A stretch of DNA of 64,000 nucleotides from assembly GCA_000091205.1 (NCBI GenBank), contig AP006499.2, one strand, 5' to 3'. This stretch comes from Cyanidioschyzon merolae. Its lineage: Eukaryota. The translations under genes and the position numbers were made by a program. The notes beneath the pieces were generated by a model that saw only the letters and a list, made by a program, of their open reading frames with translations, did not search any database and had not been told where the DNA came from. Of this stretch, positions 1 to 64,000 are shown in pieces (the first letter of the stretch is position 1; the number at the start of each line of letters is the position of its first letter).

Positions 1-871
1 CCCCCCATTCCCCCCATTAACGCGATGATCCCAGCGCGAATGCGTCTCTGATTTTGACGTCTATCAATCCATACTCGTTAGGGATATTCCTTCGGCGGTA
101 CGGTCTGGCCTCCTATGCATATGACTTGTTTTTCATCTAGCGTACCAGAGCCATTAGGGAATTACCTCCGGCGCTATGCTTTTTTTGGTCTTGCGGACTT
201 GCCCACTGGTAAGACCGGCGAAATTGCTGTATCGATACTGGTTTCGGGAAATCGTCCATCCCGCTGACCAGTCTCTCTCCCTTCCTCGCTTTTACTTTAT
301 CTCGGCTGTGCTGTTCGGTTCAGATTTTCTATCCTGCGTCGCGTTCCTGCCATGTGCATTCGCAGTGGCGTATCCGTCGCTGCTGCGGATGCATTTTGGA
401 AGGAGAGCAGCTCTGGCGTACCACGGATCGCGTTGGAAATGGTTTGCTTCATGCAACATAGGTTCAAGGACAATTTTTTTCTCGGGAGCCTTCAAGCTTT
501 TCTTGCAGACCTTTTGCCTGCGATAGCGTAAAGCGCTATACCATTCCTCTACCGCAATCTTGGTGACTCTTTAGCGTAATATACCCGCTCCTGGTTCAGG
601 ATCTCTTCTTTTGCCGAGGAGATGCTAAGGTGCGTCTTATCACTCGCTACTGTATTGTCTCTCTTATCAGAGGTTGGTAGAGTCTCGCTGCTTGCCGACC
701 CTCCGCCTAAATGTCACTGCTTGATTATACGCAAAGACTTCTTCCTTTTACTGTCTACAGTAGGTGACATTAGTACTTGCTATCCCGTTTGTGTATATTA
801 TTTTTTTGTACTTTCTATATCGTGCGCCCTGCTAACGCATTGCGAACTCTGTCCGCTACTTCACTCTACGT

Positions 872-3316
872 TCGTGTTGCCGATCATGAGAAACGCGGTA
901 TTGACCTGTTCTGGAGCGACTGCTCTTTCGGGGCCGCCTGCATTTGCGATCGAATTGTATCAAAGTATTGCTTTGGATTCAATGGCGTTTCTAACTTCCA
1001 GTATGTGTATTGTACTGATGTTCGCGTTCAAGGCAGAAGCGTCCGATATGTTGTTCACTTAAAAAATGTCAGAGTTTTGTAATTTGAGGTTGTGGGTTGT
1101 GGATGTCCTGGGTTGCCTAGTTTTGGAACAAACGAGACATAGTAGCTATTGCTGAGGACTAGGAAAAGAAGAGGAAGCAAAATGGGGAGGCGGTACGACG
1201 AAGGCTGCAATAGTGACATCTGTACGACTATATGGTTTTGTGATCCTGTCGTCTCCAACTTATCAATGATCCGTACAACTGAATGTTCCGAGATGCTTTC
1301 AGAAACCGCGTCGATTCGCACTCCAGGAATGCTTGTAAATCTTGTTTAGGAGTGACGCATTTGCATATCGAGCAGCATCGCGAAGTAACGCACATCGCAA
1401 AAGTGGTATTTCCGGAATAGTTTTTCAAAGAGAATTCTATCAACCACCTGATTTCTCCGAATAGGGAAGCATCAATGAGAAGAGAGCGGGCGGATGCCTA
1501 CCTCAAAATTTACGAGAAATTCCGCGACAACGGTGCTGGACACATGGGTGACGCAGGTATTTACGAATACAGGGCAATGAGTTGCCTCACGAACGCGTGG
1601 AACCAAAAAGTCTTAACCGTCGTCTTTTTCATGATAGGCGCCCCCATTGCGCTCTACGCGGGCCCGTTTCGCGAAGGGATGCGGCCAATCATCGATGTTA
1701 TCAGGAACGATCGCCAGCATGAACAGGAGACCATATCCGTCGACAAGGTCATATCATGCTGGTTAACGAATGACGCTTCTCTTATCCGCGCCACTAGTTT
1801 AAAGCATCGTTCGGTCTTGGGGCTTGTCAACCCATGAGAATTATTTTCAGATATGAGTAAAGACGAAGAGATTTGTTACACCCTCCTCATGTCCTACTCC
1901 ATGCTTTTGGACCGAGAACTCGAACGCAAGGCCGAAATGGAGCTGAATATGGTTTCAATGAATTGTTGGAAAAAATGGCACTGAAGAGCTTCTCCAGATG
2001 CGCTTTATTTCGGTCGATTATGCGAGTTCAAGTCACATTTTGTGAGTATCTACTCTAGATTTCTTTACGCCTTCAAGAAAGTGATTTATCCAGTGCCCGA
2101 TAGAAGCAACAAAGAGGTCACTGGCGAAGACCGGGACACCTACTGGAAGTATAACTTCGATTGCAAGCGTCCGATACCGGCCAAAAGAAGGTATTCACGG
2201 GGCCATCGATGACGACGGGGTATACATATTGGTTCACTTTCAGCGGTTGCAGGCACTTCGTCCTATCCCGTCTCCGTTACCGCCCTTGCCGAAGCACGAA
2301 AACAAGACGAAAGGCCACCGGACGTATCGTCTACACGAGAACGACTTCGTCGTCGGCCTTTACTCCTGGAATACTGACGTGATTACCATCGCTGTACCCA
2401 AGCGTTCGGAAGATTTTACTGAATGTAGCTTACGTCAGAAAGACATGCGTCTTTTTCAGGTTCTCGAGATCGAGGTACTACCGAGAAGCGGGAATCATGA
2501 ATCCGAGGGAGAAAATTGAGACTTTAAATCCAGCAGTGAAAAAGCATCTGGAAGTAATTAGCGAGGTGACGAGCCGACGAGCCGACTCTCAGGCCTGTCG
2601 AGAATTGAAGGAGGTTCGTTTTGTCCACTGGGATTCGCTGTTGAAGGAGTATAAAAGGCCCCGGTGGGCTAGTCTACCTATGAGTCCTTACTGTGGTAGG
2701 CAGCGTTCATTCGCGAACTTTTTCAATGCGTTGAACGCCTCCAGGAGAATGAGAGTCAGTGGCTCATAGTAGCCTGTGCAGCAGGGAGCAGGGCTCCAAA
2801 AAAGCGGACTACGCCAGCTTCGTCGACGAGGACATACAATGCGTGTGCACGGCGTTTTCTTACAATCCCTGTTGATGAGTTCCGAACATCGTGTACACAC
2901 CATGCGCTGGGCTGTATACTTCAGAGGGTGGAGATGGAAAAGTGTCAGCGCAGCCCTGGGGAATTAGCAAAGTACGGACCGCTGACGGAACTGCAAATGG
3001 AAAGAAGGGCGAGAGTTCCTGAACTACTTGCATTGGCAAGTACAACGAATGAGGGCAAGAAACGGATGGGGTTTGTAAATCGTGCCTTTGATGCCGCCAT
3101 CTATTTCAGAAGAAGTGCGGTGCTGGAGAAAGTACCTCCAGAGTCGACATGAGAGAACTTTGTTTGACAACCTCTCAAAGTCGAACTATATGAGACAAGA
3201 TTGGACGCAGGAGTAGGTGGCCGGTCCAAAAAGACGGGGGGCGTCTGCATAGCAATGGGAGACTTCTCGCTAGGGCGGGCTTCTCGCCAGTACTGTACAC
3301 TGCCGGCGTCGTTCGA
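872..3316 (+). mobile_element. Fanzor/TnpB-like element, copy A (degenerate, full length ~2.4 kb)
   Basis: Left-end similarity to copies B and C (…acg|ttcgtgttgccg…aacgcg…) and right-end similarity (…ccagtactgtacactgccggcgtcgttcga). Internal ORF fragments are homologous to the copy B and C proteins. Flanking sequences are unrelated, so this is a transposed copy rather than a segmental duplication. Confidence 0.55.
1475..3152 (+). pseudogene. Decayed Fanzor/TnpB-like nuclease gene of copy A (multiple frameshifts; RuvC-I GADP changed to GLYSW; RuvC-III NRDFNAA changed to NRAFDAA)
   Basis: ORF fragments 1475-1837, 2229-2519, 2497-2769 and 2928-3152 align to copy B segments (…NDFVVGLYSWNTDVITIAVPKRSED…, …[19 protein letters not shown]…, …FVNRAFDAAIYF…). 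The GTGAGT site is conserved at 2042-2047. Confidence 0.5.
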
Positions 3317-3375
3317 GTGTAAAAGGCGGTGGTGGCCTGGAAGCTCGGACTCGTCGTCGGTGAGCACCAGACGTT

Positions 3376-3412
3376 TCCGAACAGTAGCCGAACAGTAGCC
3401 GAACAGTAGCCG
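3376..3412. repeat. 11-bp tandem repeat (ccgaacagtag) x3, ~60 bp beyond the right end of element A
   Basis: Directly visible: ccgaacagtagccgaacagtagccgaacagtagcc. Confidence 0.8.
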
Positions 3413-3847
3413 AGCGGTTCCAAAGCACTGCACCAGTTGCCACAGGAGCGACGCCCAGGCACACGACCGGGTCTCGGGAAACGCTGCAGTTGCTGGTGTA
3501 CGAGCCGGTGCGTACCCGCCGAGAACGAGCTGGTCATCTTTGTCCGTGATCCCGGCACTCAAAGTGCACTCAGGCCCAGGCAGCTATTACCTCCTGTCCC
3601 TGGACGCGCAGGATCGCCGTCGGAGCGTACGCACTGTAAAGCACGTCAAACGTTCAAAGAGCTAGCTACTCGGCAAGTAGTTTACGTTCTTCAATCAAGC
3701 GCGGAGCAGCAGCAGCAGCGTCGAGCGCCTGCCTTTGACAGCGGCCTGTCCGCAGACGACTGCACACGCCTAACCGCTGCCCCTGGTGACCCCCGAGGCG
3801 GGACACTTTGGTGATTCCTGCGCCGGCCGTACTCCCACGGACCTAAA

Positions 3848-5545
3848 ATGGCGCCTGCTGTCAAGCGAAGAGCCGCGGACGCCACTGCCGCTTCGCTACC
3901 CGCCTCGTCGCCGTCAACTGAGCGTGTGCAGGCGGCAGACTTGGACGTCATGCATCAGGGCCGCACCAAAGTGGACACACCACAGCATGAGCACCAGGGC
4001 GCTCACCCGCAGAAACAACAGGCATCACCACTCGAACGACTAGTGCTGCGCTCGACTGCGCACGTACGCGCGAACCCGGACGCCTGGCTCACGGGTGCGC
4101 TCGTGCTGCTTGGACTGTGGACGCGCCTCTACCGGATCCGCTGGCCACCCGAATGCGTCTTCGATGAGGTTCACTTTGCGTCGTTCGCACACCACTACCT
4201 CAACCGCACCTACTTCTTTGATATCCACCCGCCTCTGGCGAAGCTCACGCTGGCTGCAGTCGCGAAACTCGCTGGTGACGTCCCGAATCGCGACTGGTAC
4301 GTCGACAAGGTCTACCCACCAGACAGCCGGTACTATGCGATGCGCGCGTGCGCTGGCGTCTTCGGGGCGCTCCTGCCTCCGCTAGGCTTCCGCATCGCCC
4401 GCGGGATGGGTATGTCGCGGATCGCAGCCACTAGTGTGGGCGTGTTTCTGCTCTTCGACATGCTGAACCTGATCGAGGCGCGCCATATCCTCACGGACTC
4501 GCAGCTCATCTTCTACTCCGCGCTATGCATCGATGCGTTCGTGCGGCTGTGGCGCACGCCTCCAGCGAGCCGCGCTCGACGCTGGGCTGCTGTGCGCGCC
4601 GGCCTCGCGAGCGGTGCAGCGCTCTCAGTGAAGTGGACCACGCTCGTGGTGCCCGGCCTCTTCGGCCTCGAGTCGGTTGCCGGCGCTGCGCTCGCCGCCG
4701 AGCCGCTCGAGTGGAGCACCTGCGCGATCGTCGCCGCAACAGCCCTGCTCTTGTACGTGGCGCTCTGGTACCCGCACTTTCGGATTCTGATCTATAATGG
4801 ACCAGGCGGTGACTTTATGAGCGCCGAGTTCCAGCGGACCCTCATTGGTCGCGACGGCTACGACCCGCAGGCCCGAAAGCCGCCTTTCCTCAAGCTCGTC
4901 TGGCAGCTCAACAAGGAGATGCTGCTGGCGAACGCGCGCATCCTCGATGAGCACCAGTGGCAAGCGCGCTGGCACACATGGCCCTACGTAGGCCGTGGCC
5001 TCCTCTACTGGAATCGCTGGCAGGAGGGTACGTTGGATGCTGACGGGCGACCGCTGCGCCCGCATCACGCCATGCAGATCTATCTGATCGGGAATCCGCT
5101 GCTGTTCTGGATGTGCTTGGCAGCGGTGCTTGGTACAGTGGCGGCAATGCCGTTCTTGCTGCGCCTGATTCGCCAGCGGAAAAAGCGTGGAACGAGCACG
5201 GACGCATGGGAGCGCTACCTGCGGCTGGCAACATTCCTTCTGCTTGGCTATGCTCTCGGCATTCTCCCGTACATGCCGATCCAGCGAAGTACGTTTATCT
5301 ACCACTACCTGCCGTCGCTGTTGTTCGCGGAGCTGCTTTTTGCGCACGCGGTCCTCGATCTGCCGGCGCTACCGTCGGTGCTGCAGCTGCCGCTCGCCGG
5401 TATCGTCTGGATCGTTGTCTTCTGGTGCTTCTGGTACTTCCGCGCCTGGGTCTATGGACACATCGCGCTCACCGCCGACGACCATGAGGCCATGCGCTGG
5501 ATCAAGTACACGTCCAGCGTAGGCGACAACAAGGGATGGCACTGA
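3848..5545 (+). CDS. Dolichyl-phosphate-mannose--protein O-mannosyltransferase-like (GT39/PMT family), no MIR-containing loop
   Basis: 565-aa ORF with FDEVHFASFAHHYLNRTYFFDIHPPLAKL (PMT N-terminal domain signature; compare yeast Pmt1 FDEVHFGGFA…FMDVHPPLAKM). The C-terminal segment resembles PMT_4TMC (WHTWPYVGRGLLYW). There are multiple transmembrane stretches. The ORF ends at TGA. Confidence 0.8.
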   Translation: MAPAVKRRAADATAASLPASSPSTERVQAADLDVMHQGRTKVDTPQHEHQGAHPQKQQASPLERLVLRSTAHVRANPDAWLTGALVLLGLWTRLYRIRWPPECVFDEVHFASFAHHYLNRTYFFDIHPPLAKLTLAAVAKLAGDVPNRDWYVDKVYPPDSRYYAMRACAGVFGALLPPLGFRIARGMGMSRIAATSVGVFLLFDMLNLIEARHILTDSQLIFYSALCIDAFVRLWRTPPASRARRWAAVRAGLASGAALSVKWTTLVVPGLFGLESVAGAALAAEPLEWSTCAIVAATALLLYVALWYPHFRILIYNGPGGDFMSAEFQRTLIGRDGYDPQARKPPFLKLVWQLNKEMLLANARILDEHQWQARWHTWPYVGRGLLYWNRWQEGTLDADGRPLRPHHAMQIYLIGNPLLFWMCLAAVLGTVAAMPFLLRLIRQRKKRGTSTDAWERYLRLATFLLLGYALGILPYMPIQRSTFIYHYLPSLLFAELLFAHAVLDLPALPSVLQLPLAGIVWIVVFWCFWYFRAWVYGHIALTADDHEAMRWIKYTSSVGDNKGWH

Positions 5546-7573
5546 AAACGACGTTATGGGAATATGCAGGCGACACAGCTCAGCAGCGTGCCCTCAAAGG
5601 AGCGCCTCGAGTGCGCAGCGGCGTTGCCAGCGGGAAATTTACCGAGGCGCACGCATCGTGCGCGCCCATGCGTGTCACGGGCACGCACCTCGATGCGTGC
5701 ATCGATACCCTTGACGCCTCCATGTGATCGAATCCGCTGGGGATGCGCATGTGTGCATGCTCCAAGTGTATTTGTGACATGCGTGCCTCGAACGATCCTT
5801 GTTTGTGACGCCTGCTTGTGCGTGTAACCGCTGGGAACGCATACCTGTTGTTCTTCCAAAGACACGCACTAGACGCAGGCCTGGAAAACGCATCCTCTAG
5901 GACTTGTAGGCAGCAAAGTGGCGCACTGTCGAGCACGTCGGCACTGGGAGCGTGCTCAGCGCACGCAATAGAGCGCACAGTCTCGACTGAGGTGAAGAGG
6001 CTTGCGTCATAGATTAGTTTGTGAACTCGAATCTCTCGGCGACTGGATGCGTGGACTTTACTGACTGGCAGCTGTCGCCCGTATGGGGGGCCACAGCAGG
6101 GTGCAAGCGTGACGCTACAGTCGCTCTCTGAGAATGGACGCTACTGTGTGCTCATCAGCAGGGCTCAGTGCGCCACGACTGGTGTGCAACGCCACCGAAC
6201 GCGTTTTTCGTCATAAAGGGGCGGTGTCCGTGCATTGGTGTCTCGGATATAGCACCATCCGCAAGATGCATCGCGCGCGCTCCTCCGCATTCGGATGAGC
6301 AATCGCTTCTAGCCATGCTGCAGCAGCTGATGCGCTCGGTGAATGCACGGGAGTGCCGTCCATGCCAGCGCCATCTAGGTGTCCGCGCACGTCGGGGCCG
6401 ATTCGCACTGCGATACCAGGTGGCTCCGTGGCTTCGCGTCCATCGGCCCGCCATCCAAACCACTGCACCTATAGACGACTCGGCATCGCCCCGCTTCTAG
6501 CACACCGCCACCTGCTCGTGCACCCACGTTCTTGGCTGATTCGATATGACCGCGCCACCTCCGGCTATGCTGTCCAGTACGCGCAATCTGATTCCGTTAC
6601 AGCGCCGTGCGCTCAAGGGTAACGCACATAGACTCCGCCCGGACCCGGCATTGACATCGACGATGCCCTCACTCCGGAGCTGGATGGCGTCTGCGGCCAG
6701 GGCCGACACGCCATGGGTGCCGGCACCTGGAGGCGGCAGCCGTGTTCCCCGTTGAGCGTCACCTGCAATGCGTGCGGCCGTGCGGCATACGTATTCGAAT
6801 GATGCAACAATCCCGCAGTCGGCAATTCCCGTCTAGTGGAAAGCATTCTAAATCCTATCAATTCCAGAGATGCGCAGGCGCCGAGTGCGCCCAGAATCCA
6901 TACGCAAACGCATACAAAGCGTGATGCACGGCAATAGACGCCAAACGAATGTTCTAAGCCCTCTGCCGTTCAAACGTATGCTGCGCGGATCGCACAGACC
7001 GCAGCGGGCAGCGCCAGCAGTGCAGCCGCAGTGCAGCGACATCACTGCCGAGAGATAATGAACGCGATCAAGAGTCCTACGAGAACACCGCCAACCGTCG
7101 CTACACCCGTCAGCAACATAGTGACGTCAACCTGGTGCAGTGGGCCCACGTCCAGGAGGACCGGCTCACGTGCGCCTATCACGAGGAAGCCCGCTTGAGC
7201 CAAGGACATACCTGCCAGTGCGCTGCGGTCAAGCGACGCTCGCAGCTGCACAATCGCAGCCTGCGGGCGCCCAACACGGGACCCTTGCAGAGCACTCGAG
7301 CTCCGGTGTCTCTGCAGGACTTGCCCGAGCACCCACGCTTGTTTGCGATCTTGCAGGCTCGCCGGGTGCAGCGGTGTCCAGCGCCGAGGCAGCACCTGCG
7401 ACAGCGGCGTTCGTTCGGCACCCGAAGCGAGCCTCTCGCCAACTACAGAGAAAGCATGCAGTTGCACAAAGGCCACGTCCACGGGCAGTACCTCGAGGCA
7501 ACAGGACGCACTCGCTTCCCGACCCTTGCCGGCCGAGCAGCTCGTTGGCGCTGCCATAGCAGAGGCCTCAGCA

Positions 7574-7630
7574 CGGTATCGGTATCGGTATCGGTATCGG
7601 CACTGGCACTGGCACCGGCACCGGCACCGC
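7574..7630. repeat. Compound hexanucleotide microsatellite (cggtat)4(cggcac/tggcac)5
   Basis: Directly visible in the sequence. Confidence 0.85.
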
Positions 7631-7720
7631 TGCACACGCTTCACGGCAGTGTCCTATTCTGTGCCTGTTGTCGATCTGCGGGCGTAGCGCAGCACGCGTT
7701 GGCGACGCGCTGCACGCAGC

Positions 7721-7766
7721 GCATGCATGCACGCACGCACGCACGCATGCATGCATGCATGCATAC
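7721..7766. repeat. Tetranucleotide microsatellite (gcat/gcac)n
   Basis: gcatgcatgcacgcacgcacgcacgcatgcatgcatgcatgcat. Confidence 0.85.
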
Positions 7767-8920
7767 AGCGATCCATGCACTTGGGTGATGTTTCCAAGTT
7801 CAGCGCCCGTACCCGTAGTCTACGGGGTGTATCCATAGATAGATGCATGCGCAGGCATAGGCGCGTGCGTGTTCGTATGCGGATGGGCAACGGCTGTGTA
7901 AAGCACAGATCAGTGTCTAGCGCTGATTCGCATCTGTTCGCATGTGCGGAACGCAATCGTTGGTGCCGCAGTCAACATCAACGCCGTCGCCGTGGATGCT
8001 TCGGTTACAGGTGCGTCGATCGCAGCGAGCCTTTATAAGGGCTGCCTTGCATCTCCGCGAAACGCAATTCACATGCCGCAGTAGTGTCATGGGAGCACGC
8101 ATCGCGCGTGTGTGTGGATACAGTGACGTGTGGCGCTGCTAGAGGCTGCCTAGCCAACTGCCGCCAAATCCAATGGAATGCTGCATCATTGGGCAATGTC
8201 GCGTACACCATTCTGTCATTCCAGCAACAAGGTGCCTCATAGAATCTGCGGAACGTTCTGCCTTCTGAATCCTGCTGCGCACACAGATGCACCGGTAGAT
8301 ACCCTGCACACTGCACACGCATCGTGCATGCACTTCTACCAGCGGATACGAGCAGCGTCGGCATTCACCGCCGAACCGGAGCATATTCTATGTGAATAAA
8401 GCGCCCACACCCTGATCACGAATCAGAGGCTGCAGCGCCACCCAGGTCGGCCGGGTCCAGCGTGACGCATTCGCTAGCCGATACGCGACTCGTGCTGCTC
8501 AGTTGCAGCTGCTCGTTGTGCAGCCCGCCTGCGCAAGTGCAAGTGCTGCACACTGTTGCGCTCACCGCCAGCACAGAGCGTCGCATCCGAGGGCGTCCGC
8601 GCAAGGCACACGACCCGTAGCGGCCGCCTGTCCCGACAAGGACAGTCGCAAACCGCACGCTCGCCGATACTGATCTGTGAGCAATCACACAAGTGCAGGC
8701 TGTACAGTCTCGCAACGATCAGTCGATTGATGCGTGCCTCCACGAGTCAGCGCAGAAGATTCTATCCACTTTCAGCAGTTTTATAGAGGATAGCACGATG
8801 CTCCAGATGCGAGTCTATGGGATATCCGCATTATTATAGGCAATGGCACGTATCTATACAGTTTACTCTGCATAAAACTTGAGTTTCTATTCCAGGTAAC
8901 CCGAGCTCGCCCACTCGAGT

Positions 8921-9910
8921 TTATCTACCACCACCATGCCGTGATTCTGGCGCTGGGCCCTCAGAACGACTGCGCGCAGACTCCTCAGCGCGAAGGCGCA
9001 GCGCCTCTAGCAGCGCCTCCAGATCGTGCCGCCAGTCGCCCGCTGGTGGTGGCTCGATGCCAAACGCTGCGAACAGGGGACCAGCATCGCCGCGGCTGCG
9101 TCTCAGCGCAGTCGAAAGCGCCTCCAGCTGCTGCCGAAACGCGGCAGATTGCAGCACGCTCTCCAGGTCGATGCTGGATGGCAGGTACTCGCGGCACAGG
9201 GCAGCGGATGCAGGTCCGAGGCCCGGCTCGCGGAGAAGCCGCTCCAGCGCGGGGCCCCAGCGCAGAAGCGCCCCGAGGTCAGGCGTATCATCGGCGCGCG
9301 CCTGCGGCTGTCGACTTGCGTCATCCGCAGCATGCACAGCATCGGAAGCAGCGCTGGCCCCCAGACGCTGCAGCGCGTCTACGAGCGACTGCCCAAGCGC
9401 GGCGGACGACGGACGCGTCGCGCCGTCAGGTACCTGCGAGCTGAGGCCTGGCCCAGGTCGGGACTCTGCGTCGCTGAGCCGCACCTCATCTGCGTGATCC
9501 AAGCCAGCAGGGTCGTCCAGGGGACGACACTCGAGCGCGTTGCGCAGCCGCTGTGCCAGCCGCACGTCCGCGTCGCAGCGAGGCTCTTGCAGCCAAAAGA
9601 ACAGCTGTAGATCCGACGACGCAAAGCCCAAGACGAACATTCTACCAGTCCGGCAGGCGTGCACGCGCCGCCAGTTCGCGTCGCCGGGGAACACGATCAG
9701 GTCCTCCTCGATTGCACGGGTTGCGCGGTCGAGCCACTGGAAGTGCACGAGGCCGTCCGCGGCTCGCACGACACGGACGCAGCCCTTGCGGCCGTCCGAG
9801 TGCACCAAACCACTGTCCAGGTACGCGCGACCTGCGCGGAACTCCACCAGTACCTGCTCTGGAAGTTCGTCCATCTGGCGTTCCAAGCTTGAAACACGGC
9901 CGTCCCGCAC
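8921..9910 (-). CDS. RPN13: Proteasomal ubiquitin receptor Rpn13/ADRM1 (Pru domain plus C-terminal DEUBAD-like region)
   Basis: …VLVEFRAGRAYL…RKGCVRVVRAADGLVHFQWLDRATRAIEEDLIVFPGDANWRRVHACRTGRMFVLGFASSDLQLFFWLQEP… is near-colinear with the human ADRM1 Pru domain (LVEFRAGKM…KRKGLVYI…LIHFCWKDRT…EDDLIIFPDD…RVYVLKF…RLFFWMQEP). The true start is probably the internal Met (MDELPEQ…, ~9874). Confidence 0.75.
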   Translation of the reverse strand: MRDGRVSSLERQMDELPEQVLVEFRAGRAYLDSGLVHSDGRKGCVRVVRAADGLVHFQWLDRATRAIEEDLIVFPGDANWRRVHACRTGRMFVLGFASSDLQLFFWLQEPRCDADVRLAQRLRNALECRPLDDPAGLDHADEVRLSDAESRPGPGLSSQVPDGATRPSSAALGQSLVDALQRLGASAASDAVHAADDASRQPQARADDTPDLGALLRWGPALERLLREPGLGPASAALCREYLPSSIDLESVLQSAAFRQQLEALSTALRRSRGDAGPLFAAFGIEPPPAGDWRHDLEALLEALRLRAEESARSRSEGPAPESRHGGGR

Positions 9911-10968
9911 ACCAAAGTCACACTCGCTCCGAGCAGCAAGGCTCGACAGTCAGCCACGCGAAAGCCGGTGTAGCGCTCACGGGCTGTCCGGTCATGGACG
10001 CCGCACTAAAACGGCGGCAGTGGCACCAAGACCGAAACTGATAATAAAAGCTACTCCACCGACAATGCAGTACACGCTAGACGGTGCAGCAGCTTGCACC
10101 GATACGAAACGTTCAGAAGTATTACGAGAGGCGACACGCGCCGCGCACGAACGAGGCCAGGCGCTCTGAATGCCGCTCCGGGCATCGAGCTGGGAGGCGC
10201 CGGCGCCGCCACTGGTGACTGCAACCCACGAAGGGCGCAGTTCACTCATGGGGCGCGTCTTGGCCCTCCTGTGTGCCGTTGCACTGATGCCCGCACGTTG
10301 CAGCGCAAGACTTGGCGAAGCTGAATGACGAGCAGTGCATGACACCTGACGGCGAGCATAGCGCAGCGGTCAAGCGACTGCAGATTCCCGATACCAGAGC
10401 GCTCCGTCCAGGTCCCTGGTGTGTATCACAGCGACATGCTGCCCCCGAGGCTCTCGTAGACGCAGCGTGTGCGTGTCCGGTGCCTCTCGCATCCATGCGT
10501 ATCACAGAGAAGCGCGAGTGATTGCCAGCGCACGCACATAGTACACGTGTCCAGTGCGTTGCTTCCGTATGCACGCATCCCGAAAGCACCCCGAAAGGAA
10601 ATCCAATTGTACCACGTGAACCGGTCTCGTTCACCGATACGCTCTGTTCGATACGCGAATGTATGAGCAGTACAGCGAACAACCACGAAATCAATGTGCT
10701 GTTACCAGCGATGTGGCATGAAAGCATCAGCGAGCACATTGACCCCTGTGGAATCGCTTTGTCGGAATATTGCCCTGCACGGCTTGGCAGGATCGTCCAC
10801 CACAGGAATCGCACCGTGCATGACGCTGGCGTTCCGTCGCCATCGAACGCACCTGGTGTACTACGAAACCACCTGCCTGGCATGTCTCTGTCGTATCAAG
10901 CAGCGCATCCATCAATGAGTGCGCAGCTATTCATCTGAAACTCGCTGCCAGCAGGCCGGCATGCACGC

Positions 10969-11035
10969 CCCGTGCCGATCCCGTGCCGATCCCGTGCCGA
11001 TCCCGTGCCGATCCCGTGCCGATCCCGTGCCAGTC
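10969..11035. repeat. 11-bp tandem repeat (cccgtgccgat) x5-6, ~270 bp upstream of the FTR1 start
   Basis: cccgtgccgatcccgtgccgatcccgtgccgatcccgtgccgatcccgtgccagtccagtgccgat. Confidence 0.85.
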
Positions 11036-11303
11036 CAGTGCCGATTGGCGGCTGGCGTGCAGCATGCGCGTGCGCCATCAATATCGGAGGAAGCAGCACG
11101 AGCAGCAGCAGCAGTAGCGGTAGTCGTAGCGTCGTGGGAACCCGCCAACTTGTTCTCCCGCTCATTCTTGCCCGTTGCAGAGGCACGTAGGCGTAGAGAC
11201 TCACGTTTAGGTCGTTTTCTGCAAAAGAACACACTCGGTGTTCTTAAAGTACTCTCACGGGCTTTTGCATACCATCCCCGACCGTGCTAGTCCTTGCTTT
11301 ATC

Positions 11304-12884
11304 ATGGTACAGCTCTTCTCACTGGCAGGCTTTATCATTACGTTTCGCGAGATCCTCGAGGCCTGCATCGTGGTCTCGATCTGTCTGGCATAACTGCGGC
11401 GCACCAAGAATGAGCGCTACCTCAGAGACGTCTGGCTGGGCGTTGCAGCCGGCGTCGGTGTGCTCATCGTCATTGGAATCGCATTCGGCATCGTTTTCTG
11501 GACGCGCGGCCAGAAGCTGTATACGGGTCTCACTGAGCTGCTCTTCGAGGCCATTGTCCGACTGGTGGCGGTAGTGCTCATCACGTGGATGATCTTCTGG
11601 ATGCTCAGCACGGCCGCGCACATGCGCCGCGACCTCGAGGGCGGGATAGCGCGGGCGCTGTCGAGGCGCGGCCGATGGGGCGTTGCGCTGCTCGTCTTCA
11701 CGTCCGTGCTGCGTGAGGGCGTCGAGCTCATCGTATTCCTGTTCGGAATCACGGGCGGTGTCTCGTGGAGCTCGATTCCCATCGCCGCAGCCGTCGGCGT
11801 GGCCGTTGCGCTGGTCGTCGCCTGGGCAATCTACCGCGGGGCGCTCGCCTTCGATCTGCGCCTCTTCTTCGCGCTCTCGTCGCTGCTGCTGATCGCATTC
11901 GCTGCGGGCTTCCTGTCGACGGCCTTCCTGGACCTCCAGAAAGCGAACCTGTTCGGGGCATTCACGCGCAACGGCAACGAGGACGAGTCGATTCCATCCA
12001 CGCAGCGGCCGTGGTGGAATGCCGCGCTCTGGTCCACCGAGGCCTGCTGCGCGGACGACGGGAACGAGTTCTTCAACCTGCTGCACGAGCTCTTCGGATA
12101 CGTGGATGCGCCGACCTTCGTCTCCACTGTCGTCTACTTCGGTTACTGGACCCTGGCTGGCGTGCTCTGGATCATCGTTGAGCGACGCACCCTGGAGCGC
12201 AAACTCTGCCAAATGCACACCGGGTACCTCGTATCGACTGCGTTCCTGGCGGTAGCTGCCGTGGTGGGGCTCGTCGTCGCCGCTCGCAGCCCGACATGGA
12301 ACGGCATCCTGGTGACGTGCCTGACTCTGGTGCTGGCGATCATCGGTGTAGGTGCCGCCAGCGCACCCCATGCAGCGCTACCGCCGCGTGCGCGTTTCGC
12401 CCTCCAGGGCTCCTGCTGGATAGGCCTCGTGCTGGTAGCGTGCCTGGCGCTGGCGCTGCAGGTTGCACAGGCGATCTGCTCGCCGCAGATTGGCGCGTCG
12501 CAGTACTGCTCTATCTCCGATTTCTACTATTGGTTCGTCATCTTCTCCCCGGACTGGATCGCAAAGACACGGGACGATAACAGCTTCCACGCGCTCGCGG
12601 TGCTTACCGTGTCGATATGCTTCACGATGCTGTTCTGCCTCGGACAGGGCCTGGTCGGCTTCTACGAGTGGAAGCGTTCGGCGCTGGCGATGCAGCGTGC
12701 TGGACAAGCGCCAGCGGCTCTCGCCAAAGAGGCGAATACATCCTCGGATCTGGAAGGCGGGAAATCCACGCCGCTCGATGACTCCTCGATCGATGAGCTT
12801 ACCTGGGAAGCGCTCGATTCGACGCAGCCTCCGCAGCACGCGTCGCAGATCGAGATCTCGGCGAGACGGGTGCTGGCGGATTGA
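11304..12884 (+). CDS. FTR1: High-affinity iron permease FTR1 family, interrupted by an in-frame TAA at 11391-11393 (possible pseudogene, sequencing error or readthrough)
   Basis: The N-terminus MVQLFSLAGFIITFREILEACIVVSICLA* matches yeast Ftr1 [34 protein letters not shown], including the first RExxE motif. After the TAA the same frame continues …ERYLRDVWLGVAAGV… (compare Ftr1 ALYRKLRIQVWVGVLLGF). The second motif TSVLREGVELIVFLFG (Ftr1 TVLREGLEAVVFVAG) lies within the 474-codon ORF 11460-12884. The ORF ends at TGA. Confidence 0.7.
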
Positions 12885-13548
12885 ACCAGGGCGCAGCGCG
12901 GCACCAGGTCACCGCCGACGACTAGGCGGTACTCATAACAGCGAGCGCAATCCATGTGCAACGCGACGTATCGCACTTGCCGATTCAAAGAGAATGACAG
13001 CGCCTGTGGTTACCCGTCGCGGAGCCGTTCGCATGGTGATAGCGTCGGCATCACCTGACACCCACTCCGTGGCGCTATGGTGCTTTGCCAAGAACGCGCC
13101 CCTGGTTGCCACAGCGTTGCGTACCAGCGAATGGATCATGCGTCGAGCGCTGCTCTGGTGCGATCATAGACAAGTTCACGTCGAATACTTTGCGCACCGC
13201 TGTACCGCATACCGATGACTCGTCTAGCATGCACTGCTACCGTACAGTAAAGAACGCTCGTGCAATGCGTATCCCGTTTCTCGCTATCCTGAAGGACAAC
13301 GGCTCCTCGAGCACACAATATCTCAGCATGCAGGAGTCGAGACGCTCTCATCACGCAGCGCAGCGGCTCCAGCGCCCTGCACGATTGCCCGACGAAACGC
13401 CTGGGGCGCGCCCCGATCAATACCGGAGACACGCCATGCGCAGGAAACCTGGGACGGTACTGTTTCGCCTGCAAGTAGGAGGGTGCACTCAAGTGATATC
13501 CAGAACTTCCCGCAGCCTGGACACCAGTGCCAACAGGTCGCTTCAAGT

Positions 13549-14463
13549 ATGCCAGACGAGAGCGCTCAAGTTCGTTTTCTGATAGTCGGACGCACCGGTT
13601 GGATCGCCAACATGGTTGCAGAGCTACTTGAGCAGCGCGGTGAGCGGTACGCGTTTGCGAGCTTCCGTCTCGAGCAGCGCGAGGCCTGTGAGCTCGAACT
13701 GGACGCGCTGCGCCCACAGCGGGTCCTGAACTGTGCTGGGGTCACTGGGCGTCCGAACGTCGACTGGTGCGAGGACCACCGGCGCGAGACCGTCCGCAGT
13801 AACGTACTGGGCGTGCTGAACCTGGCGGACTGCTGCGCGTCGCGCGGGATCCACCTCACCAACTTTGCTACCGGCTGTCTATACCACTACGACGACGGCG
13901 AGCACCGGCCGACGGCTGAGGGCGGCAGGCCCTTCACGGAGGACGATCCGCCGAACTTTTTCGGTAGCTACTACAGTCGCACCAAGGCCATGGTGGAGGA
14001 GCTGCTGCGCAGCGCTTTTGACAATGTGCTCATCCTGCGACTGCGCATGCCTGTGAGCGACGACCTGTCGCCGCGCAGCTTTGTCGCGAAAATCGCACGC
14101 TACGAAAAGGTTGTGAATATCCCCAACAGCATGACGGTTTTGACGGAGCTGCTGCCAGTGGCACTGGATATGAGCGAGCGCGGCCTTACGGGCGTGTACA
14201 ACTTTACCAATCCGGGTAGCATCTCGCATAACGAGGTCCTGGAGCTTTACAGAAAATATATCGATCCAAAGTTCCAATGGAAGAACTTTACGCTCGAGGA
14301 GCAGGCAAAAATCCTCAAGGCCGGCCGCTCCAACTGCGAGCTCGACGTCCGCAAACTGCTGCGGGACAATCCCGGTGCCCAGATCCGCGAGGTCCACGCC
14401 GCCATGGAGGAGGTCTTTCGGCGCATGCAGGCGAAGGGTGTCAAGCCGCTGGCTGCGCCCTAG
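13549..14463 (+). CDS. UDP-4-keto-6-deoxy-glucose 3,5-epimerase/4-reductase (NRS/ER type; UDP-L-rhamnose synthase second step)
   Basis: Near-colinear with plant NRS/ER: LIVGRTGWIANMV…NCAGVTGRPNVDWCEDHRRETVRSNVLGVLNLADCC…FFGSYYSRTKAMVEELL…LRLRMPVSDDLSPRSFVAKIARYEKVVNIPNSMTVLTELLP…LTGVYNFTNPGSISHNEVLELYRKYIDPKFQWKNFTLEEQAKI. The start is assigned to the internal ATG at 13549 (MPDESAQVRFLIVG). The ORF ends at TAG. Confidence 0.9.
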   Translation: MPDESAQVRFLIVGRTGWIANMVAELLEQRGERYAFASFRLEQREACELELDALRPQRVLNCAGVTGRPNVDWCEDHRRETVRSNVLGVLNLADCCASRGIHLTNFATGCLYHYDDGEHRPTAEGGRPFTEDDPPNFFGSYYSRTKAMVEELLRSAFDNVLILRLRMPVSDDLSPRSFVAKIARYEKVVNIPNSMTVLTELLPVALDMSERGLTGVYNFTNPGSISHNEVLELYRKYIDPKFQWKNFTLEEQAKILKAGRSNCELDVRKLLRDNPGAQIREVHAAMEEVFRRMQAKGVKPLAAP

Positions 14464-15673
14464 TATAGCACCGCAGGTGGCGTACTTTGCGACAAAACGG
14501 TTACGCACCGAGTGACGGGTCGATGGCGTGCGCTCCCAGGGACGACTCGCTTTGCGTGCAGGGAAGCGACTGCGACTGCAGGCGCGCTAGCACAATCCTG
14601 CACTGGGCGAAAGGAACGGAAGCGTCATTGGCACCAGGGCACTTACTGCCGTGTAAGGCACCTTTCGACGCGGACCTCAAGGCTGACTGCGAGGCGTTCT
14701 GGAAAGACTTGCTCCGATAGGCTAGCTCCGCTGTGGCAGCCGCTGCAGGCGAAATCGGATACCGGGATGATCCAACTGCAGAGCCCTTCTAATAGTGATC
14801 CGTGTAAATGACGCAAGCCTCTGAAGAGAGTGCATCAAAGTGGCGCAGGCATTTGTTCCTGGCGTTCATGTGTGCCTTCGAATGCAGCATCCAGGGGCCT
14901 GCAGGCATTGGCTGGACGACTGCCTGCTAGCAGCGGTCAGGATTACAGGGATCCTAGGGACTCGATACGTGCATACGTGCATTACTGCATTCGTGCATGC
15001 TTCCATACGTAAAAACGTGTGAATGCTGGTGAGCACTGCGCGAATATGTGCACGCGCGCACGCTGCAGCATGGGAACACAGCGTTCTCGCCACGCTCTGG
15101 CTGGGATGTCTGAGCGACGGGAACGTGCTGTCGATGCTGCCACATAAGCAGAGTCCGTCAAGGCCGACACGCTCGAGACAGCGCTCATGAATTGCATAGT
15201 GGAGCGGATTCACGTGCGCGAACACAGGAACGAACACACAAACAAGTCCTAGTGGCAAGGCGAGTTTCAACAGATCCCCGAAAGCGCCCACACTCCGTAC
15301 CTGCCAGCAACATCACTGTCGGTCGCTATCGCGCTGCTGCCCACAGCGCGAATGATGCACACATATCTCCTTGGATTCATGCCGCCAGCCTCAGTGTTGA
15401 TCCTTCTGCCCTACACCATGATGGAAGCGCGCGATCCACAGAGCGCGCGCGCAATCGCCGCCCGCCGCATGAGCGATGCGTGCGCGGTGGCGACGCTGCT
15501 GCCGCCATCATCGGTCGCATACCTGGGACACGTGTCTCGCTAGAGATGGATCCTGTCGAAACAGAAACGCGCGCTACGATCGTGGCGTTACCGCCTGTGC
15601 AGGCAGAGCGCGGAAGTAGCCGGTGCGTGTGGTTGTGTGTGTCCGAGTCGAAAGGCGCACGTTGGCAAGATAA

Positions 15674-16804
15674 ATGTCCTCGCAGAGCACGGCGCTTTCG
15701 AACGGTGCCAAGTCGGTAACCGGTGGACAGCCCGACGGGAACTCGGACGCGCGGGTCGTCTACGGCGACCGTCTGCGCTTCGTGCCGCGGAATATCCTTG
15801 TGACTGGCGGTGCCGGCTTTATTGCCTCGCACGTTGTCGAACGGCTCGTGAGTCGATATCCCCATTACCGCGTGACGGTACTGGACAAGCTCGACTACTG
15901 CTCGTCGCTGAGCAACCTCGCGCAGGTGGCAAACCGACCAAACTTCAAGTTTATTCGCGGCGATATCCGCTCGCATGACCTGGTGCTCTACGTGCTCCAG
16001 GAGGAGTGCATCGATACAGTGCTCCACTTTGCGGCGTGCACGCACGTCGATAACTCGTTCACGTCCTCGATCCTGTTTACGGAGAACAACGTGCTGGGAA
16101 CGCACGTCCTCCTGGAGTGCGCACGCCAGTACGGCAAAGTGCGGCGCTTCATTCACGTCAGCACCGATGAGGTGTACGGCGGCGAGAGCAACATGGAGAC
16201 AGAGTCATCGATCCTGGCACCCACGAACCCGTACGCATGTAGCAAGGCCGCCGCTGAATTCATTTGCCGCGGCTACGTCAAGTCGTTCGGATTGCCGGTG
16301 ATCATCACACGCGGCAACAACGTGTACGGGCCGCACCAGTTCCCCGACAAGCTCATTCCCAAGAGTATCTGTCTGCTGGCGCAACGCCGGCCCTGCTTTG
16401 TACACGGCTCTGGTGAGCATGCACGCAACTTTTTGTACGTCGAGGACGCGGCGAGCGCCTTTGACACCATCCTGCATTGTGGCGAGACCGATGAGGTCTA
16501 CAATGTAGGCTCTGAGATCGAGAAACGCAACATTGACGTTGTGCACGACATTATCGATCTCTTCGGCCTGTCTGCCGAGGCGAACCGCCACATCGAGTTT
16601 GTCAAAGATCGCACCCTCAACGATATGCGCTACAGGATCGACTCGTCGAAGCTGCATGCGCTTGGCTGGAGGCCGCAGGTGTCCTGGGAAGAGGGCCTGC
16701 GCCGAACCAAGACCTGGTACTGCGATCCGAATAACCTGAAGCGCTGGCCGAATTATCTCAGTGGCCTCGTACCGCATCCGAGTCTCACCGAGGAGAAGCA
16801 CTAG
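15674..16804 (+). CDS. UDP-glucose 4,6-dehydratase (RHM N-domain type; first step of UDP-L-rhamnose synthesis)
   Basis: Colinear with the Arabidopsis RHM dehydratase domain: NILVTGGAGFIASHVVERLV…VTVLDKLDYCSSLSNL…NFKFIRGDI…HFAACTHVDNSF…FIHVSTDEVYG…PTNPYACSKAAAEF…LPVIITRGNNVYGPHQFPDKLIPK…LGWRPQVSWEEGLRRTKTWY. GxxGxxG Rossmann motif and the YxxxK catalytic dyad are present. Confidence 0.9.
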   Translation: MSSQSTALSNGAKSVTGGQPDGNSDARVVYGDRLRFVPRNILVTGGAGFIASHVVERLVSRYPHYRVTVLDKLDYCSSLSNLAQVANRPNFKFIRGDIRSHDLVLYVLQEECIDTVLHFAACTHVDNSFTSSILFTENNVLGTHVLLECARQYGKVRRFIHVSTDEVYGGESNMETESSILAPTNPYACSKAAAEFICRGYVKSFGLPVIITRGNNVYGPHQFPDKLIPKSICLLAQRRPCFVHGSGEHARNFLYVEDAASAFDTILHCGETDEVYNVGSEIEKRNIDVVHDIIDLFGLSAEANRHIEFVKDRTLNDMRYRIDSSKLHALGWRPQVSWEEGLRRTKTWYCDPNNLKRWPNYLSGLVPHPSLTEEKH

Positions 16805-17301
16805 GACGGCATTCATCGCGTACGCACTGTGCATGCGGCAGGCGAGATTTCGAGCGACACTGCCGCTGGTCTGTGCATCACAGACGGCGATCCGCAGAGC
16901 AGCGTGGCATAGGATCGCCAGCGGATGCGCCTTTTGTACATGTATGACGGTTACAAGCGTGTCTCAGGTGCGCCTTTCTCGACAAGTCTGTAATACGAGG
17001 CGCTTTCGTGTCGCCTGCAACACAGGACGCATCTGAAGCGATGCGCACCGACGAAAGCGCGCATACTCTATCGACCGAGGGTCGTGGGCTTGCGACCTCA
17101 TGATCTTGTGCCGGTTGCAGAGCGTATGTTACAACACACGACAGCAGCAGGGCAGTTGACGCAGCACAGGTTCGCGCGCGGCAGGTACAGCGAGCTCTGG
17201 GCGGCCTCGGTTGCACCGATACGCTCTGCGCTTGACGCGCTTCTGTTGCATAAACGTGTACTGAGGCTGTGCTCCAATAACCTGCAAGACGCCTATGTCC
17301 C

Positions 17302-17946
17302 ATGCCACGCGGTTTGCAGAGGTATGCTTTCGTCGAGTTTGCGTCTGGAAGCGCGTTGTTACGGGTGCGGCGGGTGAAGCGTTCCGCGTCAAGAACTAGC
17401 CGCACACCGGCACGCTGTGCTGTGTCAGAGCCGTCACCAGCGTCACCGTCCAGTGGCGACCAGCCGACCCAGACAGTGCGTGTACGACCTGATGAGCGGC
17501 CGCTGCGGCTGAATGCGCTACAGCGCTGGTTGCTCGGCCGACTGAGGCGAAGCCTCGAGCGCCTCTCCCCCGGCAACGTGCCCAACCTGCTTAGGAGCGC
17601 CGTCGCGCGGGCGCGTGGTGCCCCCGCGGACCCACCGCCCTTGGACGATGACTACCTCGACAGTGTGCTGCTCCCAGAGTCAGATGAGCGGCCCTTTATA
17701 TCGCCGGCACTCCGACGCGTTCTGCGCGACGCGCCTGCGCAGCCTGCCAAGGGCGTTTACACAAGCGACCCGTCGCGGACGTTCTGGGAGCAACTGATCC
17801 TATGGGCAGGCGTGGTGCTCGTCGCTCTCGCCGTCCTGCGCGTCCTTTGGCTCTTTATCAGTGCTATCCTGGGAATTTCGCTGAGTCTCATCGTCATCGC
17901 CGTCGTCACCGTGTTCGTTTTCGTGGCGTTCACAATACTCGGCTAG
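17302..17946 (+). CDS. Hypothetical tail-anchored membrane protein (C-terminal transmembrane segment)
   Basis: 214-aa ORF ending in a long hydrophobic stretch LILWAGVVLVALAVLRVLWLFISAILGISLSLIVIAVVTVFVFVAFTILG. No recognised domain. Coding status is uncertain in GC-rich DNA. Confidence 0.25.
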   Translation: MPRGLQRYAFVEFASGSALLRVRRVKRSASRTSRTPARCAVSEPSPASPSSGDQPTQTVRVRPDERPLRLNALQRWLLGRLRRSLERLSPGNVPNLLRSAVARARGAPADPPPLDDDYLDSVLLPESDERPFISPALRRVLRDAPAQPAKGVYTSDPSRTFWEQLILWAGVVLVALAVLRVLWLFISAILGISLSLIVIAVVTVFVFVAFTILG

Positions 17947-17960
17947 AGAATCGGGAACTA

Positions 17961-20957
17961 TCACGGAACCGTACCGCTCCCAAACACATCCACGGGCTCA
18001 TCGCAGAGCTGCCGACGAAGCAGGTGCAGCTGCGTACGCAGCCGGTAACCCCGCGGCTCCGGCACCGTACGCGCAACCTGCGTCCAAGCAGCAAGCACCG
18101 TGCGAAGCTGTTGCAAGACATGCCGACGCATCGAATGTATCGCCGCGGCAATGTCGGGAACGACATTCCAATCCAGCAGGAGCAAGTGCATCGCATCCAC
18201 CATCCACTCTAGATCACTCGCATCGGAAGCGCGTCCCGACGTGCGGCCGGCCTCATAGCGTGGCAGGCACAGCGCGCCAGCGACGCGTGCAAGCAGCATA
18301 ACCGACGCGTGCCCTGCATCCGCCTCGGACGCACCATCATCGATGCGGGCAACTGCAGACTCCTGTGCCTCAACCTGCAATTCAGTACGACGCGATACCC
18401 AGCTCTCCAGGAGACGCGCACATAGACACTTTTGAAGCCAACGCGAGCGCCCTCGTGGTGGAATCACCCAAATCAAGGCAACGAGCGCCGGCAGCCAGCA
18501 TCGTGTCAAGTGATCGTGTCCACAGAGCCGGCAATGCGGCACGTCGTCGCGCACGCATCGGCACCAGCACGCAATCGCCGCATCAGCGGACACGCGATCC
18601 GCTGCGATGCCGATGACCTCTGCCAGCTGCGTGCGCCAATGACGTGCCATCGCTGCTTGGCATGTGTAGATCGCCAGCACGTCGTCGATAAACGCCAGGA
18701 GCTGCTCGTCATTCCATGCTGCGGCGCGCAGGTTGCGTTTCAGCAGGTGCCAGAACGGCTCGAGGGTGCTGCGTGTCTGCGTTAGCGCAGGCTCCGCAGC
18801 CGGGTTTTGTGTCGTCACCGCGGCTGCCGCTGTCTCCAGCAGCTGGTGCACGAACGCGCCCGGAAGCGTCAGAACGCGCTTCAAGCGGTGAGCGTGGCGA
18901 TAGGCTGGGCATTGGGTCGACACTCGTGAGCTCGAGGCGCGTTTCGAATGGACAGGCTCGTCCAGCGCGCACACATCGCACCAGCCCAGGAGGCCGAGAG
19001 GAGAACGCGCGAGGGCCATGCAACCCAAGCGTCGCAGTGTCACGTGCAGAGCGCCCATGGCTCGCATGTGTTGATCCCGGGGGGTATCACACATCTGCTG
19101 AGCGGCTATGTTGAGCACGCAAAGAGGACACGCGGTGGCAGTGACGACCTCAACGCCGCCGCTATCGCAGCGATCCTCGAGTCGAGCACACGGATCGAAT
19201 CGCCGTGCGCGATCAGCGGTGATCGGCACGCACCGGCGCAGCGCCGCGGGAACGATGCGTGCATCGGCATGCGCGCTGCGCGCCACAAGAATCCTGAGAC
19301 TAGACGCGAGCCCTGCACGACGGGCTCGAAAAGCGATAGAGACGTCGGTGGCCTTCGTTGATGTGTGCTGGCCTTGGGATCGTATGCTCACCGGGCTTAC
19401 CCGCTCGTCGCTATGCCTCTTGTCGCGCTGGATACGCGGCTCGCAGATCGCCGTGGGTGTTGCAGCAGTCCAGTGCGGCACGTCCGCCGACCAGACCTCT
19501 GAAGATGCTGGTGCGTGCTTTGTCTTGCAGCGCATGTCTGTGCCTGATAGCGCCACTCTCGAGACGTGCCTGTCAGAGGCAGTCGCCAAATCCGGTTGCA
19601 TGGGCGATTCGACGCGTCGCTGCAGTTCAATGCACTGTTCGCGGAATGCATCTGTGCGTGTGCACGTCGCAAGCCCAGATCGCCCCCAGCTCGAGTCCAA
19701 CAGCTTGCCGTCACGATGCGGCAGCGCGCCGGGTGATTCAACGTCCTCAACTGGCGACTGGCAATGCACTCGTGGATTGCCCAGTTCACGAATCGTCGAG
19801 CTTACCCTGCGCTCCGACGTTCCATGATCCAGACGATGGTACGGATCAGCCCAGGAGAGCTCGTGCTCGTTCGTCGTCTCCGCCATGGAGGACGACAAGT
19901 TATGCTGCAGACAGGATGTTTCGGCAGGTTCATCCGCTGCTTGTCGGGTGCGGTGCTTGTCTCGACACTGAGTGTGCTCTGGTACCTGAACATCGCCTGC
20001 GACACGAGTATGCTCCTCAGAGGATAGCGAGAGGGATTCCGCAGAGCTTGCATAACCATCGGATACGGCATATTGTCGGAAAAGTAAAGAGCCTGTGCAT
20101 GAAGCGCAAAGCGACGCTGCATTGGTGTTCAATGCGCTTTTCACGTTTCCCGCATCTAAAGAATCATTGGCAGACGAAAAAGGCGTCGATGGTAGCGTCT
20201 GCGCTGCAGACTTCAAATACTCGTTGCGGCCAATGCCATTACGGTTATCGTCAGCGCACTGGTGTCGAGAAATGCGCCCTGAGTGTCCACACATCGGCTG
20301 CTTACGTGCTGGCTGCACGATCATCCCCGAACCAGCTTTCTCGATTATTGAGCATCGTTCATCGTTGGTGTCTTTAGGAATGTGACGAAGAAGCGACTCA
20401 GAGCGACACGTGTCGTTCTCTGTGGTCCCGCTGCATGAGACACCGCAGTGGCGTTCCGAGGGTGCGCTCTTTTCAAAGCTGTTGCCGGTTTCGTTGTCGA
20501 AGCAGCGCTGCGCTTCGCTTTCAGTGCTCGTGTAGCCGCTATGCCGCTTCGCTTGCGAGTCGAGGGAGCCCGCAGCAACCAGTCGGTGGCGCTTATAGCT
20601 GCCCAGCCGTGTCGCCGTTCTAACTGTTCCTCGAGGCCGAGGTTGTGCTCCGTGCTGGCGCGTTTCGCCCACAGGCCCAGACTGCTCCGGCGAGCCGCTG
20701 ACCTCGGCAGCGCTACGCAACCCCGAGGCCAGAACAATTCCTGGACCAGCAGGGTCCGTGTGTGCCGAGCTCGGCCACTTCTCGAGCAGCTTCGGAGCCC
20801 ATATCGCGTCTAGACTGAGCACACGAGTGCTCGCAGCCTGCTCTCCCCGTTTGCGCATACGACAGCGTCGCTTGTGTGCTGGCTGTGTCTGCGTCGCTTT
20901 AGCGACTGCTGCCCAGGTACGGGGCGCCTCGGGCTCCCGCAAGCACGCTTGGGGCAT
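17961..20957 (-). CDS. Hypothetical large protein; N-terminal two-thirds low-complexity Ser/Ala/Arg-rich, C-terminal ~350 aa more globular-looking; extent uncertain
   Basis: 998-codon ORF with no recognised domain. A 339-codon ORF lies on the opposite strand (19358-20377). The real CDS may be shorter. Confidence 0.3.
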   Translation of the reverse strand: MPQACLREPEAPRTWAAVAKATQTQPAHKRRCRMRKRGEQAASTRVLSLDAIWAPKLLEKWPSSAHTDPAGPGIVLASGLRSAAEVSGSPEQSGPVGETRQHGAQPRPRGTVRTATRLGSYKRHRLVAAGSLDSQAKRHSGYTSTESEAQRCFDNETGNSFEKSAPSERHCGVSCSGTTENDTCRSESLLRHIPKDTNDERCSIIEKAGSGMIVQPARKQPMCGHSGRISRHQCADDNRNGIGRNEYLKSAAQTLPSTPFSSANDSLDAGNVKSALNTNAASLCASCTGSLLFRQYAVSDGYASSAESLSLSSEEHTRVAGDVQVPEHTQCRDKHRTRQAADEPAETSCLQHNLSSSMAETTNEHELSWADPYHRLDHGTSERRVSSTIRELGNPRVHCQSPVEDVESPGALPHRDGKLLDSSWGRSGLATCTRTDAFREQCIELQRRVESPMQPDLATASDRHVSRVALSGTDMRCKTKHAPASSEVWSADVPHWTAATPTAICEPRIQRDKRHSDERVSPVSIRSQGQHTSTKATDVSIAFRARRAGLASSLRILVARSAHADARIVPAALRRCVPITADRARRFDPCARLEDRCDSGGVEVVTATACPLCVLNIAAQQMCDTPRDQHMRAMGALHVTLRRLGCMALARSPLGLLGWCDVCALDEPVHSKRASSSRVSTQCPAYRHAHRLKRVLTLPGAFVHQLLETAAAAVTTQNPAAEPALTQTRSTLEPFWHLLKRNLRAAAWNDEQLLAFIDDVLAIYTCQAAMARHWRTQLAEVIGIAADRVSADAAIACWCRCVRDDVPHCRLCGHDHLTRCWLPALVALIWVIPPRGRSRWLQKCLCARLLESWVSRRTELQVEAQESAVARIDDGASEADAGHASVMLLARVAGALCLPRYEAGRTSGRASDASDLEWMVDAMHLLLLDWNVVPDIAAAIHSMRRHVLQQLRTVLAAWTQVARTVPEPRGYRLRTQLHLLRRQLCDEPVDVFGSGTVP

Positions 20958-21359
20958 TTTGCAAGGTTATCACACAAGGCGGCACCCAAGTCGCTCTCAC
21001 CGCCACGTAAACAGCGGCATCGGAGTGTGAACCCTGTCCATGAAACGCGAACGTGCTCAGCGCTTTCGAAATGTACATTGGCGCCACAAACGGCATGCCG
21101 GCGCAGGTACCACATGGAACCACGGGGAGAGCGGTGAAGGCAGCAGCGGCTTCTGCGGGTAGGAAGCGACTACTGACCTCGAACAGCGTGGATACATATA
21201 ACTTTTGTGATCGTTTCGACTGTCGTTCAACAAGCTAAAGTTGATTCCACATGCGAATGACGACCATCAAGAAGGCGCGTATGAACGCGAGGACGTTCGC
21301 GACTTGTCATATCGGCTGGAGTAAGGGCCTGTGTAGTGCCAACTTTACGAGGCTAGAAA

Positions 21360-22085
21360 TTAGAGACTCAGGTCTTCTTCGAAGGCGGAAAGTGTACCCG
21401 AATCCCCATAGAGCAAATCACGAAGTGTTGCCAAATTTTGTTGGTAGGCGATTTCCAGCCTGCGCTCTAGTGTGTTATCGCAGCGTATTCGTCCATCCGC
21501 ACTTGTGACAATGACGCCGCCTGGCGAACTGTTATCGAGCTGCTCGGTGTTTGAAATGGACACGCAAGACGCCTGCTCGGAGGCAGGAGTCGTGGCTTCG
21601 CTGTTTTCGAGCAACTGGCGGTATCGTGCCTGAAGGCCTGCAAGCGAATTTTCCACAAGCGCCCGATCACGCGAACGCAGAATAAGGCTCACTCGTGGCT
21701 CTGGTTGTACCATCTTCATGCCCTGTTCAATAAGACGCTCCAAAAGCTCCTGGTAGTCCGGACCGGCTTCGGTGCCAAACGCGGCGAGTCGCTCGCGGCT
21801 ACACTCGTAGAGCTCACGCAGCGTCGCTTCGCGAGCGCGAAGCACCTGCAGACGAGCGGCGTTGAGCGCCGATGCCAACGCTATTCGACGTGATGCCTGC
21901 AGCTGCTTGTACTTTCGCTCAAACTCAGCTCGTATCCGCTCGCGCTGCTCCTCGAAAAGGCTGAGCTTCCGCAGGTGGAACTCCTCCTCCGCTTTTGTGC
22001 GCAGCTCGTTCACTTTCTCGTCTGCTTCCTGCCGAATAAACGCCACCATCTGCTGCACCTGTTGCTGTACCTGAGCATCGTTCAT
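21360..22085 (-). CDS. V-type H+-ATPase subunit E
   Basis: 241 aa, MNDAQVQQQVQQMVAFIRQEADEKVNELRTKAEEEF…LLYGDSGTLSAFEEDLSL, typical of V-ATPase subunit E in length and heptad pattern. The ORF ends at TAA. Confidence 0.85.
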   Translation of the reverse strand: MNDAQVQQQVQQMVAFIRQEADEKVNELRTKAEEEFHLRKLSLFEEQRERIRAEFERKYKQLQASRRIALASALNAARLQVLRAREATLRELYECSRERLAAFGTEAGPDYQELLERLIEQGMKMVQPEPRVSLILRSRDRALVENSLAGLQARYRQLLENSEATTPASEQASCVSISNTEQLDNSSPGGVIVTSADGRIRCDNTLERRLEIAYQQNLATLRDLLYGDSGTLSAFEEDLSL

Positions 22086-22785
22086 TATGAAAGCGGAGCA
22101 ACTGAAACGGCCTGTGCTCCTCCGAGTACGCCCAGCAATACCGACTCAGCGACAAGTTGGCTGCAGCGATGCGCCTCGGAGCGTTTCTTGCACTGCGGCT
22201 CGAAGCGCCGCCAATGGATTCGCTCTCGCTCATACGACAAGAATGTTGTGTCCCGTGACGTCTATGCACTACATGATTGCAGCGCATACTAGGGGATATT
22301 GCGTCACATGAGGGCTACTCACTGCAGTGTAGTCGCCAGCAATTGGGGATATTTTTGCCGGATTTTTATCCATACACGACGCTATAGGCGCTCATAGAGG
22401 CTACTGCATCATCGACCGGCAGCGGACAAACAATTGGAACGCGAACGCATTCTTCGCTCTGCAACAGCTGCAATAACTGTCGTACTTGCTACTCGGCAAC
22501 GAGAAGCTCGTGCGAGGTGCTCGTTATCCATACACAGCTGGCGAGAAGCGCAAACGCTAAGCTCACACTGTGTAAGAGTGTGCGTCTGGAAACCTGCACT
22601 CGCTGGTGCGCTCCGATGGCCGTTTTAGTCTCTGTGAGCGTCTGCTAGCCCGGGTTTTCGGAAGCAACACCCGCTTAGACGGCAACTAGGCAAGGCCTGC
22701 CTCGCTACGTCACGAGTGCCTCATCATCAGGCACGTTGCCGACCCATAGTGCGGCAGAACAAAGTGCTGACGTCACCTGGCGAAC

Positions 22786-25266
22786 ATGACCACTCTGGAC
22801 ACTGTGCTGGGCGGGCAGTGGGAGCCTCTCGAGAAGACCTTGAGCCGCCTGGAGACAGCGATACAGCGCGCTGCAAGCCTGGACTGGCAGCAGGTGCGGT
22901 CTGAACTAGCCAGCGCTGTTGCCCGAGCAGGCGAGCAATCTATTCCAGATGCACTGCGTTTACGGGTATGGAGGTTGGCTCTCGAGTGGCCGCAGTCGCA
23001 CGGCACGGCGCTGGTGCAGCCGGCAGAAGATCTGACACACGAGGCGTCTGCTGCAGAAACGCCTGCTGCGACTCTCATTGAAGCACAAGAGAGCATAGAG
23101 GAGCGTTTCGCTCCCAGCGATGTCAACACATTGTCCATCGCACTTTTAGGTGAGACGGCTGGCAACGGGGCTGATCTCATAGACTCGCCGACAGATGCCC
23201 ACCGCTTCGATACTTTGTGGACAGATACGGTAGTTGCCGGCGAGTCCAGACCTAAGGCTTCAGAGACGCCAGCCACTCGAAAAAACGATGCACCTTACGC
23301 AGCGGTGGACGAGTCGGAGAGCACTGCGCGCGGAGCAAGCTCCGACACCGCACGTGAAGCGGCCCCAGGTAAAGGTCCAGTGTCAGCAGGCATGCCGAGC
23401 ACCCTCGAGAACGACGTCTACGATGTGCTCGAGCAGGACGTGCTGCGAACGCGTCGCGGTACGACAGTGTTCGAGCGTGCTGCCGCGAGAACGCTTCTGA
23501 CGCAATGGTTGTGCACTTTTTGCGAAACACACGGCGTGCCATACATGCAAGGCATGAATGAGGTAGCTGCGGTTTTCGTATATCTGCATGAAACGCAGCA
23601 TTCACCTGTCGCTGACTGCACGTGCTACGCGCTGTATGAGCGCTTCGAGGAAAGGTTTGTGCCGCTCACCGCCGACCTGGGACCTGACCCGTTCCGCTGC
23701 CTCAAGCTGGCCTTCGAACTGCTAACAGCCCTGCTCTGGTTCCACGATCCCGAGCTGGCTGTGCGATTAGAGCGGTACCAGCTTACGCCGGACATGTTCT
23801 CCACATCTTGGCTTGTAACCGTTTTCGCACGCAACCTATCGCTTGATGCAGTTTTGGCGCTTTGGGACGCGCTGGTGCTGGCCGGTGACCCTCTATTAAC
23901 GATTTTTGTGGCACTTGTGTGCCTAGAGTCCAATCGACAAAGCCTGCTGATGGCGAGCGAGGCGTCGCTGCCGGAGCAGTTGCTATCCATTCCCCTGCAG
24001 AGTCGCCAGGACATTGAGGCGGCCTGGCAATGGGCCCGCAAACTCGAGAGTCGCACCCCTGCAGAGGCGCTCCGTCGAAGTCGCAATGTCATGTTCGGCC
24101 CGAGCCCAGTGCCCGCTGAGGGAACGGCATTCCGAGAAGTCACCATCGTGGTCGCATTCGAGCCCCATGAAGTGATCGCGTCGCTCGAAAAGCCGTGCAA
24201 TGATGGCACACGAGCGCCGCTGCCCGCTTTGCTGCTGGACTGCCGCCCGAGCGACGAGCGTCAGTATGGTTACTTGCCGGAGGCGATTCCGCTTGACCTT
24301 GATGAGCTGCGTGATGCTGTGGTGCACGGCTGGGAGCCATGCCTTGATCGCTTCCGCGAAGATGTCTTTGCCCAGCGCATCGTACAGCATGTACTGGAAC
24401 GTTTCGGTGCCAGTCATGATGGCAAAATTTGGATTTGCCTTGTGGGTTCAGGCCCTCCGACGTATTTCGATGTCGATGAAAACGCATTTGACGTTCTACC
24501 TCTGAAGAGAATACTTGAGTACCAGGGCGTGCACTATGTAGCATCACTGCGTCACGGGTTTGCAGCCTGTGAGGCGCTGGCGAAGCGCGGATCACTCGCC
24601 CTCGCGCACTATGATGCCGCTGCACTAGCCCAGGCGCGTCAAGCAAAGTGTGCACGCTTGGCGGGAGTACGTCCCCCGGGGCCGGTCGCTCCGCCGCATG
24701 TGACATCGCGTATCGCTCCTCCGGGGTCGCATCCTGAAGAGTGCCTCGATCGGCAAGTATCGCAGACACTCGGTATGGTATCGCTGCAAGCGATCGACTC
24801 CACGTTGCTGGGCACGTCTGCACTGCACGGCTGGCTCGATGGTACGCAACTGATGTTGGCGAAGCATACGCCCCTGGATATAGGATCACCGGCACTTCTT
24901 CGGCGCTTGACGCTTTATCCCTGTCTGAAGTTGCAGCGCAAAAGCGGCGTTTTCGTGAATCGCTATCTGGGGATAACCAGATGTCGCTTCTTCGTGCTTG
25001 CGCCTGATCGAGCACGCAACACGCTCATGTATGTCAAGTCGAGTCGGCATTTGTTGCTGCTGAAGCGTATCCTCTTTCGGAAGGAAAGTCGTGAGCTCGT
25101 CATTTTTGAGTTTCGCGCTCCAGATTCGCAGCTTATCGATAAGCGTATTACGTGCCATCTGGCGGACGGGCTCAGCGACTGTGTTGAGTCTATACGTAGG
25201 CGCCTGCGACAGCTGAGGCTCGAGTCACGACTCGGTTCGCGCGCTGCACGCGACACCGCCACATGA
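22786..25266 (+). CDS. TBC-domain Rab GTPase-activating protein with C-terminal rhodanese-like domain
   Basis: TBC signatures …TQWLCTFCETHGVPYMQGMNEVAAVFVYL… and …YQLTPDMFSTSWLVTVFARNLSLDAVLALWDALVLAGDP…; a rhodanese-like segment (LLLDCRPSDERQYGYLPEAIPLD…). Confidence 0.8.
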   Translation: MTTLDTVLGGQWEPLEKTLSRLETAIQRAASLDWQQVRSELASAVARAGEQSIPDALRLRVWRLALEWPQSHGTALVQPAEDLTHEASAAETPAATLIEAQESIEERFAPSDVNTLSIALLGETAGNGADLIDSPTDAHRFDTLWTDTVVAGESRPKASETPATRKNDAPYAAVDESESTARGASSDTAREAAPGKGPVSAGMPSTLENDVYDVLEQDVLRTRRGTTVFERAAARTLLTQWLCTFCETHGVPYMQGMNEVAAVFVYLHETQHSPVADCTCYALYERFEERFVPLTADLGPDPFRCLKLAFELLTALLWFHDPELAVRLERYQLTPDMFSTSWLVTVFARNLSLDAVLALWDALVLAGDPLLTIFVALVCLESNRQSLLMASEASLPEQLLSIPLQSRQDIEAAWQWARKLESRTPAEALRRSRNVMFGPSPVPAEGTAFREVTIVVAFEPHEVIASLEKPCNDGTRAPLPALLLDCRPSDERQYGYLPEAIPLDLDELRDAVVHGWEPCLDRFREDVFAQRIVQHVLERFGASHDGKIWICLVGSGPPTYFDVDENAFDVLPLKRILEYQGVHYVASLRHGFAACEALAKRGSLALAHYDAAALAQARQAKCARLAGVRPPGPVAPPHVTSRIAPPGSHPEECLDRQVSQTLGMVSLQAIDSTLLGTSALHGWLDGTQLMLAKHTPLDIGSPALLRRLTLYPCLKLQRKSGVFVNRYLGITRCRFFVLAPDRARNTLMYVKSSRHLLLLKRILFRKESRELVIFEFRAPDSQLIDKRITCHLADGLSDCVESIRRRLRQLRLESRLGSRAARDTAT

Positions 25267-26269
25267 GGGTGCATTGCTGGGCGCTCCCAGAGCGCTGCAT
25301 CCGGAAAGAGAGAGTCGACGTCGCCACGAATGTGGCTCTGCTTTGCGTTGACGCAGATCGTGGCGTAAGTTGCCGAAGCGGTACCTCGTTCATATGCGGG
25401 AAATGTGACGCGACGCTGGGCAACGCGCGGCACATGGATACGCAAGCGCAGCCTGCATTCACAGTGCGTCCACGAATCGCACCGTGTCCCGCCCTTACCC
25501 ATATCTCCAGTGCAGTGTATAGCAGCGCTGAGCGCACGATCAGCTTGCATCGCAAAGCGCCTGTATTCAGTGGTGAGAGGTCGCAATGCCTGTTGTCTAC
25601 AGCATCGTATATGTGTGTGGATATCGAGCTGGGGTGCGCACACAGCGGCATTTTCATGTCGTAGTTCTCCATGCGGTGTCCGTGGATGCGCTAACGATGG
25701 AGAGTCGGTACCTGGCGAGTCGTTGGATCCGTAAAACATCTAATGCGGAGGAGAATCGTATCGAACCGGTGCTCATGGATGCCTGAGGTGTCTGCGATGT
25801 CGGTCTGAGCCTCTCTTCACTGGTGACGGTGCGGATCGTGCGTTCGGGAGACGCGGATTCGATTCATCGATTTTTTGTTGTAAGGTGACGCTTTGATTAG
25901 CAGCCAGTCGCATGCCGAGATCCGAGTTTCTGCTCGGACCAAGCGCCTTTCTGGATGAGGAGCGATCGTGCACTGTTATCTGGGGTACTCTTTGCCGATC
26001 GGGAGTGCTCCAAGAATTCTGTTCTTGCGATACATCACTGCAACATACAGCAGTATCCCTGCATCAACTTACAGATAAGCTCGGGAGCGCAATGATGACT
26101 TGTTTGGAGATGCTCGCGCATCGCAACTTGCTGACTTGAAAAGCAAAGACGTCAGTACCGACTTGACGCTGGGTGTATGTCATTGGTCGCTAATCAACGC
26201 AACGGGAGCAGATCAGCCGGTGACACATCACGAGACAGCACGTCGAATACGCCCTGCTCACAACACGTT

Positions 26270-27247
26270 TCACGAAGAGGAGGTATCCGCATCGCATGGA
26301 CGAGGGTCCAGTGTCGTGTACACCTGATCTACATCATCTATGGCTTGCAGCGCTTCGACGCCTGCATGAATGAGGTCCCGATCTGCCTCAGAAACCGGGG
26401 GCGGTATCAGTTTCGGGACCATAACAAGCTCACTGGTGCTAAGCTTCACACCCGCTGTTGTGAGGGCTTGGGCGACCTGTGCGAGCGCACCAGGCGGTGT
26501 CCATACCAGAAACTCGCTTCGTCCCATCGGCGTGTCATCCATGGCGAGGTGCTGCAGGTCGTCGGCGCCCGCATCTGCAACGATGAGAAGCAACGAATCA
26601 GGGTCAAACTGTGAGGATTCAGCGTCCTCTTCCGACACGAATGCACGGATGCAACCTTTTCGTTCAAAAAGATGTTGAACCGCACCAGCCGAGGCCATCT
26701 GAAGACCTGCCTTGCGCGCAACGAGTCGCACTTCTGCTGCTGTACGGTTCAGGTTGTCTGTGAGGGCCTCCACCAAAATTCCTACCCCATGTGGACCAAA
26801 AAGCTCGTAGATAGCGGACTCGAAGTTCGCTTGCTCAGACGCGCTTGCCTTGGTAAGAGCCCGAGCCACGTTTTCCTTCGGAACACCACGCTCAATAGCT
26901 TCCCGTACAATGGCGTCTACATCACCGCCCGCTTTTGCAGTCTGGACGATCCGCTTTCCATAGCGGGCAAAGAGCTTCACGCGCGCTAGCTCACTCGCCT
27001 GCTTTCTCGCCATGATCTTGGCGTAGCGCCGACCCATGTGCAAACTCAATACACCGCCCGTCCGTGCAATGCGTCGGTCCAAGGGATGCACCGCAGTCTG
27101 CGATCGCACGCTTCTACGCAAACGGCCAGAAGGCACTTGGTGCTCGGAGGAGCTTCGCGCTCGCCTCGCCCAAGGCACCCGGGATCCGTTCGGTACGATA
27201 TCCGGATTCGCCCCCAAAATCCAGAACAGCTTCATATTCATACACAA
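26270..27247 (-). CDS. YebC/TACO1-family protein (probable mitochondrial translational activator)
   Basis: …MGRRYAKIMARKQASELARVKLFARYGKRIVQTAKAGGDVD… matches the YebC N-terminus ([26 protein letters not shown]…). The upstream 70 codons may be a targeting peptide, or the start may be the internal Met. Confidence 0.75.
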   Translation of the reverse strand: MCMNMKLFWILGANPDIVPNGSRVPWARRARSSSEHQVPSGRLRRSVRSQTAVHPLDRRIARTGGVLSLHMGRRYAKIMARKQASELARVKLFARYGKRIVQTAKAGGDVDAIVREAIERGVPKENVARALTKASASEQANFESAIYELFGPHGVGILVEALTDNLNRTAAEVRLVARKAGLQMASAGAVQHLFERKGCIRAFVSEEDAESSQFDPDSLLLIVADAGADDLQHLAMDDTPMGRSEFLVWTPPGALAQVAQALTTAGVKLSTSELVMVPKLIPPPVSEADRDLIHAGVEALQAIDDVDQVYTTLDPRPCDADTSSS

Positions 27248-27427
27248 GTAGTCAAAGAGGATCCCGAATAGATGCTACTCATGAGAAAATGAACTGCACA
27301 ACAGCCAGCAGTCCACAAATGCACAGACAAACAAAAGGTCGGTCGCCCTTGGAGCAGATGATCGCACGTCGGCCCTAGCGCGTACGCTTGAGGAGACGAT
27401 TCTGCCGTCGTTCCACAGACGCTTCTG

Positions 27428-29323
27428 TTGCTTTTCCCTAGGAACATCATGTTTTGTATAACGAGCACTTTCACAAGCCCAGTACACAGCAGCAGAGCGG
27501 GTGGGTCGGTTTACGCCTGCAAGCTACGGCGAAAAAGCTTGCGAAAGCACGTGTTAACGCAGCCGTGGCCGCAAACGTTGCGGCTCTGTGCTGCAGGATC
27601 GGTGGGCGACGACTCGGCTTCAGAGAGCGGTGTGGAGCCTGGGATGCCTCCCGAAAAAGCGCAAGTCACGAGTTCGGCTACTGATCCAGAGCTCGAACGA
27701 CTACGCTTGGCGGTAGAGCGAGCGAAGCTTGAAGCAGAGCGGGCACGTTTGCAGGCAGAAAAGGCCCGGTTGGAGGCCGAAAAGGCCAAAATAGAGGCAG
27801 AAAAGCAACGCCTTGCAAAGGAAAAGGAGAAAGAGAAAGCGGCACTTGCGGCTAAGGGTACCGCAGCCGTTGCCAGCGGTATTGCACAGCCTGCAGCGAA
27901 CACAGACGCGACTGCGGGTGCCCAGCAGAGCGGGACGCGTTCGCCGACAAACGACGCCGGCGGAAAACAGCCCGAGCGGGGCAGCGCACCCTTGAACAAC
28001 ACGGACCCTGCACTCCGCAGGGCTATCGAGAGCGGCATGCTTGACGAACGCAGCATGGCGCTGTTGTCGCAAATGGGGTCGTTTGTGCTCGGCGGTGGTA
28101 TCTCCGACGACGACCTGAAGCTCCTCCAAGAGAAGGTACTGACCTTCGATACCTTCATGGCAAACCAAATCACAAGAACACCTATTGGTGTTGTCATTCG
28201 AGGGCGCCTTCGTGTGCAGAATCCCTCAGAAGCCTATCAAAGGCTCGAAATGGCCCTGGCAAACACCGGACTGAACCAGCGCCTTCGATTGTTTTTGATG
28301 GAAGATCCGAGGTCGCCATTCCTCACGGATGACGAGCTGCTCGTGGATAGTGCAGACGAGTCTGCGCGGCTGCGCTCGCCTCCTATTATCGTGGTGATGC
28401 CGATCACTTCCGAACCAGCAGGCATAGGTATCTGGCAGTACCTCCTGGCCAGCGTTCTCGGAGTGACAGCGTTATTTACAACGTTTGGCTATGGAGTGGG
28501 TGTTTTTGGGCTTTCGCCGGACTTTGCTCAACAGATTGCGCGCGGTAACATCGATGTGGTATCCGAGACGCTCCCCGTGTCCATTGGGGCAGTTGGGATT
28601 CTCGTGGCTCACGAGCTCGGCCATCGAATCGCAGGTGCAGTTCGGGGCGTGAAACAGGGCTTGTCGTTCGTGATCCCCTCGCTGCAGATTGGTTACTATG
28701 GCTGCGTGACACCGCTGAAAAGTTTCCCTCGAAACAGGTCGTCGCTTTTTGACGTGGCTGTGGCCGGACCTGTGGCTGGTCTCGTGAGCTCTGTCGTCGC
28801 CCTGCTTGCAGGCCTCGTTCTGACGGTACAGCAGGGGAGTACGCCGCTGGACTGGTTTCCGCAGATACCCTCTGCGCTCTTCGACGCCTCGCTGTTCATA
28901 GGCACCCTGGGCAAGGCTATTCTACCACAAAGCGCGCTTTCGCAACCGACAATTGCTGTCCATCCGCTGTTTGTGGTAGGCTATACCGGTTTGTTGAGTC
29001 AGGCACTGCAACTGCTCCCGATTGGGCGCACGGATGGAGGCCGAATGGTTCAGGCAGCGTTCGGACGTCGCATTGCCGGCAGAGTCAGCGGAATTACGTT
29101 GCTTTTACAGGCTCTAGCCTCGGTTTTGGGGAACTCGCCCCTGCTCCTTTTTTACGGGCTGGTGGTGATCTTTTTGCAGCGTGAGCAGGAACTTCCCTGC
29201 CTGGATGAAGTATCTGAGCCCGATAATGCCCGCAGAGTAACGACTTTTGTGCTGCTTCTTATCACGATGCTCATTCTGTTGCCTTTCCCGTCACAATTTG
29301 GAGACATAACTGGCCAGTTTTGA
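27428..29323 (+). CDS. M50 site-2-protease family metalloprotease, EGY-like, with N-terminal coiled-coil/low-complexity region
   Basis: HExxH zinc motif (ILVAHELGHRIAG). The second M50 motif is in LLPIGRTDGGRM (the LDG-type motif). There are several transmembrane segments. The N-terminus is Ala/Glu/Lys-rich coiled-coil (ERARLQAEKARLEAEKAKIEAEKQRLAKEKEKEK). Confidence 0.8.
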   Translation: MLFPRNIMFCITSTFTSPVHSSRAGGSVYACKLRRKSLRKHVLTQPWPQTLRLCAAGSVGDDSASESGVEPGMPPEKAQVTSSATDPELERLRLAVERAKLEAERARLQAEKARLEAEKAKIEAEKQRLAKEKEKEKAALAAKGTAAVASGIAQPAANTDATAGAQQSGTRSPTNDAGGKQPERGSAPLNNTDPALRRAIESGMLDERSMALLSQMGSFVLGGGISDDDLKLLQEKVLTFDTFMANQITRTPIGVVIRGRLRVQNPSEAYQRLEMALANTGLNQRLRLFLMEDPRSPFLTDDELLVDSADESARLRSPPIIVVMPITSEPAGIGIWQYLLASVLGVTALFTTFGYGVGVFGLSPDFAQQIARGNIDVVSETLPVSIGAVGILVAHELGHRIAGAVRGVKQGLSFVIPSLQIGYYGCVTPLKSFPRNRSSLFDVAVAGPVAGLVSSVVALLAGLVLTVQQGSTPLDWFPQIPSALFDASLFIGTLGKAILPQSALSQPTIAVHPLFVVGYTGLLSQALQLLPIGRTDGGRMVQAAFGRRIAGRVSGITLLLQALASVLGNSPLLLFYGLVVIFLQREQELPCLDEVSEPDNARRVTTFVLLLITMLILLPFPSQFGDITGQF

Positions 29324-30970
29324 AGCCAGGGAACAGTCGCAGTACGATACTGCAAATTGCGGCGTTTCCTGTTACCCGCAAATATGAGGGACCACCGCCC
29401 TCGCGATTCAGCAAATCATAAAGGGGCCAGATAGCGATTTCTCTCGATTTGGCACTGGGTGTGCCTCGCGATGGGCTTCAACGACGTCGAGGACGCATAT
29501 GCAGCCGTGCGCTGCATGCCAACGAGCCCAGCCTTTGCCCTCATTGATGCCGCTCTCTGACTCGTCGCTCAGCGGTGTGCTGTGCTGGCGGTACGTCACG
29601 CGGAAGCGTCCACATCGCGAACAACTTGATCTCGATCCGACGCTCGGTAGGGTACGAAGCAGGCGTCCTTTGTCCGCTCGGCGTCCGCAACGGCGCTATA
29701 AAAGCGCCTTTGGAGGCACGCACGGGTAGCGCAAAACTCGAAAGATCGCTAGAACGAATCATAATGTCCAAGTGGAAGTCTGGATGGTGATTGCTGAAAC
29801 CTAGCGGGTCTGAAGTGCAGCGCAGTGATACATGCTTCCCTAGACCCCGATAAACATCGCGCCATCGGGTATCTCTGGTCACCTTCAACGATGCTGTACG
29901 ATGGAAAAGGCGGTACGCACAATACGCTCTGTCGTAGCCGATTTCTGCGGCGTGAATGCACCGCATGGGAGGCTGTTGGGGCGTACCTGCGGGTCGTTCC
30001 AGTTTTGATCGACGAAACGTTTACACTGACGGGGACACCCGATGACACCCTTTCGCTGCAGGCTCATCCGCGGCAGCGACAGGTCCGCAATGCGCCTGCT
30101 ACGTCGACTCGCGTGCGCGCAGTGCCTGATCCACAAATCCAGCGGTGCTTGTGCTCAAACGCCTGCAAACACAGTATGCAACGGGCTGTCTAGCTCGGAG
30201 GATACCACCATGCGAGAGCTTTCGCGTGAGCCCAACAGCGCCAGTGACGGCTGGTCGTCCACAGCGCAGGCGATGGTTCCTTGTGCAGATCTGAGCGACA
30301 CCAGCAGTTGACTCCAACAAAAGCCGAGTTACATCTGCTCGCTGGAGCGCCCGATTCTCCAGGGACAAGAGCGGGTCTCTCTGCAGCACTGCCCCGGAGG
30401 AAATCTACTGGATGTAACATCGAGCGATTTCTGTGCATGTGCTTTACGACCTAAACAGCGCCACTTCTCTACAACCTCTCAAATACATGTCCCTCTCCAT
30501 GAAATGGAACCAATGCGCTATGAATCTGCAACCTAAAAGGAACGGTTCTGTGAAACCGTTCTTCGTTTCGGATTCTGGCCTCACAGAACGCGCTGGCGTC
30601 CGCTAGGGGCGTACCGCAGAACGGTAATTCACAGTGATGTCGCTCATATGAACATATGGCCTGTTTGACGAACATTCTCCTGGTGAAAGAGCAAAAGCAA
30701 TTGCGCTTCATACACTGTATGGACACAATTCACGCTTGCATCTTGCGATCGACATTGAACTACAGCGCGATTGTTTGGCAGGAGCGCATGGCGAGCCGGA
30801 GGCCCTCCCTACTGGCCATGTTACTCGGTTTTCAACTGCTTTGGCCACATATCTGTCGAGTGCTCTTCGTCTCGGGCCGAGGACACAAGCATTCCTGCTG
30901 ACCAACGTCAATGCTCTCTTCGCATGGACCGCATCCGAAGCATCAAGCTCAGTATGCGAGGTCGCACATG

Positions 30971-32062
30971 TCATCCCCCTTCATCAGGTCCACTTGTTGA
31001 GGACGCCGCAGCTTCATCGGCGGCGTCCGTCAGGAAGCTCCAGAGATACGATGGAAGCGATGCACTGGATGCCTCCAGGCAATGCGCGCGCGTTTCTGCT
31101 CGTTCCATGGCTTTCCGCATCACGTTCGCCCGCGGATCCATCGTACCACCGCGCTCGAAAATGTGCATGAGCTCGTCTGTGCCCCCTGCTCCCTGAGAAC
31201 CGACTGAAGACGCAAAGTTCAATGGTAAAAGGAGACGACGATCCAGGGCAACAATCAGTGCACCCCACGGTGTCAGCATAGAAGACTCTCTATCCTGTTC
31301 TGCACTCTTCAAAGTCGACGGCCCCGTGCCCACAAGAGGTCCAATCAAAAACTCCATGAACGGCCAAATACCTAGACCCACATCCACGGTCATCGAACTC
31401 AGGCTTTCCAAGTTTACGCAATGGTCATCCCAGTAGCAATCCCAAATAAGGGGCTCTGAACCAGCTGGTGCGCGTGGAACACCCCATATAACCCGCATCC
31501 GGCTGTAGCGCCCTTGAAGAGCCGAACTCCCGCAGACCAGCACAGCGACGTACCCGTTGAGGGCAATCCATCGCGCAAAATATCCCAGAGAGCCCAGCGC
31601 TGCGCAGCTGGTACCGAAAGCACTGACGAGCGCGATGCCATGGGCGGCGACGCGGTCCAAGCACGTGCGCGTTGCGACGCTAAGCACAAGCGTCATATCC
31701 GTGCCACGCCCTTCCAGGCTCGCCACGAGTTTGTGGGCCCGCACGAACCGCAAACTAGGTGTCGGGGGCAACGCGCTCGGGGGGTCTGCAATACAGTTGG
31801 CGAGCTCACGCAGCTCGCACTCCAGACTGTGCAGTCTGTCCGACTCTGGGGTCTCGTCGCATATTCGCGACACTTGCAGGGCCTCTAAAGACCGGTACAC
31901 CAATTCACTATTCCCATCTATGCAACAGAATACGAATACGTCTGCAACGAGAGCTGCTGCCCGAGGTTCGTAGCCACGTGTGCGCAGAAAACAGAAAAAT
32001 CGCAAACGCAGATCTTCCAGAGACACCGCAACGTCTTCACTTGATGCGCGAATCATGAACAC
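30971..32062 (-). CDS. Hypothetical protein (363 aa), no confidently recognised domain
   Basis: Long ORF flanked by real genes. Composition is protein-like but no family was recognised by eye. Confidence 0.3.
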   Translation of the reverse strand: MFMIRASSEDVAVSLEDLRLRFFCFLRTRGYEPRAAALVADVFVFCCIDGNSELVYRSLEALQVSRICDETPESDRLHSLECELRELANCIADPPSALPPTPSLRFVRAHKLVASLEGRGTDMTLVLSVATRTCLDRVAAHGIALVSAFGTSCAALGSLGYFARWIALNGYVAVLVCGSSALQGRYSRMRVIWGVPRAPAGSEPLIWDCYWDDHCVNLESLSSMTVDVGLGIWPFMEFLIGPLVGTGPSTLKSAEQDRESSMLTPWGALIVALDRRLLLPLNFASSVGSQGAGGTDELMHIFERGGTMDPRANVMRKAMERAETRAHCLEASSASLPSYLWSFLTDAADEAAASSTSGPDEGG

Positions 32063-33123
32063 AGCAGCATAAACTCAAGGTTGCAGCCCAACCTAGATGA
32101 TATCCCAAAGCAGACTTACAAAGTGTAACCAGTCCTACCACAGGGCCGGCACTTGCCCTCCCGAACACAACCCAGACCGAACAATACGAATTGATTGTAT
32201 AGAGCAGGCCGTTGGAGCCGACTACGAGGTTTGGCTTCGCCAATCGCGCGCGCCAGCTCAACGCGCATTCGGTTACCGCAAGTGCATCGCAGAAATCAGA
32301 CAAAGGCGACGTCGCACGGAGCACACTTCAAATGAAACGGCGTCGTGATTGGAGCAGTGCCAGGAGCGCCGCGCACACCTCAGATGAAACGCATTCGCAT
32401 GCGTGTGTGGCTGCGTGTGTTCGGATCGACGAGCGTCAGGCGCACTGCGATGCGCCTCAGTGCAGCAGCAGCAGCAACGAGATCGGCACAAGATTACGAA
32501 GCGATGCGTGCCGGCGCGCGCGTTGTTTCCGAGATCCCAGGCGTCGACGCGTCGATGGTGGTGGTGGTGGCAGGCGGGCGCCTGGATCTCCATGTATGTC
32601 AGGGCGGTACTGCGATGGGCAGTAGCGTCGGCACCAGCGACAGAGCCTATAGCAAGAGATTATTCTACGTGAGTTTCCGATCTACGAGACTTTATTTCAG
32701 CTGCAGCACGATGCGAACACGCATGTGCCAAGGCGGGGTCTTGGACACGTGTCCTTCATCGATCGGTGAGGCGTCTCGCGCGGTGCACGCATCTCGCGAA
32801 GTGAGCGCATCTGGGGGATCAGGCAGTCAATTGGAGCGACGCGCGTGTCGCCGTTGTTGAAGGGAAACGCGATGTTGATCTCTAGTGTGTTGTTCAGCTG
32901 TAAAAGTTGTATTTGCGTTGGAGTCGAACAAAAATATAGTTTTCAATTCATTTGTGTTTCAGCCCTCAAACAAGTCTAGTCAAGTGTTCTTTCGCAGTAT
33001 ATAACAGAAGGGTTCACAGAGCGTTCTTTCTCAAGAAACTGAAAAAAGAAAAGTTATGAAAAGCAAGTCCACGATCCTGGAGGCCCAGGGCCGCCGGCTG
33101 CCAGACAAAAAAAACGAAAAACA

Positions 33124-34026
33124 GTGCCGAGTCCAGAAGAAAAGGAAGAGAAGAAGAACCGAAATGGGGAGGCCCTACGTCGAAGGCTGCAAGAAAGACG
33201 ACAGTACAACGAGATGGTGGTGAAAGCCTTTCTTCTTGGACATATCAAGGATCCGTACAGGGAAAAGTTGCGAGACGCTATCGAAAAACTTGTCGACTCG
33301 TACTCCAAGAGTACTGTCAAGGCGTCGTCAGGACTGATGCATTTGGCGAGGGAGATGTACGAAGACGTGGCGCACATGGAAACGGTCGAGATTCCGGACG
33401 AGTTTTTCGACAAGACGTTTATTCGTCACCTGATGCTTGGTACAGCGGAAACGCGGAGGGAAAATGAGCGGGTTCACGCTCTTCACGAAAACTTCGCGGA
33501 GCTCCGCTTCGAGAGTAATCGATACAGGGGTGATCGGGATATTTAGACAAACGGAGCGAAAAAGCACATCACCAGTCTGAAGTACCATTTGACAGTGAAC
33601 ATCGAACGTTTCGTGATACGGGCCGTGTTTCCACTCTACTCGAGCCTATCTCGCAATGGAAAATGGGCGATTATCAATGACATCACGAACGATCGTAATC
33701 ATGAAGATGAGGTCGAATTTGTCGACAAGAAGGCGGCAAACCAGAGCACGAATGAAGCTTCTGAAATCCGTGCGGTTATACAAGAGCACCGTGCGGTACT
33801 AGGGTTGGCGAATCCAACAGAAAAGATATCAGAGCTGAAAAAAGATAAGGAAAGATGCTATCGCCTCGTCTTACGGTATTTCGCGTTTTCGTTCCGAGAA
33901 CTCGAACCCAAGACCGAAAAGCGTCTGAGTAGGGGAAAAATGCAGAGTCGGAGAGACGGAAGGTTTTTGCAATGGGGAAGCGCTTCAACGTGGTTCCAAT
34001 GTGCAACATTAAGTCACATTTTGTGA
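33124..34026 (+). CDS. Element-encoded N-terminal ORF (~300 codons), conserved in all three copies; single in-frame TAG at 33544 in copy B
   Basis: …EEKEEKKNRNGEALRRRLQERRQYNEMVV…LMHLAREMYEDVAHMETVEIPDEFFDKTF…HENFAELRFESNRYRGDRDI*…HLTVNIERFVIRAVFPLYSSLSRNGKWAIINDITNDRNHEDEVEFVDKK… aligns with copy C (57773-57112, minus strand) and copy A (1475-1837). Copy C has TAT/TAC (Tyr) where copy B has TAG. Function is unknown; it is possibly an N-terminal extension of the nuclease joined by splicing. Confidence 0.4.
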
Positions 34027-34183
34027 GTATCGACTCCGGCGTCCTTTACGGCATCATGAAAGAGATCTGTCGGAGTTCAGTGTCAGCAGGGAGGAATTCA
34101 CCGGCGAAAACCGGGAGACGTACTGGAGGATTAACTTCAATTTCAAACGTCTGGAAGCGAGCAAACAGCAGGTATTCACTGGA

Positions 34184-35473
34184 ATGATCGAAACCGATGG
34201 AGTAGCCTTGCGTGTACACTATCGGCGGTTGAAGAAAGATCGTCCAGTTCCGCCCTCGGCGAACCATGAAGATGAGAAGGAGGCGGATCCTGTGACGCAG
34301 GAGGTGGAGGATAACGACTTTATGGTTGGCGCGGCGAAGCATAAAGATGGGAAGGAGGCGGGTCCTGCGACGCAGGAGGTGGAGGATAACGACCTTGTCG
34401 TTGACGTAACGAAGGATGAAGATAAGAAGGAGGCGGATCCTGCGATGCAGGAGGTGGAGGATAGCCACATTGTCGTTAGCGCTACGAAGCATGAAGAAAA
34501 GAAGGAGGCGGGTCTTGAGACGCAGAAAGTGCATGATGACGACTTTGTCGTTGGCGCTGACCCCAGAAACACAAATATCATCACCATCGCAGCACCGAAG
34601 CGCGCAGAAGATAGTACTGACGGTAACTTGCGTCAGAAAGACATGCGTCTGCTGAGGTTCTCGAGAGCGAGATACGGCCGAGAATCGGGAATCATGAATG
34701 CAAGGAACAAAATCGAGACTTGGAATACAGGAATGAAGGATCTCCTGGAAGCTATGAGCAAGGTGACGAGCCGAGGAGCGGACTTTCATGCTTTTCGGGA
34801 GTTTATGCAAGTTCGTGTTGCTCATTGGGATGCACTGTGGGAGGAGTATACAAAGCCCCGGTGGGCTCGGTTGCGTATGAATTTGTACAGTGGGAAGCAG
34901 CGGGAGTTCGCGATCTTTTTCAATCACTTGAGTGCCCTCAAAGAGGACAAGACTCAAAGGCTCGTAGTAGCATACGGAGCAGGGCGCTGGGCGCCCAAGA
35001 AAGGTACTACGCCAGCTCCAACGACGAGGATGTACAAGTCGTGTGCACGGCGTTTTCTTACAATACCTGTAGATGAGTTTCGAATGTCCTACACACACCT
35101 CGAGCTGGTTTGTACACTTCAGAGGGTCGAGATGGAAAAGTGCCAGCCGAGCCCTGAGGAAATAGCAAAGTACGGACCGCTGACGGAGGAGCAAATGGAA
35201 AGGAGAGCGAAATTTCGTGGACTACTGGCACTGGTGAGTACAACTCCCAACGGCACGAATCGTATGGAGTTTGTTAACCGAGACTTTAACGCCGCTCTCA
35301 ATATAAGGAAATGTGCGGTGCTGGAGACGAGACCTCCAGAGTGGACAAGAGGGAACTTTTTTGGACAACCTCTTCAAGTTCAGTTATATGAGAAGAAGTT
35401 GGAAGCAGCAGTAGGTGGCCGGTCGAAAGAAACTGGAAGGCGTCTGTACGTCAGTTGGAGACTTCTTGGCTAG
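34184..35473 (+). CDS. TnpB/Fanzor-like RuvC nuclease core (429 codons; probable upstream exon 33972-34022 starting MGKRFNVVPMCNIKSHF)
   Basis: RuvC-I is …[23 protein letters not shown] (Asp at 34559-34561). RuvC-III is …[14 protein letters not shown] (35276-35305), exactly the TnpB/Cas12 pattern. A candidate relocated catalytic Glu lies in …[18 protein letters not shown]…, since the canonical RuvC-II position reads VVAYGAGRW. The stop falls 43 bp before the element right end. Note that the ORF-track Met at 34184 is an alternative (TTG) start; the real start is probably upstream. Confidence 0.6.
34280..34579 (+). repeat. 75-bp in-frame tandem repeat x4 inside the Fanzor-like ORF; the last unit encodes the genuine RuvC-I motif
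   Basis: Units begin at 34280, 34355, 34430 and 34505 (gaggcgg(a/g)tcctg(t/c)gacgcaggaggtggaggataacgac…). They encode [75 protein letters not shown] and [25 protein letters not shown]. Copy C has 2 units and copy A has 1. Confidence 0.8.
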
Positions 35474-35516
35474 GGCACGGTTGCCGCCACTACTGTACAC
35501 CGCTGGCGTCGTTCGA
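35330..35516 (+). ncRNA. Candidate omegaRNA (guide-RNA scaffold) region overlapping the 3' end of the Fanzor-like ORF and the element right end
   Basis: This segment is about as conserved at nucleotide level as the rest of the element across all three diverged copies (A 3150-3316; C 55518-55690, minus strand), through and beyond the ORF stop, to …ccactactgtacac(c/g)(g/a)ctggcg at the boundary. In TnpB and Fanzor systems the omegaRNA occupies this position. No expression data are available. Confidence 0.3.
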
Positions 35517-35534
35517 CTTTCGAACGGCGTTCGG

Positions 35535-37271
35535 ATGCGGCGGACTCTTCGGCAGTTTTCGCTCACCATGACACAGGTAGTCAAGAGAAGTGATGCGGAA
35601 ACCGAGTCCTCGTTGGGCGCATACGAGCGCGAGCGACTCGCGCGGATGGAACGGAATCGTATGCTCATGGAAAAGCTGGGTGTCACCTCACTTTCGAACC
35701 GGCTCGAGACGATCACGACTGTTCGGGAGCAAGCCCTCAAACCCATAGGTTACTCGAAACGCACGCCAAAGGCGGAGAAAAGGGCGCGCAATTCTGAAAA
35801 CGAAGTAGACCGTGGAGAGCTGGAGCCACGGCGTCGTTCGCTTCGTGTGCGGGGAATCGCCCCGGCCGGAGCTGGAACATCAGCAGAGGAACCGAAAAAT
35901 AGCCAGCTACAGCTGAAGGAAGAGGAAACATCAAGAGGTCCGTTTTTGGAAGACCAGACGTTCGCAGAGGTTGCCCTAGAAAACTATGGTGCCACTAGCG
36001 AAAGCTCCATGGTCAACGACGACTACGACCGCAGCGACGTAGACGACGTCGATGGTAACAAAGACGACGGAGACCAGAAGAGCTTGTGTACGCGGCGCGC
36101 CAGGTTGTTCCAGCGAGCCTGGTGCGGTGCAATGGCATGCACTTCCTTGTCGACAAGTGAGCATCTCGCGAAGGATCCAAGCCGTTTTCACCGCTGGGTG
36201 CTGGACGAGGCCTCGGGCTTCTTCAAGCTTGTTCCAGCACGTATTTATTCCGCAACCATGCATCCGCGTCTCGATGCATGGACCATGATGGTTGGCGACA
36301 AGGCAGGTCATGTGGGCCTTGCTGTTGTACCACGGGAACGCGTCGCAGAACATGCTGTTCAGGTGCTGTGTATGCGAGTTCACCGCGACACAACCGCTGG
36401 CATGGCACCACGTGCGGGTTCCGCCAACTCCCAACAGCTGCTAACAGTGTCCTACGACGGCAGTGCGCGCTTGCTAGATATCGAAAAACAAACAATTCAG
36501 ACAGTCCTCGTCGATGAGCGAGAACGAATTTTCAAGAGCATAGCGCTCAGTACAGAGAACGACAACGTCTTTTGGACCACTGCCAGCCATCGCTCACTTG
36601 GTGGATTCCTGGTTCGCCACGACCTTCGACAGAGCCAGAAATCGTTCGATGCTTTCGGTATCTCTGACAGCAGAGTCTACTCTGTTAGTTTACAGCATCA
36701 GGGCGCTGCAGGAGCAGTCCCCGGCCATGACGGTCTGCTGGCGGTCACGACGGCGCGAGATGGTGTTCTCATTTTTGATCAGCGTCGAATCGAGACTGGC
36801 GCTACTCGCCGATCAACATCAAAACCGCTTTTTGCTCTACCACACGAGCGCGCAACAACTGCAGCAACTTGGTCTCCGTCGGCGACGCGGCTGCTGACCA
36901 CCTGCTACGATGACTTGCTACGCATATGGCATTACGACGGCAGCGAGTGCTCGCTCGAACACCGCTTTGTACACAACAATCACACCGGTCGATGGGTTAC
37001 GCCTTTTGAGGCATGCTGGGACCCAGCTACGGACCACAAGATTTTTGCGTGTGGATCCATGAATCATAACCCGGTCCATGGCGTGGACCTCTTCCACGTG
37101 GAGCTCAACAAACGATCAGTCTGGAATCGGTTGACTGGCGAGCCCATGACGGCGATTGCGGCTGTCCTGGCCTGGCACCCGGCAGGGCATGCGCTCATAG
37201 GCGGGACTGCATCAGGCAGGGTATATCTATGGGGCGAAGCTCACGGATCTGAGGGCGTCCTCGCAGCGTGA
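35535..37271 (+). CDS. WD40-repeat protein, WDR76/CMR1-like (DNA-damage-associated)
   Basis: N-terminal motif LGAYERERLARMERNRMLMEKLGV resembles the conserved WDR76/Cmr1 N-terminal motif, followed by WD40-like repeats (…VSYDGSARLLDIEKQ…, …LTTCYDDLLRIWHYDG…). The first ATG outside the element is at 35535; 35568 is also possible. Confidence 0.55.
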   Translation: MRRTLRQFSLTMTQVVKRSDAETESSLGAYERERLARMERNRMLMEKLGVTSLSNRLETITTVREQALKPIGYSKRTPKAEKRARNSENEVDRGELEPRRRSLRVRGIAPAGAGTSAEEPKNSQLQLKEEETSRGPFLEDQTFAEVALENYGATSESSMVNDDYDRSDVDDVDGNKDDGDQKSLCTRRARLFQRAWCGAMACTSLSTSEHLAKDPSRFHRWVLDEASGFFKLVPARIYSATMHPRLDAWTMMVGDKAGHVGLAVVPRERVAEHAVQVLCMRVHRDTTAGMAPRAGSANSQQLLTVSYDGSARLLDIEKQTIQTVLVDERERIFKSIALSTENDNVFWTTASHRSLGGFLVRHDLRQSQKSFDAFGISDSRVYSVSLQHQGAAGAVPGHDGLLAVTTARDGVLIFDQRRIETGATRRSTSKPLFALPHERATTAATWSPSATRLLTTCYDDLLRIWHYDGSECSLEHRFVHNNHTGRWVTPFEACWDPATDHKIFACGSMNHNPVHGVDLFHVELNKRSVWNRLTGEPMTAIAAVLAWHPAGHALIGGTASGRVYLWGEAHGSEGVLAA

Positions 37272-37480
37272 TTAGATCCACACGGTCGAGAATTCTAGAG
37301 CGAAACCACAGATCGCTTTGTAAGGATTCGCAGCGAGTACTCGGCCGCGACGACGATATCGAGAAAGAAAAGGGTAACAGCACGGCACTGGAATGACGTT
37401 GGCATGCGTTATGCCACGAATGACAGCACCAGTCGACAATGAGATGTTTGTCTGCTCGAGCGTTGGCGAAGAGAGAGACT

Positions 37481-37509
37481 TGATGATGATGATGATGATG
37501 ATGATGACG
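37481..37509. repeat. (gat)9 trinucleotide microsatellite
   Basis: tgatgatgatgatgatgatgatgatgac. Confidence 0.85.
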
Positions 37510-38965
37510 GGCCTGGGTCCTGAGCTGAAGAGCATCGTTGCCACCGCCGAATCTCTAAGTAAAAAAGGGCACAGCCGAAGACTTCAACAAGAACGCAGAT
37601 GCTGCTGCTCAACTTTTCCAGTGCTCGGTATCATCGACACTCGGGTATCATGGACGCCAGGAGGCATACCATCAAGAGGAATAGAGACGTCAGGTCCCAT
37701 TCCGACGCTCCGAACACCGTATCGAGCAGAGGATGGCGCTGTGTTCGCTTCATTGAGAGCGCTTCTGTATGCGTCCAAATCGCATATGCAGACGATTTAA
37801 GGCAGAAGTACATGAGATCCTGGTGCGGTTAGCAACGGTTGCAGTTTTATGGAGCCAAGAGGCGTAAATTCACCAACTTATTGAAAAGGGCATCTTAAGA
37901 AATGACCTACGATTCGCGTCGTTCGCTGGTATCCTATACCGTTGGACGCGCTATGCCAAGCCAAACCTGCACTGCTGTTCCTTCGAAGAGCACGTCTAGT
38001 GAGTGCAGGGATCGATGCAGCACGATTTCCATCCATGCGTTCAGTGCGAGACGGACGCCTCGCGAGCGAGGGTGCAGCTCGAAACATAGAGAGAAAAAGA
38101 ACGCGGAATAGAAAAGGATGCACGAGATCGTATACAGTATGCTGACGAAACGGCCATTTGCGCGGAAATCGCAAGTCAGCGACTTGCTATGATGTGATTC
38201 CATCGGCAAACACGTACACAAGCAGTTCCTGCACCCAGGCATCAAGGACTCGATCTCCATACGGGTGTGTCTCGTGCATCGGGAGGGTCCACGGGCTTTA
38301 TGCTGAGCGGAATTTCGAGAGAATGATGTAACATGCAGTATGGGTATTGTGCTGAATCGCCCAATAACTGCGATGATGAAACAAATCAATGGCGAGGAGA
38401 AATGGGATTTGATTCTGAACTGCAGCGAGGCACCGGTTTGGTGCGCTTCAGTAACCGAGAAAGTCTGCGTCCCTAAAGGAATACATCGGGGAGAAAGTTC
38501 CGGTAAAGCTGGTGAGCAATAATGGTGCTCCATAATTCGATATTCAGAGTTCTGCGAAAATGATCACAGCATACGACTTGGTTGAATATACGCACCGAAG
38601 ATGTGCAGCTGCCGCGATGTCAGCAATGTATCCTTCTGTGGCAAATCGCCAGGTCAGCGCCCAAGCTGCTTTTCAACGTGTTCCTGACTCGACAAATCAA
38701 TCACGAATCAAGTAGGCGGTTCTCTGTGGTCGTATCCATGAACTGAAGACAGTGAAACGCTCAAACAGCGACGATTTTGAGGACGATGATAGCTACTACA
38801 GCCTCGACGCCTCGCGGCATGAGATGCGGACGCAATCGAGCGAAGCAAACTTCTTCAGCGCTGTTCATCCAGCCATGGGAAGAGCGCCAGCCAGCGGCTT
38901 ACTCAACTGCGAAAGCGATCCGAGGATGTATCGCGCAGCCCGCCGACGTGACGCCTCAACAGACG

Positions 38966-40357
38966 TCACGTCGGAAGTTCGCTGACCACGGACTGCAGAC
39001 CCCAGTGCATGCGAATGGTATCACGAATCCAAGTGCGTCGAGCCTTCTCGATACGTTCCATGAAACGCGCACCATAGGTTCGTCTAAGCCTACTCCGGGC
39101 GATCCAGCGAGAGAACTCTGGCAAGGTCAATGGTGCTTTGCTCGTTAGACGACCACGCTTCCTGGTCGGCGATAACGGACCAGGATCTACGCCTGGAGAA
39201 CCTGTCGCCGCTGCATACTCTTGTTCGCGTCGTCTCCACTCCTTCGCTAGCAAATGTACGTCCGCAATTACTTCGGGTGCTTTGGCTCGAGCGAGAATCA
39301 ATGGCCCATATTCCGATACAAATGCAAAGTAGAGGGCAGGATCTGCTAGCGCGCGACGCTCCTGCTCCAAAACCATAGTGTAATGTGCGATCACGAACGC
39401 GTCGCTCTCGTCGTAGCCAATCGAGTCACTGGTAAGCTCCACAGACCCACGTGTATCGTGCCCGGCAGCTTGTGCGTCTGGCAACGCTACACCGGGCGAC
39501 AGCGGCCTGCTGGAACGTTCGAGCCAGGGTCGTACACGTTCGAGCACCACCGCCTTGACGGAGTGCTCATCGGAAGCAGCGTCCGAGTACAGGGCACGCC
39601 CGGTGAGTCCGAACCATCCTCGGGCTTCGGATGGATGGATGCTCAGCGGTTCGTGCACACAACCCAGCCGTCGACTCATTTCGTAGGCAATGAGCGTGTT
39701 CAGTTCGGCAAGCCGGAAGAGGCTGTTGGTGCGAAAACGACCGGGGGTGTAACAGCGCATGTAGGCCTCCACACCGATCACAAACGGGCAGCCAGCTGTG
39801 TCTTCCTGTTGCAGACGCTCGTGGGCAGCAGCAACAGGAGCCGCTGCTGATACCTGATCGCATATCTGCGCCACCTTCGCGTAGGTGCCAGTTGTGCGCG
39901 TTGTCGAAACCTGCCCAAGAGCTATCAAGTGGTTTATCTGCGATGCAGAAGACACGTACGCGTAGCCGGTATTCTGGGTGCTGATGTCCAGCCCGAGCGC
40001 CACAAACGGCACTCGCAGCAACGCCTCCAAACGAGCAGCTGCCTCGCAGCTCTCGCCAGCACTGCACTCGCTCCAAGCGCTCGTCGTCGAAGAGTCTTTC
40101 TCGACCTCTGTCAGACCGCAGCTCCCAAAACTTCGCCCTTTCTTGAGCACACCAGGAAATATTTGTTTCTGCTTTAGATCGGAAAGTGCAAGAGCGGCTG
40201 CAGGCAGCGTCGCTCGCGACTCGAGATCACCCCAGAGGCCACAGCGCGAAACTCGCAACGCATGTAAAGCTCGTAATCGACACCTGGAACCTATTTTGTT
40301 GCATGCTTGAGCCAAGGAGCATTTCTGACAATTTCCACGAGGGATCACGACCCACAT
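38966..40357 (-). CDS. Putative RNase H-fold Holliday-junction-resolvase-like protein (Ydc2/CCE1-type), tentative
   Basis: …PFVALGLDISTQNTGYAYVSS… fits the h-h-D-h-G-x-x-N-h-a-a catalytic start of RuvC/YqgF/Ydc2-type nucleases. A later acidic segment (SDAFVIAHY) is present. Otherwise unrecognised. The 463-codon ORF has an Ala/Arg-rich N-terminus (possible mitochondrial targeting). Confidence 0.35.
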   Translation of the reverse strand: MWVVIPRGNCQKCSLAQACNKIGSRCRLRALHALRVSRCGLWGDLESRATLPAAALALSDLKQKQIFPGVLKKGRSFGSCGLTEVEKDSSTTSAWSECSAGESCEAAARLEALLRVPFVALGLDISTQNTGYAYVSSASQINHLIALGQVSTTRTTGTYAKVAQICDQVSAAAPVAAAHERLQQEDTAGCPFVIGVEAYMRCYTPGRFRTNSLFRLAELNTLIAYEMSRRLGCVHEPLSIHPSEARGWFGLTGRALYSDAASDEHSVKAVVLERVRPWLERSSRPLSPGVALPDAQAAGHDTRGSVELTSDSIGYDESDAFVIAHYTMVLEQERRALADPALYFAFVSEYGPLILARAKAPEVIADVHLLAKEWRRREQEYAAATGSPGVDPGPLSPTRKRGRLTSKAPLTLPEFSRWIARSRLRRTYGARFMERIEKARRTWIRDTIRMHWGLQSVVSELPT

Positions 40358-41088
40358 GACGCGATAGGCGAAAACCTGCTCCTACTACACTCGGCAAGCA
40401 GGGACTTGGGGCCGCCTCACAGCTTCCCGCGTGCCGCTGCATGCGGGAGCGCACGCGAGGTTTGGCGCCACATCGCCATGGTGTTGCTGTAGAAGCTGTA
40501 TAAAAAGGACATCCCCCCACGCGTGCCACTGCATGCTCGTTTCCGTGCTGCCTTGCATGCCTCCCTCATTCCCTAGAAAGCATTTCCAGTAGAGGCTGTG
40601 CGAGTCGCGGATGCAACTCGTGATCGTCTCTCAGCCTGCTTACTCTGGGCACTGGGTGTCACGGAAGCACATCCCAGGCCGAGGATGCGAACTCGACTCG
40701 ATGTACACCGTGTGTCATGACAGCAGCACGAGCGGCAGTGCGTGCCTTTGCGAACAGATCCCCAGCAAGGCGCTGCATGCAACCAGGTTTTCAGTGCTCA
40801 GTCATCGATAGGTCGATACTGAAGCGTTCAAAGCCTAAGTGGACGTGTTTTACCGTAGGAACAGTTCGGAGCAGCGTACAAGTGGCGGGAGGCCTTTCAT
40901 CGGCGCCCATTGGAACCGTGCGCACCTCGTGAGCGCTCTCTGGAGCCTTGCACACCACTGGGGAGCTCAGGAGCTGCAGTCCAGCACGGTGTTGTGCCAG
41001 TTCTGCTGCACGATAGCAGCAGCGGCGGCGTTGACAGCGCCCTGCAGTTGGAGCATACGAAACGGCGGACATCTGTCAACGATGCACT

Positions 41089-43365
41089 CTATGCCCTGTC
41101 AGCACTCAAGCGGGTGCGTGCTAGTGTTTCCTCCAGCAGCGCGATGAGTCGATCGATGTCGATCATCTTCTGGGATCCAGAGCAGGCAAAGTCGCGCTCC
41201 TCGAAACCTGCAATGCACGCATCCGTTTTTGGCTCTGTGCTGGAAGCTTGGGATTGCAGAGCATTCCTCACGTGCATCTGAATCTGCAACTCAAGCGCGT
41301 CCAGCAGCTGAAGACACGTGGTAACCTGGCCTTGCGCAAGAACATGCCCCCCGGCAGGCAGGCTGTTGCGAATGCGAGCTGCAACTTCCCTGAGAAGGGC
41401 TCCGAACGTACGCTGCGTACCTGGAAGGGTCAGACCAGACTCGGGCGGGTGAATGCGCGGACGCAGTACGAGCAAGGCCAAGTCCGGCTCAACAATGGCT
41501 TCTACTGCAACGTGTTCCGAATGAACGACCCTGCCGTCATCGCGTAGCCGGCGCCACCAGTGACAAAGGTTCCGCTCTGCGTAGCGAGCTCCCGGCGGGT
41601 ACACAACGACCATTTCGAAAACCGTATCTGGCGGTGCGAACCTGTCCGAGTGCGATGCCCCGTCGCTGTGCGTCTTGTCGTGGTCCAGCATGGTCTCTGG
41701 AACACGTATGGATTGAACGCTATGGCAACGAACAGTTGGTACGTCAGAGACGAGGCCGCATATGATGAGATGTCCACTGACCTGGTGCGCTGGTGCGGCA
41801 ACGCTAAAAAGATGGTCCACGCTAGCCGGGCCTACCGCTGGAGTGTAACACCGAACAAAAGCGTCCAGATTGCGCTGTGGTGTGCTGAGAACCAGCCGAA
41901 GGCGACGCGAATTCGCAAGCGCCGTCAGTGGCTCACGAGCATCCCGCCAATCTCTCACGACAAGCAACGCATGCCACCAGTCCAGCGACCAGAGCAGCTT
42001 CTGCCGGAGAATATCCACACATGGTATTTTTCGATAGCGCGGTGACGTAGCGCCTGGACGCTCACCATCGCGAGACTCAGCTGCTTCCTCAGTGAGCGTC
42101 CGTGGGGATGCGCGCGGCCTCTTCGCCATCGAGGCAGTACCCGAGACCGTGCATGGTGCTCGCTCCGAGTCCAGCATGATATCCGTAACATCGGACTGCT
42201 CCGCATTCATCGACGCTGATGACGCATCGATAACTCGTGTTTCATGGAACATATCTAGCTCCGAAGCGGGGCACATCGGTATCATCTGTGCAGTCTCGGG
42301 AATGGAGTCGCACTGGCCAGGCGCATGCCCATCCGGCATGGTCGCGGTCGAGTCCAACGTGCTGCTGCTGTCGATATCCAGCGCTGCTCGCATTCGCTCC
42401 ATTTCTCTGCGATCCATGGTGGCAACCCATGCAGCTGCACGCCGTGCGACTGCTTCTTTGAGCATAAGCGAACGCTTGGAATCTATCCAAGCTTCGATTT
42501 CTGCCTCTAGACGATGCTGTAGCTGTTGCAGGAACACGCCAGCACCGGAGCCATTCTCCTGCGAAGCCGCTCGCCGTGCCGGGGTTTCCAACGCAGCCGC
42601 AGCCTCTGATGGTGCCAGACCGCGCTCATGTGCGTCGACGTCTGCATCGCCGGACTCGTGTACTCCTGGTTCCAAGTGAGCTGCGCGTGTACGTTGCTGC
42701 TGTTGCGGTTGCTGGAGTGAGCGCTTTGTTCCAGATCCGACTATCCCAGCGTGCGCGACGAAGAGCGCACCCTCCACAACAACTCGGTAGTTCCAGCTCT
42801 TTGCACCTGTAGCTGGCGTCCGAATCACCTGAATACACGAAGACACTAGCAGGCTATCCGAAGTGGTCGCTTGCACGCGCCACAGTGGCGATACTTTCGA
42901 GGCAGCGACGTACGTCGTTCGCTGCAAGTGCTCCCCTTCAAACGCGTCGTCGTCCGTGAACGGCAGCAAGATCCAGCACGTCTGACCTTCGTCGGTCGAG
43001 ACCTGTACTCCGTGACGGTAGAGGCCGCACCAGCGCACCCAGCCAGCGCTGAGCAGGCAGTGCACACCAACGGCATGTGCGCAAGGTGCGGAGCTCGCGC
43101 TTCCGTTCGCTGTCGCTTCAGAGAAACTCAAAAGCGCGCTTTCCTCCAGTGCAACTCCGTCAGCCTCTTTCTGTTGTCTATTCAAAACTGCACGATCAAA
43201 CCGTTCATCACGCTCGTCGGTCGTCGACAGATGAACCACGACGTAGTGCAGCGCGAGCCTAGCGGACACCCCGTTCTCTATGCAGGGCAGACTCGCGACC
43301 CAAACGACGACTTGTTGCGGATTGGCAGTGATGCACGGTTGCACAACTGCAACCCAAGCGGTCAT
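41089..43365 (-). CDS. Hypothetical protein (758 aa), no recognised domain
   Basis: Long ORF between recognised genes, with a polyQ stretch (QQPQQQQ). Coding status is plausible but unverified. Confidence 0.35.
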   Translation of the reverse strand: MTAWVAVVQPCITANPQQVVVWVASLPCIENGVSARLALHYVVVHLSTTDERDERFDRAVLNRQQKEADGVALEESALLSFSEATANGSASSAPCAHAVGVHCLLSAGWVRWCGLYRHGVQVSTDEGQTCWILLPFTDDDAFEGEHLQRTTYVAASKVSPLWRVQATTSDSLLVSSCIQVIRTPATGAKSWNYRVVVEGALFVAHAGIVGSGTKRSLQQPQQQQRTRAAHLEPGVHESGDADVDAHERGLAPSEAAAALETPARRAASQENGSGAGVFLQQLQHRLEAEIEAWIDSKRSLMLKEAVARRAAAWVATMDRREMERMRAALDIDSSSTLDSTATMPDGHAPGQCDSIPETAQMIPMCPASELDMFHETRVIDASSASMNAEQSDVTDIMLDSERAPCTVSGTASMAKRPRASPRTLTEEAAESRDGERPGATSPRYRKIPCVDILRQKLLWSLDWWHALLVVRDWRDAREPLTALANSRRLRLVLSTPQRNLDAFVRCYTPAVGPASVDHLFSVAAPAHQVSGHLIICGLVSDVPTVRCHSVQSIRVPETMLDHDKTHSDGASHSDRFAPPDTVFEMVVVYPPGARYAERNLCHWWRRLRDDGRVVHSEHVAVEAIVEPDLALLVLRPRIHPPESGLTLPGTQRTFGALLREVAARIRNSLPAGGHVLAQGQVTTCLQLLDALELQIQMHVRNALQSQASSTEPKTDACIAGFEERDFACSGSQKMIDIDRLIALLEETLARTRLSADRA

Positions 43366-43632
43366 TCAAGCGGACACCGCAGCACGCAACTCCAGCGCCC
43401 TATCGTGTCCCATACAAGGGGCAGGAAGCCAGCGCGGCCCTCATTGGGCGCCAAACACCAAGTACGATACAGTATATGTGGACGTTGCAGAGCCGCGCAA
43501 GGCATCGCTTTTGTTCGGAGCTGGCGTCCGCACGCTGGAGGCCGAGCGACCGGGTTCCCTGCACCGGTTCAAAAACCCAAGGTTGCAGAGCAGCAGGCTG
43601 TTCCGAACCAGTAGTGCACCCTACCAGGGGTC

Positions 43633-44610
43633 ATGTTGCCACCAGCGTCACCAGACGAGTGCCGGGTGCTGGACGAGTTCGAACGGCTCCTGGTGGAAAC
43701 GCGGCCCTCAGGCAGCTCGACTCTTGCGGAGGCGGAAGCGGAGCAGTCTCCAGACGCTGAGCAGAGGACGGCTCCCTGCCCAGACGACGACTGGGAACAT
43801 ACAATCGAAGCGGTTCTTGGTCAACTGCAGCAGACTGGTGTCGCTGAGAAGCTTCCGCTCGGTGTCGGCGACGAGGATGTGCACAGGCCCGCCGACAGCT
43901 CCGCGCGTGCCGAGTCAACCGAGCAGCGCGAGGACGAGCGCGCTGATGCTGAACTCGACGCAGCCCTCACCCAGTTTGTAACCGAACTGGGGGCTGTTCC
44001 CGGACCCACCGCAGCGGGAACGGGTGGCAAGGCATCCACCTCGAATGGGACAGGCGCGAGCGAAGCGAATTACGCGGCTGGTAACGAAGTCGAGTCGCTG
44101 ATCAGCAACCTCGTGCAGACGATTCTCTCGAAGGATGTGCTGTACGCACCAATGCTGGAAATCAGAGGCCTCTACGAGTATTATCTGAACAAAGAGGAGT
44201 GCACAGCCGGCACCGATGGCGAAGCTCATCTGGCGCAAGCCGACCTGGAACGCTACCAAGCCCAGTATACGTGCGTGAATGAAATCATTACGTGTTTAGA
44301 AGACGAGAGTCTGTCACCCGGAAAGCAGACTGAAATGCTCATGGATCTCATAGCGCGGATGGAGAGCATGGGTGATCCGCCACCGGGCGTGCTTGAGACC
44401 ATGAACGTGGCTCGAGAGCGCCAGAGTCACGAAGCTGCCCTGGATCAGAGCCGCACGGACAACAACGCAGACCCCGAACAGGTTATGGCGATCCTGGAGA
44501 AACTTCTCCAAGAAGTAGCCGAATCACCAAGCGATGCTTCGGCAATGGCGAAACTGCAGCGCGCTTTACAGGATGCGCCACCAACTTCCAGCGATTGCCG
44601 ACAACAATAG
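43633..44610 (+). CDS. PEX19: Peroxisomal biogenesis factor 19 (PEX19) with C-terminal CaaX box
   Basis: Core …LVQTILSKDVLYAPMLEIRGLYEYYLNK… matches the conserved Pex19 motif (LLSKEVLYPSLKEI…KYPEWL). Acidic N-terminus, ~325 aa, and a C-terminal CRQQ-stop farnesylation motif, as in PEX19 orthologues. Confidence 0.75.
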   Translation: MLPPASPDECRVLDEFERLLVETRPSGSSTLAEAEAEQSPDAEQRTAPCPDDDWEHTIEAVLGQLQQTGVAEKLPLGVGDEDVHRPADSSARAESTEQREDERADAELDAALTQFVTELGAVPGPTAAGTGGKASTSNGTGASEANYAAGNEVESLISNLVQTILSKDVLYAPMLEIRGLYEYYLNKEECTAGTDGEAHLAQADLERYQAQYTCVNEIITCLEDESLSPGKQTEMLMDLIARMESMGDPPPGVLETMNVARERQSHEAALDQSRTDNNADPEQVMAILEKLLQEVAESPSDASAMAKLQRALQDAPPTSSDCRQQ

Positions 44611-45532
44611 CTTTCATGCGCGGTTGCCAGTGGAGTGCACTTTCATGCAAGGTTTATTCAAGAGCGTGGCTCTCGGTATATGAGCGAGCTCAGGCGGCGT
44701 TGATGAAGGACGCGGCCGCCACTGTCCGGCGTATACGAAAGTGGAGTACGCGTGGCTCATGCGCTGCCCATGTTCCATCAATGCAATGGTGCAAGTTCGG
44801 GTTCCGAGAGCCCTAACACAGCGCTATCCAGCTTTTGCTCCAATCAGAACTGAAAGCGAATGCTGGACTTGCCTTTTTTTGGATAGTGTTCGAAGGACAA
44901 GCGACCGCGAAGCGGCCGCATGAAGCACGCGGTCGGATCGCAGGCCTCGAGACACTTGAAGACGCGGCGGTGACGTCCACCTGGCGTTGCAGCAAGCGCC
45001 TCTGGTGCACTCGCCTTCCGCAGGGTCGCTGTTTCGGGTCTCATTTCTCCAGGGCAGCACGATTTGAGAGCAACACAAACGCCGACGCATCTGCCGACGA
45101 GATGGGCGCGCTGCCCAGCCAATGGCTAAACCTGCGTATCCGAAGGAATCTGGTTCAATGCATCGATCGCAGAGTGTGTGCAAAGCATTTGCTACGCGCC
45201 GCAGCCTTGCCTTGGGGTGCAGCGTATGTGCCAAAGCGTGCTCTGCGTCGTGCTAGCCTCGGATATACATAACAATAAATCGATTTAGAAACACAGATGG
45301 ACAATATGCACCGACATACGCATGTACAACGATGTCTGGCGTACATACGGTTATGGAACGCTCGTGTCCGTGCAGTAGACGAGCGCAACGCGCTGCAAAC
45401 CGCTCAAGACTCGTGATATCGAGGCGCTGGCTCCCCTGGAACCCTGCTGCTGTCACTTTTGCAGCAGCACATAGCGTTCATTTTTCCACGACATACTGCG
45501 ATGATGCGCTTCACCGCGTGCCAATGCTAGCC

Positions 45533-46009
45533 TCAACGGTTAATGCCAAATATGCGTACTCCGTGCATAAATGGCAACTTTGCGACAAAGACAACGAGAA
45601 ACGCAATCAGGTTCACGGCGTGTACGAAAAAGAATTGTCGTTCGAAAGGCGTGCTGTGCACCGCGGCCAGATAAAGGAAGACCACAACGCAGATGAGAAA
45701 CTTTCGTGACGGCGTATTCTGGACGCTGCCGTCAATCTGCTCCCACCAGGTTTGTTTTTCGCCCTTCCCCATCATATCTACCCAAGGCGTATGGAAGGGG
45801 TTCCCCTTGATCCAGTGAAACACAATAAAAGTCACACCCGCATGCACAACGTTCATAATTGTCCAGGACTCCATCGGGCTGAGCGAGAGACCCAGGCCAA
45901 AGAATATCCGAAAACTCGCAAGGAGCATAATGTAGAACGTCCAGCTTCCCTTGGCACGCAGCCACTCGACACCAACGTCGAAACGCGTCTCGCCGTGACC
46001 CGACTGCAT
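45533..46009 (-). CDS. ORMDL/ORM1-family sphingolipid-synthesis regulator
   Basis: 158 aa; …WLRAKGSWTFYIMLLASFRIFFGL…WTIMNVVHAGVTFIVFHWIKGNPFH…WEQIDGSVQNTPSRKFLICVVVFLYL… is colinear with human ORMDL (WLNSRGAWTIYI…[25 protein letters not shown]…WEQINDETLYTPTRKFL). Confidence 0.85.
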   Translation of the reverse strand: MQSGHGETRFDVGVEWLRAKGSWTFYIMLLASFRIFFGLGLSLSPMESWTIMNVVHAGVTFIVFHWIKGNPFHTPWVDMMGKGEKQTWWEQIDGSVQNTPSRKFLICVVVFLYLAAVHSTPFERQFFFVHAVNLIAFLVVFVAKLPFMHGVRIFGINR

Positions 46010-46130
46010 CGCGGCGAAACGACGTTGACCACGACTTTGGCGACGATGACGATGACGCTGATAACGAACAGCGCTCTCTGAACGCCAGTTTCAAGTGCCT
46101 CGTCACGCCAGAAGCTCTAAGGAAACGTTC

Positions 46131-46172
46131 ACGACAACGACGACGACAACAACAACAGCAACGACAACCACG
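46131..46172. repeat. (acg/aca)n trinucleotide microsatellite
   Basis: acgacaacgacgacgacaacaacaacagcaacgacaacca. Confidence 0.8.
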
Positions 46173-47043
46173 AAGGAGCGTTAGACGTTCGCCAGCACAC
46201 CAGCGTCGCGAATGCTCCGAAACGGAACGCCGGAGCGGAGCGCGCCAGCCCGTCCAGATTCGGCAACGCGACGTCGGGCGAATCGCGCAGGCAGCAGCAC
46301 GGCGCGCCAGCGCCCAGAGGCCTCCGTATGGATGTGTTCCGATTTTGCTCAGATTTTACAGGATGTTGACACAGGCCAGCGTGCCGCCACGGGGTGGTGC
46401 GCGTGCGATCCGCGCGCGGTGAAGAAGCATCCAGCATACGACATCGGAGAACGCTGGCCTAAGTAAACGTTTTGTCAATGAAAAAAATCCAGCATTCGAC
46501 GCCCTATGTCCAAATTCTATAATCCATGCTTCCTTCCGAACGGACTGGCCGTTCCATACGCTCTATCGTGCGCCGAGTGCGTGCGTTGCTGCATCCGCAA
46601 TAGAGCATATATCGCAGGTGCTTGTGCAGCTCGGAGATAGAACGGCTCTTCGATACCACCTAGGGCGCTTCGGCTCGAGGTATCATGCATTCAACACCGG
46701 ATCGCGTCTCTCCATCATTCTGGGGGCCTGCAAGCTGCGCAGCGAGACTGACTGCCCACGACAGCGCGAAACGATACGCAAGGAGATAACTGCAACCGGG
46801 GCGATACCTGGATGCATGCTACCCGCCCCTAGTCTCAAAATGAACCGCGTTACGGATGAGTCGCTGAGAGCTGACTACAGCTCCCGCCACTGTAGAAGAA
46901 TACGGAGCGATAGCCCGGTAGATGCGTCCATCTCGGGGGATCTTACGCCTAGCAGCTAAACATTCGACAATACGGAACGCTTCCCGCCCCTTTTCAACGC
47001 TTACCACGAAGGTGTAACGAAAAAATGGTCGCGTTGCTCGTTC

Positions 47044-48996
47044 ATGATTCGTTGCTGTTCTCGGTTTTGGGTAGCCAGTCGCGATCGATCGCGGATCGCT
47101 GGCGGCCGCACGTTGCCGGCGGGCATGAACGGCCGCCGCACCTGCATCCGCTTACGGAGGCGGCTTCTGGCCACTCGGGCATATCTTGAAATATTTCAGA
47201 CGCAGAGACTAGCACTTTGCGCTGAAGAGTTGGTTGACCGAAGAGACGTGAACGGCATGGAATATTCGAGTGCTCATTCCGAAAGAGGAACGACCGTAAC
47301 ACATGTGCACTCCAGTGCGAAGCCTGTTACGAGTACGGGTAGCGTGCAGCGAGGCACGCCGTCGCGATCGACGCCGCTGACAACGCCAGTACCGCCAGCA
47401 GCGGTTGCTGCACACCAGCAAACGCTGACGGGCGTCACTTCTGGTCTAGGGAGCTCAACTCTGTCGCATCCTGGTACACAACCGACGGCGGCGGTGACGG
47501 TGCAGGGCGTCAGCCCGGGGAGCCACCTGGGTGCGACGCAACGAGTTGCGGCTGCAGTTCAGGTCGGATCGCCTGTGGTGCATGTGGGCTCTGTCGGTTC
47601 AACGTCGACGGGAAAGTCACCTATTACTGGAGAGAAACTTGTCGCAGCGTCGCTTGATGCGCTGTCAGACTTGGGGCGAGATGTCGCACCGCACGCAACC
47701 CCCACAGTACCTGCGGGTGGCGACCTCGACGCCCCCTGTGTCGTTATTAAAATCGGGACCAGCACCATCATGCGCTACGATTCCGAAGGAGAGGCCGGAG
47801 AACTCGCGCTCTCGACCCTGGGCAAGCTGGTCGACTCCATCGTTGCGTTGCGGCGGCTGAACCACAATGTCGTGTTGGTCACATCCGGGGCAGTTGGGGT
47901 CGGCTGTCGGGAGCTAGGTCTCCGGAAGCGCCCCGATTCCCTTCGGACGAAACAGGCTATGGCAGCTATTGGACAGTGTAAGCTAATGCGCGTTTACGAT
48001 GATTTGTTTCGCTTCTCCGGTCAGACGATTGCCCAAATTCTCCTGACCAGGGAGAATCTGAGCCAAAAGCACCAGTATTTCAACGCTCGAAACACCATGC
48101 GTGAGTTGCTGCGACTAGGTGTCGTTCCAATCGTGAACGAAAACGATACGGTGGCCACCGAGGAATTGCGCTTTGGTGACAACGACCGCCTGAGCAGTCT
48201 AGTGGCCGGCATGGTCGAGGCCAAGTGGCTGTTCCTCCTGACCGATGTGGACAAACTGTATACGGCGGATCCGCGCCAGCATCCTGGCGCTGAGCCTATC
48301 GACATCGTCCACGACATGGAGCAGCTGCACGTGCGACTCTCAGCGAACGAGGATGCCGTGTCGAGTGAACAGGAGCAACGCGCGGAAAGCGATACCCATG
48401 CTGCACACGGCCCCAAATCTCAGCTTCAAGGTGGCCAGGTGCCGCGGGGTGGCACCCAGTGGGGCTCGGGCGGCATGGCTACGAAGATTGTTGCCGCGCA
48501 GCTTGCTACTGCGGCCGGTGTCCATGTTTGTATCATGCACGGCCGTCGTCCAGAGGGTATTCTGGAACGTGTTCTGGACAAGAAGGGCTCGTCGCGTATC
48601 GGGACGGTGTTCTTGGCGTCACGCGAACCGATTCGCGGCGGTCGCAAACGGTGGATCGCTCACGGCCTTGCCCCGAAAGGCAAACTCTACGTTGACGACG
48701 GCGCTTGCCGAGCAGTGGCACGCCATAACTCTCTGTTTGCTGCGGGCATTCGTGAAGTTGACGGCGACTTTGAAGCGGATACAGCGGTCTCTATTGTTCG
48801 CCAGAGCGATGGCCTCGAAGTGGGGCGCGGTCTCACGAATTACTCATCGGATGAAATCCGTCGCATCATTGGTCTGCACAGCAAGGAAATTCGTCGGGTT
48901 CTCGGGTACCCTGGTCCAGACGAAGTCATCCATCGTGATAATCTTGTTGATTTGCTGGGCACAATCAGCAGCAGTGATGCCGATGAAACGGACTAG
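47044..48996 (+). CDS. Glutamate 5-kinase (ProB/Pro1 type, with PUA domain) and a long Ser/Thr/Pro/Ala-rich N-terminal extension
   Basis: Kinase core …CVVIKIGTSTIM…VLVTSGAVGVG…VVPIVNENDTVATEELRFGDNDRLSSLVAGMVEAKWLFLLTDVDKLYTADP…; the PUA region is …KLYVDDGACRAVARHNSLFAAGIREVDGDFEADTAVSIV…. The true start may be an internal Met (the kinase domain begins ~aa 235). The ORF ends at TAG. Confidence 0.8.
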   Translation: MIRCCSRFWVASRDRSRIAGGRTLPAGMNGRRTCIRLRRRLLATRAYLEIFQTQRLALCAEELVDRRDVNGMEYSSAHSERGTTVTHVHSSAKPVTSTGSVQRGTPSRSTPLTTPVPPAAVAAHQQTLTGVTSGLGSSTLSHPGTQPTAAVTVQGVSPGSHLGATQRVAAAVQVGSPVVHVGSVGSTSTGKSPITGEKLVAASLDALSDLGRDVAPHATPTVPAGGDLDAPCVVIKIGTSTIMRYDSEGEAGELALSTLGKLVDSIVALRRLNHNVVLVTSGAVGVGCRELGLRKRPDSLRTKQAMAAIGQCKLMRVYDDLFRFSGQTIAQILLTRENLSQKHQYFNARNTMRELLRLGVVPIVNENDTVATEELRFGDNDRLSSLVAGMVEAKWLFLLTDVDKLYTADPRQHPGAEPIDIVHDMEQLHVRLSANEDAVSSEQEQRAESDTHAAHGPKSQLQGGQVPRGGTQWGSGGMATKIVAAQLATAAGVHVCIMHGRRPEGILERVLDKKGSSRIGTVFLASREPIRGGRKRWIAHGLAPKGKLYVDDGACRAVARHNSLFAAGIREVDGDFEADTAVSIVRQSDGLEVGRGLTNYSSDEIRRIIGLHSKEIRRVLGYPGPDEVIHRDNLVDLLGTISSSDADETD

Positions 48997-50805
48997 GTTA
49001 TGGACAGCACGTCGTCACGAACGGTGCTAAATGGAGCGCTGGATGCTAGGCTGTCGCCCATGGACCCGTAGCATTGAAAAGAGTTGAAACCGGTCAAATT
49101 TGACTTGCGTAGAGCGCGCTTTGCCTCGGATCTACTTGGTGCCGCAGGCGAGTGCTTTGCGCGCGTTATACAATGCCAGTGCGCAGTTCGAGCGTCGCGC
49201 TGGTGATCAGCCCGGGACCCGCGACCAGTTCAGTGCACGATACCACGCGCGCTCATAGAGACGTCGGACAGGACGGTGTCGGGGTTCCAGCGAAGATATC
49301 GCCAACACCGATACGCTTGACGTAGAACCCTGATGCGGCCGCAAGTCGGTGCGATTCCCCCGAAACAACGGGTGAACGAGGCGGCATCTGGGGTCTGTTG
49401 CCAGCGAACAGAGGCCGTGAGCATGCAATCGTTTCTCTGTACCCGTGTCAGATTAAAATGGAACGCTGGACTGATACAGCTGTTCGTGCACTCCGAGCTC
49501 CTTGCTCCGAAATGCTTCTAAGTGTGCAGTGTCGAGATTCGAAAAGCAACACTTTGGGTTTACGGATCGATCCGCAGCGTTAGGATTCTCGGTCGTCTTT
49601 TCGGATTCTTTTGTTCGACGCTTTGCAGCTGGAATTCGTTACGTCACCGGAATCAAGATGATTCGGGGCGCCTCAAACAAGAGTCCATGAAATAAGCGAT
49701 GTAATTATCCCGTTCACGGGGGGCAAGCCTCTGGGCTGCTCCTTCGGTTACGTGTAGCAGCGCAAATCACGCAGCCTTCAGGTTTTCGATTTTTCGAATT
49801 CATGGCAACTCGTGAGCGGAGCAATGCGAGCCGCTGGGTTCATAGCGACAGCCAGTCGACGTCGGGCGCTGAAGAACTTTTGAAGTCCATGTCGCGACGT
49901 TGCTGTACTTGCTATGTCACATAATCGATTGTGTGCGAAAGCGAAAACCCCTCTCTTTGTGGCCATCGGCGAAACGCCATTCGACATCAGCATCATGCCT
50001 CTCACGCGATATGCTCGCCGAGGTTCGCATCCCAACTATCTAAATGGAAATGCGTCTTGGACTCAGACTTGAGTTATCACGGCGACGGCTTGCAGTGGAG
50101 CGTGTGTCATCGTTTTGCATAACAGGAGCGTAGACGGATCGACATTTCTCGACGTGCTCTCCAGCCTGGGTCTTCCTTCTGGTGCCTTTTTCATCATCAC
50201 GTACACCATCGCGTTCCACAAATCGTCTACCGTATGGAACAGCATGCGCTCGCGTGTTCAAAAAACAGCGAACTCGCTGGGGAGATCGTACAGGAGAGGT
50301 CCGTGATCACAGGGTACGACACAAGGTGCGGAAACCGAGGTGAGCATCGAGAGGCGCCTCTCGTATTTGTCCAGACCACGGACCAGGCGATGATGGAAGC
50401 CTGCACGTCTCACATGGTGCCGGTCGGTGGAGGCGATTTGATGGACGTATAGGAACGAATGACCAGAAGTAAGTGTACCTGCGGTGAGAGGTGCAGCGAG
50501 GCTGTGGACAGAGAACATGAACATGGCAAGCGAATGGTAGATCACAACCTCCGCTTTGCATAAACTGCGTTGACAACATCCGGAAGCAGAAAATGTTCGA
50601 CTCGAACGCTGCCATCAATATTAGACGAGCCGTGAAGACGAGATCCGAAGAGCAGCGTCTGCCGAACATTGTGAGGCAGCCTCGCAGGCTCGAAGTGTGT
50701 CTGGATAAAGCCTGAAGCCGATACGAGGCTGCCCGACTCAGAGCCTCGGCGCGTGCGCGGCGTGCCCAGCACGATCGCCCGCGCCAGCGCGTCTGGGGCA
50801 GCGCC

Positions 50806-51696
50806 ATGCGTATGCACGACGCTGGAGTGGGTGTGTACGCAAAGGCTTCACTAGGGAGCGCCGTTTTGGTGTTGATTATGTTTTTGGTGCTCGCTGTAGC
50901 GTTCATTGGTCGCAAACGCTGGCCACTGGCGCGACAAGAGGTCCGATTTCGACCCGTGCGTGCTCGTCACCGCAATTGGTCCAGCGCCGCACCCCGTACC
51001 ACGCCGCAGGTAGCGTGCACGGCAACGGCGTCAACGAACGGCAGTGCGCCGAATGAACACCGAGATCGTCTAGTCCTTGTCGGGTTAGGCAACCCAGGAC
51101 CCAAGTACGAGAAGACGCGACACAATGCCGGGTTCCTCGCAGCTGACGCGGTGGCGCGCGCATACCGGGCACCAGCGTTTCGTCTGAACGAGTCGTGGCA
51201 GGCGCTGCACACCCATATCGACATCGGTCGCCAAGTACATATTCTGAAACCAATAACCTACATGAACCTGTCCGGTCAAGCATTGCGGTCTTTTTTGCGC
51301 GACACTTTCGGTACAGGTTTCGAGCGAGAGACCGAGTGGAGCACTCGGCTTCTCGTCCTGGTGGATGACACTGCGCTTCCATTCGGCAAGCTGCGCCTCC
51401 GCCTACGAGGCAGCGACGGTGGTCACAATGGTTTGAAAAGTATTGCCCAAGCGCTGCGAAGTGAACGCTACAGTCGACTGCGAATAGGCATTGGCGGCGA
51501 TCATCGGGCGGGCAACGGGAGCGCCGTTGACTACGTGCTGAGCGACTTTAGCCGAGCAGAATGGCGCACCATGGAAGAGCAGGTCCTGATCGACTGTGTC
51601 CAGGTTGCACGCCACTGGATTGAGCATGATGATCTGGCCAAAGTTGTGCAATTCTGTAATGCCGCTCGAAGCACGATGCACATGCCGCCAGCTTGA
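50806..51696 (+). CDS. Peptidyl-tRNA hydrolase (Pth family), with N-terminal extension (possible organellar targeting)
   Basis: …LVLVGLGNPGPKYEKTRHNAGF…YMNLSGQAL…LLVLVDDTALPFGKLRLRLRGSDGGHNGLKSI…RLRIGIG… are the classical Pth motifs. Confidence 0.8.
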   Translation: MRMHDAGVGVYAKASLGSAVLVLIMFLVLAVAFIGRKRWPLARQEVRFRPVRARHRNWSSAAPRTTPQVACTATASTNGSAPNEHRDRLVLVGLGNPGPKYEKTRHNAGFLAADAVARAYRAPAFRLNESWQALHTHIDIGRQVHILKPITYMNLSGQALRSFLRDTFGTGFERETEWSTRLLVLVDDTALPFGKLRLRLRGSDGGHNGLKSIAQALRSERYSRLRIGIGGDHRAGNGSAVDYVLSDFSRAEWRTMEEQVLIDCVQVARHWIEHDDLAKVVQFCNAARSTMHMPPA

Positions 51697-52194
51697 GCAC
51701 GCATTCGCCACGAGCGCGCTTCCATGTCCAGAAGGATATGCGTGCACGCATCCACACGTGTCCGTCGTGGTGACGTGTCCCCTGAGGTTGCGCGCAATGC
51801 CGGCCGCAGGTACCGCAGATACCGCAGATTCCCTGAGAGACACGGATGCTGTCGCTCGTGACTCTCGCGCAGCACTGCGACATGCTGCGATGCGTACCCC
51901 CGAGCTGGAGTCGTTGTAGCACGGACACGAGTAATGCGAATCGCCAATGCGCTTCTGTCTCTGAGGGCAGCTCTGGTACTGTGCTTTATCATCCGCGATG
52001 CGTGCACATCTTAGCTCTGCCAGTGATCAGAACGGAACCACACAAGGGCAGGCATGCACGAGCGTTCATGACCTTTGTGCTACAACCAGTTGAACGCACG
52101 TGTCAGACGATGAAATCAGATGCAAGATGCGTCTGCGGGACGGTGCATCGGATCCAAGGGCGACGGCGAGATACCAGCGTAAGAACCGGTTCTG

Positions 52195-53535
52195 CTACAA
52201 GCTATCGGTTCGAGCGCACGATGTCGATGGAGCATCATGATTACAGGCTATCGCGGCCCGGGCTCGAGCACGCTGATTTTCAAGCCAAGATTGAACCGGA
52301 GGCAAGCAATCTGCCAGCGCTTCCCCGATCGCCCGCAGATAGTCGCGATGCGGCCGGCTCTGATCCCGCGCGTGATCACGCAGCCAGCGGCGTAAACTGG
52401 TGCGGATCGCCCACCCATCGAGTCGGCAGTGCGCCGCGAGCATTTCCTGCAGTGCAGCCTGGACAGCGTCCAGCGTGGTCTGCGCGGCACGCACGGAACC
52501 TGCAGTGCTTAGCGCAATGTCATCGATCCAACCTCCCTTGCGGCGGGCGCGAAGCTCCACTTCCACGTGCAGGTCAGGGCACAGCGAAACGCCTTCAACT
52601 TTGACTCGAAATGCGGGAGTCTCACCGAGGATCCACTGCGGGTCGGCTAAGCGATCAGCTATCTCACGAACAGCGTCCCAGTCAACTTGGGCAACTGAAA
52701 GTACTTTGGCGTCAAAGTCCATTCGGAATTGCCGCACGCACAGCTGCGCAACTCGGTCGACATCCATCGAAGGCACCATGTCGATAAGATTTCCGACTCG
52801 TGCGCGGACACTCGGCGTACCACGTACATCCGCAAACGTAGTCCTCAAGCCGGCCGACATCGGTGAGTACCAGCGCGTTGACGGGCCGACTTGCCCGGTC
52901 TCAGCAGCGAGTTTCGCCACCGCGTGCCGCCGATGAGCAGCCGCGATGCCCGAACTTTCGCTGCGCGTGGTCGGCGTCAGGAGGCCGCGCAGACGACCCA
53001 AGTCTGACCGGATCAAAAGAGTTCCGTGGTGTAGCGCAACATCGCCGGTCAGCCGATATGCGGAGCCGCTCACCTTGAACCCGTCGCACAGAATATCGTT
53101 ACGCTGGTTAATCTCGAGGTGCAGGTCTCGAAACGCTCCTCGTAGCGTATTCGCCAGCCACTCCACGTTACCCCGCCGGTTAAAGTCACTTTTGGGCGAT
53201 ATGAAGCTAAAGTTTAGGTTGCCGAGATCGTGGACGACTGCCCCACCTCCCGAGAAGCGCCGGGCAAGGAACGGCTGCACCAGTGCGTTCGTGCTTCCGC
53301 TACTAATAGAGCCGTCGGCTGCTTCAAGTTGTGCAAGTAACCAGAGGTTGCTCTCCGTCCAGGGGTTTTGGTTTCTCCCGATCACTACGGACGGACTATT
53401 GCGGTACAGCAAGAGCACGTGGCTAACGTGGTGCTTCTCAAGCGCGTGCCGAAGCAGCCACTCCTCAAGAGCGAGGTTCTCGAAAACACAAGTGCGCTCC
53501 GAGCAGAGCACAGCTGCTGCTCGCCTCAGCGTCAT
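52195..53535 (-). CDS. Lipoate-protein ligase (LplA family)
   Basis: …VFENLALEEWLL…LLLYRNSPSVVIGRNQNPWTE…RRFSGGGAVVHDLGNLNFSFI…KVSGSAYRLTGDVALHHGTLLI… matches the LplA catalytic domain signatures. Confidence 0.8.
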   Translation of the reverse strand: MTLRRAAAVLCSERTCVFENLALEEWLLRHALEKHHVSHVLLLYRNSPSVVIGRNQNPWTESNLWLLAQLEAADGSISSGSTNALVQPFLARRFSGGGAVVHDLGNLNFSFISPKSDFNRRGNVEWLANTLRGAFRDLHLEINQRNDILCDGFKVSGSAYRLTGDVALHHGTLLIRSDLGRLRGLLTPTTRSESSGIAAAHRRHAVAKLAAETGQVGPSTRWYSPMSAGLRTTFADVRGTPSVRARVGNLIDMVPSMDVDRVAQLCVRQFRMDFDAKVLSVAQVDWDAVREIADRLADPQWILGETPAFRVKVEGVSLCPDLHVEVELRARRKGGWIDDIALSTAGSVRAAQTTLDAVQAALQEMLAAHCRLDGWAIRTSLRRWLRDHARDQSRPHRDYLRAIGEALADCLPPVQSWLENQRARARAAIACNHDAPSTSCARTDSL

Positions 53536-53966
53536 TCTGGTGGTAACGCGTCAGTACGCGTAGAATCATCGAAACCCGTTTTCCAAATGAGACCCTACGT
53601 TCATCGACAGGTTCCGGCACTTGCAGGATACGAAGAACGAGCGGAACAGTCAGTGAGTCAGTCTGCGTAGTACCAGGCTGGCCAGCTGGCGAACCAGACA
53701 GATACAAGTCTGGCGGATACCGCACCCCCAGACGCAGGAATGCTCCGCGCGTAGACTGCGGGATCGCCAGATTCTGCGCCCCATTGAGCGCATGCCTTGC
53801 CTTACCTTCCCATACCGTTCTTTTCTGTACTTTATGGAAGCAAGCGGACAGGTTTGTGGCGGATGCGTTTTCGCCTGCCGCGATCTGGCAACGCCGCGCT
53901 GAGCGCGGGCATGAGCACCCAACCGGGCAGACGCTGCGCGCCCGACACTGTGTGCATTCCATGACT

Positions 53967-55439
53967 TTATGACTTGCCATCCGATGCGGAGGCATGCTGC
54001 TGCTGCTGCTGCTGCTGCAGTTGTTGTTGTTGTTGTTGTTGGTTGAGCGCAAACCATTCCGGCCGCCAGCGTGCCGGGATCGCACGATGTGTGAACTGGC
54101 GCGAACCGGCTGCAAACTCTGCCACAGTATGCCCCGCACCGTAGAGACGATATTTGTAGGTGACCAGACCCTCGAGACCAACTGGACCTCGCGCGTGAAT
54201 GCGGTTTGTGCTGATACCCACTTCACTACCGAAACCGTACCGAAAACCGTCGGCGAAACGCGTCGAGGCGTTGTGGTATACGCCAGCGGCATCGACAGCG
54301 GCGAGAAAACACTCCGCTGTGTTCACATCCTCGGTAATGATACAATCGGTATGATGTGAGCCGTGCTCATTGATATGCGAAATCGCCTCGTCCATCGATT
54401 CCACAATCTTGACCGCCAGAATGTAGTCCAGAAACTCGGTATCCCAGTCCTCGGCGGTTGCTCTGCGCAGGAGCTTCTGCTTGGTATCCTGGTTCCGCGT
54501 TGAAACCAGAACCTTTTGGAGATGCGCAAAAGCGTCCTCATCGGCCCGAATTTCCACATTTTGCTTCCAAAGTGCCTGTGCAACCTGCTCCAGAACCCCG
54601 CGTTCCATTGCCAACCGGTGACAGATCAGCGTCTCGAGCGCGTTGCACGCTGCCGGGTACTGCGTCTTCGAGTCGACGACGATGCGCACCGCCTTGTCGG
54701 GGTCGGCATCCTTGTCGATGTAGCAGGCACAGAGGCCGTCCGCGTGACCAAGTACAGGCACCGTTGTATTTGCTTTGATGTACCGAACGAGCGATTGGCT
54801 GCCCCGCGGAACCACAAGGTCCAGGTACTGGTCCAGTTTCAGGAGCTCAGCGATCTCCGCTCGGGTCGTGACCAGCTGCAAAGCGTTCGCGTACCGGGCA
54901 CCGAGCGTGCGTTCAACGCCTAGGCGCATGGCCGCTGTAAGTGCCTGGTTCGTGGCGGTGGCCTCACGCCCGCCTTTCAGCACCACCGCATTCGCAGACT
55001 TGAGACCCAGCGTGCCGATCTGCACGAGCGCGTCCGGGCGCGACTCAAATATCACGCAAATCACGCCAATTGGGCACGTGACTCGGTACAGTTCGAGGCC
55101 GTCCGCTGCAAGCTCTGTCGCCAACGTGACGCGTCCGACAGGGTCCGGAAGCGTGCGCAGCTGGTCGATTCCCGCCAGCAGCGTATCAAACTTTCCAGAC
55201 CCAGAAAGATCGAGGCGTTTCAGTAATACTTTATCGAGTTTGCCTTGTTCGCAAAGTGCCTCAGCCTGACGCAAATCGCTTTGGTTCGCGGCGAGGATCT
55301 CGGCCCGTTGCTCTGCGAGCGCCTCACGAACAGCAAGCAGCGTTCTATCCTTCTGCTGGCTGGAAAGCGTCTGACAAACAAGTGCTGCCTGACGCGCTTG
55401 TTGCGCAACTTGCAAGATACTCTCTGTTTCAGTCGTCAT
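53967..55439 (-). CDS. Gamma-glutamyl phosphate reductase (glutamate-5-semialdehyde dehydrogenase, ProA/Pro2 type) with C-terminal polyQ tail
   Basis: Aldehyde-dehydrogenase-fold ProA signatures (…VICVIFESRPDALVQIGTLGLKSANAVVLKGG…HADGLCACYID…CNALETLICHR…HTDCIITED…YHNASTRFADGFRYGFGSEVGIST…). It ends …QQQQQQQLQQQQQQQHASASDGKS. Confidence 0.85.
   Translation of the reverse strand: MTTETESILQVAQQARQAALVCQTLSSQQKDRTLLAVREALAEQRAEILAANQSDLRQAEALCEQGKLDKVLLKRLDLSGSGKFDTLLAGIDQLRTLPDPVGRVTLATELAADGLELYRVTCPIGVICVIFESRPDALVQIGTLGLKSANAVVLKGGREATATNQALTAAMRLGVERTLGARYANALQLVTTRAEIAELLKLDQYLDLVVPRGSQSLVRYIKANTTVPVLGHADGLCACYIDKDADPDKAVRIVVDSKTQYPAACNALETLICHRLAMERGVLEQVAQALWKQNVEIRADEDAFAHLQKVLVSTRNQDTKQKLLRRATAEDWDTEFLDYILAVKIVESMDEAISHINEHGSHHTDCIITEDVNTAECFLAAVDAAGVYHNASTRFADGFRYGFGSEVGISTNRIHARGPVGLEGLVTYKYRLYGAGHTVAEFAAGSRQFTHRAIPARWRPEWFALNQQQQQQQLQQQQQQQHASASDGKS
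53994..54042. repeat. (ctg)6-ctgcag-(ttg)7 trinucleotide repeat (CAG/CAA on the coding strand, encoding polyQ in the ProA homologue)
   Basis: ctgctgctgctgctgctgcagttgttgttgttgttgttgttg. Confidence 0.85.
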
Positions 55440-55461
55440 TTGTAAAGCACGGGTCTGCGTC

Positions 55462-57773
55462 TTACTTAGCGATGAGCCGCCACGAACGATAAACGTCTTT
55501 CAAAAGAAAAACGCTGTCGCCAGTCGTGTACAGTAGTGGCGACCGGCGCCTTAGACAAACCGTCTCCAACTCAGTGTAGACGCCTCCCCGTCTTTTGGAC
55601 CGGCCACCTACTCCTGCTTCCATTTTTTTCTCATATAGTTCCACTTTGGGAGGTTGTCCAAAAAAATTGTCTCTTGGCAAGTCGTCTCCAGCACCGTACA
55701 TCTCCGTATACTGATAGCGGCATTAAAGTCACGATTCACAAACTCCATACGTTTCTTGCCATCACTGGTTGTGCTAACCAATGCAAGTAGTCCCCGAACT
55801 TTCGCCCTGCTTTCCATTTGCTCTTCCGTCAGCGGTCCATACTTTTTTATATCCTCAGGGCTCCTCTGGCACTTTTCCATATCGACCCTCTGAAGTGTAC
55901 ACCCCAGTTCATGGTGTGTATACGATGTTCAAATTTCATCTACAGGTATCGTAACGAAACGCCTTGCGCACTCCTTGATCGTTCCTGTCGTTGGAGCTGG
56001 CGTAGTCCCTTTTTTCGACGCCCAGCGCCCTGCTCCGTATGCTACAACCAGCCTCTGACTTTCATTCTCCTTGAGGGCACTCAACTCATTGAAAAAATTC
56101 GGAAATCCCCGCTGCTTCTCACAGTATAGATTCATCCGCAGACGAGCCGACCGGAGCTTTGTATACTCTTCCCAAAGTGCATCCCAATGCGCAACATGAA
56201 CTTCCAGGAACTCCCAGAACGCTTCAAAGTCCGCTCCACGGCTCGTCATCTCGCTCAGAGCTTCCAGGTGATCCTTCATTCCATGTCTCGACTTTCTTCC
56301 TCGCATTCATTATACCGGATTCTCGATGGTATCTTGCTCTCGAGAACCTCAAAAGACGCATGTCTTTCTGACGAAAGTTGCCCTCAGTACCATCTTCCGC
56401 ACGCTTCGGTGCTGCGATGGTGATGATATTTGTGTTTCCGGGGTCCGCGCCAACAACAAAGTCGTTCTCCTGCACTTTCTGTGTGGCAGGATCCGCGTCC
56501 TTCTTTTCTTCATGCTCAGCCGCGCCAACGACAAGATCGTTATCCTCCACCTCCTGCATCACAGGATCCTCCTCTTTGTTTTCTTCATCCATCGTTACGG
56601 GCGCAGCCGAGGGCGGAACTGGCCAATCTTTCTTCGACGGCCGATAGTGTACACACAAGGCTACTCCATCAGTTTCGATCATCCCAGTGAATACCTTTTG
56701 TTTGCTCACTTTGAGACTTTTGAAATCGAAGACGTTCTTCCGGTACGTCTCCCGGTTTTCGCCGGTGAATTCCCCCCCTGCTGACACTGAACCCCAGACT
56801 GATCTCCTTCATGATGCCGTAAAGGATTCTGGAATCGATGCTCACAAAATGTGACTTGATGTTGCACACTGGAACGGCACTGAAGCGCTTCCCCATTAGG
56901 AAAGTCTTCCGGTCTAACGACTCTTCATTTTTTCCTCACTCAGATCCATCTCCGCCTTGCGTTCGAGTTCTCGGTCCAAAAATACGAAATCGCGCAGAAT
57001 TAAGGGACCACATCTTTTTCTATGTCTTCTCATATCTGATACCTCTGCTGCTGGATTCGCCAGCCCCAAGACTGCACGTTGCTCTTGTATAGCCTCACGG
57101 ATTGCAGAAGCTTAATTCTTTCTCTTGCGTAATCTCTTCTTGTCAACGAACTCGATCTCATCTTGATACTTTCGATCGTTCGTGATGCCATTGATAATCG
57201 CCCATTTTCCATCGCGAGATAGGCCCGAGTAGAGTGCAAACATGGCGCCTATCATGAAACGTTCGAGGTTTACTGTCAAATGGTTCTTCAGATTCGTGAG
57301 GTACTTCATCGCCCCATAGTCGTAAATATCCCGGTCACCCCTGTATCGAGTACCCTCGAAGCGGAATTCCGCGAAGTTTTCGTGGAGGGCATCCACTAGC
57401 ACATTTTCCTTCAGCGCTTGCGCTGTACCAAGCATCAGTTGACGAGTCAAGGTCTTGTCGAAGAATTCTTCCGGAATCTCGACCGTTTCCATGTGCATCA
57501 CGTCGCCGTACATCTCCCTCGCCAAATGCATCAGCCCTGACGACGCCTTGACAATACTCTTCGAGTCTGAGTTGACACGTTTTTGATAGCATCTCGCAAG
57601 TTTTCCTTCGACGGATCCTTGATATATTTAAGAAGACCGGCGTTCACCACCATCTCGTCGTACTGTCGTCTTTCTTGCCGCCTTCGACGTAGCACCTCGC
57701 CCTTTTGCTTCTTCGCCTTTTCCTGTTCCTCTATATTCGGAACTGGTTCCGTTTTTCTCCGGCAGCTGTCCAC
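55462..57773 (-). pseudogene. Fanzor/TnpB-like gene of copy C, broken by several frameshifts
   Basis: Overlapping ORFs 57531-57773, 57112-57531, 56669-56896, 56224-56787, 55929-56306, 55608-55880 and 55462-55701 (all minus strand) together reconstruct the copy B protein (…[63 protein letters not shown]…, …[17 protein letters not shown]…). The overlaps indicate frameshifts rather than introns. Confidence 0.55.
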
Positions 57774-58022
57774 GCTACTCCTCCAGGATATTTTACTTCC
57801 TTTTCCATAACTTTCCTTTTTTCAGTATTTTTCGGAAAGAACGCTCTTCGAACGCTTCTGTTATAAACCGCGAAAAATCACTTGAATTATCTAAACCGAA
57901 GTTTGAGACACGATTGAACAGAAAACTATAGTTTGCTATGACTTGAACGCAAATGCAACTTGTACGGCAGAGCAAGATCATAAACATCAGGACCACGTTT
58001 CCCTCCAACGGCAACATGCGCG
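55518..58022 (-). mobile_element. Fanzor/TnpB-like element, copy C (pseudogenised, ~2.5 kb)
   Basis: The reverse complement of 57781-58022 aligns with the copy B left end (…acg|cgcatgttgccgttggagggaaacg…agttgcatttgcgtt…). The reverse complement of 55518-55690 aligns with the copy B right-end tail (…ccactactgtacacgactggcg). Confidence 0.6.
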
Positions 58023-59031
58023 TAGTATCTCATGCCTGCATGATCTCCCAGGTACGCGTATCGAACACACTATGTGGAACAAAGAACAGAGACGAACGAT
58101 TCACGAGCTTCGATATATATATATATTTCGTTCCCCCCTCTACGATGAACGTTACAAGGGGGAAAGATTTCGGTATTTTAGAAAGTTTACCTCCTAGGCG
58201 GAAGGTCCATAGAGCCGTACGAGTCTGCTAGGCTGGTGCTCGGTGTGCCTCTAAAGTGGCTGGTGCTTTAGCGAGACCTGAGCAACTCGTCTGCAACGCA
58301 GTTTATACTAGGTCTCGGATAGGGTATGCTGCGTTTGGGCGTCGCCCAGGTCCTAGTGGGCTCCTTGTATATCGCTTCGCGCTACCACAGGCAGAACGTC
58401 TCTCTGTACAGCTTGCAGGCTCCCAGAATGATAATTAACCGTGATTCCGTGTCAGGTGTAGGATTCTGCGAGCCGACGCCCTCAGTGGTATGGCAAAGTC
58501 GTTCTGTCTCCGTGCAGCGTCTGCCCCAGTGGTATACGCGCTACGGCGGGTGCAGCAAGGCAGGCACTCGGCACACGACAGAACATACGAAACGGCCAGT
58601 ATACCCGAGAGGAAGTATAAGTAGTGGAACTTGAATGTAGGTGCTTCATCACTGACGCTTTCCCGCAAGCCATGACCCATCCCGAATTCTGGGATGCATG
58701 GTCAATGTAATCGTTTTGTCATCTGGAAAAACAGCAACATGAACATCGACGACATGCGTCATGAGAAACGTGCCAAGGAATGCTAGTCATATACAAAGCG
58801 GTCATGCGAATCCAGAAATCATGGACATGGGCATCGCAATGCCGGTCCATGATCGACAGCCATGCGAACATGCATGACATGTCCATTGCAATGCGACAAT
58901 CTATGACATGCGGCGATGAAAGAGCGTGCAGCGAACGCGCGCGCCGATCGACATGGCGCGCCGCGATCGAGACGCGCGCGTCGTTCGCGCGGCGGTGACC
59001 TGTTTTCGGTAACGCACAAACGACGACGAGT

Positions 59032-59757
59032 TTGGCTTTCGTACATCTACACATGGCACGAGTTCTCGGGTCGGTGGCTGCCCAACCGAAATGGGTGCCA
59101 CTGGAATCGAACCCAGACTTATGGAATGAATATATGTATCACCTAGGTGTTGAAGGAGGACGTCCAGCGTTCGTGGACGTCCTGTCGCTGACGGAGGCAG
59201 TGGCGCAGCTTCCGCAACCTGTGCACGCGCTGGTGGTGTGTTTCCCACTGGGCGCACGGGAAGCCAGCTCCCCGGTTAGAACTGTAGGGTCTGACGTGTG
59301 CTATTATTTTTGCGCACAAACAGTACAAAACGCGTGTGGAACTATGGCGCTGCTGCACGCTGTCTTGAACAACTGTGAACGCGCGTCCATCCAGCTTCGG
59401 CCGAGCTCCGTACTGGAAAAGTTGCAGGCGCACGCTCGTGACTTTCCAAACGCAACGCCTTTAGAACGAGCAGAGTTTCTAGAAGGTGACGAGGCCCTGG
59501 CTGCAGCGCACGATGCATATGCTGCCGCGGGACAGACAACGGCACCTGCACCAGACACCGACACCGATTTGCACTTCATTTGCCTAATTCGGGACCGCAG
59601 CGGCCGTCGTCTTCTCGAGCTCGATGGCAGGAAACACGGTCCAGTAGACCATGGGGAAACGAACGCCGAAACTTTTGTAGAGGATGCGTGTAGGCTAATC
59701 CAGAACAAATTTGTGCAGCGGGGTCCGTACCTAACTGTCATGGCGCTGTGCGGCTGA
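59032..59757 (+). CDS. Ubiquitin C-terminal hydrolase, UCH family (peptidase C12; UCH-L3-like)
   Basis: …KWVPLESNPDLWNEYMYHLGV…FVDV…YYFCAQTVQNACGTMALLHAVLN…LHFICLIRDRSGRRLLELDGRKHGPVDHGET… is colinear with UCH-L3 (WLPLEANPEV…[21 protein letters not shown]…LHFIALV…LYELDGRKPFPINHGET), including the catalytic Cys and His. Confidence 0.85.
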   Translation: MAFVHLHMARVLGSVAAQPKWVPLESNPDLWNEYMYHLGVEGGRPAFVDVLSLTEAVAQLPQPVHALVVCFPLGAREASSPVRTVGSDVCYYFCAQTVQNACGTMALLHAVLNNCERASIQLRPSSVLEKLQAHARDFPNATPLERAEFLEGDEALAAAHDAYAAAGQTTAPAPDTDTDLHFICLIRDRSGRRLLELDGRKHGPVDHGETNAETFVEDACRLIQNKFVQRGPYLTVMALCG

Positions 59758-62316
59758 GCTTGCGTATCGTTTGCGCTCTGACCAGTGGGCATCGTTGGAT
59801 TGTGGTGCTCGCAGCCGTGTCTGCCGCGCTGACTTATCTTCTCCTCCAGCAAAAGTGTAGATGTTGCTTAGGCGGCTGCAGAGAGCACGATCGTGAACAT
59901 AGGCACCGGTTCCTGAAAGGTCGTCGCTGTATCTGCGGGTCCTGGCTCCACTGTTGATGCAGCAGTCGCTGGGATTCCGGGCCGGGCGAGAAGATCTGAA
60001 AAGTGTACAAGCGACTTAGGCGCAAGGAGCAAGTTGCGTGGACGGATCGACGCGGTCTTCTTATCGAGAGAACGCGAGCAATCAGGGTACTGTCACTTGC
60101 GCTCGACCAAGACTGGCGGTTCGTTTCCCGCGTGGCATCTGTCGTGCTATCCAGGAGCCGCTGCGCGTCACCGTCACGCTCGGTAGGCTTGATGCGGTAT
60201 TCCGCAAACTGGACTGGTTTGAGCAGCATGACGTAACGTTGTGTGGATGCTGTCGCCTTGTTCGCGTTTCCAGGACACCTGCTTTGGGTAGTCCAGTCGA
60301 GTACACGTAGCTTTCTGATGCTACAAGCTCGATAGACCCGTTACCCACGCGTGCGCATTTTTGCAGCCTTTACTGGCACTCCACAGAGCGTATCTACTTC
60401 GTCGAACGTAGGCGACATGGCGCACGGGCCGAGCAAGTGATCATCTAGGTGCGATCAAAACGGTACATTGCCATCCACGACGCAAGAGCGCTTGGTAGAC
60501 GGCATGCAACCATACCAGCATTTATTGCATAGTGCATAATGCGCATCCAGCGTATATCACTGACGAGAGGCGGGCGTGTCGCAGAGAAGACACGCCAGCT
60601 ACGCAGGTCTGAGATTGCGATTGGAGCAGGGCGTTGCGAGCGGCGACGCTCAATGAAGAGCCAACGGAATCCAGTGGCTGGGCACTAACGATACCCCGCA
60701 CAACGCTGGTTGTACATGGAAACTATCTAGCATATACTCAGCAATAGCGAATAACAGAACGCCATCATGGTTCACAAACTGCACAGGAAAGTTGTTCGCG
60801 GTATATACATACGGCGCTCGTGCTGTACTGCGTTGCGGACCGCACCATACCAGTGCCTTGCTTCGGGCGAGAATTCTAAGGGACTCCTCTCGAGGCTTTT
60901 GGATTTTAGTCATAGAAAGTCTCGAACGTTTCAGCACAATGCCCAGACTGCGTATTAAACGATTTTCTCGTACATTCGCTCGAGCCGAAGCTGCTGCATG
61001 CCACGGATGCATGCCACATTTCCAAATGTTTACGAATACCCAGAGGTCTCGGTGCCGAACGTCAGCACACGCACTGTTGCCGGTGGACGCACACCAGCGC
61101 AAGCCGCTCACCATCGATTGCCACTCCACGTGACGTTCGGTCCGCGTACCGTGCAGTATACTGTGCACTCGTCTCTGTTTCATGCTCTTCTTCTCTAGCT
61201 GTCTCAACGGGCGCCCTCGCTGGTGATGCGTTCATGTCATCCTGGATGCATCGACGGGAATGGTAACGAATCGAATCCTGCATTCGGTGAACGCGCTCGT
61301 CGAAGGTACAGGTGGGCGCCAATGTGTGATGCAGCATCTCCAGCGCCACTGGACAGAACCAAACGACACGAATTATCCGTCATTGCCTTTCCAGACACAT
61401 TGAACAAGCTGATGAGTGCAAGCCTCGTGCCCGAGTATGCCAGGAACCGTTGGCAAGCCGAGCGCTGTCCCGGGCACGCTCTAAAGCGTGCGTTGATACC
61501 TTCCATCGGTGCCCTGTTTTCTGGGCGATTGGCCTCAGGCTGCGATGGGTACAACCCAGACACGGTGCGCTTCATTCAGCGTTCGAGACCGATCCGTATC
61601 TAATTTTTGAGGCTGGTCTGATCATTGGTGGCAGCAGCGAAATAAACTTTTTTTGCGACGGCTGAAATCGCTTGGCGAAGCGTCGAGGTATTCTGGAGAG
61701 CGGGGCTTCGAATCTCTGATCCTTTGATCGGGCCGTCTCGCATCCTCTGTCCAGCACATCCTTCATGCTGTCGCGTGATGCCCTAATCGAGACATGATAG
61801 GGAAATGGGAATAGATGGGAGCTCTGCGTCCGGAAACTCGTACGACCGGTTCGTGGACGGGATATGTCAAGGCGAGCGTAGCCAGGCACGTCTTCTTCGA
61901 GTAAGAAGCTATGCGACTTTTAAAGGTGTCTTGCACCTTTCAGTATTAGGGAAGCGAACGACTCTTGTATGGATTCATGGGCGCTAGAACGGTGTGTGAA
62001 AACAGAGCGAATGCCTTTGACAGGATTCAACCTGGGAGAACATGCTGGCACGACGTCGAGTCGGCGCCAAGCTTAGCTTTGTTCCCAATAACCGATTTTT
62101 AGTGGCCGAAAAAGACGGTGCATAAGAGCAGGACAGAAGAATACGGGAAGCAGACGCCGCAGAATGTGCTTCGGCCAAGGATCCGGGGTTGAATGATTCG
62201 CTTTGTTCGTGGATCCATGGGGAATCACAGGATTGCATGGTCATCAGGGCGGGTATTGTCGGGAAGCACGTTGATCGCTCTCGTTTACGAACAGCAGTGT
62301 TTTATTCTTCGAGTAC

Positions 62317-62742
62317 CTATGCACAGGTGTACCTTTTCTTCCGAATCAAAAGTATCATCGAGAGAAACGAAGACTGGTGTCTTCTGCTGTGTAAGCGTTC
62401 GCTCTTCACTGCGAAATCGATGGTGTCTTGTTTCACATGCAACGCTCTCCCATAGAAGCGCGGGATTTTCTCTGTCCACTTGTGTCCTTTCATCAGCTTC
62501 TGAATCAACGATATGGAAGATTCACATCCTATGGCTTCGTTGATCGTGCTATTTAGTAATTGTATGGAATAAATTGGATTGAACAGGTGAAAGTATATCA
62601 TATAGTGTTTGATTAGCTCTGGTTTAAGTGCACGTCGTTCATGTTGTGGACGACGAGAACAGTTGTTCATCCACCAGGTTACCGTAGAATGACTGACTTG
62701 CATATGGGCGGGTAATTCTTCGCAAGCTCGCAGAGACATCAT
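62317..62742 (-). mobile_element. Possible Tc1/mariner-like transposase N-terminal (helix-turn-helix) remnant inside an AT-rich island
   Basis: 141-codon ORF with …AHMQVSHSTVTWWMNNCSRRPQHERRALKPELIKHYMIYF…, resembling the paired-like HTH of Tc1/mariner transposases (…S.STV.RWL…GRP…L). No DDE/D domain is found downstream. Local GC content is clearly lower than the surroundings. Confidence 0.25.
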
Positions 62743-63444
62743 ATGGTCCTTTCGCGACCTTTTGCCCGTCTACAACATTCATTCCCTTTGTTCAATATCT
62801 GAGAGAAAAATAAACGAAATCAAGAAAGACGTCCTGGTACATGTATTCACGAATTCAGCGCTCTGAATATGACCGAGTTCATGGCGATGCAACCGCGTAT
62901 ACCACACCGTAGCTGCAGGTGGTGCAGGTGTTGTTCGCGTCTCCCGAGCGTCGCACGTTCTCAACCAATTCACATGCGAAGAGCGTCCTGTGTCGAGACG
63001 TGCGCTGCGCGCTTGCGACGCAACGTCCTTTCGATAGCGAGTCAGCGCTCGAGACGTTGATGAGTCGAGATGATGACGACCTTGTCGTTTGATTTTACTT
63101 GAATAAAGTAGGCTCGAATTAGAAATGTGCATTCATTCGCGAATGATGTTCGTCGTTCATCGCAGTGTGGAACCGACCATGCCTACTGCGACATGTCCAC
63201 GATGCCACCGATCCGGGGCAACACCCAGGTTCTAGACGACATAAATGGGCAGGTGCAGCACGCTATACCCCAGACCTGTTTCCACTCTGGTACAGTAGCC
63301 ATGAACCGGCACCCAAGGACGACGCTCAAGTGCTCCGTGCGTGAATCGGAGAACCCAGCTAAGCTCCGGCGGCGAGCGAGACCAACGCTAGATGGTTGAA
63401 CGTGTGGTGGCGATATCGCCACATCCCTCGTCTTTGGTGAGCCC

Positions 63445-63966
63445 TCAGATCCAATCCTCCTCGTTTTTCTCCACCTCTTTAAGCGCGATTTTTGCTGTCC
63501 AGTTCCCTTTCCAGTCAGTGCTTAGCTGAACGCGACCTTGTTTCGCGACCCCAATGCACTTACCTGCAGTATCGCAGGCAACCCCGAGTTTGATTGGCGC
63601 GAACTCCTCCGGCTGCCCCTTCAGTCGGAAGGTTTTAATGAGTCCCGCGCGCACCACTGCGTACCGGTAGCGCAGCTTGCTGTGTGAGGTTGCCAGAATA
63701 CCGTGCAAGCGGAAAGTCTCGCCAGAATCCAACACCCAATCCCGTTTGACAGCGACCCGTGAGCTGATCCGGTTATAGCAGTCGACTTTGCCACCCAGCG
63801 TAACCGTAGAAGGGAACCATGCGCCCCTTACGGAAAAGTCCTTCTGGTAGCTCGCCTGGAAGTAAGGGGAGCCCAGTCCGGGCGAAGCGATGCCCAGCAG
63901 CTGCAACACACCGCCGTCACGAAAGCAAAAGTCCCGTGATGCGACCGCATCCCAGTCACGGTTCAC
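63445..63966 (-). CDS. Hypothetical protein, probably 5'-truncated by the window edge; alternating hydrophobic pattern suggests beta-rich fold
   Basis: 173-codon ORF running into the window end. No family recognised. Confidence 0.2.
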   Translation of the reverse strand: MNRDWDAVASRDFCFRDGGVLQLLGIASPGLGSPYFQASYQKDFSVRGAWFPSTVTLGGKVDCYNRISSRVAVKRDWVLDSGETFRLHGILATSHSKLRYRYAVVRAGLIKTFRLKGQPEEFAPIKLGVACDTAGKCIGVAKQGRVQLSTDWKGNWTAKIALKEVEKNEEDWI

Positions 63967-64000
63967 TGATTCATAAACGAGAGAAACCTCAGTTTTACTC

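Follow-up and report, generated by a model that had tools for sequence, protein, structure and literature searches.

Decayed Fanzor1 regions at the left end of Cyanidioschyzon merolae chromosome 17 very probably belong to the CMe-1A repeat family

Results

Three regions of a known Fanzor1 repeat

Three regions (A, B and C; Table 1) of the window, the 64,000-nucleotide stretch analysed here, are in our judgement (probability about 0.93) old, inactive insertions of CMe-1A, a ~3.2-kb repeat that is abundant and dispersed in Cyanidioschyzon merolae. The window begins with a telomere repeat (repeat identity from Nozaki 2007, PMC1955436) and is the left end of chromosome 17 of C. merolae 10D. CMe-1A has a 3,169-bp consensus with a single gene for a 734-aa Fanzor1 protein, the eukaryotic counterpart of TnpB, an RNA-guided nuclease carried by transposons, and was reported as ~150 copies of ~3 kb, ~80% identical to the consensus, without terminal inverted repeats (TIRs) and with target-site duplications (TSDs) given as undetermined (Bao & Jurka 2013, Mob DNA 4:12, PMC3627910). 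It is the 'WSV repeat' of the C. merolae genome papers, for which 253 transcribed copies with a mean length of 3.2 kb and occupying ~5% of the genome were described, weakly similar to the white spot syndrome virus (WSSV) protein wsv486 (BLASTX E = 1e-5 to 4e-2; Nozaki 2007, BMC Biol 5:28, PMC1955436). Having been described in 2007 and assigned to Fanzor1 in 2013, the family is not new; what is new here is minor, namely a paralogue dN/dS of 0.22, a conserved 3'-terminal hairpin and a lost C4 zinc ribbon.

Identity was tested by alignment of the window copies with the published CMe-1A consensus (Bao & Jurka 2013, supplementary file 2), and the copies align: blastn gave 71–87% identity over consensus positions 37–3145 (A), 670–3169 (B) and 2–3169 (C). 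The left end derived independently here (CGATGACAAAACGTTTACATTGACC...) is base 1 of that consensus, and the CMe-1 protein of Bao & Jurka 2013 and the window open reading frame (ORF) have the same motifs. The copies are 75–85% identical to one another, in agreement with the ~80% nucleotide identity originally predicted, and their 71–87% identity to the consensus, together with an orthologous insertion in a related strain, fits the predicted old resident family.

The original prediction was right in its identification and wrong in its anatomical details (ends, intactness and copy number). It had placed A at 872–3316, B at 32840–35516 and C at 55518–58022, with defined ends common to all three. 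On the consensus, the refined ends are 223–3308/3332 (A), 32816–35529/35533 (B) and 55490/55494–58723/58733 (C), the full element being ~3.2 kb. Because of this mapping on the 3,169-bp consensus, A and C are seen to reach 650–710 bp further 5' and B to be 5'-truncated; there is therefore no defined left end common to the three copies. Alignment of the termini, as had been proposed, was carried out, and the right end of copy B, set by where homology stops in 71 copies, lies at ~35533 and not at 35516. No TSD is visible at the refined ends, as predicted, and TIRs are likewise not visible.

The family had been counted as three copies, and three related copies in unrelated flanks (two on the plus strand, one on the minus strand) stand, but the window holds further members, including a solo 5' module with a self-blast match to 58158–58600, short end scraps, as well as two relics that come from a second and more divergent Fanzor1 lineage. 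The relic at 37599–38360 (35% identity and E=2e-35 in tblastn with protein P0113) does not match the CMe-1A consensus at the DNA level and shows weak DNA similarity to the second relic. Copies A, B and C are all dead: A, ~200 bp from the telomere repeat, has at least three stops and at least three frameshifts, B lacks the ~635–670-bp TE-N2_CMe-like 5' module, and C, whose left-end motif lies at 58700–58733, has at least six in-frame stops (tblastn) and at least one frameshift. The orthologue of copy C in L078 is 99.2% identical.

Table 1 Features of the family in the window
Feature	Position	Strand	Description and basis
Copy A	223..3332	+	Near full-length, strongly decayed CMe-1A-like copy, 71% identical to consensus
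Copy B	32816..35533	+	5'-truncated CMe-1A, consensus 670–3169, 83–87% identity (blastn)
N-terminal coding remnants (REC/WED-equivalent), copy B	33052..34183	+	Frames 1 and 3; tblastn with P0113 and P0015; ORF list
C-terminal ORF, copy B	34184..35473	+	429 codons; acidic repeats and complete RuvC domain
75-bp tandem repeat	34260..34558	+	4 units; TRF, repeat finder, protein alignment
Catalytic-site residues of copy B ORF	D126 34559–34561; E298 35075–35077; D367 35282–35284		G265 at the canonical RuvC-II position
Non-coding 3' tail	35474..35533	+	60 nt, conserved; alignment of 69 distinct 3' ends
3'-terminal stem-loop	35507..35529	+	10-bp stem; CGTCGTTCGA / CTT / TCGAACGGCG
Copy C	55490..58733	-	Full-length (~3.24 kb) CMe-1A, consensus 2–3169, 84–87% identity
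Solo 5' module (TE-N2_CMe-like)	46503..47061	+	blastn 72.8% identity, consensus 84–634
End scraps of the family	30011–30031 and 46456–46490
Relic of second, more divergent Fanzor1 lineage	37599..38360	+	C-terminal RuvC part, 4–5 stops
Second relic of the same second lineage	60926..61930	-	Fragmented, with stops; tblastn with P0113, E=3e-23

The ORF of copy B is the RuvC half of a Fanzor1 gene

[quoted passage not shown] Stops and frameshifts interrupt the gene upstream of it, and what is left open is the C-terminal RuvC half of one CMe-1A Fanzor1 gene. The ORF corresponds to roughly the last 45% of the 734-aa consensus protein, with additional repeat units, and copy B is without the 5' module, the start region and the reading frame of the N-terminal half. 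The N-terminal remnant has in-frame stops (TAG, 33544–33546) and at least two frameshifts, among them a 1-bp deletion at position 34070 relative to the orthologous copy L083. The spliced model suggested for this gene is unnecessary, because the breaks are frameshifts and stops that match or differ from the orthologue, not introns. The 75-bp repeat encodes a 25-aa acidic repeat directly N-terminal to the RuvC-I strand, with a unit number that varies in the family; in the AlphaFold2 (AF2) model of the ORF this region is disordered (pLDDT < 50, residues 37–106), whereas pLDDT exceeds 90 over most of residues 120–400.

The predicted TnpB/Fanzor1-type nuclease was borne out along two routes, a broad family profile and the AF2 model, which both lead to solved Fanzor1 proteins, and Fanzor1 homology of the window ORF is thereby confirmed. 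Pfam, NCBIfam, PDB, single-sequence phmmer and narrow-profile searches gave no Fanzor/TnpB match for the protein, and its sole precomputed annotation is DUF8286; once the broad family profile was used, the profile search that had been called for gave highly significant Fanzor1 matches among PDB chains (profile A3; PpFz 9cf0 E=1.1e-18, SpuFz 8gkh 8.4e-11, GtFz 9cer 1.3e-5). With the AF2 model as the Foldseek query, the top seven matches are SpuFz, PpFz and GtFz (E 7e-11 to 5e-6), followed by Cas12 and TnpB, and clade members have weak Pfam matches to Cas12f1-like_TNB. The closest relatives found here are >1,500 cluster representatives, proteins of ~600–700 aa, together with the solved eukaryotic Fanzor1 proteins.

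The rearranged RuvC-II site read from VAYGAGRW and a downstream DEF holds across the clade alignment (n=64): Gly occupies the canonical Glu position (G265) in 63/64 members, the DEF Glu (E298) is present in 64/64, and D126 and D367 are invariant as well. A relocated RuvC-II glutamate has been described for Fanzors (Jiang et al. 2023, PMC10530073). The 2013 Fanzor motif includes a C4 zinc finger (Bao & Jurka 2013, PMC3627910), which is absent here; the window ORF has no Cys at the four canonical positions, and the broader clade keeps one partly conserved Cys (67%) of the C4 zinc ribbon.

Past selection and a conserved 3' end

Metagenome contigs yielded 365 related stretches, and the analysis covered 71 distinct copies from different contexts. 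Purifying selection has acted in the history of the family: conservation is lower at codon position 3 than at positions 1 and 2 (0.81–0.85 versus 0.92–0.96; 71 copies), and pairwise dN/dS among paralogous copies is 0.22. An open RuvC frame is kept in 10/71 copies. Copy B itself is now drifting almost neutrally, with a dN/dS of 0.74 against orthologue L083 compared with 0.25 for the neighbouring WD40 gene.

Within the 3' tail, the block GCCACTACTGTACAC at 35486–35500 is near-invariant, a 3'-tail motif search returned 6 matches versus 1.1 expected, and conservation drops from 0.84 to 0.40 past ~35533. At least eight paired bases were found in 60/60 tails tested, some copies showing only short stems and not this particular hairpin. 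The 3'-terminal tails fold with a mean z of -1.68, compared with -0.05 in flanking DNA, and the hairpin is maintained in two sequence registers and in a compensatory TTCTA/TAGAA variant. In the final 141 nt of the ORF, dS is 0.36 instead of 0.48 and the codon positions differ less from one another. The data do not support an extended structured fRNA: with the full 3' alignment, RNAalifold gave three pairs, folding z-scores are ordinary with the exception of the terminal hairpin, covariation on the best predicted structure is barely above controls, and Rfam returned no match.

Alternative explanations

The same 3' hairpin bears on how the element moves. CMe-1A may, although we think this unlikely, be a non-autonomous HUH-type element (Helitron2-like or IS200/IS605-like) mobilised in trans with Fanzor1 as cargo, in which case the hairpin would be a DNA transposition signal instead of, or besides, part of an fRNA. 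Such an element would agree with the missing TIRs and TSD, with a terminal hairpin that survives a register shift and a compensatory change, with an ACGTTT motif near both ends (left GACAAAACGTTTAC, right GAAAGACGTTTG / GGCGTTTG) and with a T-rich tract just before the left end; Fanzor1 is known as Helitron2 cargo in Chlamydomonas, Helitrons have 3' hairpins and Helitron2 prefers a 5' T. However, inspection by eye revealed neither a 5' hairpin nor a convincing pair of asymmetric TIRs, the hairpin abuts the element end, the 10 largest window ORFs scanned have host domains only, and Bao & Jurka left the class as 'unknown' (PMC3627910). A viral source, an endogenised viral gene (a truncated ORF related to WSSV wsv486) and not a transposon-type Fanzor, would explain the published BLASTX similarity to wsv486, but we consider it highly improbable. 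Because Bao & Jurka 2013 (PMC3627910) list one Fanzor1 (SWv) in the WSSV genome, an element that we infer to be wsv486, the resemblance is probably between two Fanzors; moreover, the closest relatives found are the cluster representatives and solved eukaryotic Fanzor1 proteins described above, and no other viral genes lie beside the copies.

Returning to old, inactive CMe-1A insertions, we also weighed whether the regions are mobile-element copies at all and whether copy B is a remnant. That A, B and C are instead segmental duplicates of a host gene is barely conceivable: homologous subtelomeric elements reach up to 20 kb (Nozaki 2007, PMC1955436), copy A lies in a subtelomeric block and its neighbouring PMT gene has near-identical paralogues on other chromosomes, so segmental duplication may have contributed to the spread of copy A, and of A alone. 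Against duplication of all three, the syntenic flanks raised as a possible objection in the original prediction are not seen, the flanks of A, B and C being unrelated, without similarity beyond the element; independent copies share the consensus ends at which homology stops; metagenome contigs hold 365 related stretches, and the 71 distinct copies analysed lie in different contexts; and 150–253 dispersed copies are reported on all chromosomes, in unrelated single-copy contexts genome-wide (PMC1955436, PMC3627910). It is also very unlikely that the copy B ORF encodes a working RuvC protein, shortened at its N-terminus and possibly domesticated, and is not a pseudogene remnant, despite its 429 open codons with all three catalytic residues, an even longer ORF (500 aa) in the orthologous copy of the related strain and a dN/dS below 1. 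The value of 0.74 reflects 8 synonymous and 21 non-synonymous changes, so few that it is unlikely to differ from 1, next to a host gene at 0.25; the ORF is without the entire N-terminal half, which forms the RNA/DNA-recognition lobes in solved Fanzor1; a frameshift inside the former coding region differs between the two strains; and the exact 429-aa protein is absent from a 15-billion-protein collection that includes the strain 10D NCBI proteins of neighbouring genes.

Discussion

Proposed working of an intact element

By analogy with characterised Fanzor1/TnpB, we infer that an intact CMe-1A element would be transcribed and that the 3' end of the transcript may serve as scaffold RNA (fRNA/omega-RNA), for which the candidate region is the ORF end together with the hairpin-bearing conserved tail of 60 nt, while an RNA extension into the flanking DNA would act as the guide. 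The protein, presumably imported into the nucleus through its basic N-terminus, would cut matching DNA beside a short motif with the D126/E298/D367 RuvC site and its 'rearranged' glutamate, and cutting would presumably favour retention or spread of the element. Because the element carries no transposase, it would be mobilised in trans by another enzyme; mobility itself is deduced from copy number and unrelated flanks, as neither a transposase nor a TSD nor an empty site came to light.

Comparison with known systems

The window copies belong to the family published from this genome as CMe-1A (Bao & Jurka 2013). They have in common with it the left end, the 734-aa protein motifs, a divergence level of ~80% and the relationship to the TE-N2_CMe 5' module, and both lack TIRs. 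Nothing essential differs, except that the window copies are defective, B being 5'-truncated and A and C carrying multiple stops; the right end drawn here lies ~4 nt (TTTG/TTCG) past that of the published consensus, and the hairpin is 'type 2' in the consensus but 'type 1' in copy B. The Helitron2-borne Fanzor1 elements of Chlamydomonas (CRe-1, CRe-2, CRe-3; CrFNuc) are likewise high-copy, non-autonomous Fanzor1 carriers in an alga and also have a conserved 3' UTR and a hairpin at the 3' terminus. The asymmetric TIRs, the 5' hairpin, the variable TSDs and the introns of these CRe elements were, however, not seen in CMe-1A. The WSSV Fanzor1 (SWv)/wsv486, whose BLASTX match gave the 'WSV repeat' its name (Nozaki 2007, PMC1955436), differs in its viral genome context, and its similarity is weak on those published figures.

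SpuFz1 (8GKH), PpFz (9CF0) and GtFz (9CER) show profile homology to the window family from WED/REC to RuvC and the same fold in the RuvC half (AF2), although identity to the window ORF is only 12–20%. Shared features are the RuvC-I D, a 'DE[FY]xT[ST]' stretch with the relocated catalytic Glu and the RuvC-III 'NRD', and in all of them the canonical RuvC-II Glu position holds a residue that is not acidic; by contrast, the CxxC...CxxC zinc ribbon of SpuFz and PpFz is not conserved in the window clade, and the acidic 25-aa tandem repeat inserted before RuvC-I is a feature of the window family. The three solved Fanzor1 nucleases are also characterised biochemically. Bacterial TnpB (ISDra2, 8H1J), a lower-ranking structural match (E=1e-3), has the canonical RuvC-II Glu in place of the relocated one (PMC10530073) and, compared with it, the window family has no TnpA partner, a eukaryotic host and a protein approximately twice as long; both are single transposon-encoded RuvC nucleases, and the conserved 3' end of the window element overlaps the end of the ORF, as where TnpB (ISDra2) encodes its omega-RNA.

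A Fanzor1 clade overlooked by domain libraries

Neither the 429-codon ORF in copy B (hereafter the window ORF) nor full-length relatives scored above noise in Pfam and NCBIfam scans, the only precomputed label on the relatives was DUF8286, and PDB searches with the relative P0113 alone (phmmer) or with a narrow 16-sequence profile returned no match. Matches to Fanzor1 proteins in the PDB came only with a broad 56-sequence profile, which recovered PpFz of Parasitella (E = 1.1e-18), SpuFz of Spizellomyces (E = 8.4e-11) and GtFz of Guillardia (E = 1.3e-5), in keeping with the TnpB/Fanzor homology originally proposed. The window ORF is tied to this profile via P0113 (E = 3.7e-79) and via the cluster-representative search, and the RuvC-I 'DPG', 'DEFRT' and 'NRD' motifs of the profile line up with counterparts in the solved Fanzor1 chains. 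Modelled with AlphaFold2, the window ORF has a mean pLDDT of 75.9 (≥90 at 185 of 429 residues) and a confident RuvC half. When this model was run through Foldseek against the PDB, the seven best hits were all Fanzor1 structures (E = 7e-11 to 5e-6), with Cas12 and TnpB ranking next; model and search together thus place a TnpB/Cas12-type RuvC fold in the window ORF.

The catalytic residues behave as the motif reading had anticipated. [quoted passage not shown] The canonical RuvC-II glutamate position is occupied by glycine (G265) in 63 of 64 sequences, and a glutamate 33 residues downstream (E298, in 'VDEF') is present in all 64; this is the rearranged catalytic site reported for Fanzors (Jiang et al. 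2023, PMC10530073). The gene belongs to a repetitive eukaryotic mobile element, seen both as copies in the window and at metagenome loci. Broad-profile, fold and catalytic-residue evidence therefore agree that the identification as Fanzor1 was correct; it is the anatomy of the element that needed revision.

An exhaustive profile search collected 1,544 cluster representatives, many of 600-700 aa. The clade thus holds more than 1,500 representatives at 50% identity (P0194-P0341 among them), for which metagenomes and SRA assemblies are the main sources; they have neither a name nor any Pfam domain except DUF8286, and standard annotation does not label this zinc-ribbon-less group as TnpB or Fanzor. 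Standard domain libraries therefore still overlook this Fanzor1 clade, and a reading of raw sequence can catch what annotation pipelines miss.

The family is the published CMe-1A

One Fanzor1 family, CMe-1A, has been given for C. merolae, numbering ~150 copies that match a ~3-kb consensus at ~80% identity, with no terminal inverted repeats (TIRs), an undeterminable target-site duplication (TSD), a 5' segment of 635 bp in common with the 70-copy TE-N2_CMe, and some copies that remain intact (Bao & Jurka 2013, PMC3627910). The published 3,169-bp consensus begins precisely at the left end that we derived independently, and the published 734-aa CMe-1 protein has the motifs of the window ORF. The same element appears in the genome literature as a transcribed 3.2-kb interspersed repeat of 253 copies, making up ~5% of the genome, whose truncated ORF is weakly similar to wsv486 of WSSV (Nozaki et al. 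2007, PMC1955436), and the WSSV genome is itself credited with one Fanzor1 (Bao & Jurka 2013, PMC3627910). The elements studied here share with CMe-1A and this 'WSV repeat' their similarity to the consensus, a length of ~3.2 kb, no visible TIR or TSD, the 5' module and the C. merolae host. Work on C. merolae has thus covered this family from the genome papers onward, and under the name Fanzor1 since 2013, and the family's interest as a find is therefore low; a literature search found no biochemical study of the C. merolae protein.

Anatomy and decay of the insertions

Repeat finding and self-BLAST recovered the three related copies of the original prediction, A and B on the plus strand and C on the minus strand, with 75-85% mutual identity and otherwise unrelated flanks. 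The boundaries first assigned to them were wrong. In an alignment of 67-71 distinct copies, drawn from the window and 80 metagenome loci, per-column conservation is ~0.9 up to position 35499 of copy B, 0.72 at 35500-35529 and 0.40 beyond 35530, and this collapse puts the right end at ~35533 instead of 35516. At the other end, many copies, A and C included, extend ~700 bp further left than had been described, to a sharp boundary formed by a T-rich tract and then CGATGACAAAACGTTTACATTGACC. Homology of copy B ends leftward at ~32816; it does not have the ~635-bp 5' module and is thus truncated.

Positions of CMe-1A insertions, their parts and neighbouring features in the window (consensus matches by blastn of the 3,169-bp CMe-1A consensus)
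Feature	Position	Strand	Consensus match	Remarks
Telomere-repeat units	1-18			CCCCCCATTCCCCCCATT
Copy A	223-3332	+	37-3145, 71% identity	~3.1 kb
Protein-O-mannosyltransferase gene	3848-5545			adjoins copy A
Left-end scrap	30011-30031			GACGAAACGTTTACACTGACG
18-bp tandem repeat	32766-32812
Copy B	32816-35533	+	670-3169, 83-87% identity
Internal TAG stop, copy B	33544-33546
1-bp deletion, copy B	34070
Window ORF	34184-35473	+		429 codons
75-bp tandem repeat	34260-34558			4 units
3'-terminal hairpin, copy B	35507-35529
Longest ORF of WD40 gene	35415-37271			begins at GTG inside copy B
Second-lineage Fanzor1 relic	37599-38360	+		heavily decayed; 35-40% identity to P0113/P0194-type proteins
Inverted scrap of left-end motif	46456-46490			beside solo 5' module
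Solo 5' module, TE-N2_CMe-like	46503-47061		84-634, 73% identity	abuts glutamate-5-kinase gene
Copy C	55490-58733	-	2-3169, 84-87% identity	3,244 bp
Second-lineage Fanzor1 relic	60926-61930	-		heavily decayed; 35-40% identity to P0113/P0194-type proteins

The 429-codon ORF is present with the motifs quoted for it, but it is not the intact gene it had been taken for. P0113, a full-length relative of 676 aa, aligns to copy B across three different frames, an internal stop interrupts the gene, and a 1-bp deletion cuts the window ORF off from 71 additional codons that a related strain still has in frame in its orthologous copy (locus L083, 98.4% identical); what survives as the ORF is a broken gene's tail. 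We considered whether these breaks could instead mark a spliced gene, for which a model had been suggested, and dropped this reading because copy B is broken by a stop codon and by 1-bp indels, of which one differs between strains, and because the C. merolae genome is gene-dense and nearly intron-free, with introns in only 0.5% of genes (Nozaki et al. 2007, PMC1955436). Copy C carries at least six stops and a frameshift, and copy A at least three stops and at least three frameshifts. All copies in the window are dead.

In the L083 orthologue of copy B, 98.4% identical from 32904 onward, the 5' module is complete and the upstream flank differs, and homology between strain 10D and L083 is broken near the 18-bp tandem repeat (compared stretches 32766-32904 of the window and 837-1611 of L083). 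Judged from this sequence comparison, the 5' side of copy B may have undergone ectopic recombination or a rearrangement specific to the strain. On the 3' side, the JGI annotation of the orthologous contig takes a 618-aa reading of the downstream WD40 gene, the longest ORF of which begins within the element; the in-frame ATGs at 35535, 2 nt past the element end, and 35568 are likelier starts, so that the element ends right at the 5' edge of the gene.

Chromosomal setting

Two telomere-repeat units (CCCCCCATT) stand at the start of the window, complementary to the repeat AATGGGGGG that is unique to C. merolae (Nozaki et al. 2007, PMC1955436); the window therefore covers the outermost 64 kb of the left arm of chromosome 17, which measures 1,232,258 bp (Nozaki et al. 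2007, Table 1, PMC1955436). Four long window ORFs match annotated C. merolae 10D proteins exactly, letter for letter (BAM81939, BAM81948, BAM81959 and a variant of BAM81957). Copy A starts only ~200 bp inside the telomere repeat, so that one decayed element makes up essentially all of the chromosome's first 3.3 kb. The adjoining protein-O-mannosyltransferase gene has 90%-identity cluster-mates on other C. merolae records (BAM80644/BAM81152 and BAM82295), consistent with the duplicated subtelomeric blocks described in this species (Nozaki et al. 2007, PMC1955436). Duplication of such a block, and not transposition, may have spread copy A. H3K27me3 covers about half of C. merolae repetitive elements.

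The window also holds two relics of a second Fanzor1 lineage that appears to be undescribed. Similarity between the two is weak (66% over 235 bp), and neither has DNA similarity to the CMe-1A consensus.

Past purifying selection and later decay

In the copy alignment, conservation drops markedly at third codon positions compared with first and second ones, and in the RuvC core mean pairwise dN/dS is 0.22 at a dS of 0.48, showing that the family protein was under purifying selection as it diversified. An open RuvC frame is kept in only 10 of 71 sampled copies, and copy B compared with its orthologue has a dN/dS of 0.74 (8 synonymous and 21 non-synonymous changes) against 0.25 for the neighbouring WD40 gene; individual insertions subsequently decay. 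Over the ORF's final 141 nt, dS is lower and the codon-position signal flatter.

The 3' end, guide RNA and mobility

Conservation continues for ~60 nt past the stop codon to the element end, including a near-invariant block, GCCACTACTGTACAC, and the element is closed by a 3'-terminal hairpin of 9-12 bp. The hairpin is kept in two sequence registers, TTCGA-CTT-TCGAA and TTTTTC-TTTT-GAAAGA (3' ends of loci L003-L082), which differ by about six substitutions and have helices 3 nt apart; a compensatory double variant, TTCTA/TAGAA, also occurs. Its stability exceeds that of shuffled controls (mean z = -1.68 versus -0.05 for the flank). RNAalifold on the 291-column 3' alignment gave only 3 pairs, sliding folding z-scores and single-sequence folds of the 3' region were ordinary, covariation on the ribosum-scored consensus structure was marginal and an Rfam search found no relevant match; we therefore claim no scaffold structure. 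The conserved tail with its hairpin and the lowered dS at the end of the ORF argue for a structured RNA there, the folding, covariation and Rfam results against it. By analogy with characterised TnpB/Fanzor systems, a guide RNA extending into the flank would have its scaffold encoded in the 3' region, and the protein would cleave matching DNA via its D/E/D RuvC site.

No TIR or TSD is visible at the element ends, and a candidate TIR between GCCACTACTGTACAC and the 5' end was rejected for want of a reverse-complement copy at the left end. Every locus syntenic with the window carried a copy, and an all-against-all search of 82 loci gave no filled/empty pair. An ACGTTT motif adjoins both element ends. 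Non-autonomous Helitron2 elements carry hairpins at both the 3' and the 5' end as well as asymmetric terminal inverted repeats, and their autonomous relatives have RepHel; of these features the 3' hairpin is present, and inspection of the consensus ends gave no convincing asymmetric terminal inverted repeat or 5' hairpin. Absence of TIR and TSD, a terminal hairpin and ACGTTT near both ends make HUH-type mobility a reasonable hypothesis. The eight 'bacterial-like transposase' elements reported by Nozaki et al. (2007, PMC1955436) are candidates for mobilising the element in trans.

Taken together, these observations permit a joint reading in which some open CMe-1A-type genes of Cyanidiales would encode an active Fanzor1, working at the ~40-55 °C of the host's acidic-spring lifestyle and without a canonical C4 zinc ribbon, with an fRNA scaffold ending in the 3' hairpin abutting the guide, and with the hairpin doubling as a DNA signal for HUH-type, TSD-free transposition. 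We regard this combination as improbable, giving it roughly a one-in-five chance. If true, the hairpin as a transposition signal would tie Fanzor1 to IS200/IS605-like mobility in a eukaryote.

As a discovery the family is minor, and its remaining value is practical: it is a large natural sample of a thermoacidophile Fanzor1 lineage that was once under strong purifying selection, has a degenerate zinc ribbon and conserves a terminal hairpin. On these grounds the consensus protein is worth considering as a possible thermotolerant compact nuclease, and for studying how transposase-less Fanzor elements move. The only leads that we consider worth keeping are the zinc-ribbon loss, the terminal hairpin, the historical purifying selection and the second-lineage relics.

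Comparison with characterised Fanzor1 proteins

The Fanzor motif as defined in 2013 includes a [TS]-[TS]-x-x-C4 zinc finger (OrfB_Zn_ribbon / TNB; Bao & Jurka 2013, PMC3627910). The [TS][TS] pair is kept in the family consensus (RTSY) and reads MSY in copy B. The four Cys ligand positions are unconserved in the clade; a single ligand column reaches 67% Cys, and the window ORF has Leu there. The zinc-ribbon region still folds confidently in the AlphaFold2 model. Since the authors of the motif count CMe-1 as a Fanzor1, we treat the C4 finger as typical and not obligatory.

In copy B the 75-bp tandem repeat inserts an acidic 25-aa repeat immediately before the RuvC-I strand, and each unit ends in ...DNDFVVGA, mimicking the start of that strand. 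Repeat number varies across family members from 0 (P0113) to 6 (the related protein P0007), and the region is predicted from the model to be disordered. The CMe-1A family thus differs from characterised Fanzor1 in this added, probably disordered acidic repeat before RuvC-I, and its clade differs from SpuFz and PpFz in that their CxxC...CxxC zinc ribbon is not conserved.

Follow-up and report, generated by a model that had tools for sequence, protein, structure and literature searches.

In characterised Fanzor1 systems, the omegaRNA scaffold is encoded between, or overlapping, the 3' end of the ORF and the right end of the element, and the flank beyond is read as guide (PMC10432273, PMC11423790). 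The known Fanzor1 omegaRNAs have a total length of 75-150 nt, with a variable guide of 14-15 nt beyond the right end (PMC10432273, PMC11423790), and those with solved structures have a 7-bp SL1 and then at least one stem-loop before the guide (PMC11423790). Inverted repeats are present in SpuFz1 and lacking in GtFz1, and so are not universal (PMC10432273, PMC11423790). The interval described here forms the 3' terminus of a decayed copy of a mobile Fanzor1 element in a cyanidiophycean red alga, a thermo-acidophile of hot springs. The element is a new, red-algal member of the known Fanzor1/omegaRNA class and in itself an ordinary one; our literature search brought up no paper with both Fanzor and a cyanidialean name. 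On balance, we think that the interval encodes the omegaRNA scaffold of this element.

The window, by which we mean the whole stretch of 64,000 nt that was analysed, holds three copies of the element:

870-3340, plus strand: copy A, heavily decayed, with its tail at 3132-3340 and its end at ~3316-3340.
32165-35543, plus strand: copy B, a Fanzor1 element with a 'head' of ~640 nt and a 5' leader ahead of the disrupted Fanzor1 gene, and with a 3' tail; the left end is approximate.
55490-58690, minus strand: copy C, decayed, with its end at ~55490 and a terminal hairpin of type 2 at 55492-55513.

The left onset of homology for copy B is at ~32165-32218 for the head type and at ~32577/32845 for other copies, and homology between A and C reaches leftward to ~201. 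With the last 287 nt of copy B as a BLAST query, both A and C were matched at 77% identity (E ~1e-51). All three copies are pseudogenes, and among ~57 copies only one (L007) has an apparently intact ORF. A comparison of subfamily consensus sequences was dropped, as the copies cluster only in orthologous pairs or trios and not in tight subfamilies. The right end of copy B lies just upstream of a WDR76-like gene, and a search for the empty site via orthologues of the neighbouring WD40 gene returned only relatives at 99% (the same insertion) and 59%.

The ORF adjoining the tail encodes a bona fide Fanzor1, a eukaryotic, RNA-guided member of the TnpB-like RuvC nucleases. Its features in copy B are:

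33124-35473, plus strand: Fanzor1 pseudogene, as ORF fragments at 33124-33546, 33589-34026 and 34184-35473.
34260-34556, plus strand: acidic tandem repeats of 75 nt (25 codons) within the ORF, just 5' of RuvC-I, from repeat finding and protein alignment.
35331-35470, plus strand: C-terminal extension of the ORF, a possible 5' part of the scaffold, with a weak codon signature.
35471-35473, plus strand: stop codon TAG, inside a conserved CTAGGG motif, from translation and alignment.

In the ORF at 34184-35473, the motifs DPRNTN (RuvC-I), VDEFRM (RuvC-II) and RuvC-III at 35276-35305 align with DPGRRD, IDEFRTS and NRDQAA of PpFz1 in a profile alignment. A profile of 49 homologues matched the solved chains of PpFz1 (9cf0, E=1.5e-17), SpuFz1 (8gkh, 2.8e-10) and GtFz1 (9cer, 2.5e-3), and only this profile reached Fanzor1, a single-sequence phmmer search against the PDB having given no useful match; neither Pfam nor NCBIfam was informative for the ORF or for full-length homologues. 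An AF2 model (pLDDT 88) matched SpuFz 9ceu with E=7e-18 and TM 0.64/0.71, and its top seven Foldseek matches were all Fanzor1 proteins (SpuFz, GtFz and PpFz; E 7e-18 to 3e-15), with Cas12f next. The number of 75-nt acidic repeats differs between copies. Copy B has an in-frame TAG near 33544, and since its gene is thus interrupted upstream, the full protein cannot be made from this copy. Because the ORF is that of a Fanzor1 nuclease, the tail sits where Fanzor1 omegaRNAs are encoded. The preliminary description had placed a candidate scaffold at the position usual in TnpB and Fanzor systems, and for a Fanzor1 ORF this location is right (PMC10432273, PMC11423790), whereas the limits that it set, 35330-35516, are not.

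The interval had been described as a non-coding tail. In fact 35330-35470 is the in-frame C-terminus of the ORF: the extension comprises the final ~47 codons of 34184-35473, in a frame that is kept in many homologues, and the non-coding share of the interval is ~35 nt past the stop (35474-35516), or ~70 nt if counted to the true end. One alternative is that 35331-35470 is conserved as a basic C-terminal peptide (...GGRSKKAGRRLHVSWRLL), with the hairpin that follows acting as a 3'-end, terminator or stability element of the mRNA. Many homologues are open to the same CTAG stop, all-site diversity (0.205) is below the level of 4-fold sites (p=6e-5), and the sequence after the hairpin is T-rich, all of which would suit such an arrangement. 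Codon periodicity, however, is nearly lost, with diversity at the three codon positions of 0.21/0.17/0.23 in the extension vs 0.12/0.09/0.25 in the body, and in seven loci the end module described below occurs without any ORF. The outgroup Fanzor1 proteins, moreover, are without the extension: they stop earlier, at ...RVLKR*, so that nothing in them corresponds to the final ~21 codons (35407-35470), and between their stop and the right end lie 170-220 nt that are non-coding. As the outgroup ORFs stop earlier, the extra ~21 codons here read into a tail that is non-coding elsewhere. We regard an account in terms of peptide and mRNA signal as highly improbable.

The tail of copy B was divided, on the alignment of copies and on predicted folds, into the following features:

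35406-35419, plus strand: candidate long-range helix, 5' strand, with CAGTAGTnGGTGGC as consensus and a bulge at 35413.
35434-35531, plus strand: core module of ~100 nt, the best candidate for the omegaRNA scaffold, from its recurrence alone, fold z-scores and strand asymmetry.
35474-35487, plus strand: small G+C hairpin with a hypervariable loop, GGCA-CGGT-TGCC in copy B.
35485-35500, plus strand: the most conserved non-coding block, CGCCACTACTGTACAC, with a mean diversity of ~0.13 vs 0.29 at 4-fold sites.
35505-35531, plus strand: terminal hairpin of 10-12 bp including G.U, with arms 35505-35516 and 35520-31 and loop CTT at 35517-19.
35532-35550, plus strand: GT-rich, loosely conserved stretch, then unrelated flank; family consensus GTTGATGGTGYG.

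As had been noted before, copies A, B and C can be aligned base for base across the TAG at 35471-35473 and on to ...CTGGCG; in our comparison the alignment starts well upstream of 35330. The element does not end there. The 5' arm of the terminal hairpin has position 35516 as its last base, and among 68 distinct copies, whose diversity profile was used to set the right limit of copy B, homology continues through the hairpin at 35505-35531, fades at ~35540-35543 and gives way to unrelated flank, with diversity rising from ~0.25 to 0.71. The complete divergence of A, B and C after 35516 was thus only apparent, and arose because these copies carry different versions of the hairpin. Most of the 68 distinct copies have one. 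Type 1 is found in ~45 of them, its exact motif lying at 35510-35529 in copy B, and type 2, ACGTTTTTC-TTTT-GAAAGACGT, in ~15, including copy C; the two differ at 6/22 positions and have a shifted pairing register, and a third version, a perfect hairpin, occurs in one further locus (L058). We rejected the notion that the hairpin is a pre-existing target site, as in 544 kb it was never found without the upstream scaffold motif. Past the hairpin, conservation is at 0.4-0.7 for ~12 nt and then random, with diversity of 0.54-0.76 from 35532. The stretch 35532-35550 occupies the position expected for a guide, and by analogy with SpuFz1 it may have that role (PMC10432273). For the annotation of the window, the outcome is three decayed Fanzor1 copies, with the right end of copy B near 35540 and not at 35516.

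The conservation of the tail through and beyond the stop codon had been taken to suggest selection at the level of RNA. Overall conservation does not bear this out. Pairwise identity among copies is 0.72-0.82 in the tail vs 0.70-0.92 in the body, and across the 68 copies the non-coding positions 35474-35508 have a diversity of 0.266 vs 0.292 at 4-fold sites (p=0.2), a value similar also to that of third codon positions (0.25-0.28). As far as overall conservation goes, this is the outcome that the preliminary description had named as refuting its reading. These figures would be expected if the tail could be aligned through recent common ancestry, having hitch-hiked neutrally as merely the 3' UTR or end of a decaying repeat, and the pseudogene state of the copies agrees with this. 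A neutral tail does not, however, readily account for the pattern within these ~35 non-coding nt, where conserved blocks at 35474-76 and 35485-35500 (diversity ~0.04-0.13; blocks chosen post hoc) alternate with hypervariable loops. In the small G+C hairpin, per-site diversity is 0.00-0.06 at 35474-76 vs 0.35-0.65 at 35478-84, and other copies have GGCGGG-NNN-CTCGCC, GGCG-CCGGT-CGCC, GGCGCG-GGTCA-CGCGCC or GCGCC-GGTT-GGCGC in the alignment. Within the window the CGCCACTACTGTACAC motif is limited to the three tails, plus two matches with 3 mismatches, and the block that it occupies contains most of the 3' strand (35483-35495) of the candidate long-range helix. The 5' strand of that helix, at 35406-35419, is of low diversity even at the 4-fold sites 35407, 35416 and 35419, which are nearly invariant and count further against neutrality.

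Predicted folding likewise sets the tail apart from the coding body. The last 140 nt have a mean dG of -52.5 kcal/mol vs -30 to -38 kcal/mol for ORF segments, and a mean z of -1.77 against shuffles vs ~-0.3; a z below -2 was reached by half of the copies, vs 4% for ORF segments. The plus strand is favoured over the minus strand (-50.3 vs -38.7 kcal/mol, p=3e-6; z -1.62 vs -0.92). The candidate long-range helix appears in the MFE fold both of the consensus and of copy B. The predicted folds also show two hairpins, a small G+C one and, next to the putative guide, one with a 7-bp core, and no helix that we equate with SL1 (PMC11423790). Compensatory substitutions, which the preliminary description had proposed as a check, give no convincing covariation and on this point favour the neutral alternative. 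RNAalifold returned no consensus structure from 68 tails (-0.06 kcal/mol), pairing on the consensus MFE structure was about that of shuffles (80.3% vs 79.7% paired; 27 vs 27.7 double-change pairs), G.U and A.C minor variants stood at 274:277, that is 1:1, and pair counts on the consensus MFE structure showed no compensatory changes in the long-range helix; single changes in candidate helices are mostly disruptive and uncompensated, and the different versions of the terminal hairpin are no more than suggestive. An all-against-all column covariation scan was set aside, being swamped by one-sided G-C/G-U noise and subfamily linkage. Tail models run with nhmmer against outgroup loci, from relatives at 48-64% protein identity, found no significant nucleotide homology, and Rfam 15 gave no match at gathering score in the window and none at E up to 5 in 35150-35700. 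Selection on the tail at the level of RNA is, in sum, plausible but not proven. A structured plus-strand RNA module is supported by its block-and-loop pattern, its excess folding, its strand bias, its several hairpin versions and its solo copies, and the stability of its fold, the formation of a hairpin at one place by three different sequences and the duplication of the module by itself are all at odds with purely neutral descent, which we judge distinctly unlikely.

Seven related loci carry a solo copy of the last ~105 nt, in direct orientation, at a distance of 3.3-3.6 kb upstream from the right end. Six of these were matched by BLAST and nhmmer with E 1e-17 to 4e-27 (L039, L016, L063, L043, L062 and L056), and a seventh, partial copy (L012) with E 2e-7. 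In L002, an independent relative, the right end is likewise repeated in direct orientation. The ends of the element are unusual in having a right hairpin in multiple versions and a loosely conserved flank of guide length, with a second ~105-nt module upstream in some members. In head-type copies the left and right ends seemed by eye to be plausible direct repeats of each other, an idea that was rejected when it failed a shuffle test and nhmmer.

The conserved blocks and the hairpin could equally belong to a transposon end acting as DNA, in which a transposase would use the conserved block, together with the terminal hairpin and the ~12 nt after it, as cis sites and RNA would not be primary. 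The enzyme could be of a hairpin-reading HUH/rolling-circle type, or a Tc1/IS630-type DDE transposase acting in trans. The sharp boundary of the element, the hairpin situated 10-14 nt before its end, the lack of terminal inverted repeats, the mosaic or variable 5' regions of the copies and the occurrence of Fanzor1 in Mariner/Tc1 and Helitron settings (PMC10530073) are consistent with this, as are the DDE_3 transposase genes and TIRs of relatives and the upstream DDE_3 remnant retained by one family member (L068). Yet no HUH/Rep gene or CTRR-type terminus was seen in the loci examined, no inverted copy of the right end is present at the left end, similarity between the two ends is not significant, and the hairpin uses some G.U pairs and is stabler on the plus strand, which fits RNA over DNA. 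A primarily DNA-level end is, in our view, unlikely, and it would in any case be compatible with an overlapping omegaRNA, as in SpuFz1, whose scaffold spans the inverted repeat.

Copies A, B and C and nearly all family members lack a DDE_3 gene and TIRs, and a comparison of the ends of B, C and two further copies (L083 and L039) yielded no inverted repeats of at least 16 nt. This lineage shed the DDE_3 transposase and inverted repeats of its Tc1/mariner-type ancestors and yet built up hundreds of copies within compact red-algal genomes. We can offer only as a long shot that its spread went via Fanzor-omegaRNA itself and not via a classical transposase. The element would then move by RNA-guided homing, or by recombination for which solo scaffold modules would serve as landing pads, and the similarity of flanks would be a footprint of guide-directed target choice.

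Returning to the omegaRNA scaffold, which we favour, its mode of action can be outlined by analogy with SpuFz1, GtFz1 and PpFz1. Transcription of the ORF strand would continue past the end of the Fanzor gene, and the last ~100-135 nt, from 35406 or 35434 to 35531, would fold into a scaffold made up of a possible long-range helix, the small G+C hairpin, the conserved CCACTACTGTACAC stretch and the terminal hairpin. These are the likely limits of the scaffold, with its boundary to the guide moved from 35516 to ~35531-35543; in size as in position the module agrees with the known Fanzor1 omegaRNAs. The ~12-20 nt of flank that follow, from ~35532, would act as guide, and the processed RNA would be bound by Fanzor1 protein, which would cleave guide-matching DNA beside a TAM. 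Any RNA from copy B could act only in trans, with the protein of an intact copy; otherwise its tail is a relic, and a relic omegaRNA scaffold is what it probably is. If our interpretation is correct, the family offers a thermo-acidophilic red-algal Fanzor1 together with its guide, one gene of which (in L007) is apparently intact, as well as a natural example of an ORF running into its scaffold. It would also be a lineage that multiplied without transposase and inverted repeats, which bears on the role of Fanzors for their elements.

[quoted passage not shown] ISDra2 differs in being bacterial, in its Y1 HUH TnpA partner and in having similar hairpins at both ends, whereas here no TnpA and no left-end match to the hairpin were found. 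Another parallel is with the Mariner/Tc1-associated Fanzor1 elements (Fanzor1c association, PMC10530073), with which we compare the nearest relatives found here, L085-L090 and L002; these have proteins of the same family as the window's element (DUF8286/PF26935) at 48-64% identity. L085-L090 have a DDE_3 transposase gene directly 5' of the Fanzor gene, an arrangement that L068 of the window's own family keeps. Ends of the form ...GRGTATA, 28-nt TIRs in L090 and tails that cannot be aligned at the nucleotide level set these relatives apart; the window's family, in contrast, has lost transposase gene and TIRs and has a hairpin end.

SpuFz1 of Spizellomyces punctatus (PDB 8GKH; PMC10432273) is, like the present element, a multi-copy Fanzor1 element of 2-3 kb with a single ORF, a 3'-end scaffold up to the right end and a short variable flank as guide, and the protein folds agree with TM 0.64-0.71 at an identity of only ~14%. 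It differs in its 30-nt inverted repeats and in a 75-nt scaffold that lies wholly past the stop, whereas here there are no inverted repeats, the end is a hairpin and the ORF enters the candidate scaffold by ~21-47 codons. SpuFz1 also has scaffold copies without genes, the 'ghost' omegaRNA loci (PMC10432273), which the solo modules described above resemble, although these lie within longer versions of the element and are not separate elements bounded by inverted repeats. GtFz1 of Guillardia theta (PDB 9CER; PMC10432273, PMC11423790) is distant in sequence (profile E=2.5e-3) and has an omegaRNA that was shown by experiment and overlaps the ORF by 17 codons, while the red-algal module is a prediction from sequence. 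In other respects GtFz1 is similar: it too is algal, its locus is without inverted repeats or an associated transposase, its TNB/zinc domain is likewise reduced, and its 150-nt omegaRNA overlaps the C-terminal codons of the ORF.

The interval 35330-35516 is the final part of copy B, one of three copies in the window of a mobile element carrying a gene for Fanzor1, a eukaryotic TnpB-like RNA-guided nuclease. On balance, and with some reserve, we favour reading it as a relic of the region of this element that specifies the scaffold of the omegaRNA, the guide RNA of the nuclease.

Copies of the Fanzor1 element in the window, with the gene remnants of copy B
~3316-3340, plus strand: end of copy A, Fanzor1 repeat
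~32165-35543, plus strand: copy B, Fanzor1 repeat
33124-33546, 33589-34026 and 34184-35473, plus strand: ORF fragments of copy B, from the ORF listing
~58690-55490, minus strand: copy C, Fanzor1 repeat

Pairwise identity between the copies is 60-92% over the entire element, and all three genes are disrupted by stops and frameshifts. With the last 287 nt of copy B as BLAST query, A and C were recovered at E ~1e-51, far above chance, and the base-for-base alignment of the three copies past the TAG stop (35471-35473) to ...CTGGCG, with differing sequence beyond, is real. The preliminary description called the tail non-coding; 35331-35470, however, still belongs to the ORF, whose final ~47 codons it contains in frame, and many database homologues retain this frame. 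Further upstream in copy B, three to four 75-nt tandem units (34260-34556) encode acidic 25-aa repeats immediately before the RuvC-I motif, with a copy number that is highly variable across the family and none in copy A or the outgroups. A short tandem repeat (CCGAACAGTAG, three units, 3376-3410) lies ~40-60 nt past the right end of copy A, and a lone piece of the ~640-nt 'head' of the element, without a Fanzor gene, lies at 46562-47003 (plus strand; 66% identity to L083:8488-8927); comparable solitary or inverted head fragments occur in the metagenomic loci L013, L014, L046-L048 and L050.

Single-sequence searches with the ORF returned nothing informative. It is a member of a large family of proteins of 600-700 aa (DUF8286/PF26935), and a profile of 49 full-length members matches solved Fanzor1 chains (Parasitella PpFz1, E=1.5e-17; Spizellomyces SpuFz1, 2.8e-10; Guillardia GtFz1, 2.5e-3) with all three RuvC motifs aligned. 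For P0113, an intact relative, an AlphaFold2 model (pLDDT 88) gave Fanzor1 structures as its best seven Foldseek matches (E 7e-18 to 3e-15), followed by Cas12f, with TM-scores of 0.64-0.72 against four SpuFz entries and 0.51-0.58 against GtFz and PpFz. The TNB domains of TnpB and Fanzor usually carry CxxC...CxxC zinc-ribbon cysteines. The family consensus between RuvC-II and RuvC-III lacks them (...VDEFRTTKVHxxD...RGLLWC...), and an OrfB_Zn_ribbon Pfam match was found in one of the 120 homologues listed (P0238). An intact Fanzor1 ORF is present in one of ~57 family copies (L007:1361-3700, contig Ga0078972_1000527; an open frame of 778 codons, or 722 aa when counted from the first Met), which makes L007 the strongest candidate for activity.

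Protein identity to the closest outgroup relatives is 48-64%, and outgroup right ends terminate in ...GRGTATA, in L090 with 28-nt TIRs; no inverted repeats were found at the element ends in the window's family. Immediately upstream of Fanzor, L085-L090 carry a transposase gene of the DDE_3 (Tc1/IS630) type or what is left of one, which is missing from L002, the locus of P0113, and within the window's own family a DDE_3 remnant is similarly placed in L068 (408-1203). This is the ancestral arrangement; the other family copies have various heads in place of DDE_3. In L072 and L079 a DDE_3 fragment (3864-4199) lies ~240 nt downstream of the right end of the Fanzor element. The window itself contains a decayed DDE_3 remnant (62262-62733, minus strand; tblastn E ~1e-7 against the L086 DDE_3 protein), flanked by a possible 18-nt inverted-repeat pair (61348-61365 / 63486-63503). 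That the family's spread without a transposase depends on Fanzor itself is conceivable but improbable.

Among >365 related loci found in a metagenome scan, 80 were retrieved and yielded 68 distinct tails. These move the right end, previously placed at 35516, since that position lies inside a hairpin and homology continues beyond it. About 45 of the 68 continue as TCGTTCGA-CTT-TCGAACGGCG, which in copy B forms a stem of 35505-35516 with 35520-35531, and ~15, copy C among them, as ACGTTTTTC-TTTT-GAAAGACGT; these two main versions differ at 6/22 positions with a shifted pairing register, and a third, in L058, is perfectly paired. After the hairpin come ~12 loosely conserved, GT-rich nucleotides and then unrelated flanks. 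The apparent divergence of A, B and C at 35516 arises because their hairpin versions differ. In 544 kb of sequence there were zero occurrences of the hairpin without the upstream scaffold motif; it is therefore part of the element, and a pre-existing target site is ruled out. The host belongs to the cyanidiophycean red algae. Its WDR76-like gene (59% identity to the counterpart in Cyanidiococcus yangmingshanensis, 44% to that in Cyanidium caldarium) begins ~25 nt past the right end of copy B, with its ATG at 35568; prokaryote-style calls for it (35415-37271; 618 aa, GTG at 35415) wrongly reach into the Fanzor tail. The surrounding genes look like those of a eukaryote with a compact genome and few introns.

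Seven related loci carry a further, isolated copy of the element's terminal ~105 nt, located 3.3-3.6 kb before the right end.

Solo modules, all in direct orientation
L039:289-392
L016:284-387
L063:278-381
L043:315-402
L062:316-403
L056:295-393
L012:1-74

Each is the equivalent of 35434-35540, including the hairpin and GT-rich continuation; the preceding sequence is not ORF tail, and the embedding sequence is conserved among the seven loci. The solo copies delimit ~100 nt as a unit, and recall the 'ghost' omegaRNA loci of S. punctatus (PMC10432273). A parallel exists in L002, an independent and distant relative, where a 30-nt right-end sequence (...GAGTATAC) has a second, directly oriented copy ~90 nt ahead of the start codon of the Fanzor gene (L002:1-30 and L002:2293-2322). 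The main rival to an omegaRNA scaffold is that the tail is a DNA-level transposon end, a function compatible with an omegaRNA in the same place.

Conservation of the tail had been taken to suggest selection at the RNA level, and the comparison with the coding body proposed in the preliminary description was run.

Nucleotide diversity among 68 copies
ORF body, codon positions 1/2/3: 0.12 / 0.09 / 0.25
ORF body, 4-fold degenerate sites (n=111): 0.292
Coding tail 35331-35470, codon positions 1/2/3: 0.21 / 0.17 / 0.23
Non-coding 35474-35508: 0.266

By the codon-position values of the body, much of the element's divergence accumulated while the protein was under selection. Codon periodicity is nearly gone from the coding tail, where diversity over all sites, at 0.205, is lower than at 4-fold sites (p=6e-5). 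The non-coding part does not differ from 4-fold sites (0.266 vs 0.292, p=0.2), and overall conservation therefore gives no support to RNA selection; nor is the tail specially conserved, with 60-nt-window identity of 0.72-0.82 against 0.70-0.92 in the body. Two blocks, GGC (35474-76) and CGCCACTACTGTACAC (35485-35500), both chosen after seeing the data, have diversity of ~0.04-0.13, with a rise to 0.35-0.68 at the intervening and following positions, an alternation that would be expected from stems with free loops. Orthologous copies of the B insertion in three metagenomes are unchanged over 35474-35543, compared with 1-3% divergence of the element body, a contrast that over 70 sites is not significant. 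Between 32165-35543 and its orthologues in L001, L003 and L049 the interior is 1-3% diverged and the flanking gene and left flank 0.2-0.9%; the excess could come from gene conversion between copies, from mutation targeted to repeats or from chimeric assembly of repeats in the metagenomes.

Predicted folding supports a stable structure in the tail; the covariation analyses do not. For the terminal 140 nt the mean predicted folding energy is -52.5 kcal/mol, against -30 to -38 for equal-length ORF segments (mean z -1.77 vs +0.1 to -0.6; z < -2 in half of copies vs 4% of ORF segments), and the plus strand folds more stably than the minus (-50.3 vs -38.7 kcal/mol, p=3e-6). In the predicted consensus fold a candidate long-range helix (35406-35419 / 35483-35495; 13 bp, one bulge) encloses smaller hairpins, followed by the terminal hairpin. 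RNAalifold gave essentially no consensus structure for the tails, pair counts on the MFE structure barely exceeded shuffles (80.3% vs 79.7% paired) with doubly changed pairs not above them, and the tail and window had no Rfam match; outgroup tails could not be aligned to the window's family. At Watson-Crick consensus pairs G.U:A.C variants stand at 274:277, as expected from decay without selection, and helix changes are mostly uncompensated on inspection, the exceptions being the terminal hairpin and a small G+C hairpin, for which at least five variants of stem and loop occur. Pure neutral hitch-hiking of the tail is less likely, because of the fold excess, strand bias, hairpin variants and solo modules. 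For the omegaRNA reading, the candidate scaffold likely extends from 35406 or 35434 to 35531, with the putative guide position likely starting at ~35532.

A survey has reported Fanzors from Rhodophyta and linked Fanzor1 to several kinds of transposon, Mariner/Tc1 included (PMC10530073). The SpuFz1 scaffold, of 75 nt, occupies the stretch from the stop codon to the 3' inverted repeat and is followed by a 14-15-nt variable guide, while the GtFz1 omegaRNA overlaps 17 codons in a locus without inverted repeats (PMC10432273). Fz1 omegaRNAs total 75-150 nt; their first stem-loop has 7 bp, and a variable region precedes the guide (PMC11423790). The window's element departs from this picture in its lack of inverted repeats, its hairpin terminus, its internal solo modules and an ORF that runs ~21-47 codons into the candidate scaffold, but it agrees with the known Fanzor1 systems in its protein, in the position, strand and size of the tail and in how its boundary behaves.

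Follow-up and report, generated by a model that had tools for sequence, protein, structure and literature searches.

A variable 75-bp coding tandem repeat abutting the RuvC-I aspartate codon in the CMe-1A Fanzor1 element of Cyanidioschyzon merolae

Three copies of a Fanzor element in the window

The window, i.e. the whole stretch of 64,000 nucleotides of Cyanidioschyzon merolae that was analysed, was compared with itself using BLASTN, and three copies of one element of ~2.5-2.7 kb were found with 77-81% identity. These copies are collinear with the entire 734-aa CMe-1 consensus protein (PMC3627910, supplement 3; alignment) and, on sequence grounds, the element of the window is assigned to the published CMe-1A family of C. 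merolae 10D. CMe-1A was described by Bao and Jurka (2013, Mobile DNA 4:12, PMC3627910) as the single Fanzor1 family in this alga, with ~150 copies, each at ~80% identity to a consensus of 3,169 bp, which has no terminal inverted repeats and codes for a Fanzor1 protein of 734 aa. The copies and the longest open fragment are located as follows.

1127-3328, plus strand: copy A of CMe-1A, which has decayed further than the other two (self-BLASTN)
32805-35529, plus strand: copy B of CMe-1A, a pseudogene with the frame broken upstream of 34184 (self-BLASTN)
34184-35473, plus strand: longest open fragment of copy B, 429 codons, aligning to the CMe-1 consensus (ORF list)
58057-55494, minus strand: copy C of CMe-1A, a pseudogene (self-BLASTN)

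The 3′ limit of copy B was placed by a terminal palindrome, and the 5′ half of copy A has just 64% identity to copy B. Three-frame translation revealed frameshifts and in-frame stops in all three copies, which are therefore pseudogenes; the term "nuclease ORF" used in the initial annotation had therefore to be given up. The 429-codon ORF of copy B spans the end of a WED-like hairpin, the tandem array and the RuvC domain. At the sequence level, the 3′ end of the element, where a Fanzor1 would encode its guide (omega/f) RNA, carries a conserved terminal region and a hairpin; a search of Rfam over positions 32000-36500 gave no match at E ≤ 0.1. The protein encoded beside copy C (53967-55439, minus strand), a glutamate-5-semialdehyde dehydrogenase, is identical to C. 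merolae 10D BAM81960.1.

The gene of copy B is a member of the Fanzor/TnpB-type RuvC nuclease family, an identity already proposed from the sequence and now borne out by the Fanzor matches in Foldseek and by the D, alternative E and D motifs. These motifs lie at the following positions.

34559-34561, plus strand: GAC codon of the RuvC-I Asp, directly outside the repeated DNA of copy B
56443-56445, minus strand: RuvC-I Asp codon of copy C, directly after its two-unit array
34964-34990, plus strand: canonical RuvC-II position (VVAYGAGRW), with Gly/Ala in place of the usual Glu, a Fanzor-type rearrangement
35069-35089, plus strand: alternative catalytic Glu motif, VDEFRMS in copy B and VDEFRTS in the consensus
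35276-35305, plus strand: RuvC-III motif of copy B (three-frame translation and alignment)

The RuvC-I context reads GADPG in copy C and in the consensus and GADPR in copy B, and is lost in copy A (GLYSW); D and P of this motif are almost invariant across alignment A1. In Fanzors the canonical RuvC-II Glu is replaced by Gly/Pro and an alternative conserved Glu is found downstream (PMC10530073). Here VDEFRTS follows VVAYGAG by ~33 residues and is conserved in relatives down to 31% identity, the RuvC-II and alternative Glu positions being assigned by alignment and motif inspection without superposition. The RuvC-III motif FVNRDFNAA(L/I)NIR is present in copies B and C and throughout the relatives; in copy A it is decayed to NRAFDAA.

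For the fold search we used the AlphaFold2 model of P0136, a near-complete family member with 71% identity to the CMe-1 consensus over 92% of its length (other family matches, 62-91%). The top seven PDB matches given by Foldseek were all Fanzor cryo-EM structures (probability 1.00, E 2e-10 to 2e-6), for a query model of mean pLDDT 58.6 and at TM-scores of only 0.22-0.31 against the Fanzors, and the next PDB match had E = 0.4. With alignment A1 as the profile, the PDB sequences yielded no match (E ≤ 1), and membership of the family accordingly depends on the fold matches and the motifs. On running hmmscan against Pfam with the three ORF fragments of copy B, no family was obtained at E ≤ 0.1. 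In precomputed tables, the N-terminal part of the relatives shows only a weak match to DUF8286.

Anatomy of the array and its variation in the family

Tandem Repeats Finder (TRF) reported the array of copy B at 34260-34558 as the top-scoring repeat of the window (period 75, 4.0 copies, 82% matches, 0% indels, score 388); another array was reported at 56445-56588 on the minus strand (1.9 copies, 78% matches, no indels). The units, in their natural register, are given below.

34259-34558, plus strand: units B1-B4 of copy B (flank homology, TRF, unit extraction and mismatch matrix)
56446-56595, minus strand: array of copy C with two units, C1 at 56521-56595 and C2 at 56446-56520
2289-2357, plus strand: single decayed unit of copy A, 23 codons, PKHENKTKGHRTYRLHENDFVVG, followed by LYSW instead of ADPG

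The register of 34259-34558 was chosen because of homology to the left flank (SA-NHEDEK). The same array had earlier been placed at 34280-34579, which is shifted by 21 bp from this natural register. The four in-frame 25-residue peptides listed there are nevertheless exactly those encoded in frame +2 of the 429-codon ORF, and the difference in unit number between the copies (one in A, four in B and two in C) was likewise confirmed. A natural unit of copy B starts with (A/T)-K/N-H-E and ends with V-V-G-A. Within it, a charged linker of ~12-18 residues precedes the lead-in to RuvC strand beta-1 (xDFVVGA), and the four units are 80-85% identical among themselves (mismatch matrix). The array of copy B has 31 D+E against 11 K+R, with an acidic net charge of ~-4 to -5 per unit.

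The repeated DNA of copy B stops at 34558, the last base before the Asp codon GAC, so that the array is directly N-terminal to the RuvC-I Asp, and the stretch from the WED-like hairpin to RuvC-I is longer by 75 residues in copy B; both points agree with what had been claimed. The Asp-Pro context is found only after the last unit in copies B (GADPR) and C (GADPG), again as described, and in copy A the catalytic Asp is gone after its sole unit. The proposal that the RuvC-I segment itself is re-duplicated holds in part: each unit does contain the beta-1 lead-in, but the catalytic Asp codon lies outside the repeat. In 38 distinct arrays the Asp-equivalent residue of the 83 internal units was T in 37, A in 31, V in 11 and M in 4, and D in none; read from the sequence, this residue derives from the left-flank Ala/Thr. 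As the duplication boundary excludes the Asp codon and none of the 83 internal units has D, no upstream unit was ever a copy of an active site, and the idea that these units are decayed pseudo-active-sites had to be abandoned.

Searching proteins with the copy B ORF gave 191 fragments of the family, nearly all from acid hot-spring metagenomes. Among these, 41 proteins spanned the region from the left flank to the Asp, and their unit counts were one in 8, two in 7, three in 5, four in 14, five in 5 and six in 2, six rows having been excluded since the left-anchor regular expression matched inside units (KKAGP). To avoid the bias of ORF calling and of the query, 80 loci were also fetched using the repeat-free RuvC half as query. 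These are the best-conserved 80 of >517 matches from a few hot-spring metagenomes, and not a census of the 10D genome. In-frame translation with a motif regular expression was unusable at 19 of the 80 loci and miscounted elsewhere owing to frameshifts, and was replaced by the DNA distance from a left-flank anchor to the Asp codon. These distances are quantised at 78/90, 165, 228-243, 303-315, 387-390 and 464-465 bp (72 loci, from the best 80 of >517). On collapsing redundant loci to ~47 lineages from the same best 80 of >517 matches, we obtained one unit in 6, two in 8, three in 14, four in 9, five in 5 and six in 5, i.e. ~87% of the lineages are multi-unit. Most arrays in this locus sample are thus multi-unit, and the single unit of the consensus is a minority state. 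Unit number was mapped over the family as had been suggested: an array of 1-6 units is family-wide and is not peculiar to this window.

The published consensus protein of CMe-1A has one unit (PMC3627910, supplement 3), and relatives of full length, at 31-48% identity, show one unrepeated (E/D)DFV(I/V)xxDPG segment with a shorter linker. It follows that one unit is the ancestral state and that the expansion is specific to the CMe-1A lineage.

Arrays alter in situ after insertion. Loci L006 and L007, from two metagenomes, have five and three units respectively with identical gene neighbours and flanks of 99.1-99.4% identity over 10.6 kb, and the surplus units of L006 are nearly identical to the adjoining unit. 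Similarly, L025 has three units and L030 four, with 3.3 kb of downstream flank in common at 98.7% identity, the added unit being a near-identical neighbour. The pair L041/L055 was considered as a third orthologous polymorphism and rejected, as the N-terminal halves are only 79% identical and no common flank exists; this pair does suggest that the array may be a hotspot of recombination between copies. In a neighbour-joining tree of the RuvC halves, which is star-like, unit numbers are scattered with no preferred value, and in all three of the closely related pairs on this tree the unit number differs.

Arrays are also inherited. The element at L005 is collinear with copy B at 83% identity, with four units in each. 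For units 1, 2 and 4 the nearest neighbour in the other array is reciprocal, by small margins (10-11 versus 11-15 mismatches per 75 bp) and with B3 ambiguous, and position-specific residues are common to both (VDVTK in unit 2 and AG-E-QKV in unit 4). A near-intact ORF of 752 aa with all catalytic motifs has four units that match those of copy B position by position, which argues that multi-unit arrays were inherited through transposing ancestors. Also, L005 and L014 have 778-819 codons open through a four-unit array with all catalytic motifs present; neither has the start Met of the consensus or its final ~35 residues, and hence we call them near-intact and do not claim function. The higher-order period of 150 bp in the L005 array and the alternating ADP/AGP in copy B point to a putative history of one to two to four units by duplication of a dimer.

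Constraint, predicted structure and origin of the array

On comparison with the best-preserved ORF, L005, the RuvC half had a dN/dS of 0.18-0.32 and the N-terminal half one of 0.54-0.75. Three multi-unit comparisons of the array gave 0.90, 0.94 and 1.39, each based on 49-100 codons and with one pseudogene partner, so that roughly neutral evolution in the array adjoins strong constraint in the RuvC domain. Of the 38 terminal units 31 keep the Gly of VVGA, as do 30 of the 83 internal units (Fisher p = 4e-6, with related arrays treated as independent). This retention fits a presumed structural use of the Asp-adjoining unit only.

In the AlphaFold2 model of P0136, residues 373-472 (from the left linker through the three internal units to midway in the last one) are predicted as coil with pLDDT ~25, and beta-1 (479-484, FIVGAD) comes from the last unit and ends at D484. 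The model of a one-unit fragment, P0068, has the same layout of beta-1, beta-2 and beta-3 at a constant offset of +220. Its one-unit linker is likewise of low confidence, and therefore the expansion lengthens a stretch that is already predicted to be disordered. Both models are moderate (mean pLDDT 57-59), and the low confidence in the repeats may reflect a poor alignment.

From these results we consider it probable that slippage or unequal recombination in the 75-bp unit made, and still resizes, a tolerated disordered acidic spacer that has spread with transposing ancestors. In the ancestral protein the repeated segment, which joins the last WED-like beta-hairpin to RuvC strand beta-1, would have been present once, and a tandem duplication with breakpoints directly before the catalytic Asp codon would have founded the array. 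Gain and loss would then presumably proceed by replication slippage or unequal recombination in whole steps of 75 bp (25 codons), and therefore the reading frame would never be broken. Beta-1 of the RuvC fold would be supplied solely by the unit abutting the Asp, and the upstream units would form an acidic spacer, predicted to be disordered and almost neutral. Multi-unit arrays present in transposing ancestors would be inherited by many copies, with resizing continuing after insertion. We infer that multi-unit proteins would have been catalytically competent.

One alternative would be that the repeat is a mis-expansion or collapse in the reference assembly, tandem repeats being a classic source of such errors. 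We give this practically no weight. The initial annotation had named an artefact revealed by resequencing as what would refute it, and independent assemblies agree that the array is real: the metagenome contig L004, which is 98.4% identical to the copy B locus over 4.9 kb, has 4.0 units, and L001-L003 have two units at the copy C locus (99.2-99.4%, ≤10 gap positions). Also, the units are only 80-85% identical and are therefore easy to assemble unambiguously. Another explanation is that the functional Fanzor always has one unit and that slippage expands the array only in dead copies, with no bearing on the protein. All three window copies are indeed pseudogenes, the dN/dS of the array is ~1, expansion is seen directly at loci where the element is already inserted, the best multi-unit ORFs are without the start Met and the C-terminal tail, and the published consensus has one unit. 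Still, we find it unlikely, since ~87% of the lineages (from the best 80 of >517 matches) are multi-unit, and copy B and L005, although 17% diverged, have a common four-unit array with position-specific signatures. Their common array together with a dN/dS of 0.2 in RuvC indicates that much of this divergence took place under selection with the array present. The open frames of 778-819 codons across four units would also be very unlikely for long-dead DNA so diverged.

Alternatively, the acidic repeats could be a tunable regulator of the nuclease with the copy number under selection, the possible modes being a DNA-mimicking autoinhibitory tail by the active site or a decoy beta-strand (DFVVxA) for the beta-1 slot. 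Such a role would account for multi-unit arrays being the majority state and persisting in the best-preserved ORFs, for the frame being nearly always kept, for the strong negative net charge adjoining the catalytic Asp and for the hydrophobic core xDxVVxx kept in each internal unit. We nevertheless regard it as quite improbable: internal units have a dN/dS of ~1 and have lost the strand Gly, unit number is scattered over a star-like tree with no favoured value, upkeep of the frame is automatic for a unit of 75 bp, AlphaFold2 predicts no structure for the internal units, and distant relatives that look active do without the repeat. The specific proposal of a copy-number-tunable autoinhibitor of Fanzor, acting as a DNA mimic or through xDFVVxA decoy half-strands, is in our judgement very improbable; if it were true, slippage would set the nuclease activity of the element and hence the burden on the host. 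The tolerated, nearly neutral spacer is thus the reading that we retain.

On this preferred reading, the junction of the WED hairpin and RuvC beta-1 would be a natural permissive insertion site that accepts 25-125 extra, mostly acidic, residues, in multi-unit frames that selection has kept open. Such a site may be useful in the engineering of Fanzor/TnpB editors, e.g. for domain insertions and linker design. A duplication that began inside a catalytic motif would have been harmless because only the unit beside the catalytic residue is constrained. The array may also serve as a hypervariable marker for typing hot-spring Cyanidioschyzon populations.

Comparison with known systems

The window copies resemble the published CMe-1A (PMC3627910) in element family, host, the RuvC-I, alternative Glu and RuvC-III motifs and the level of identity (~80%). 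They differ from it in the array, as the published consensus collapses the repeats to one unit while the lineages sampled here mostly have 2-6, variable even at orthologous loci; the one-unit picture taken from that consensus is corrected accordingly. The word 'tandem' is absent from the main text of Bao and Jurka 2013 (PMC3627910), and no specific report of tandem repeats in Fanzors was found in a literature search. The only significant fold matches to the P0136 model are the Fanzors SpuFz (8GKH/9CEU), GtFz (9CER) and PpFz (9CF1), which have in common with it a helical REC-like N-terminal half, the WED hairpin, a split RuvC and the rearranged catalytic Glu, but only 12-16% sequence identity. 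Unlike CMe-1A, its closest relatives outside the family (31-48% identity) have no repeat at the WED/RuvC-I junction.

With head-to-tail units of 75 bp (within 10-100 bp and divisible by three) and copy-number polymorphism at the same locus, the array is a coding minisatellite. Coding tandem repeats that create or lengthen disordered regions have been described in yeast (bioRxiv 10.1101/339663) and in Borg elements (PMC9879509). The CMe-1A array is like these in its multiple-of-three unit, variable number, charged bias, predicted disorder and location at a domain boundary. It differs in lying inside the nuclease of a multicopy transposon, in a unit that holds half a strand of a catalytic motif, and in a structural constraint that falls on the terminal unit only. 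The element, the protein family and repeat-generated disordered regions in general are therefore known already, whereas the CMe-1A array itself appears to be undescribed before. It adds a modest new detail to a family that was known and is not a new kind of system.

Array flanks and possible exchange between element copies

On comparing the sequence directly upstream of the array of 75-bp units (window 34250-34280 and all loci), the left flank was found in two variants that are 12 bp apart in length, with an offset of 78 bp in the copy B-type and 90 bp in the copy C-type. The variants define two sub-lineages of CMe-1A, the published Fanzor1 transposon family, and the full range of unit numbers is present within each of them. 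For two metagenome loci that carry CMe-1A elements, L041 and L055, the RuvC halves are nearly identical and the N-terminal halves just 79% identical, the switch in identity being located near the array. This pattern suggests recombination or gene conversion between element copies, with the repeat array as a possible breakpoint of the exchange. The divergence of copy A is a mosaic, since its 5′ half (1127-2263) is ~64% identical to copy B and its RuvC half (2341-3316) ~77%; copy A could belong to a different subfamily or be another recombinant.

Repeat-free relatives

Full-length (662-702 aa) and apparently intact relatives of CMe-1 that are free of the repeat were found in metagenome and Logan assemblies, of which P0128, P0142 and P0143 have 43-48% identity and P0144 and P0145 have 31-33%. 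All five presumably represent Fanzor1 genes from other members of the Cyanidiales or from related organisms, and they would be good candidates for an active orthologue.

Surroundings and 3′ end of the element

Downstream of copy B, mechanical ORF calling gives a host gene:

35415-37271, + strand, WD40 gene (618 aa)

As this ORF begins within the 3′ end of copy B, overlapping the end of the element ORF at 35473, copy B is located essentially at the 5′ edge of the host gene, whose true start codon is probably further downstream. The same WD40 gene is called on L004, the metagenome contig orthologous to the copy B locus. The window also contains two tandem repeats with an 11-bp period, both perfect or nearly so:

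3377-3413, CCGAACAGTAG x3.4, ~50 bp past the copy A 3′ end
10969-11045, CCCGTGCCGAT x7, within unrelated sequence

The homology shared by CMe-1A copies stops abruptly right after a short terminal palindrome, located in the window at:

3308-3328, + strand, copy A
35508-35529, + strand, copy B
55494-55513, - strand, copy C

In copy B this lies up to ~55 bp beyond the ORF stop, and the palindrome, GTCGTTCGACTTTCGAACGGCG, folds as DNA at -11.3 kcal/mol (z = -2.5). With CGTTTTTCTTTTGAAAGACG in its place in copy C and several metagenome loci, the stem seems to have been kept through compensatory changes. CMe-1A was published as an element of unknown class in which terminal inverted repeats are absent (PMC3627910). 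A hairpin at the 3′ terminus recalls the ends of Helitron or IS200/605-type elements, or else a guide-RNA or terminator element.
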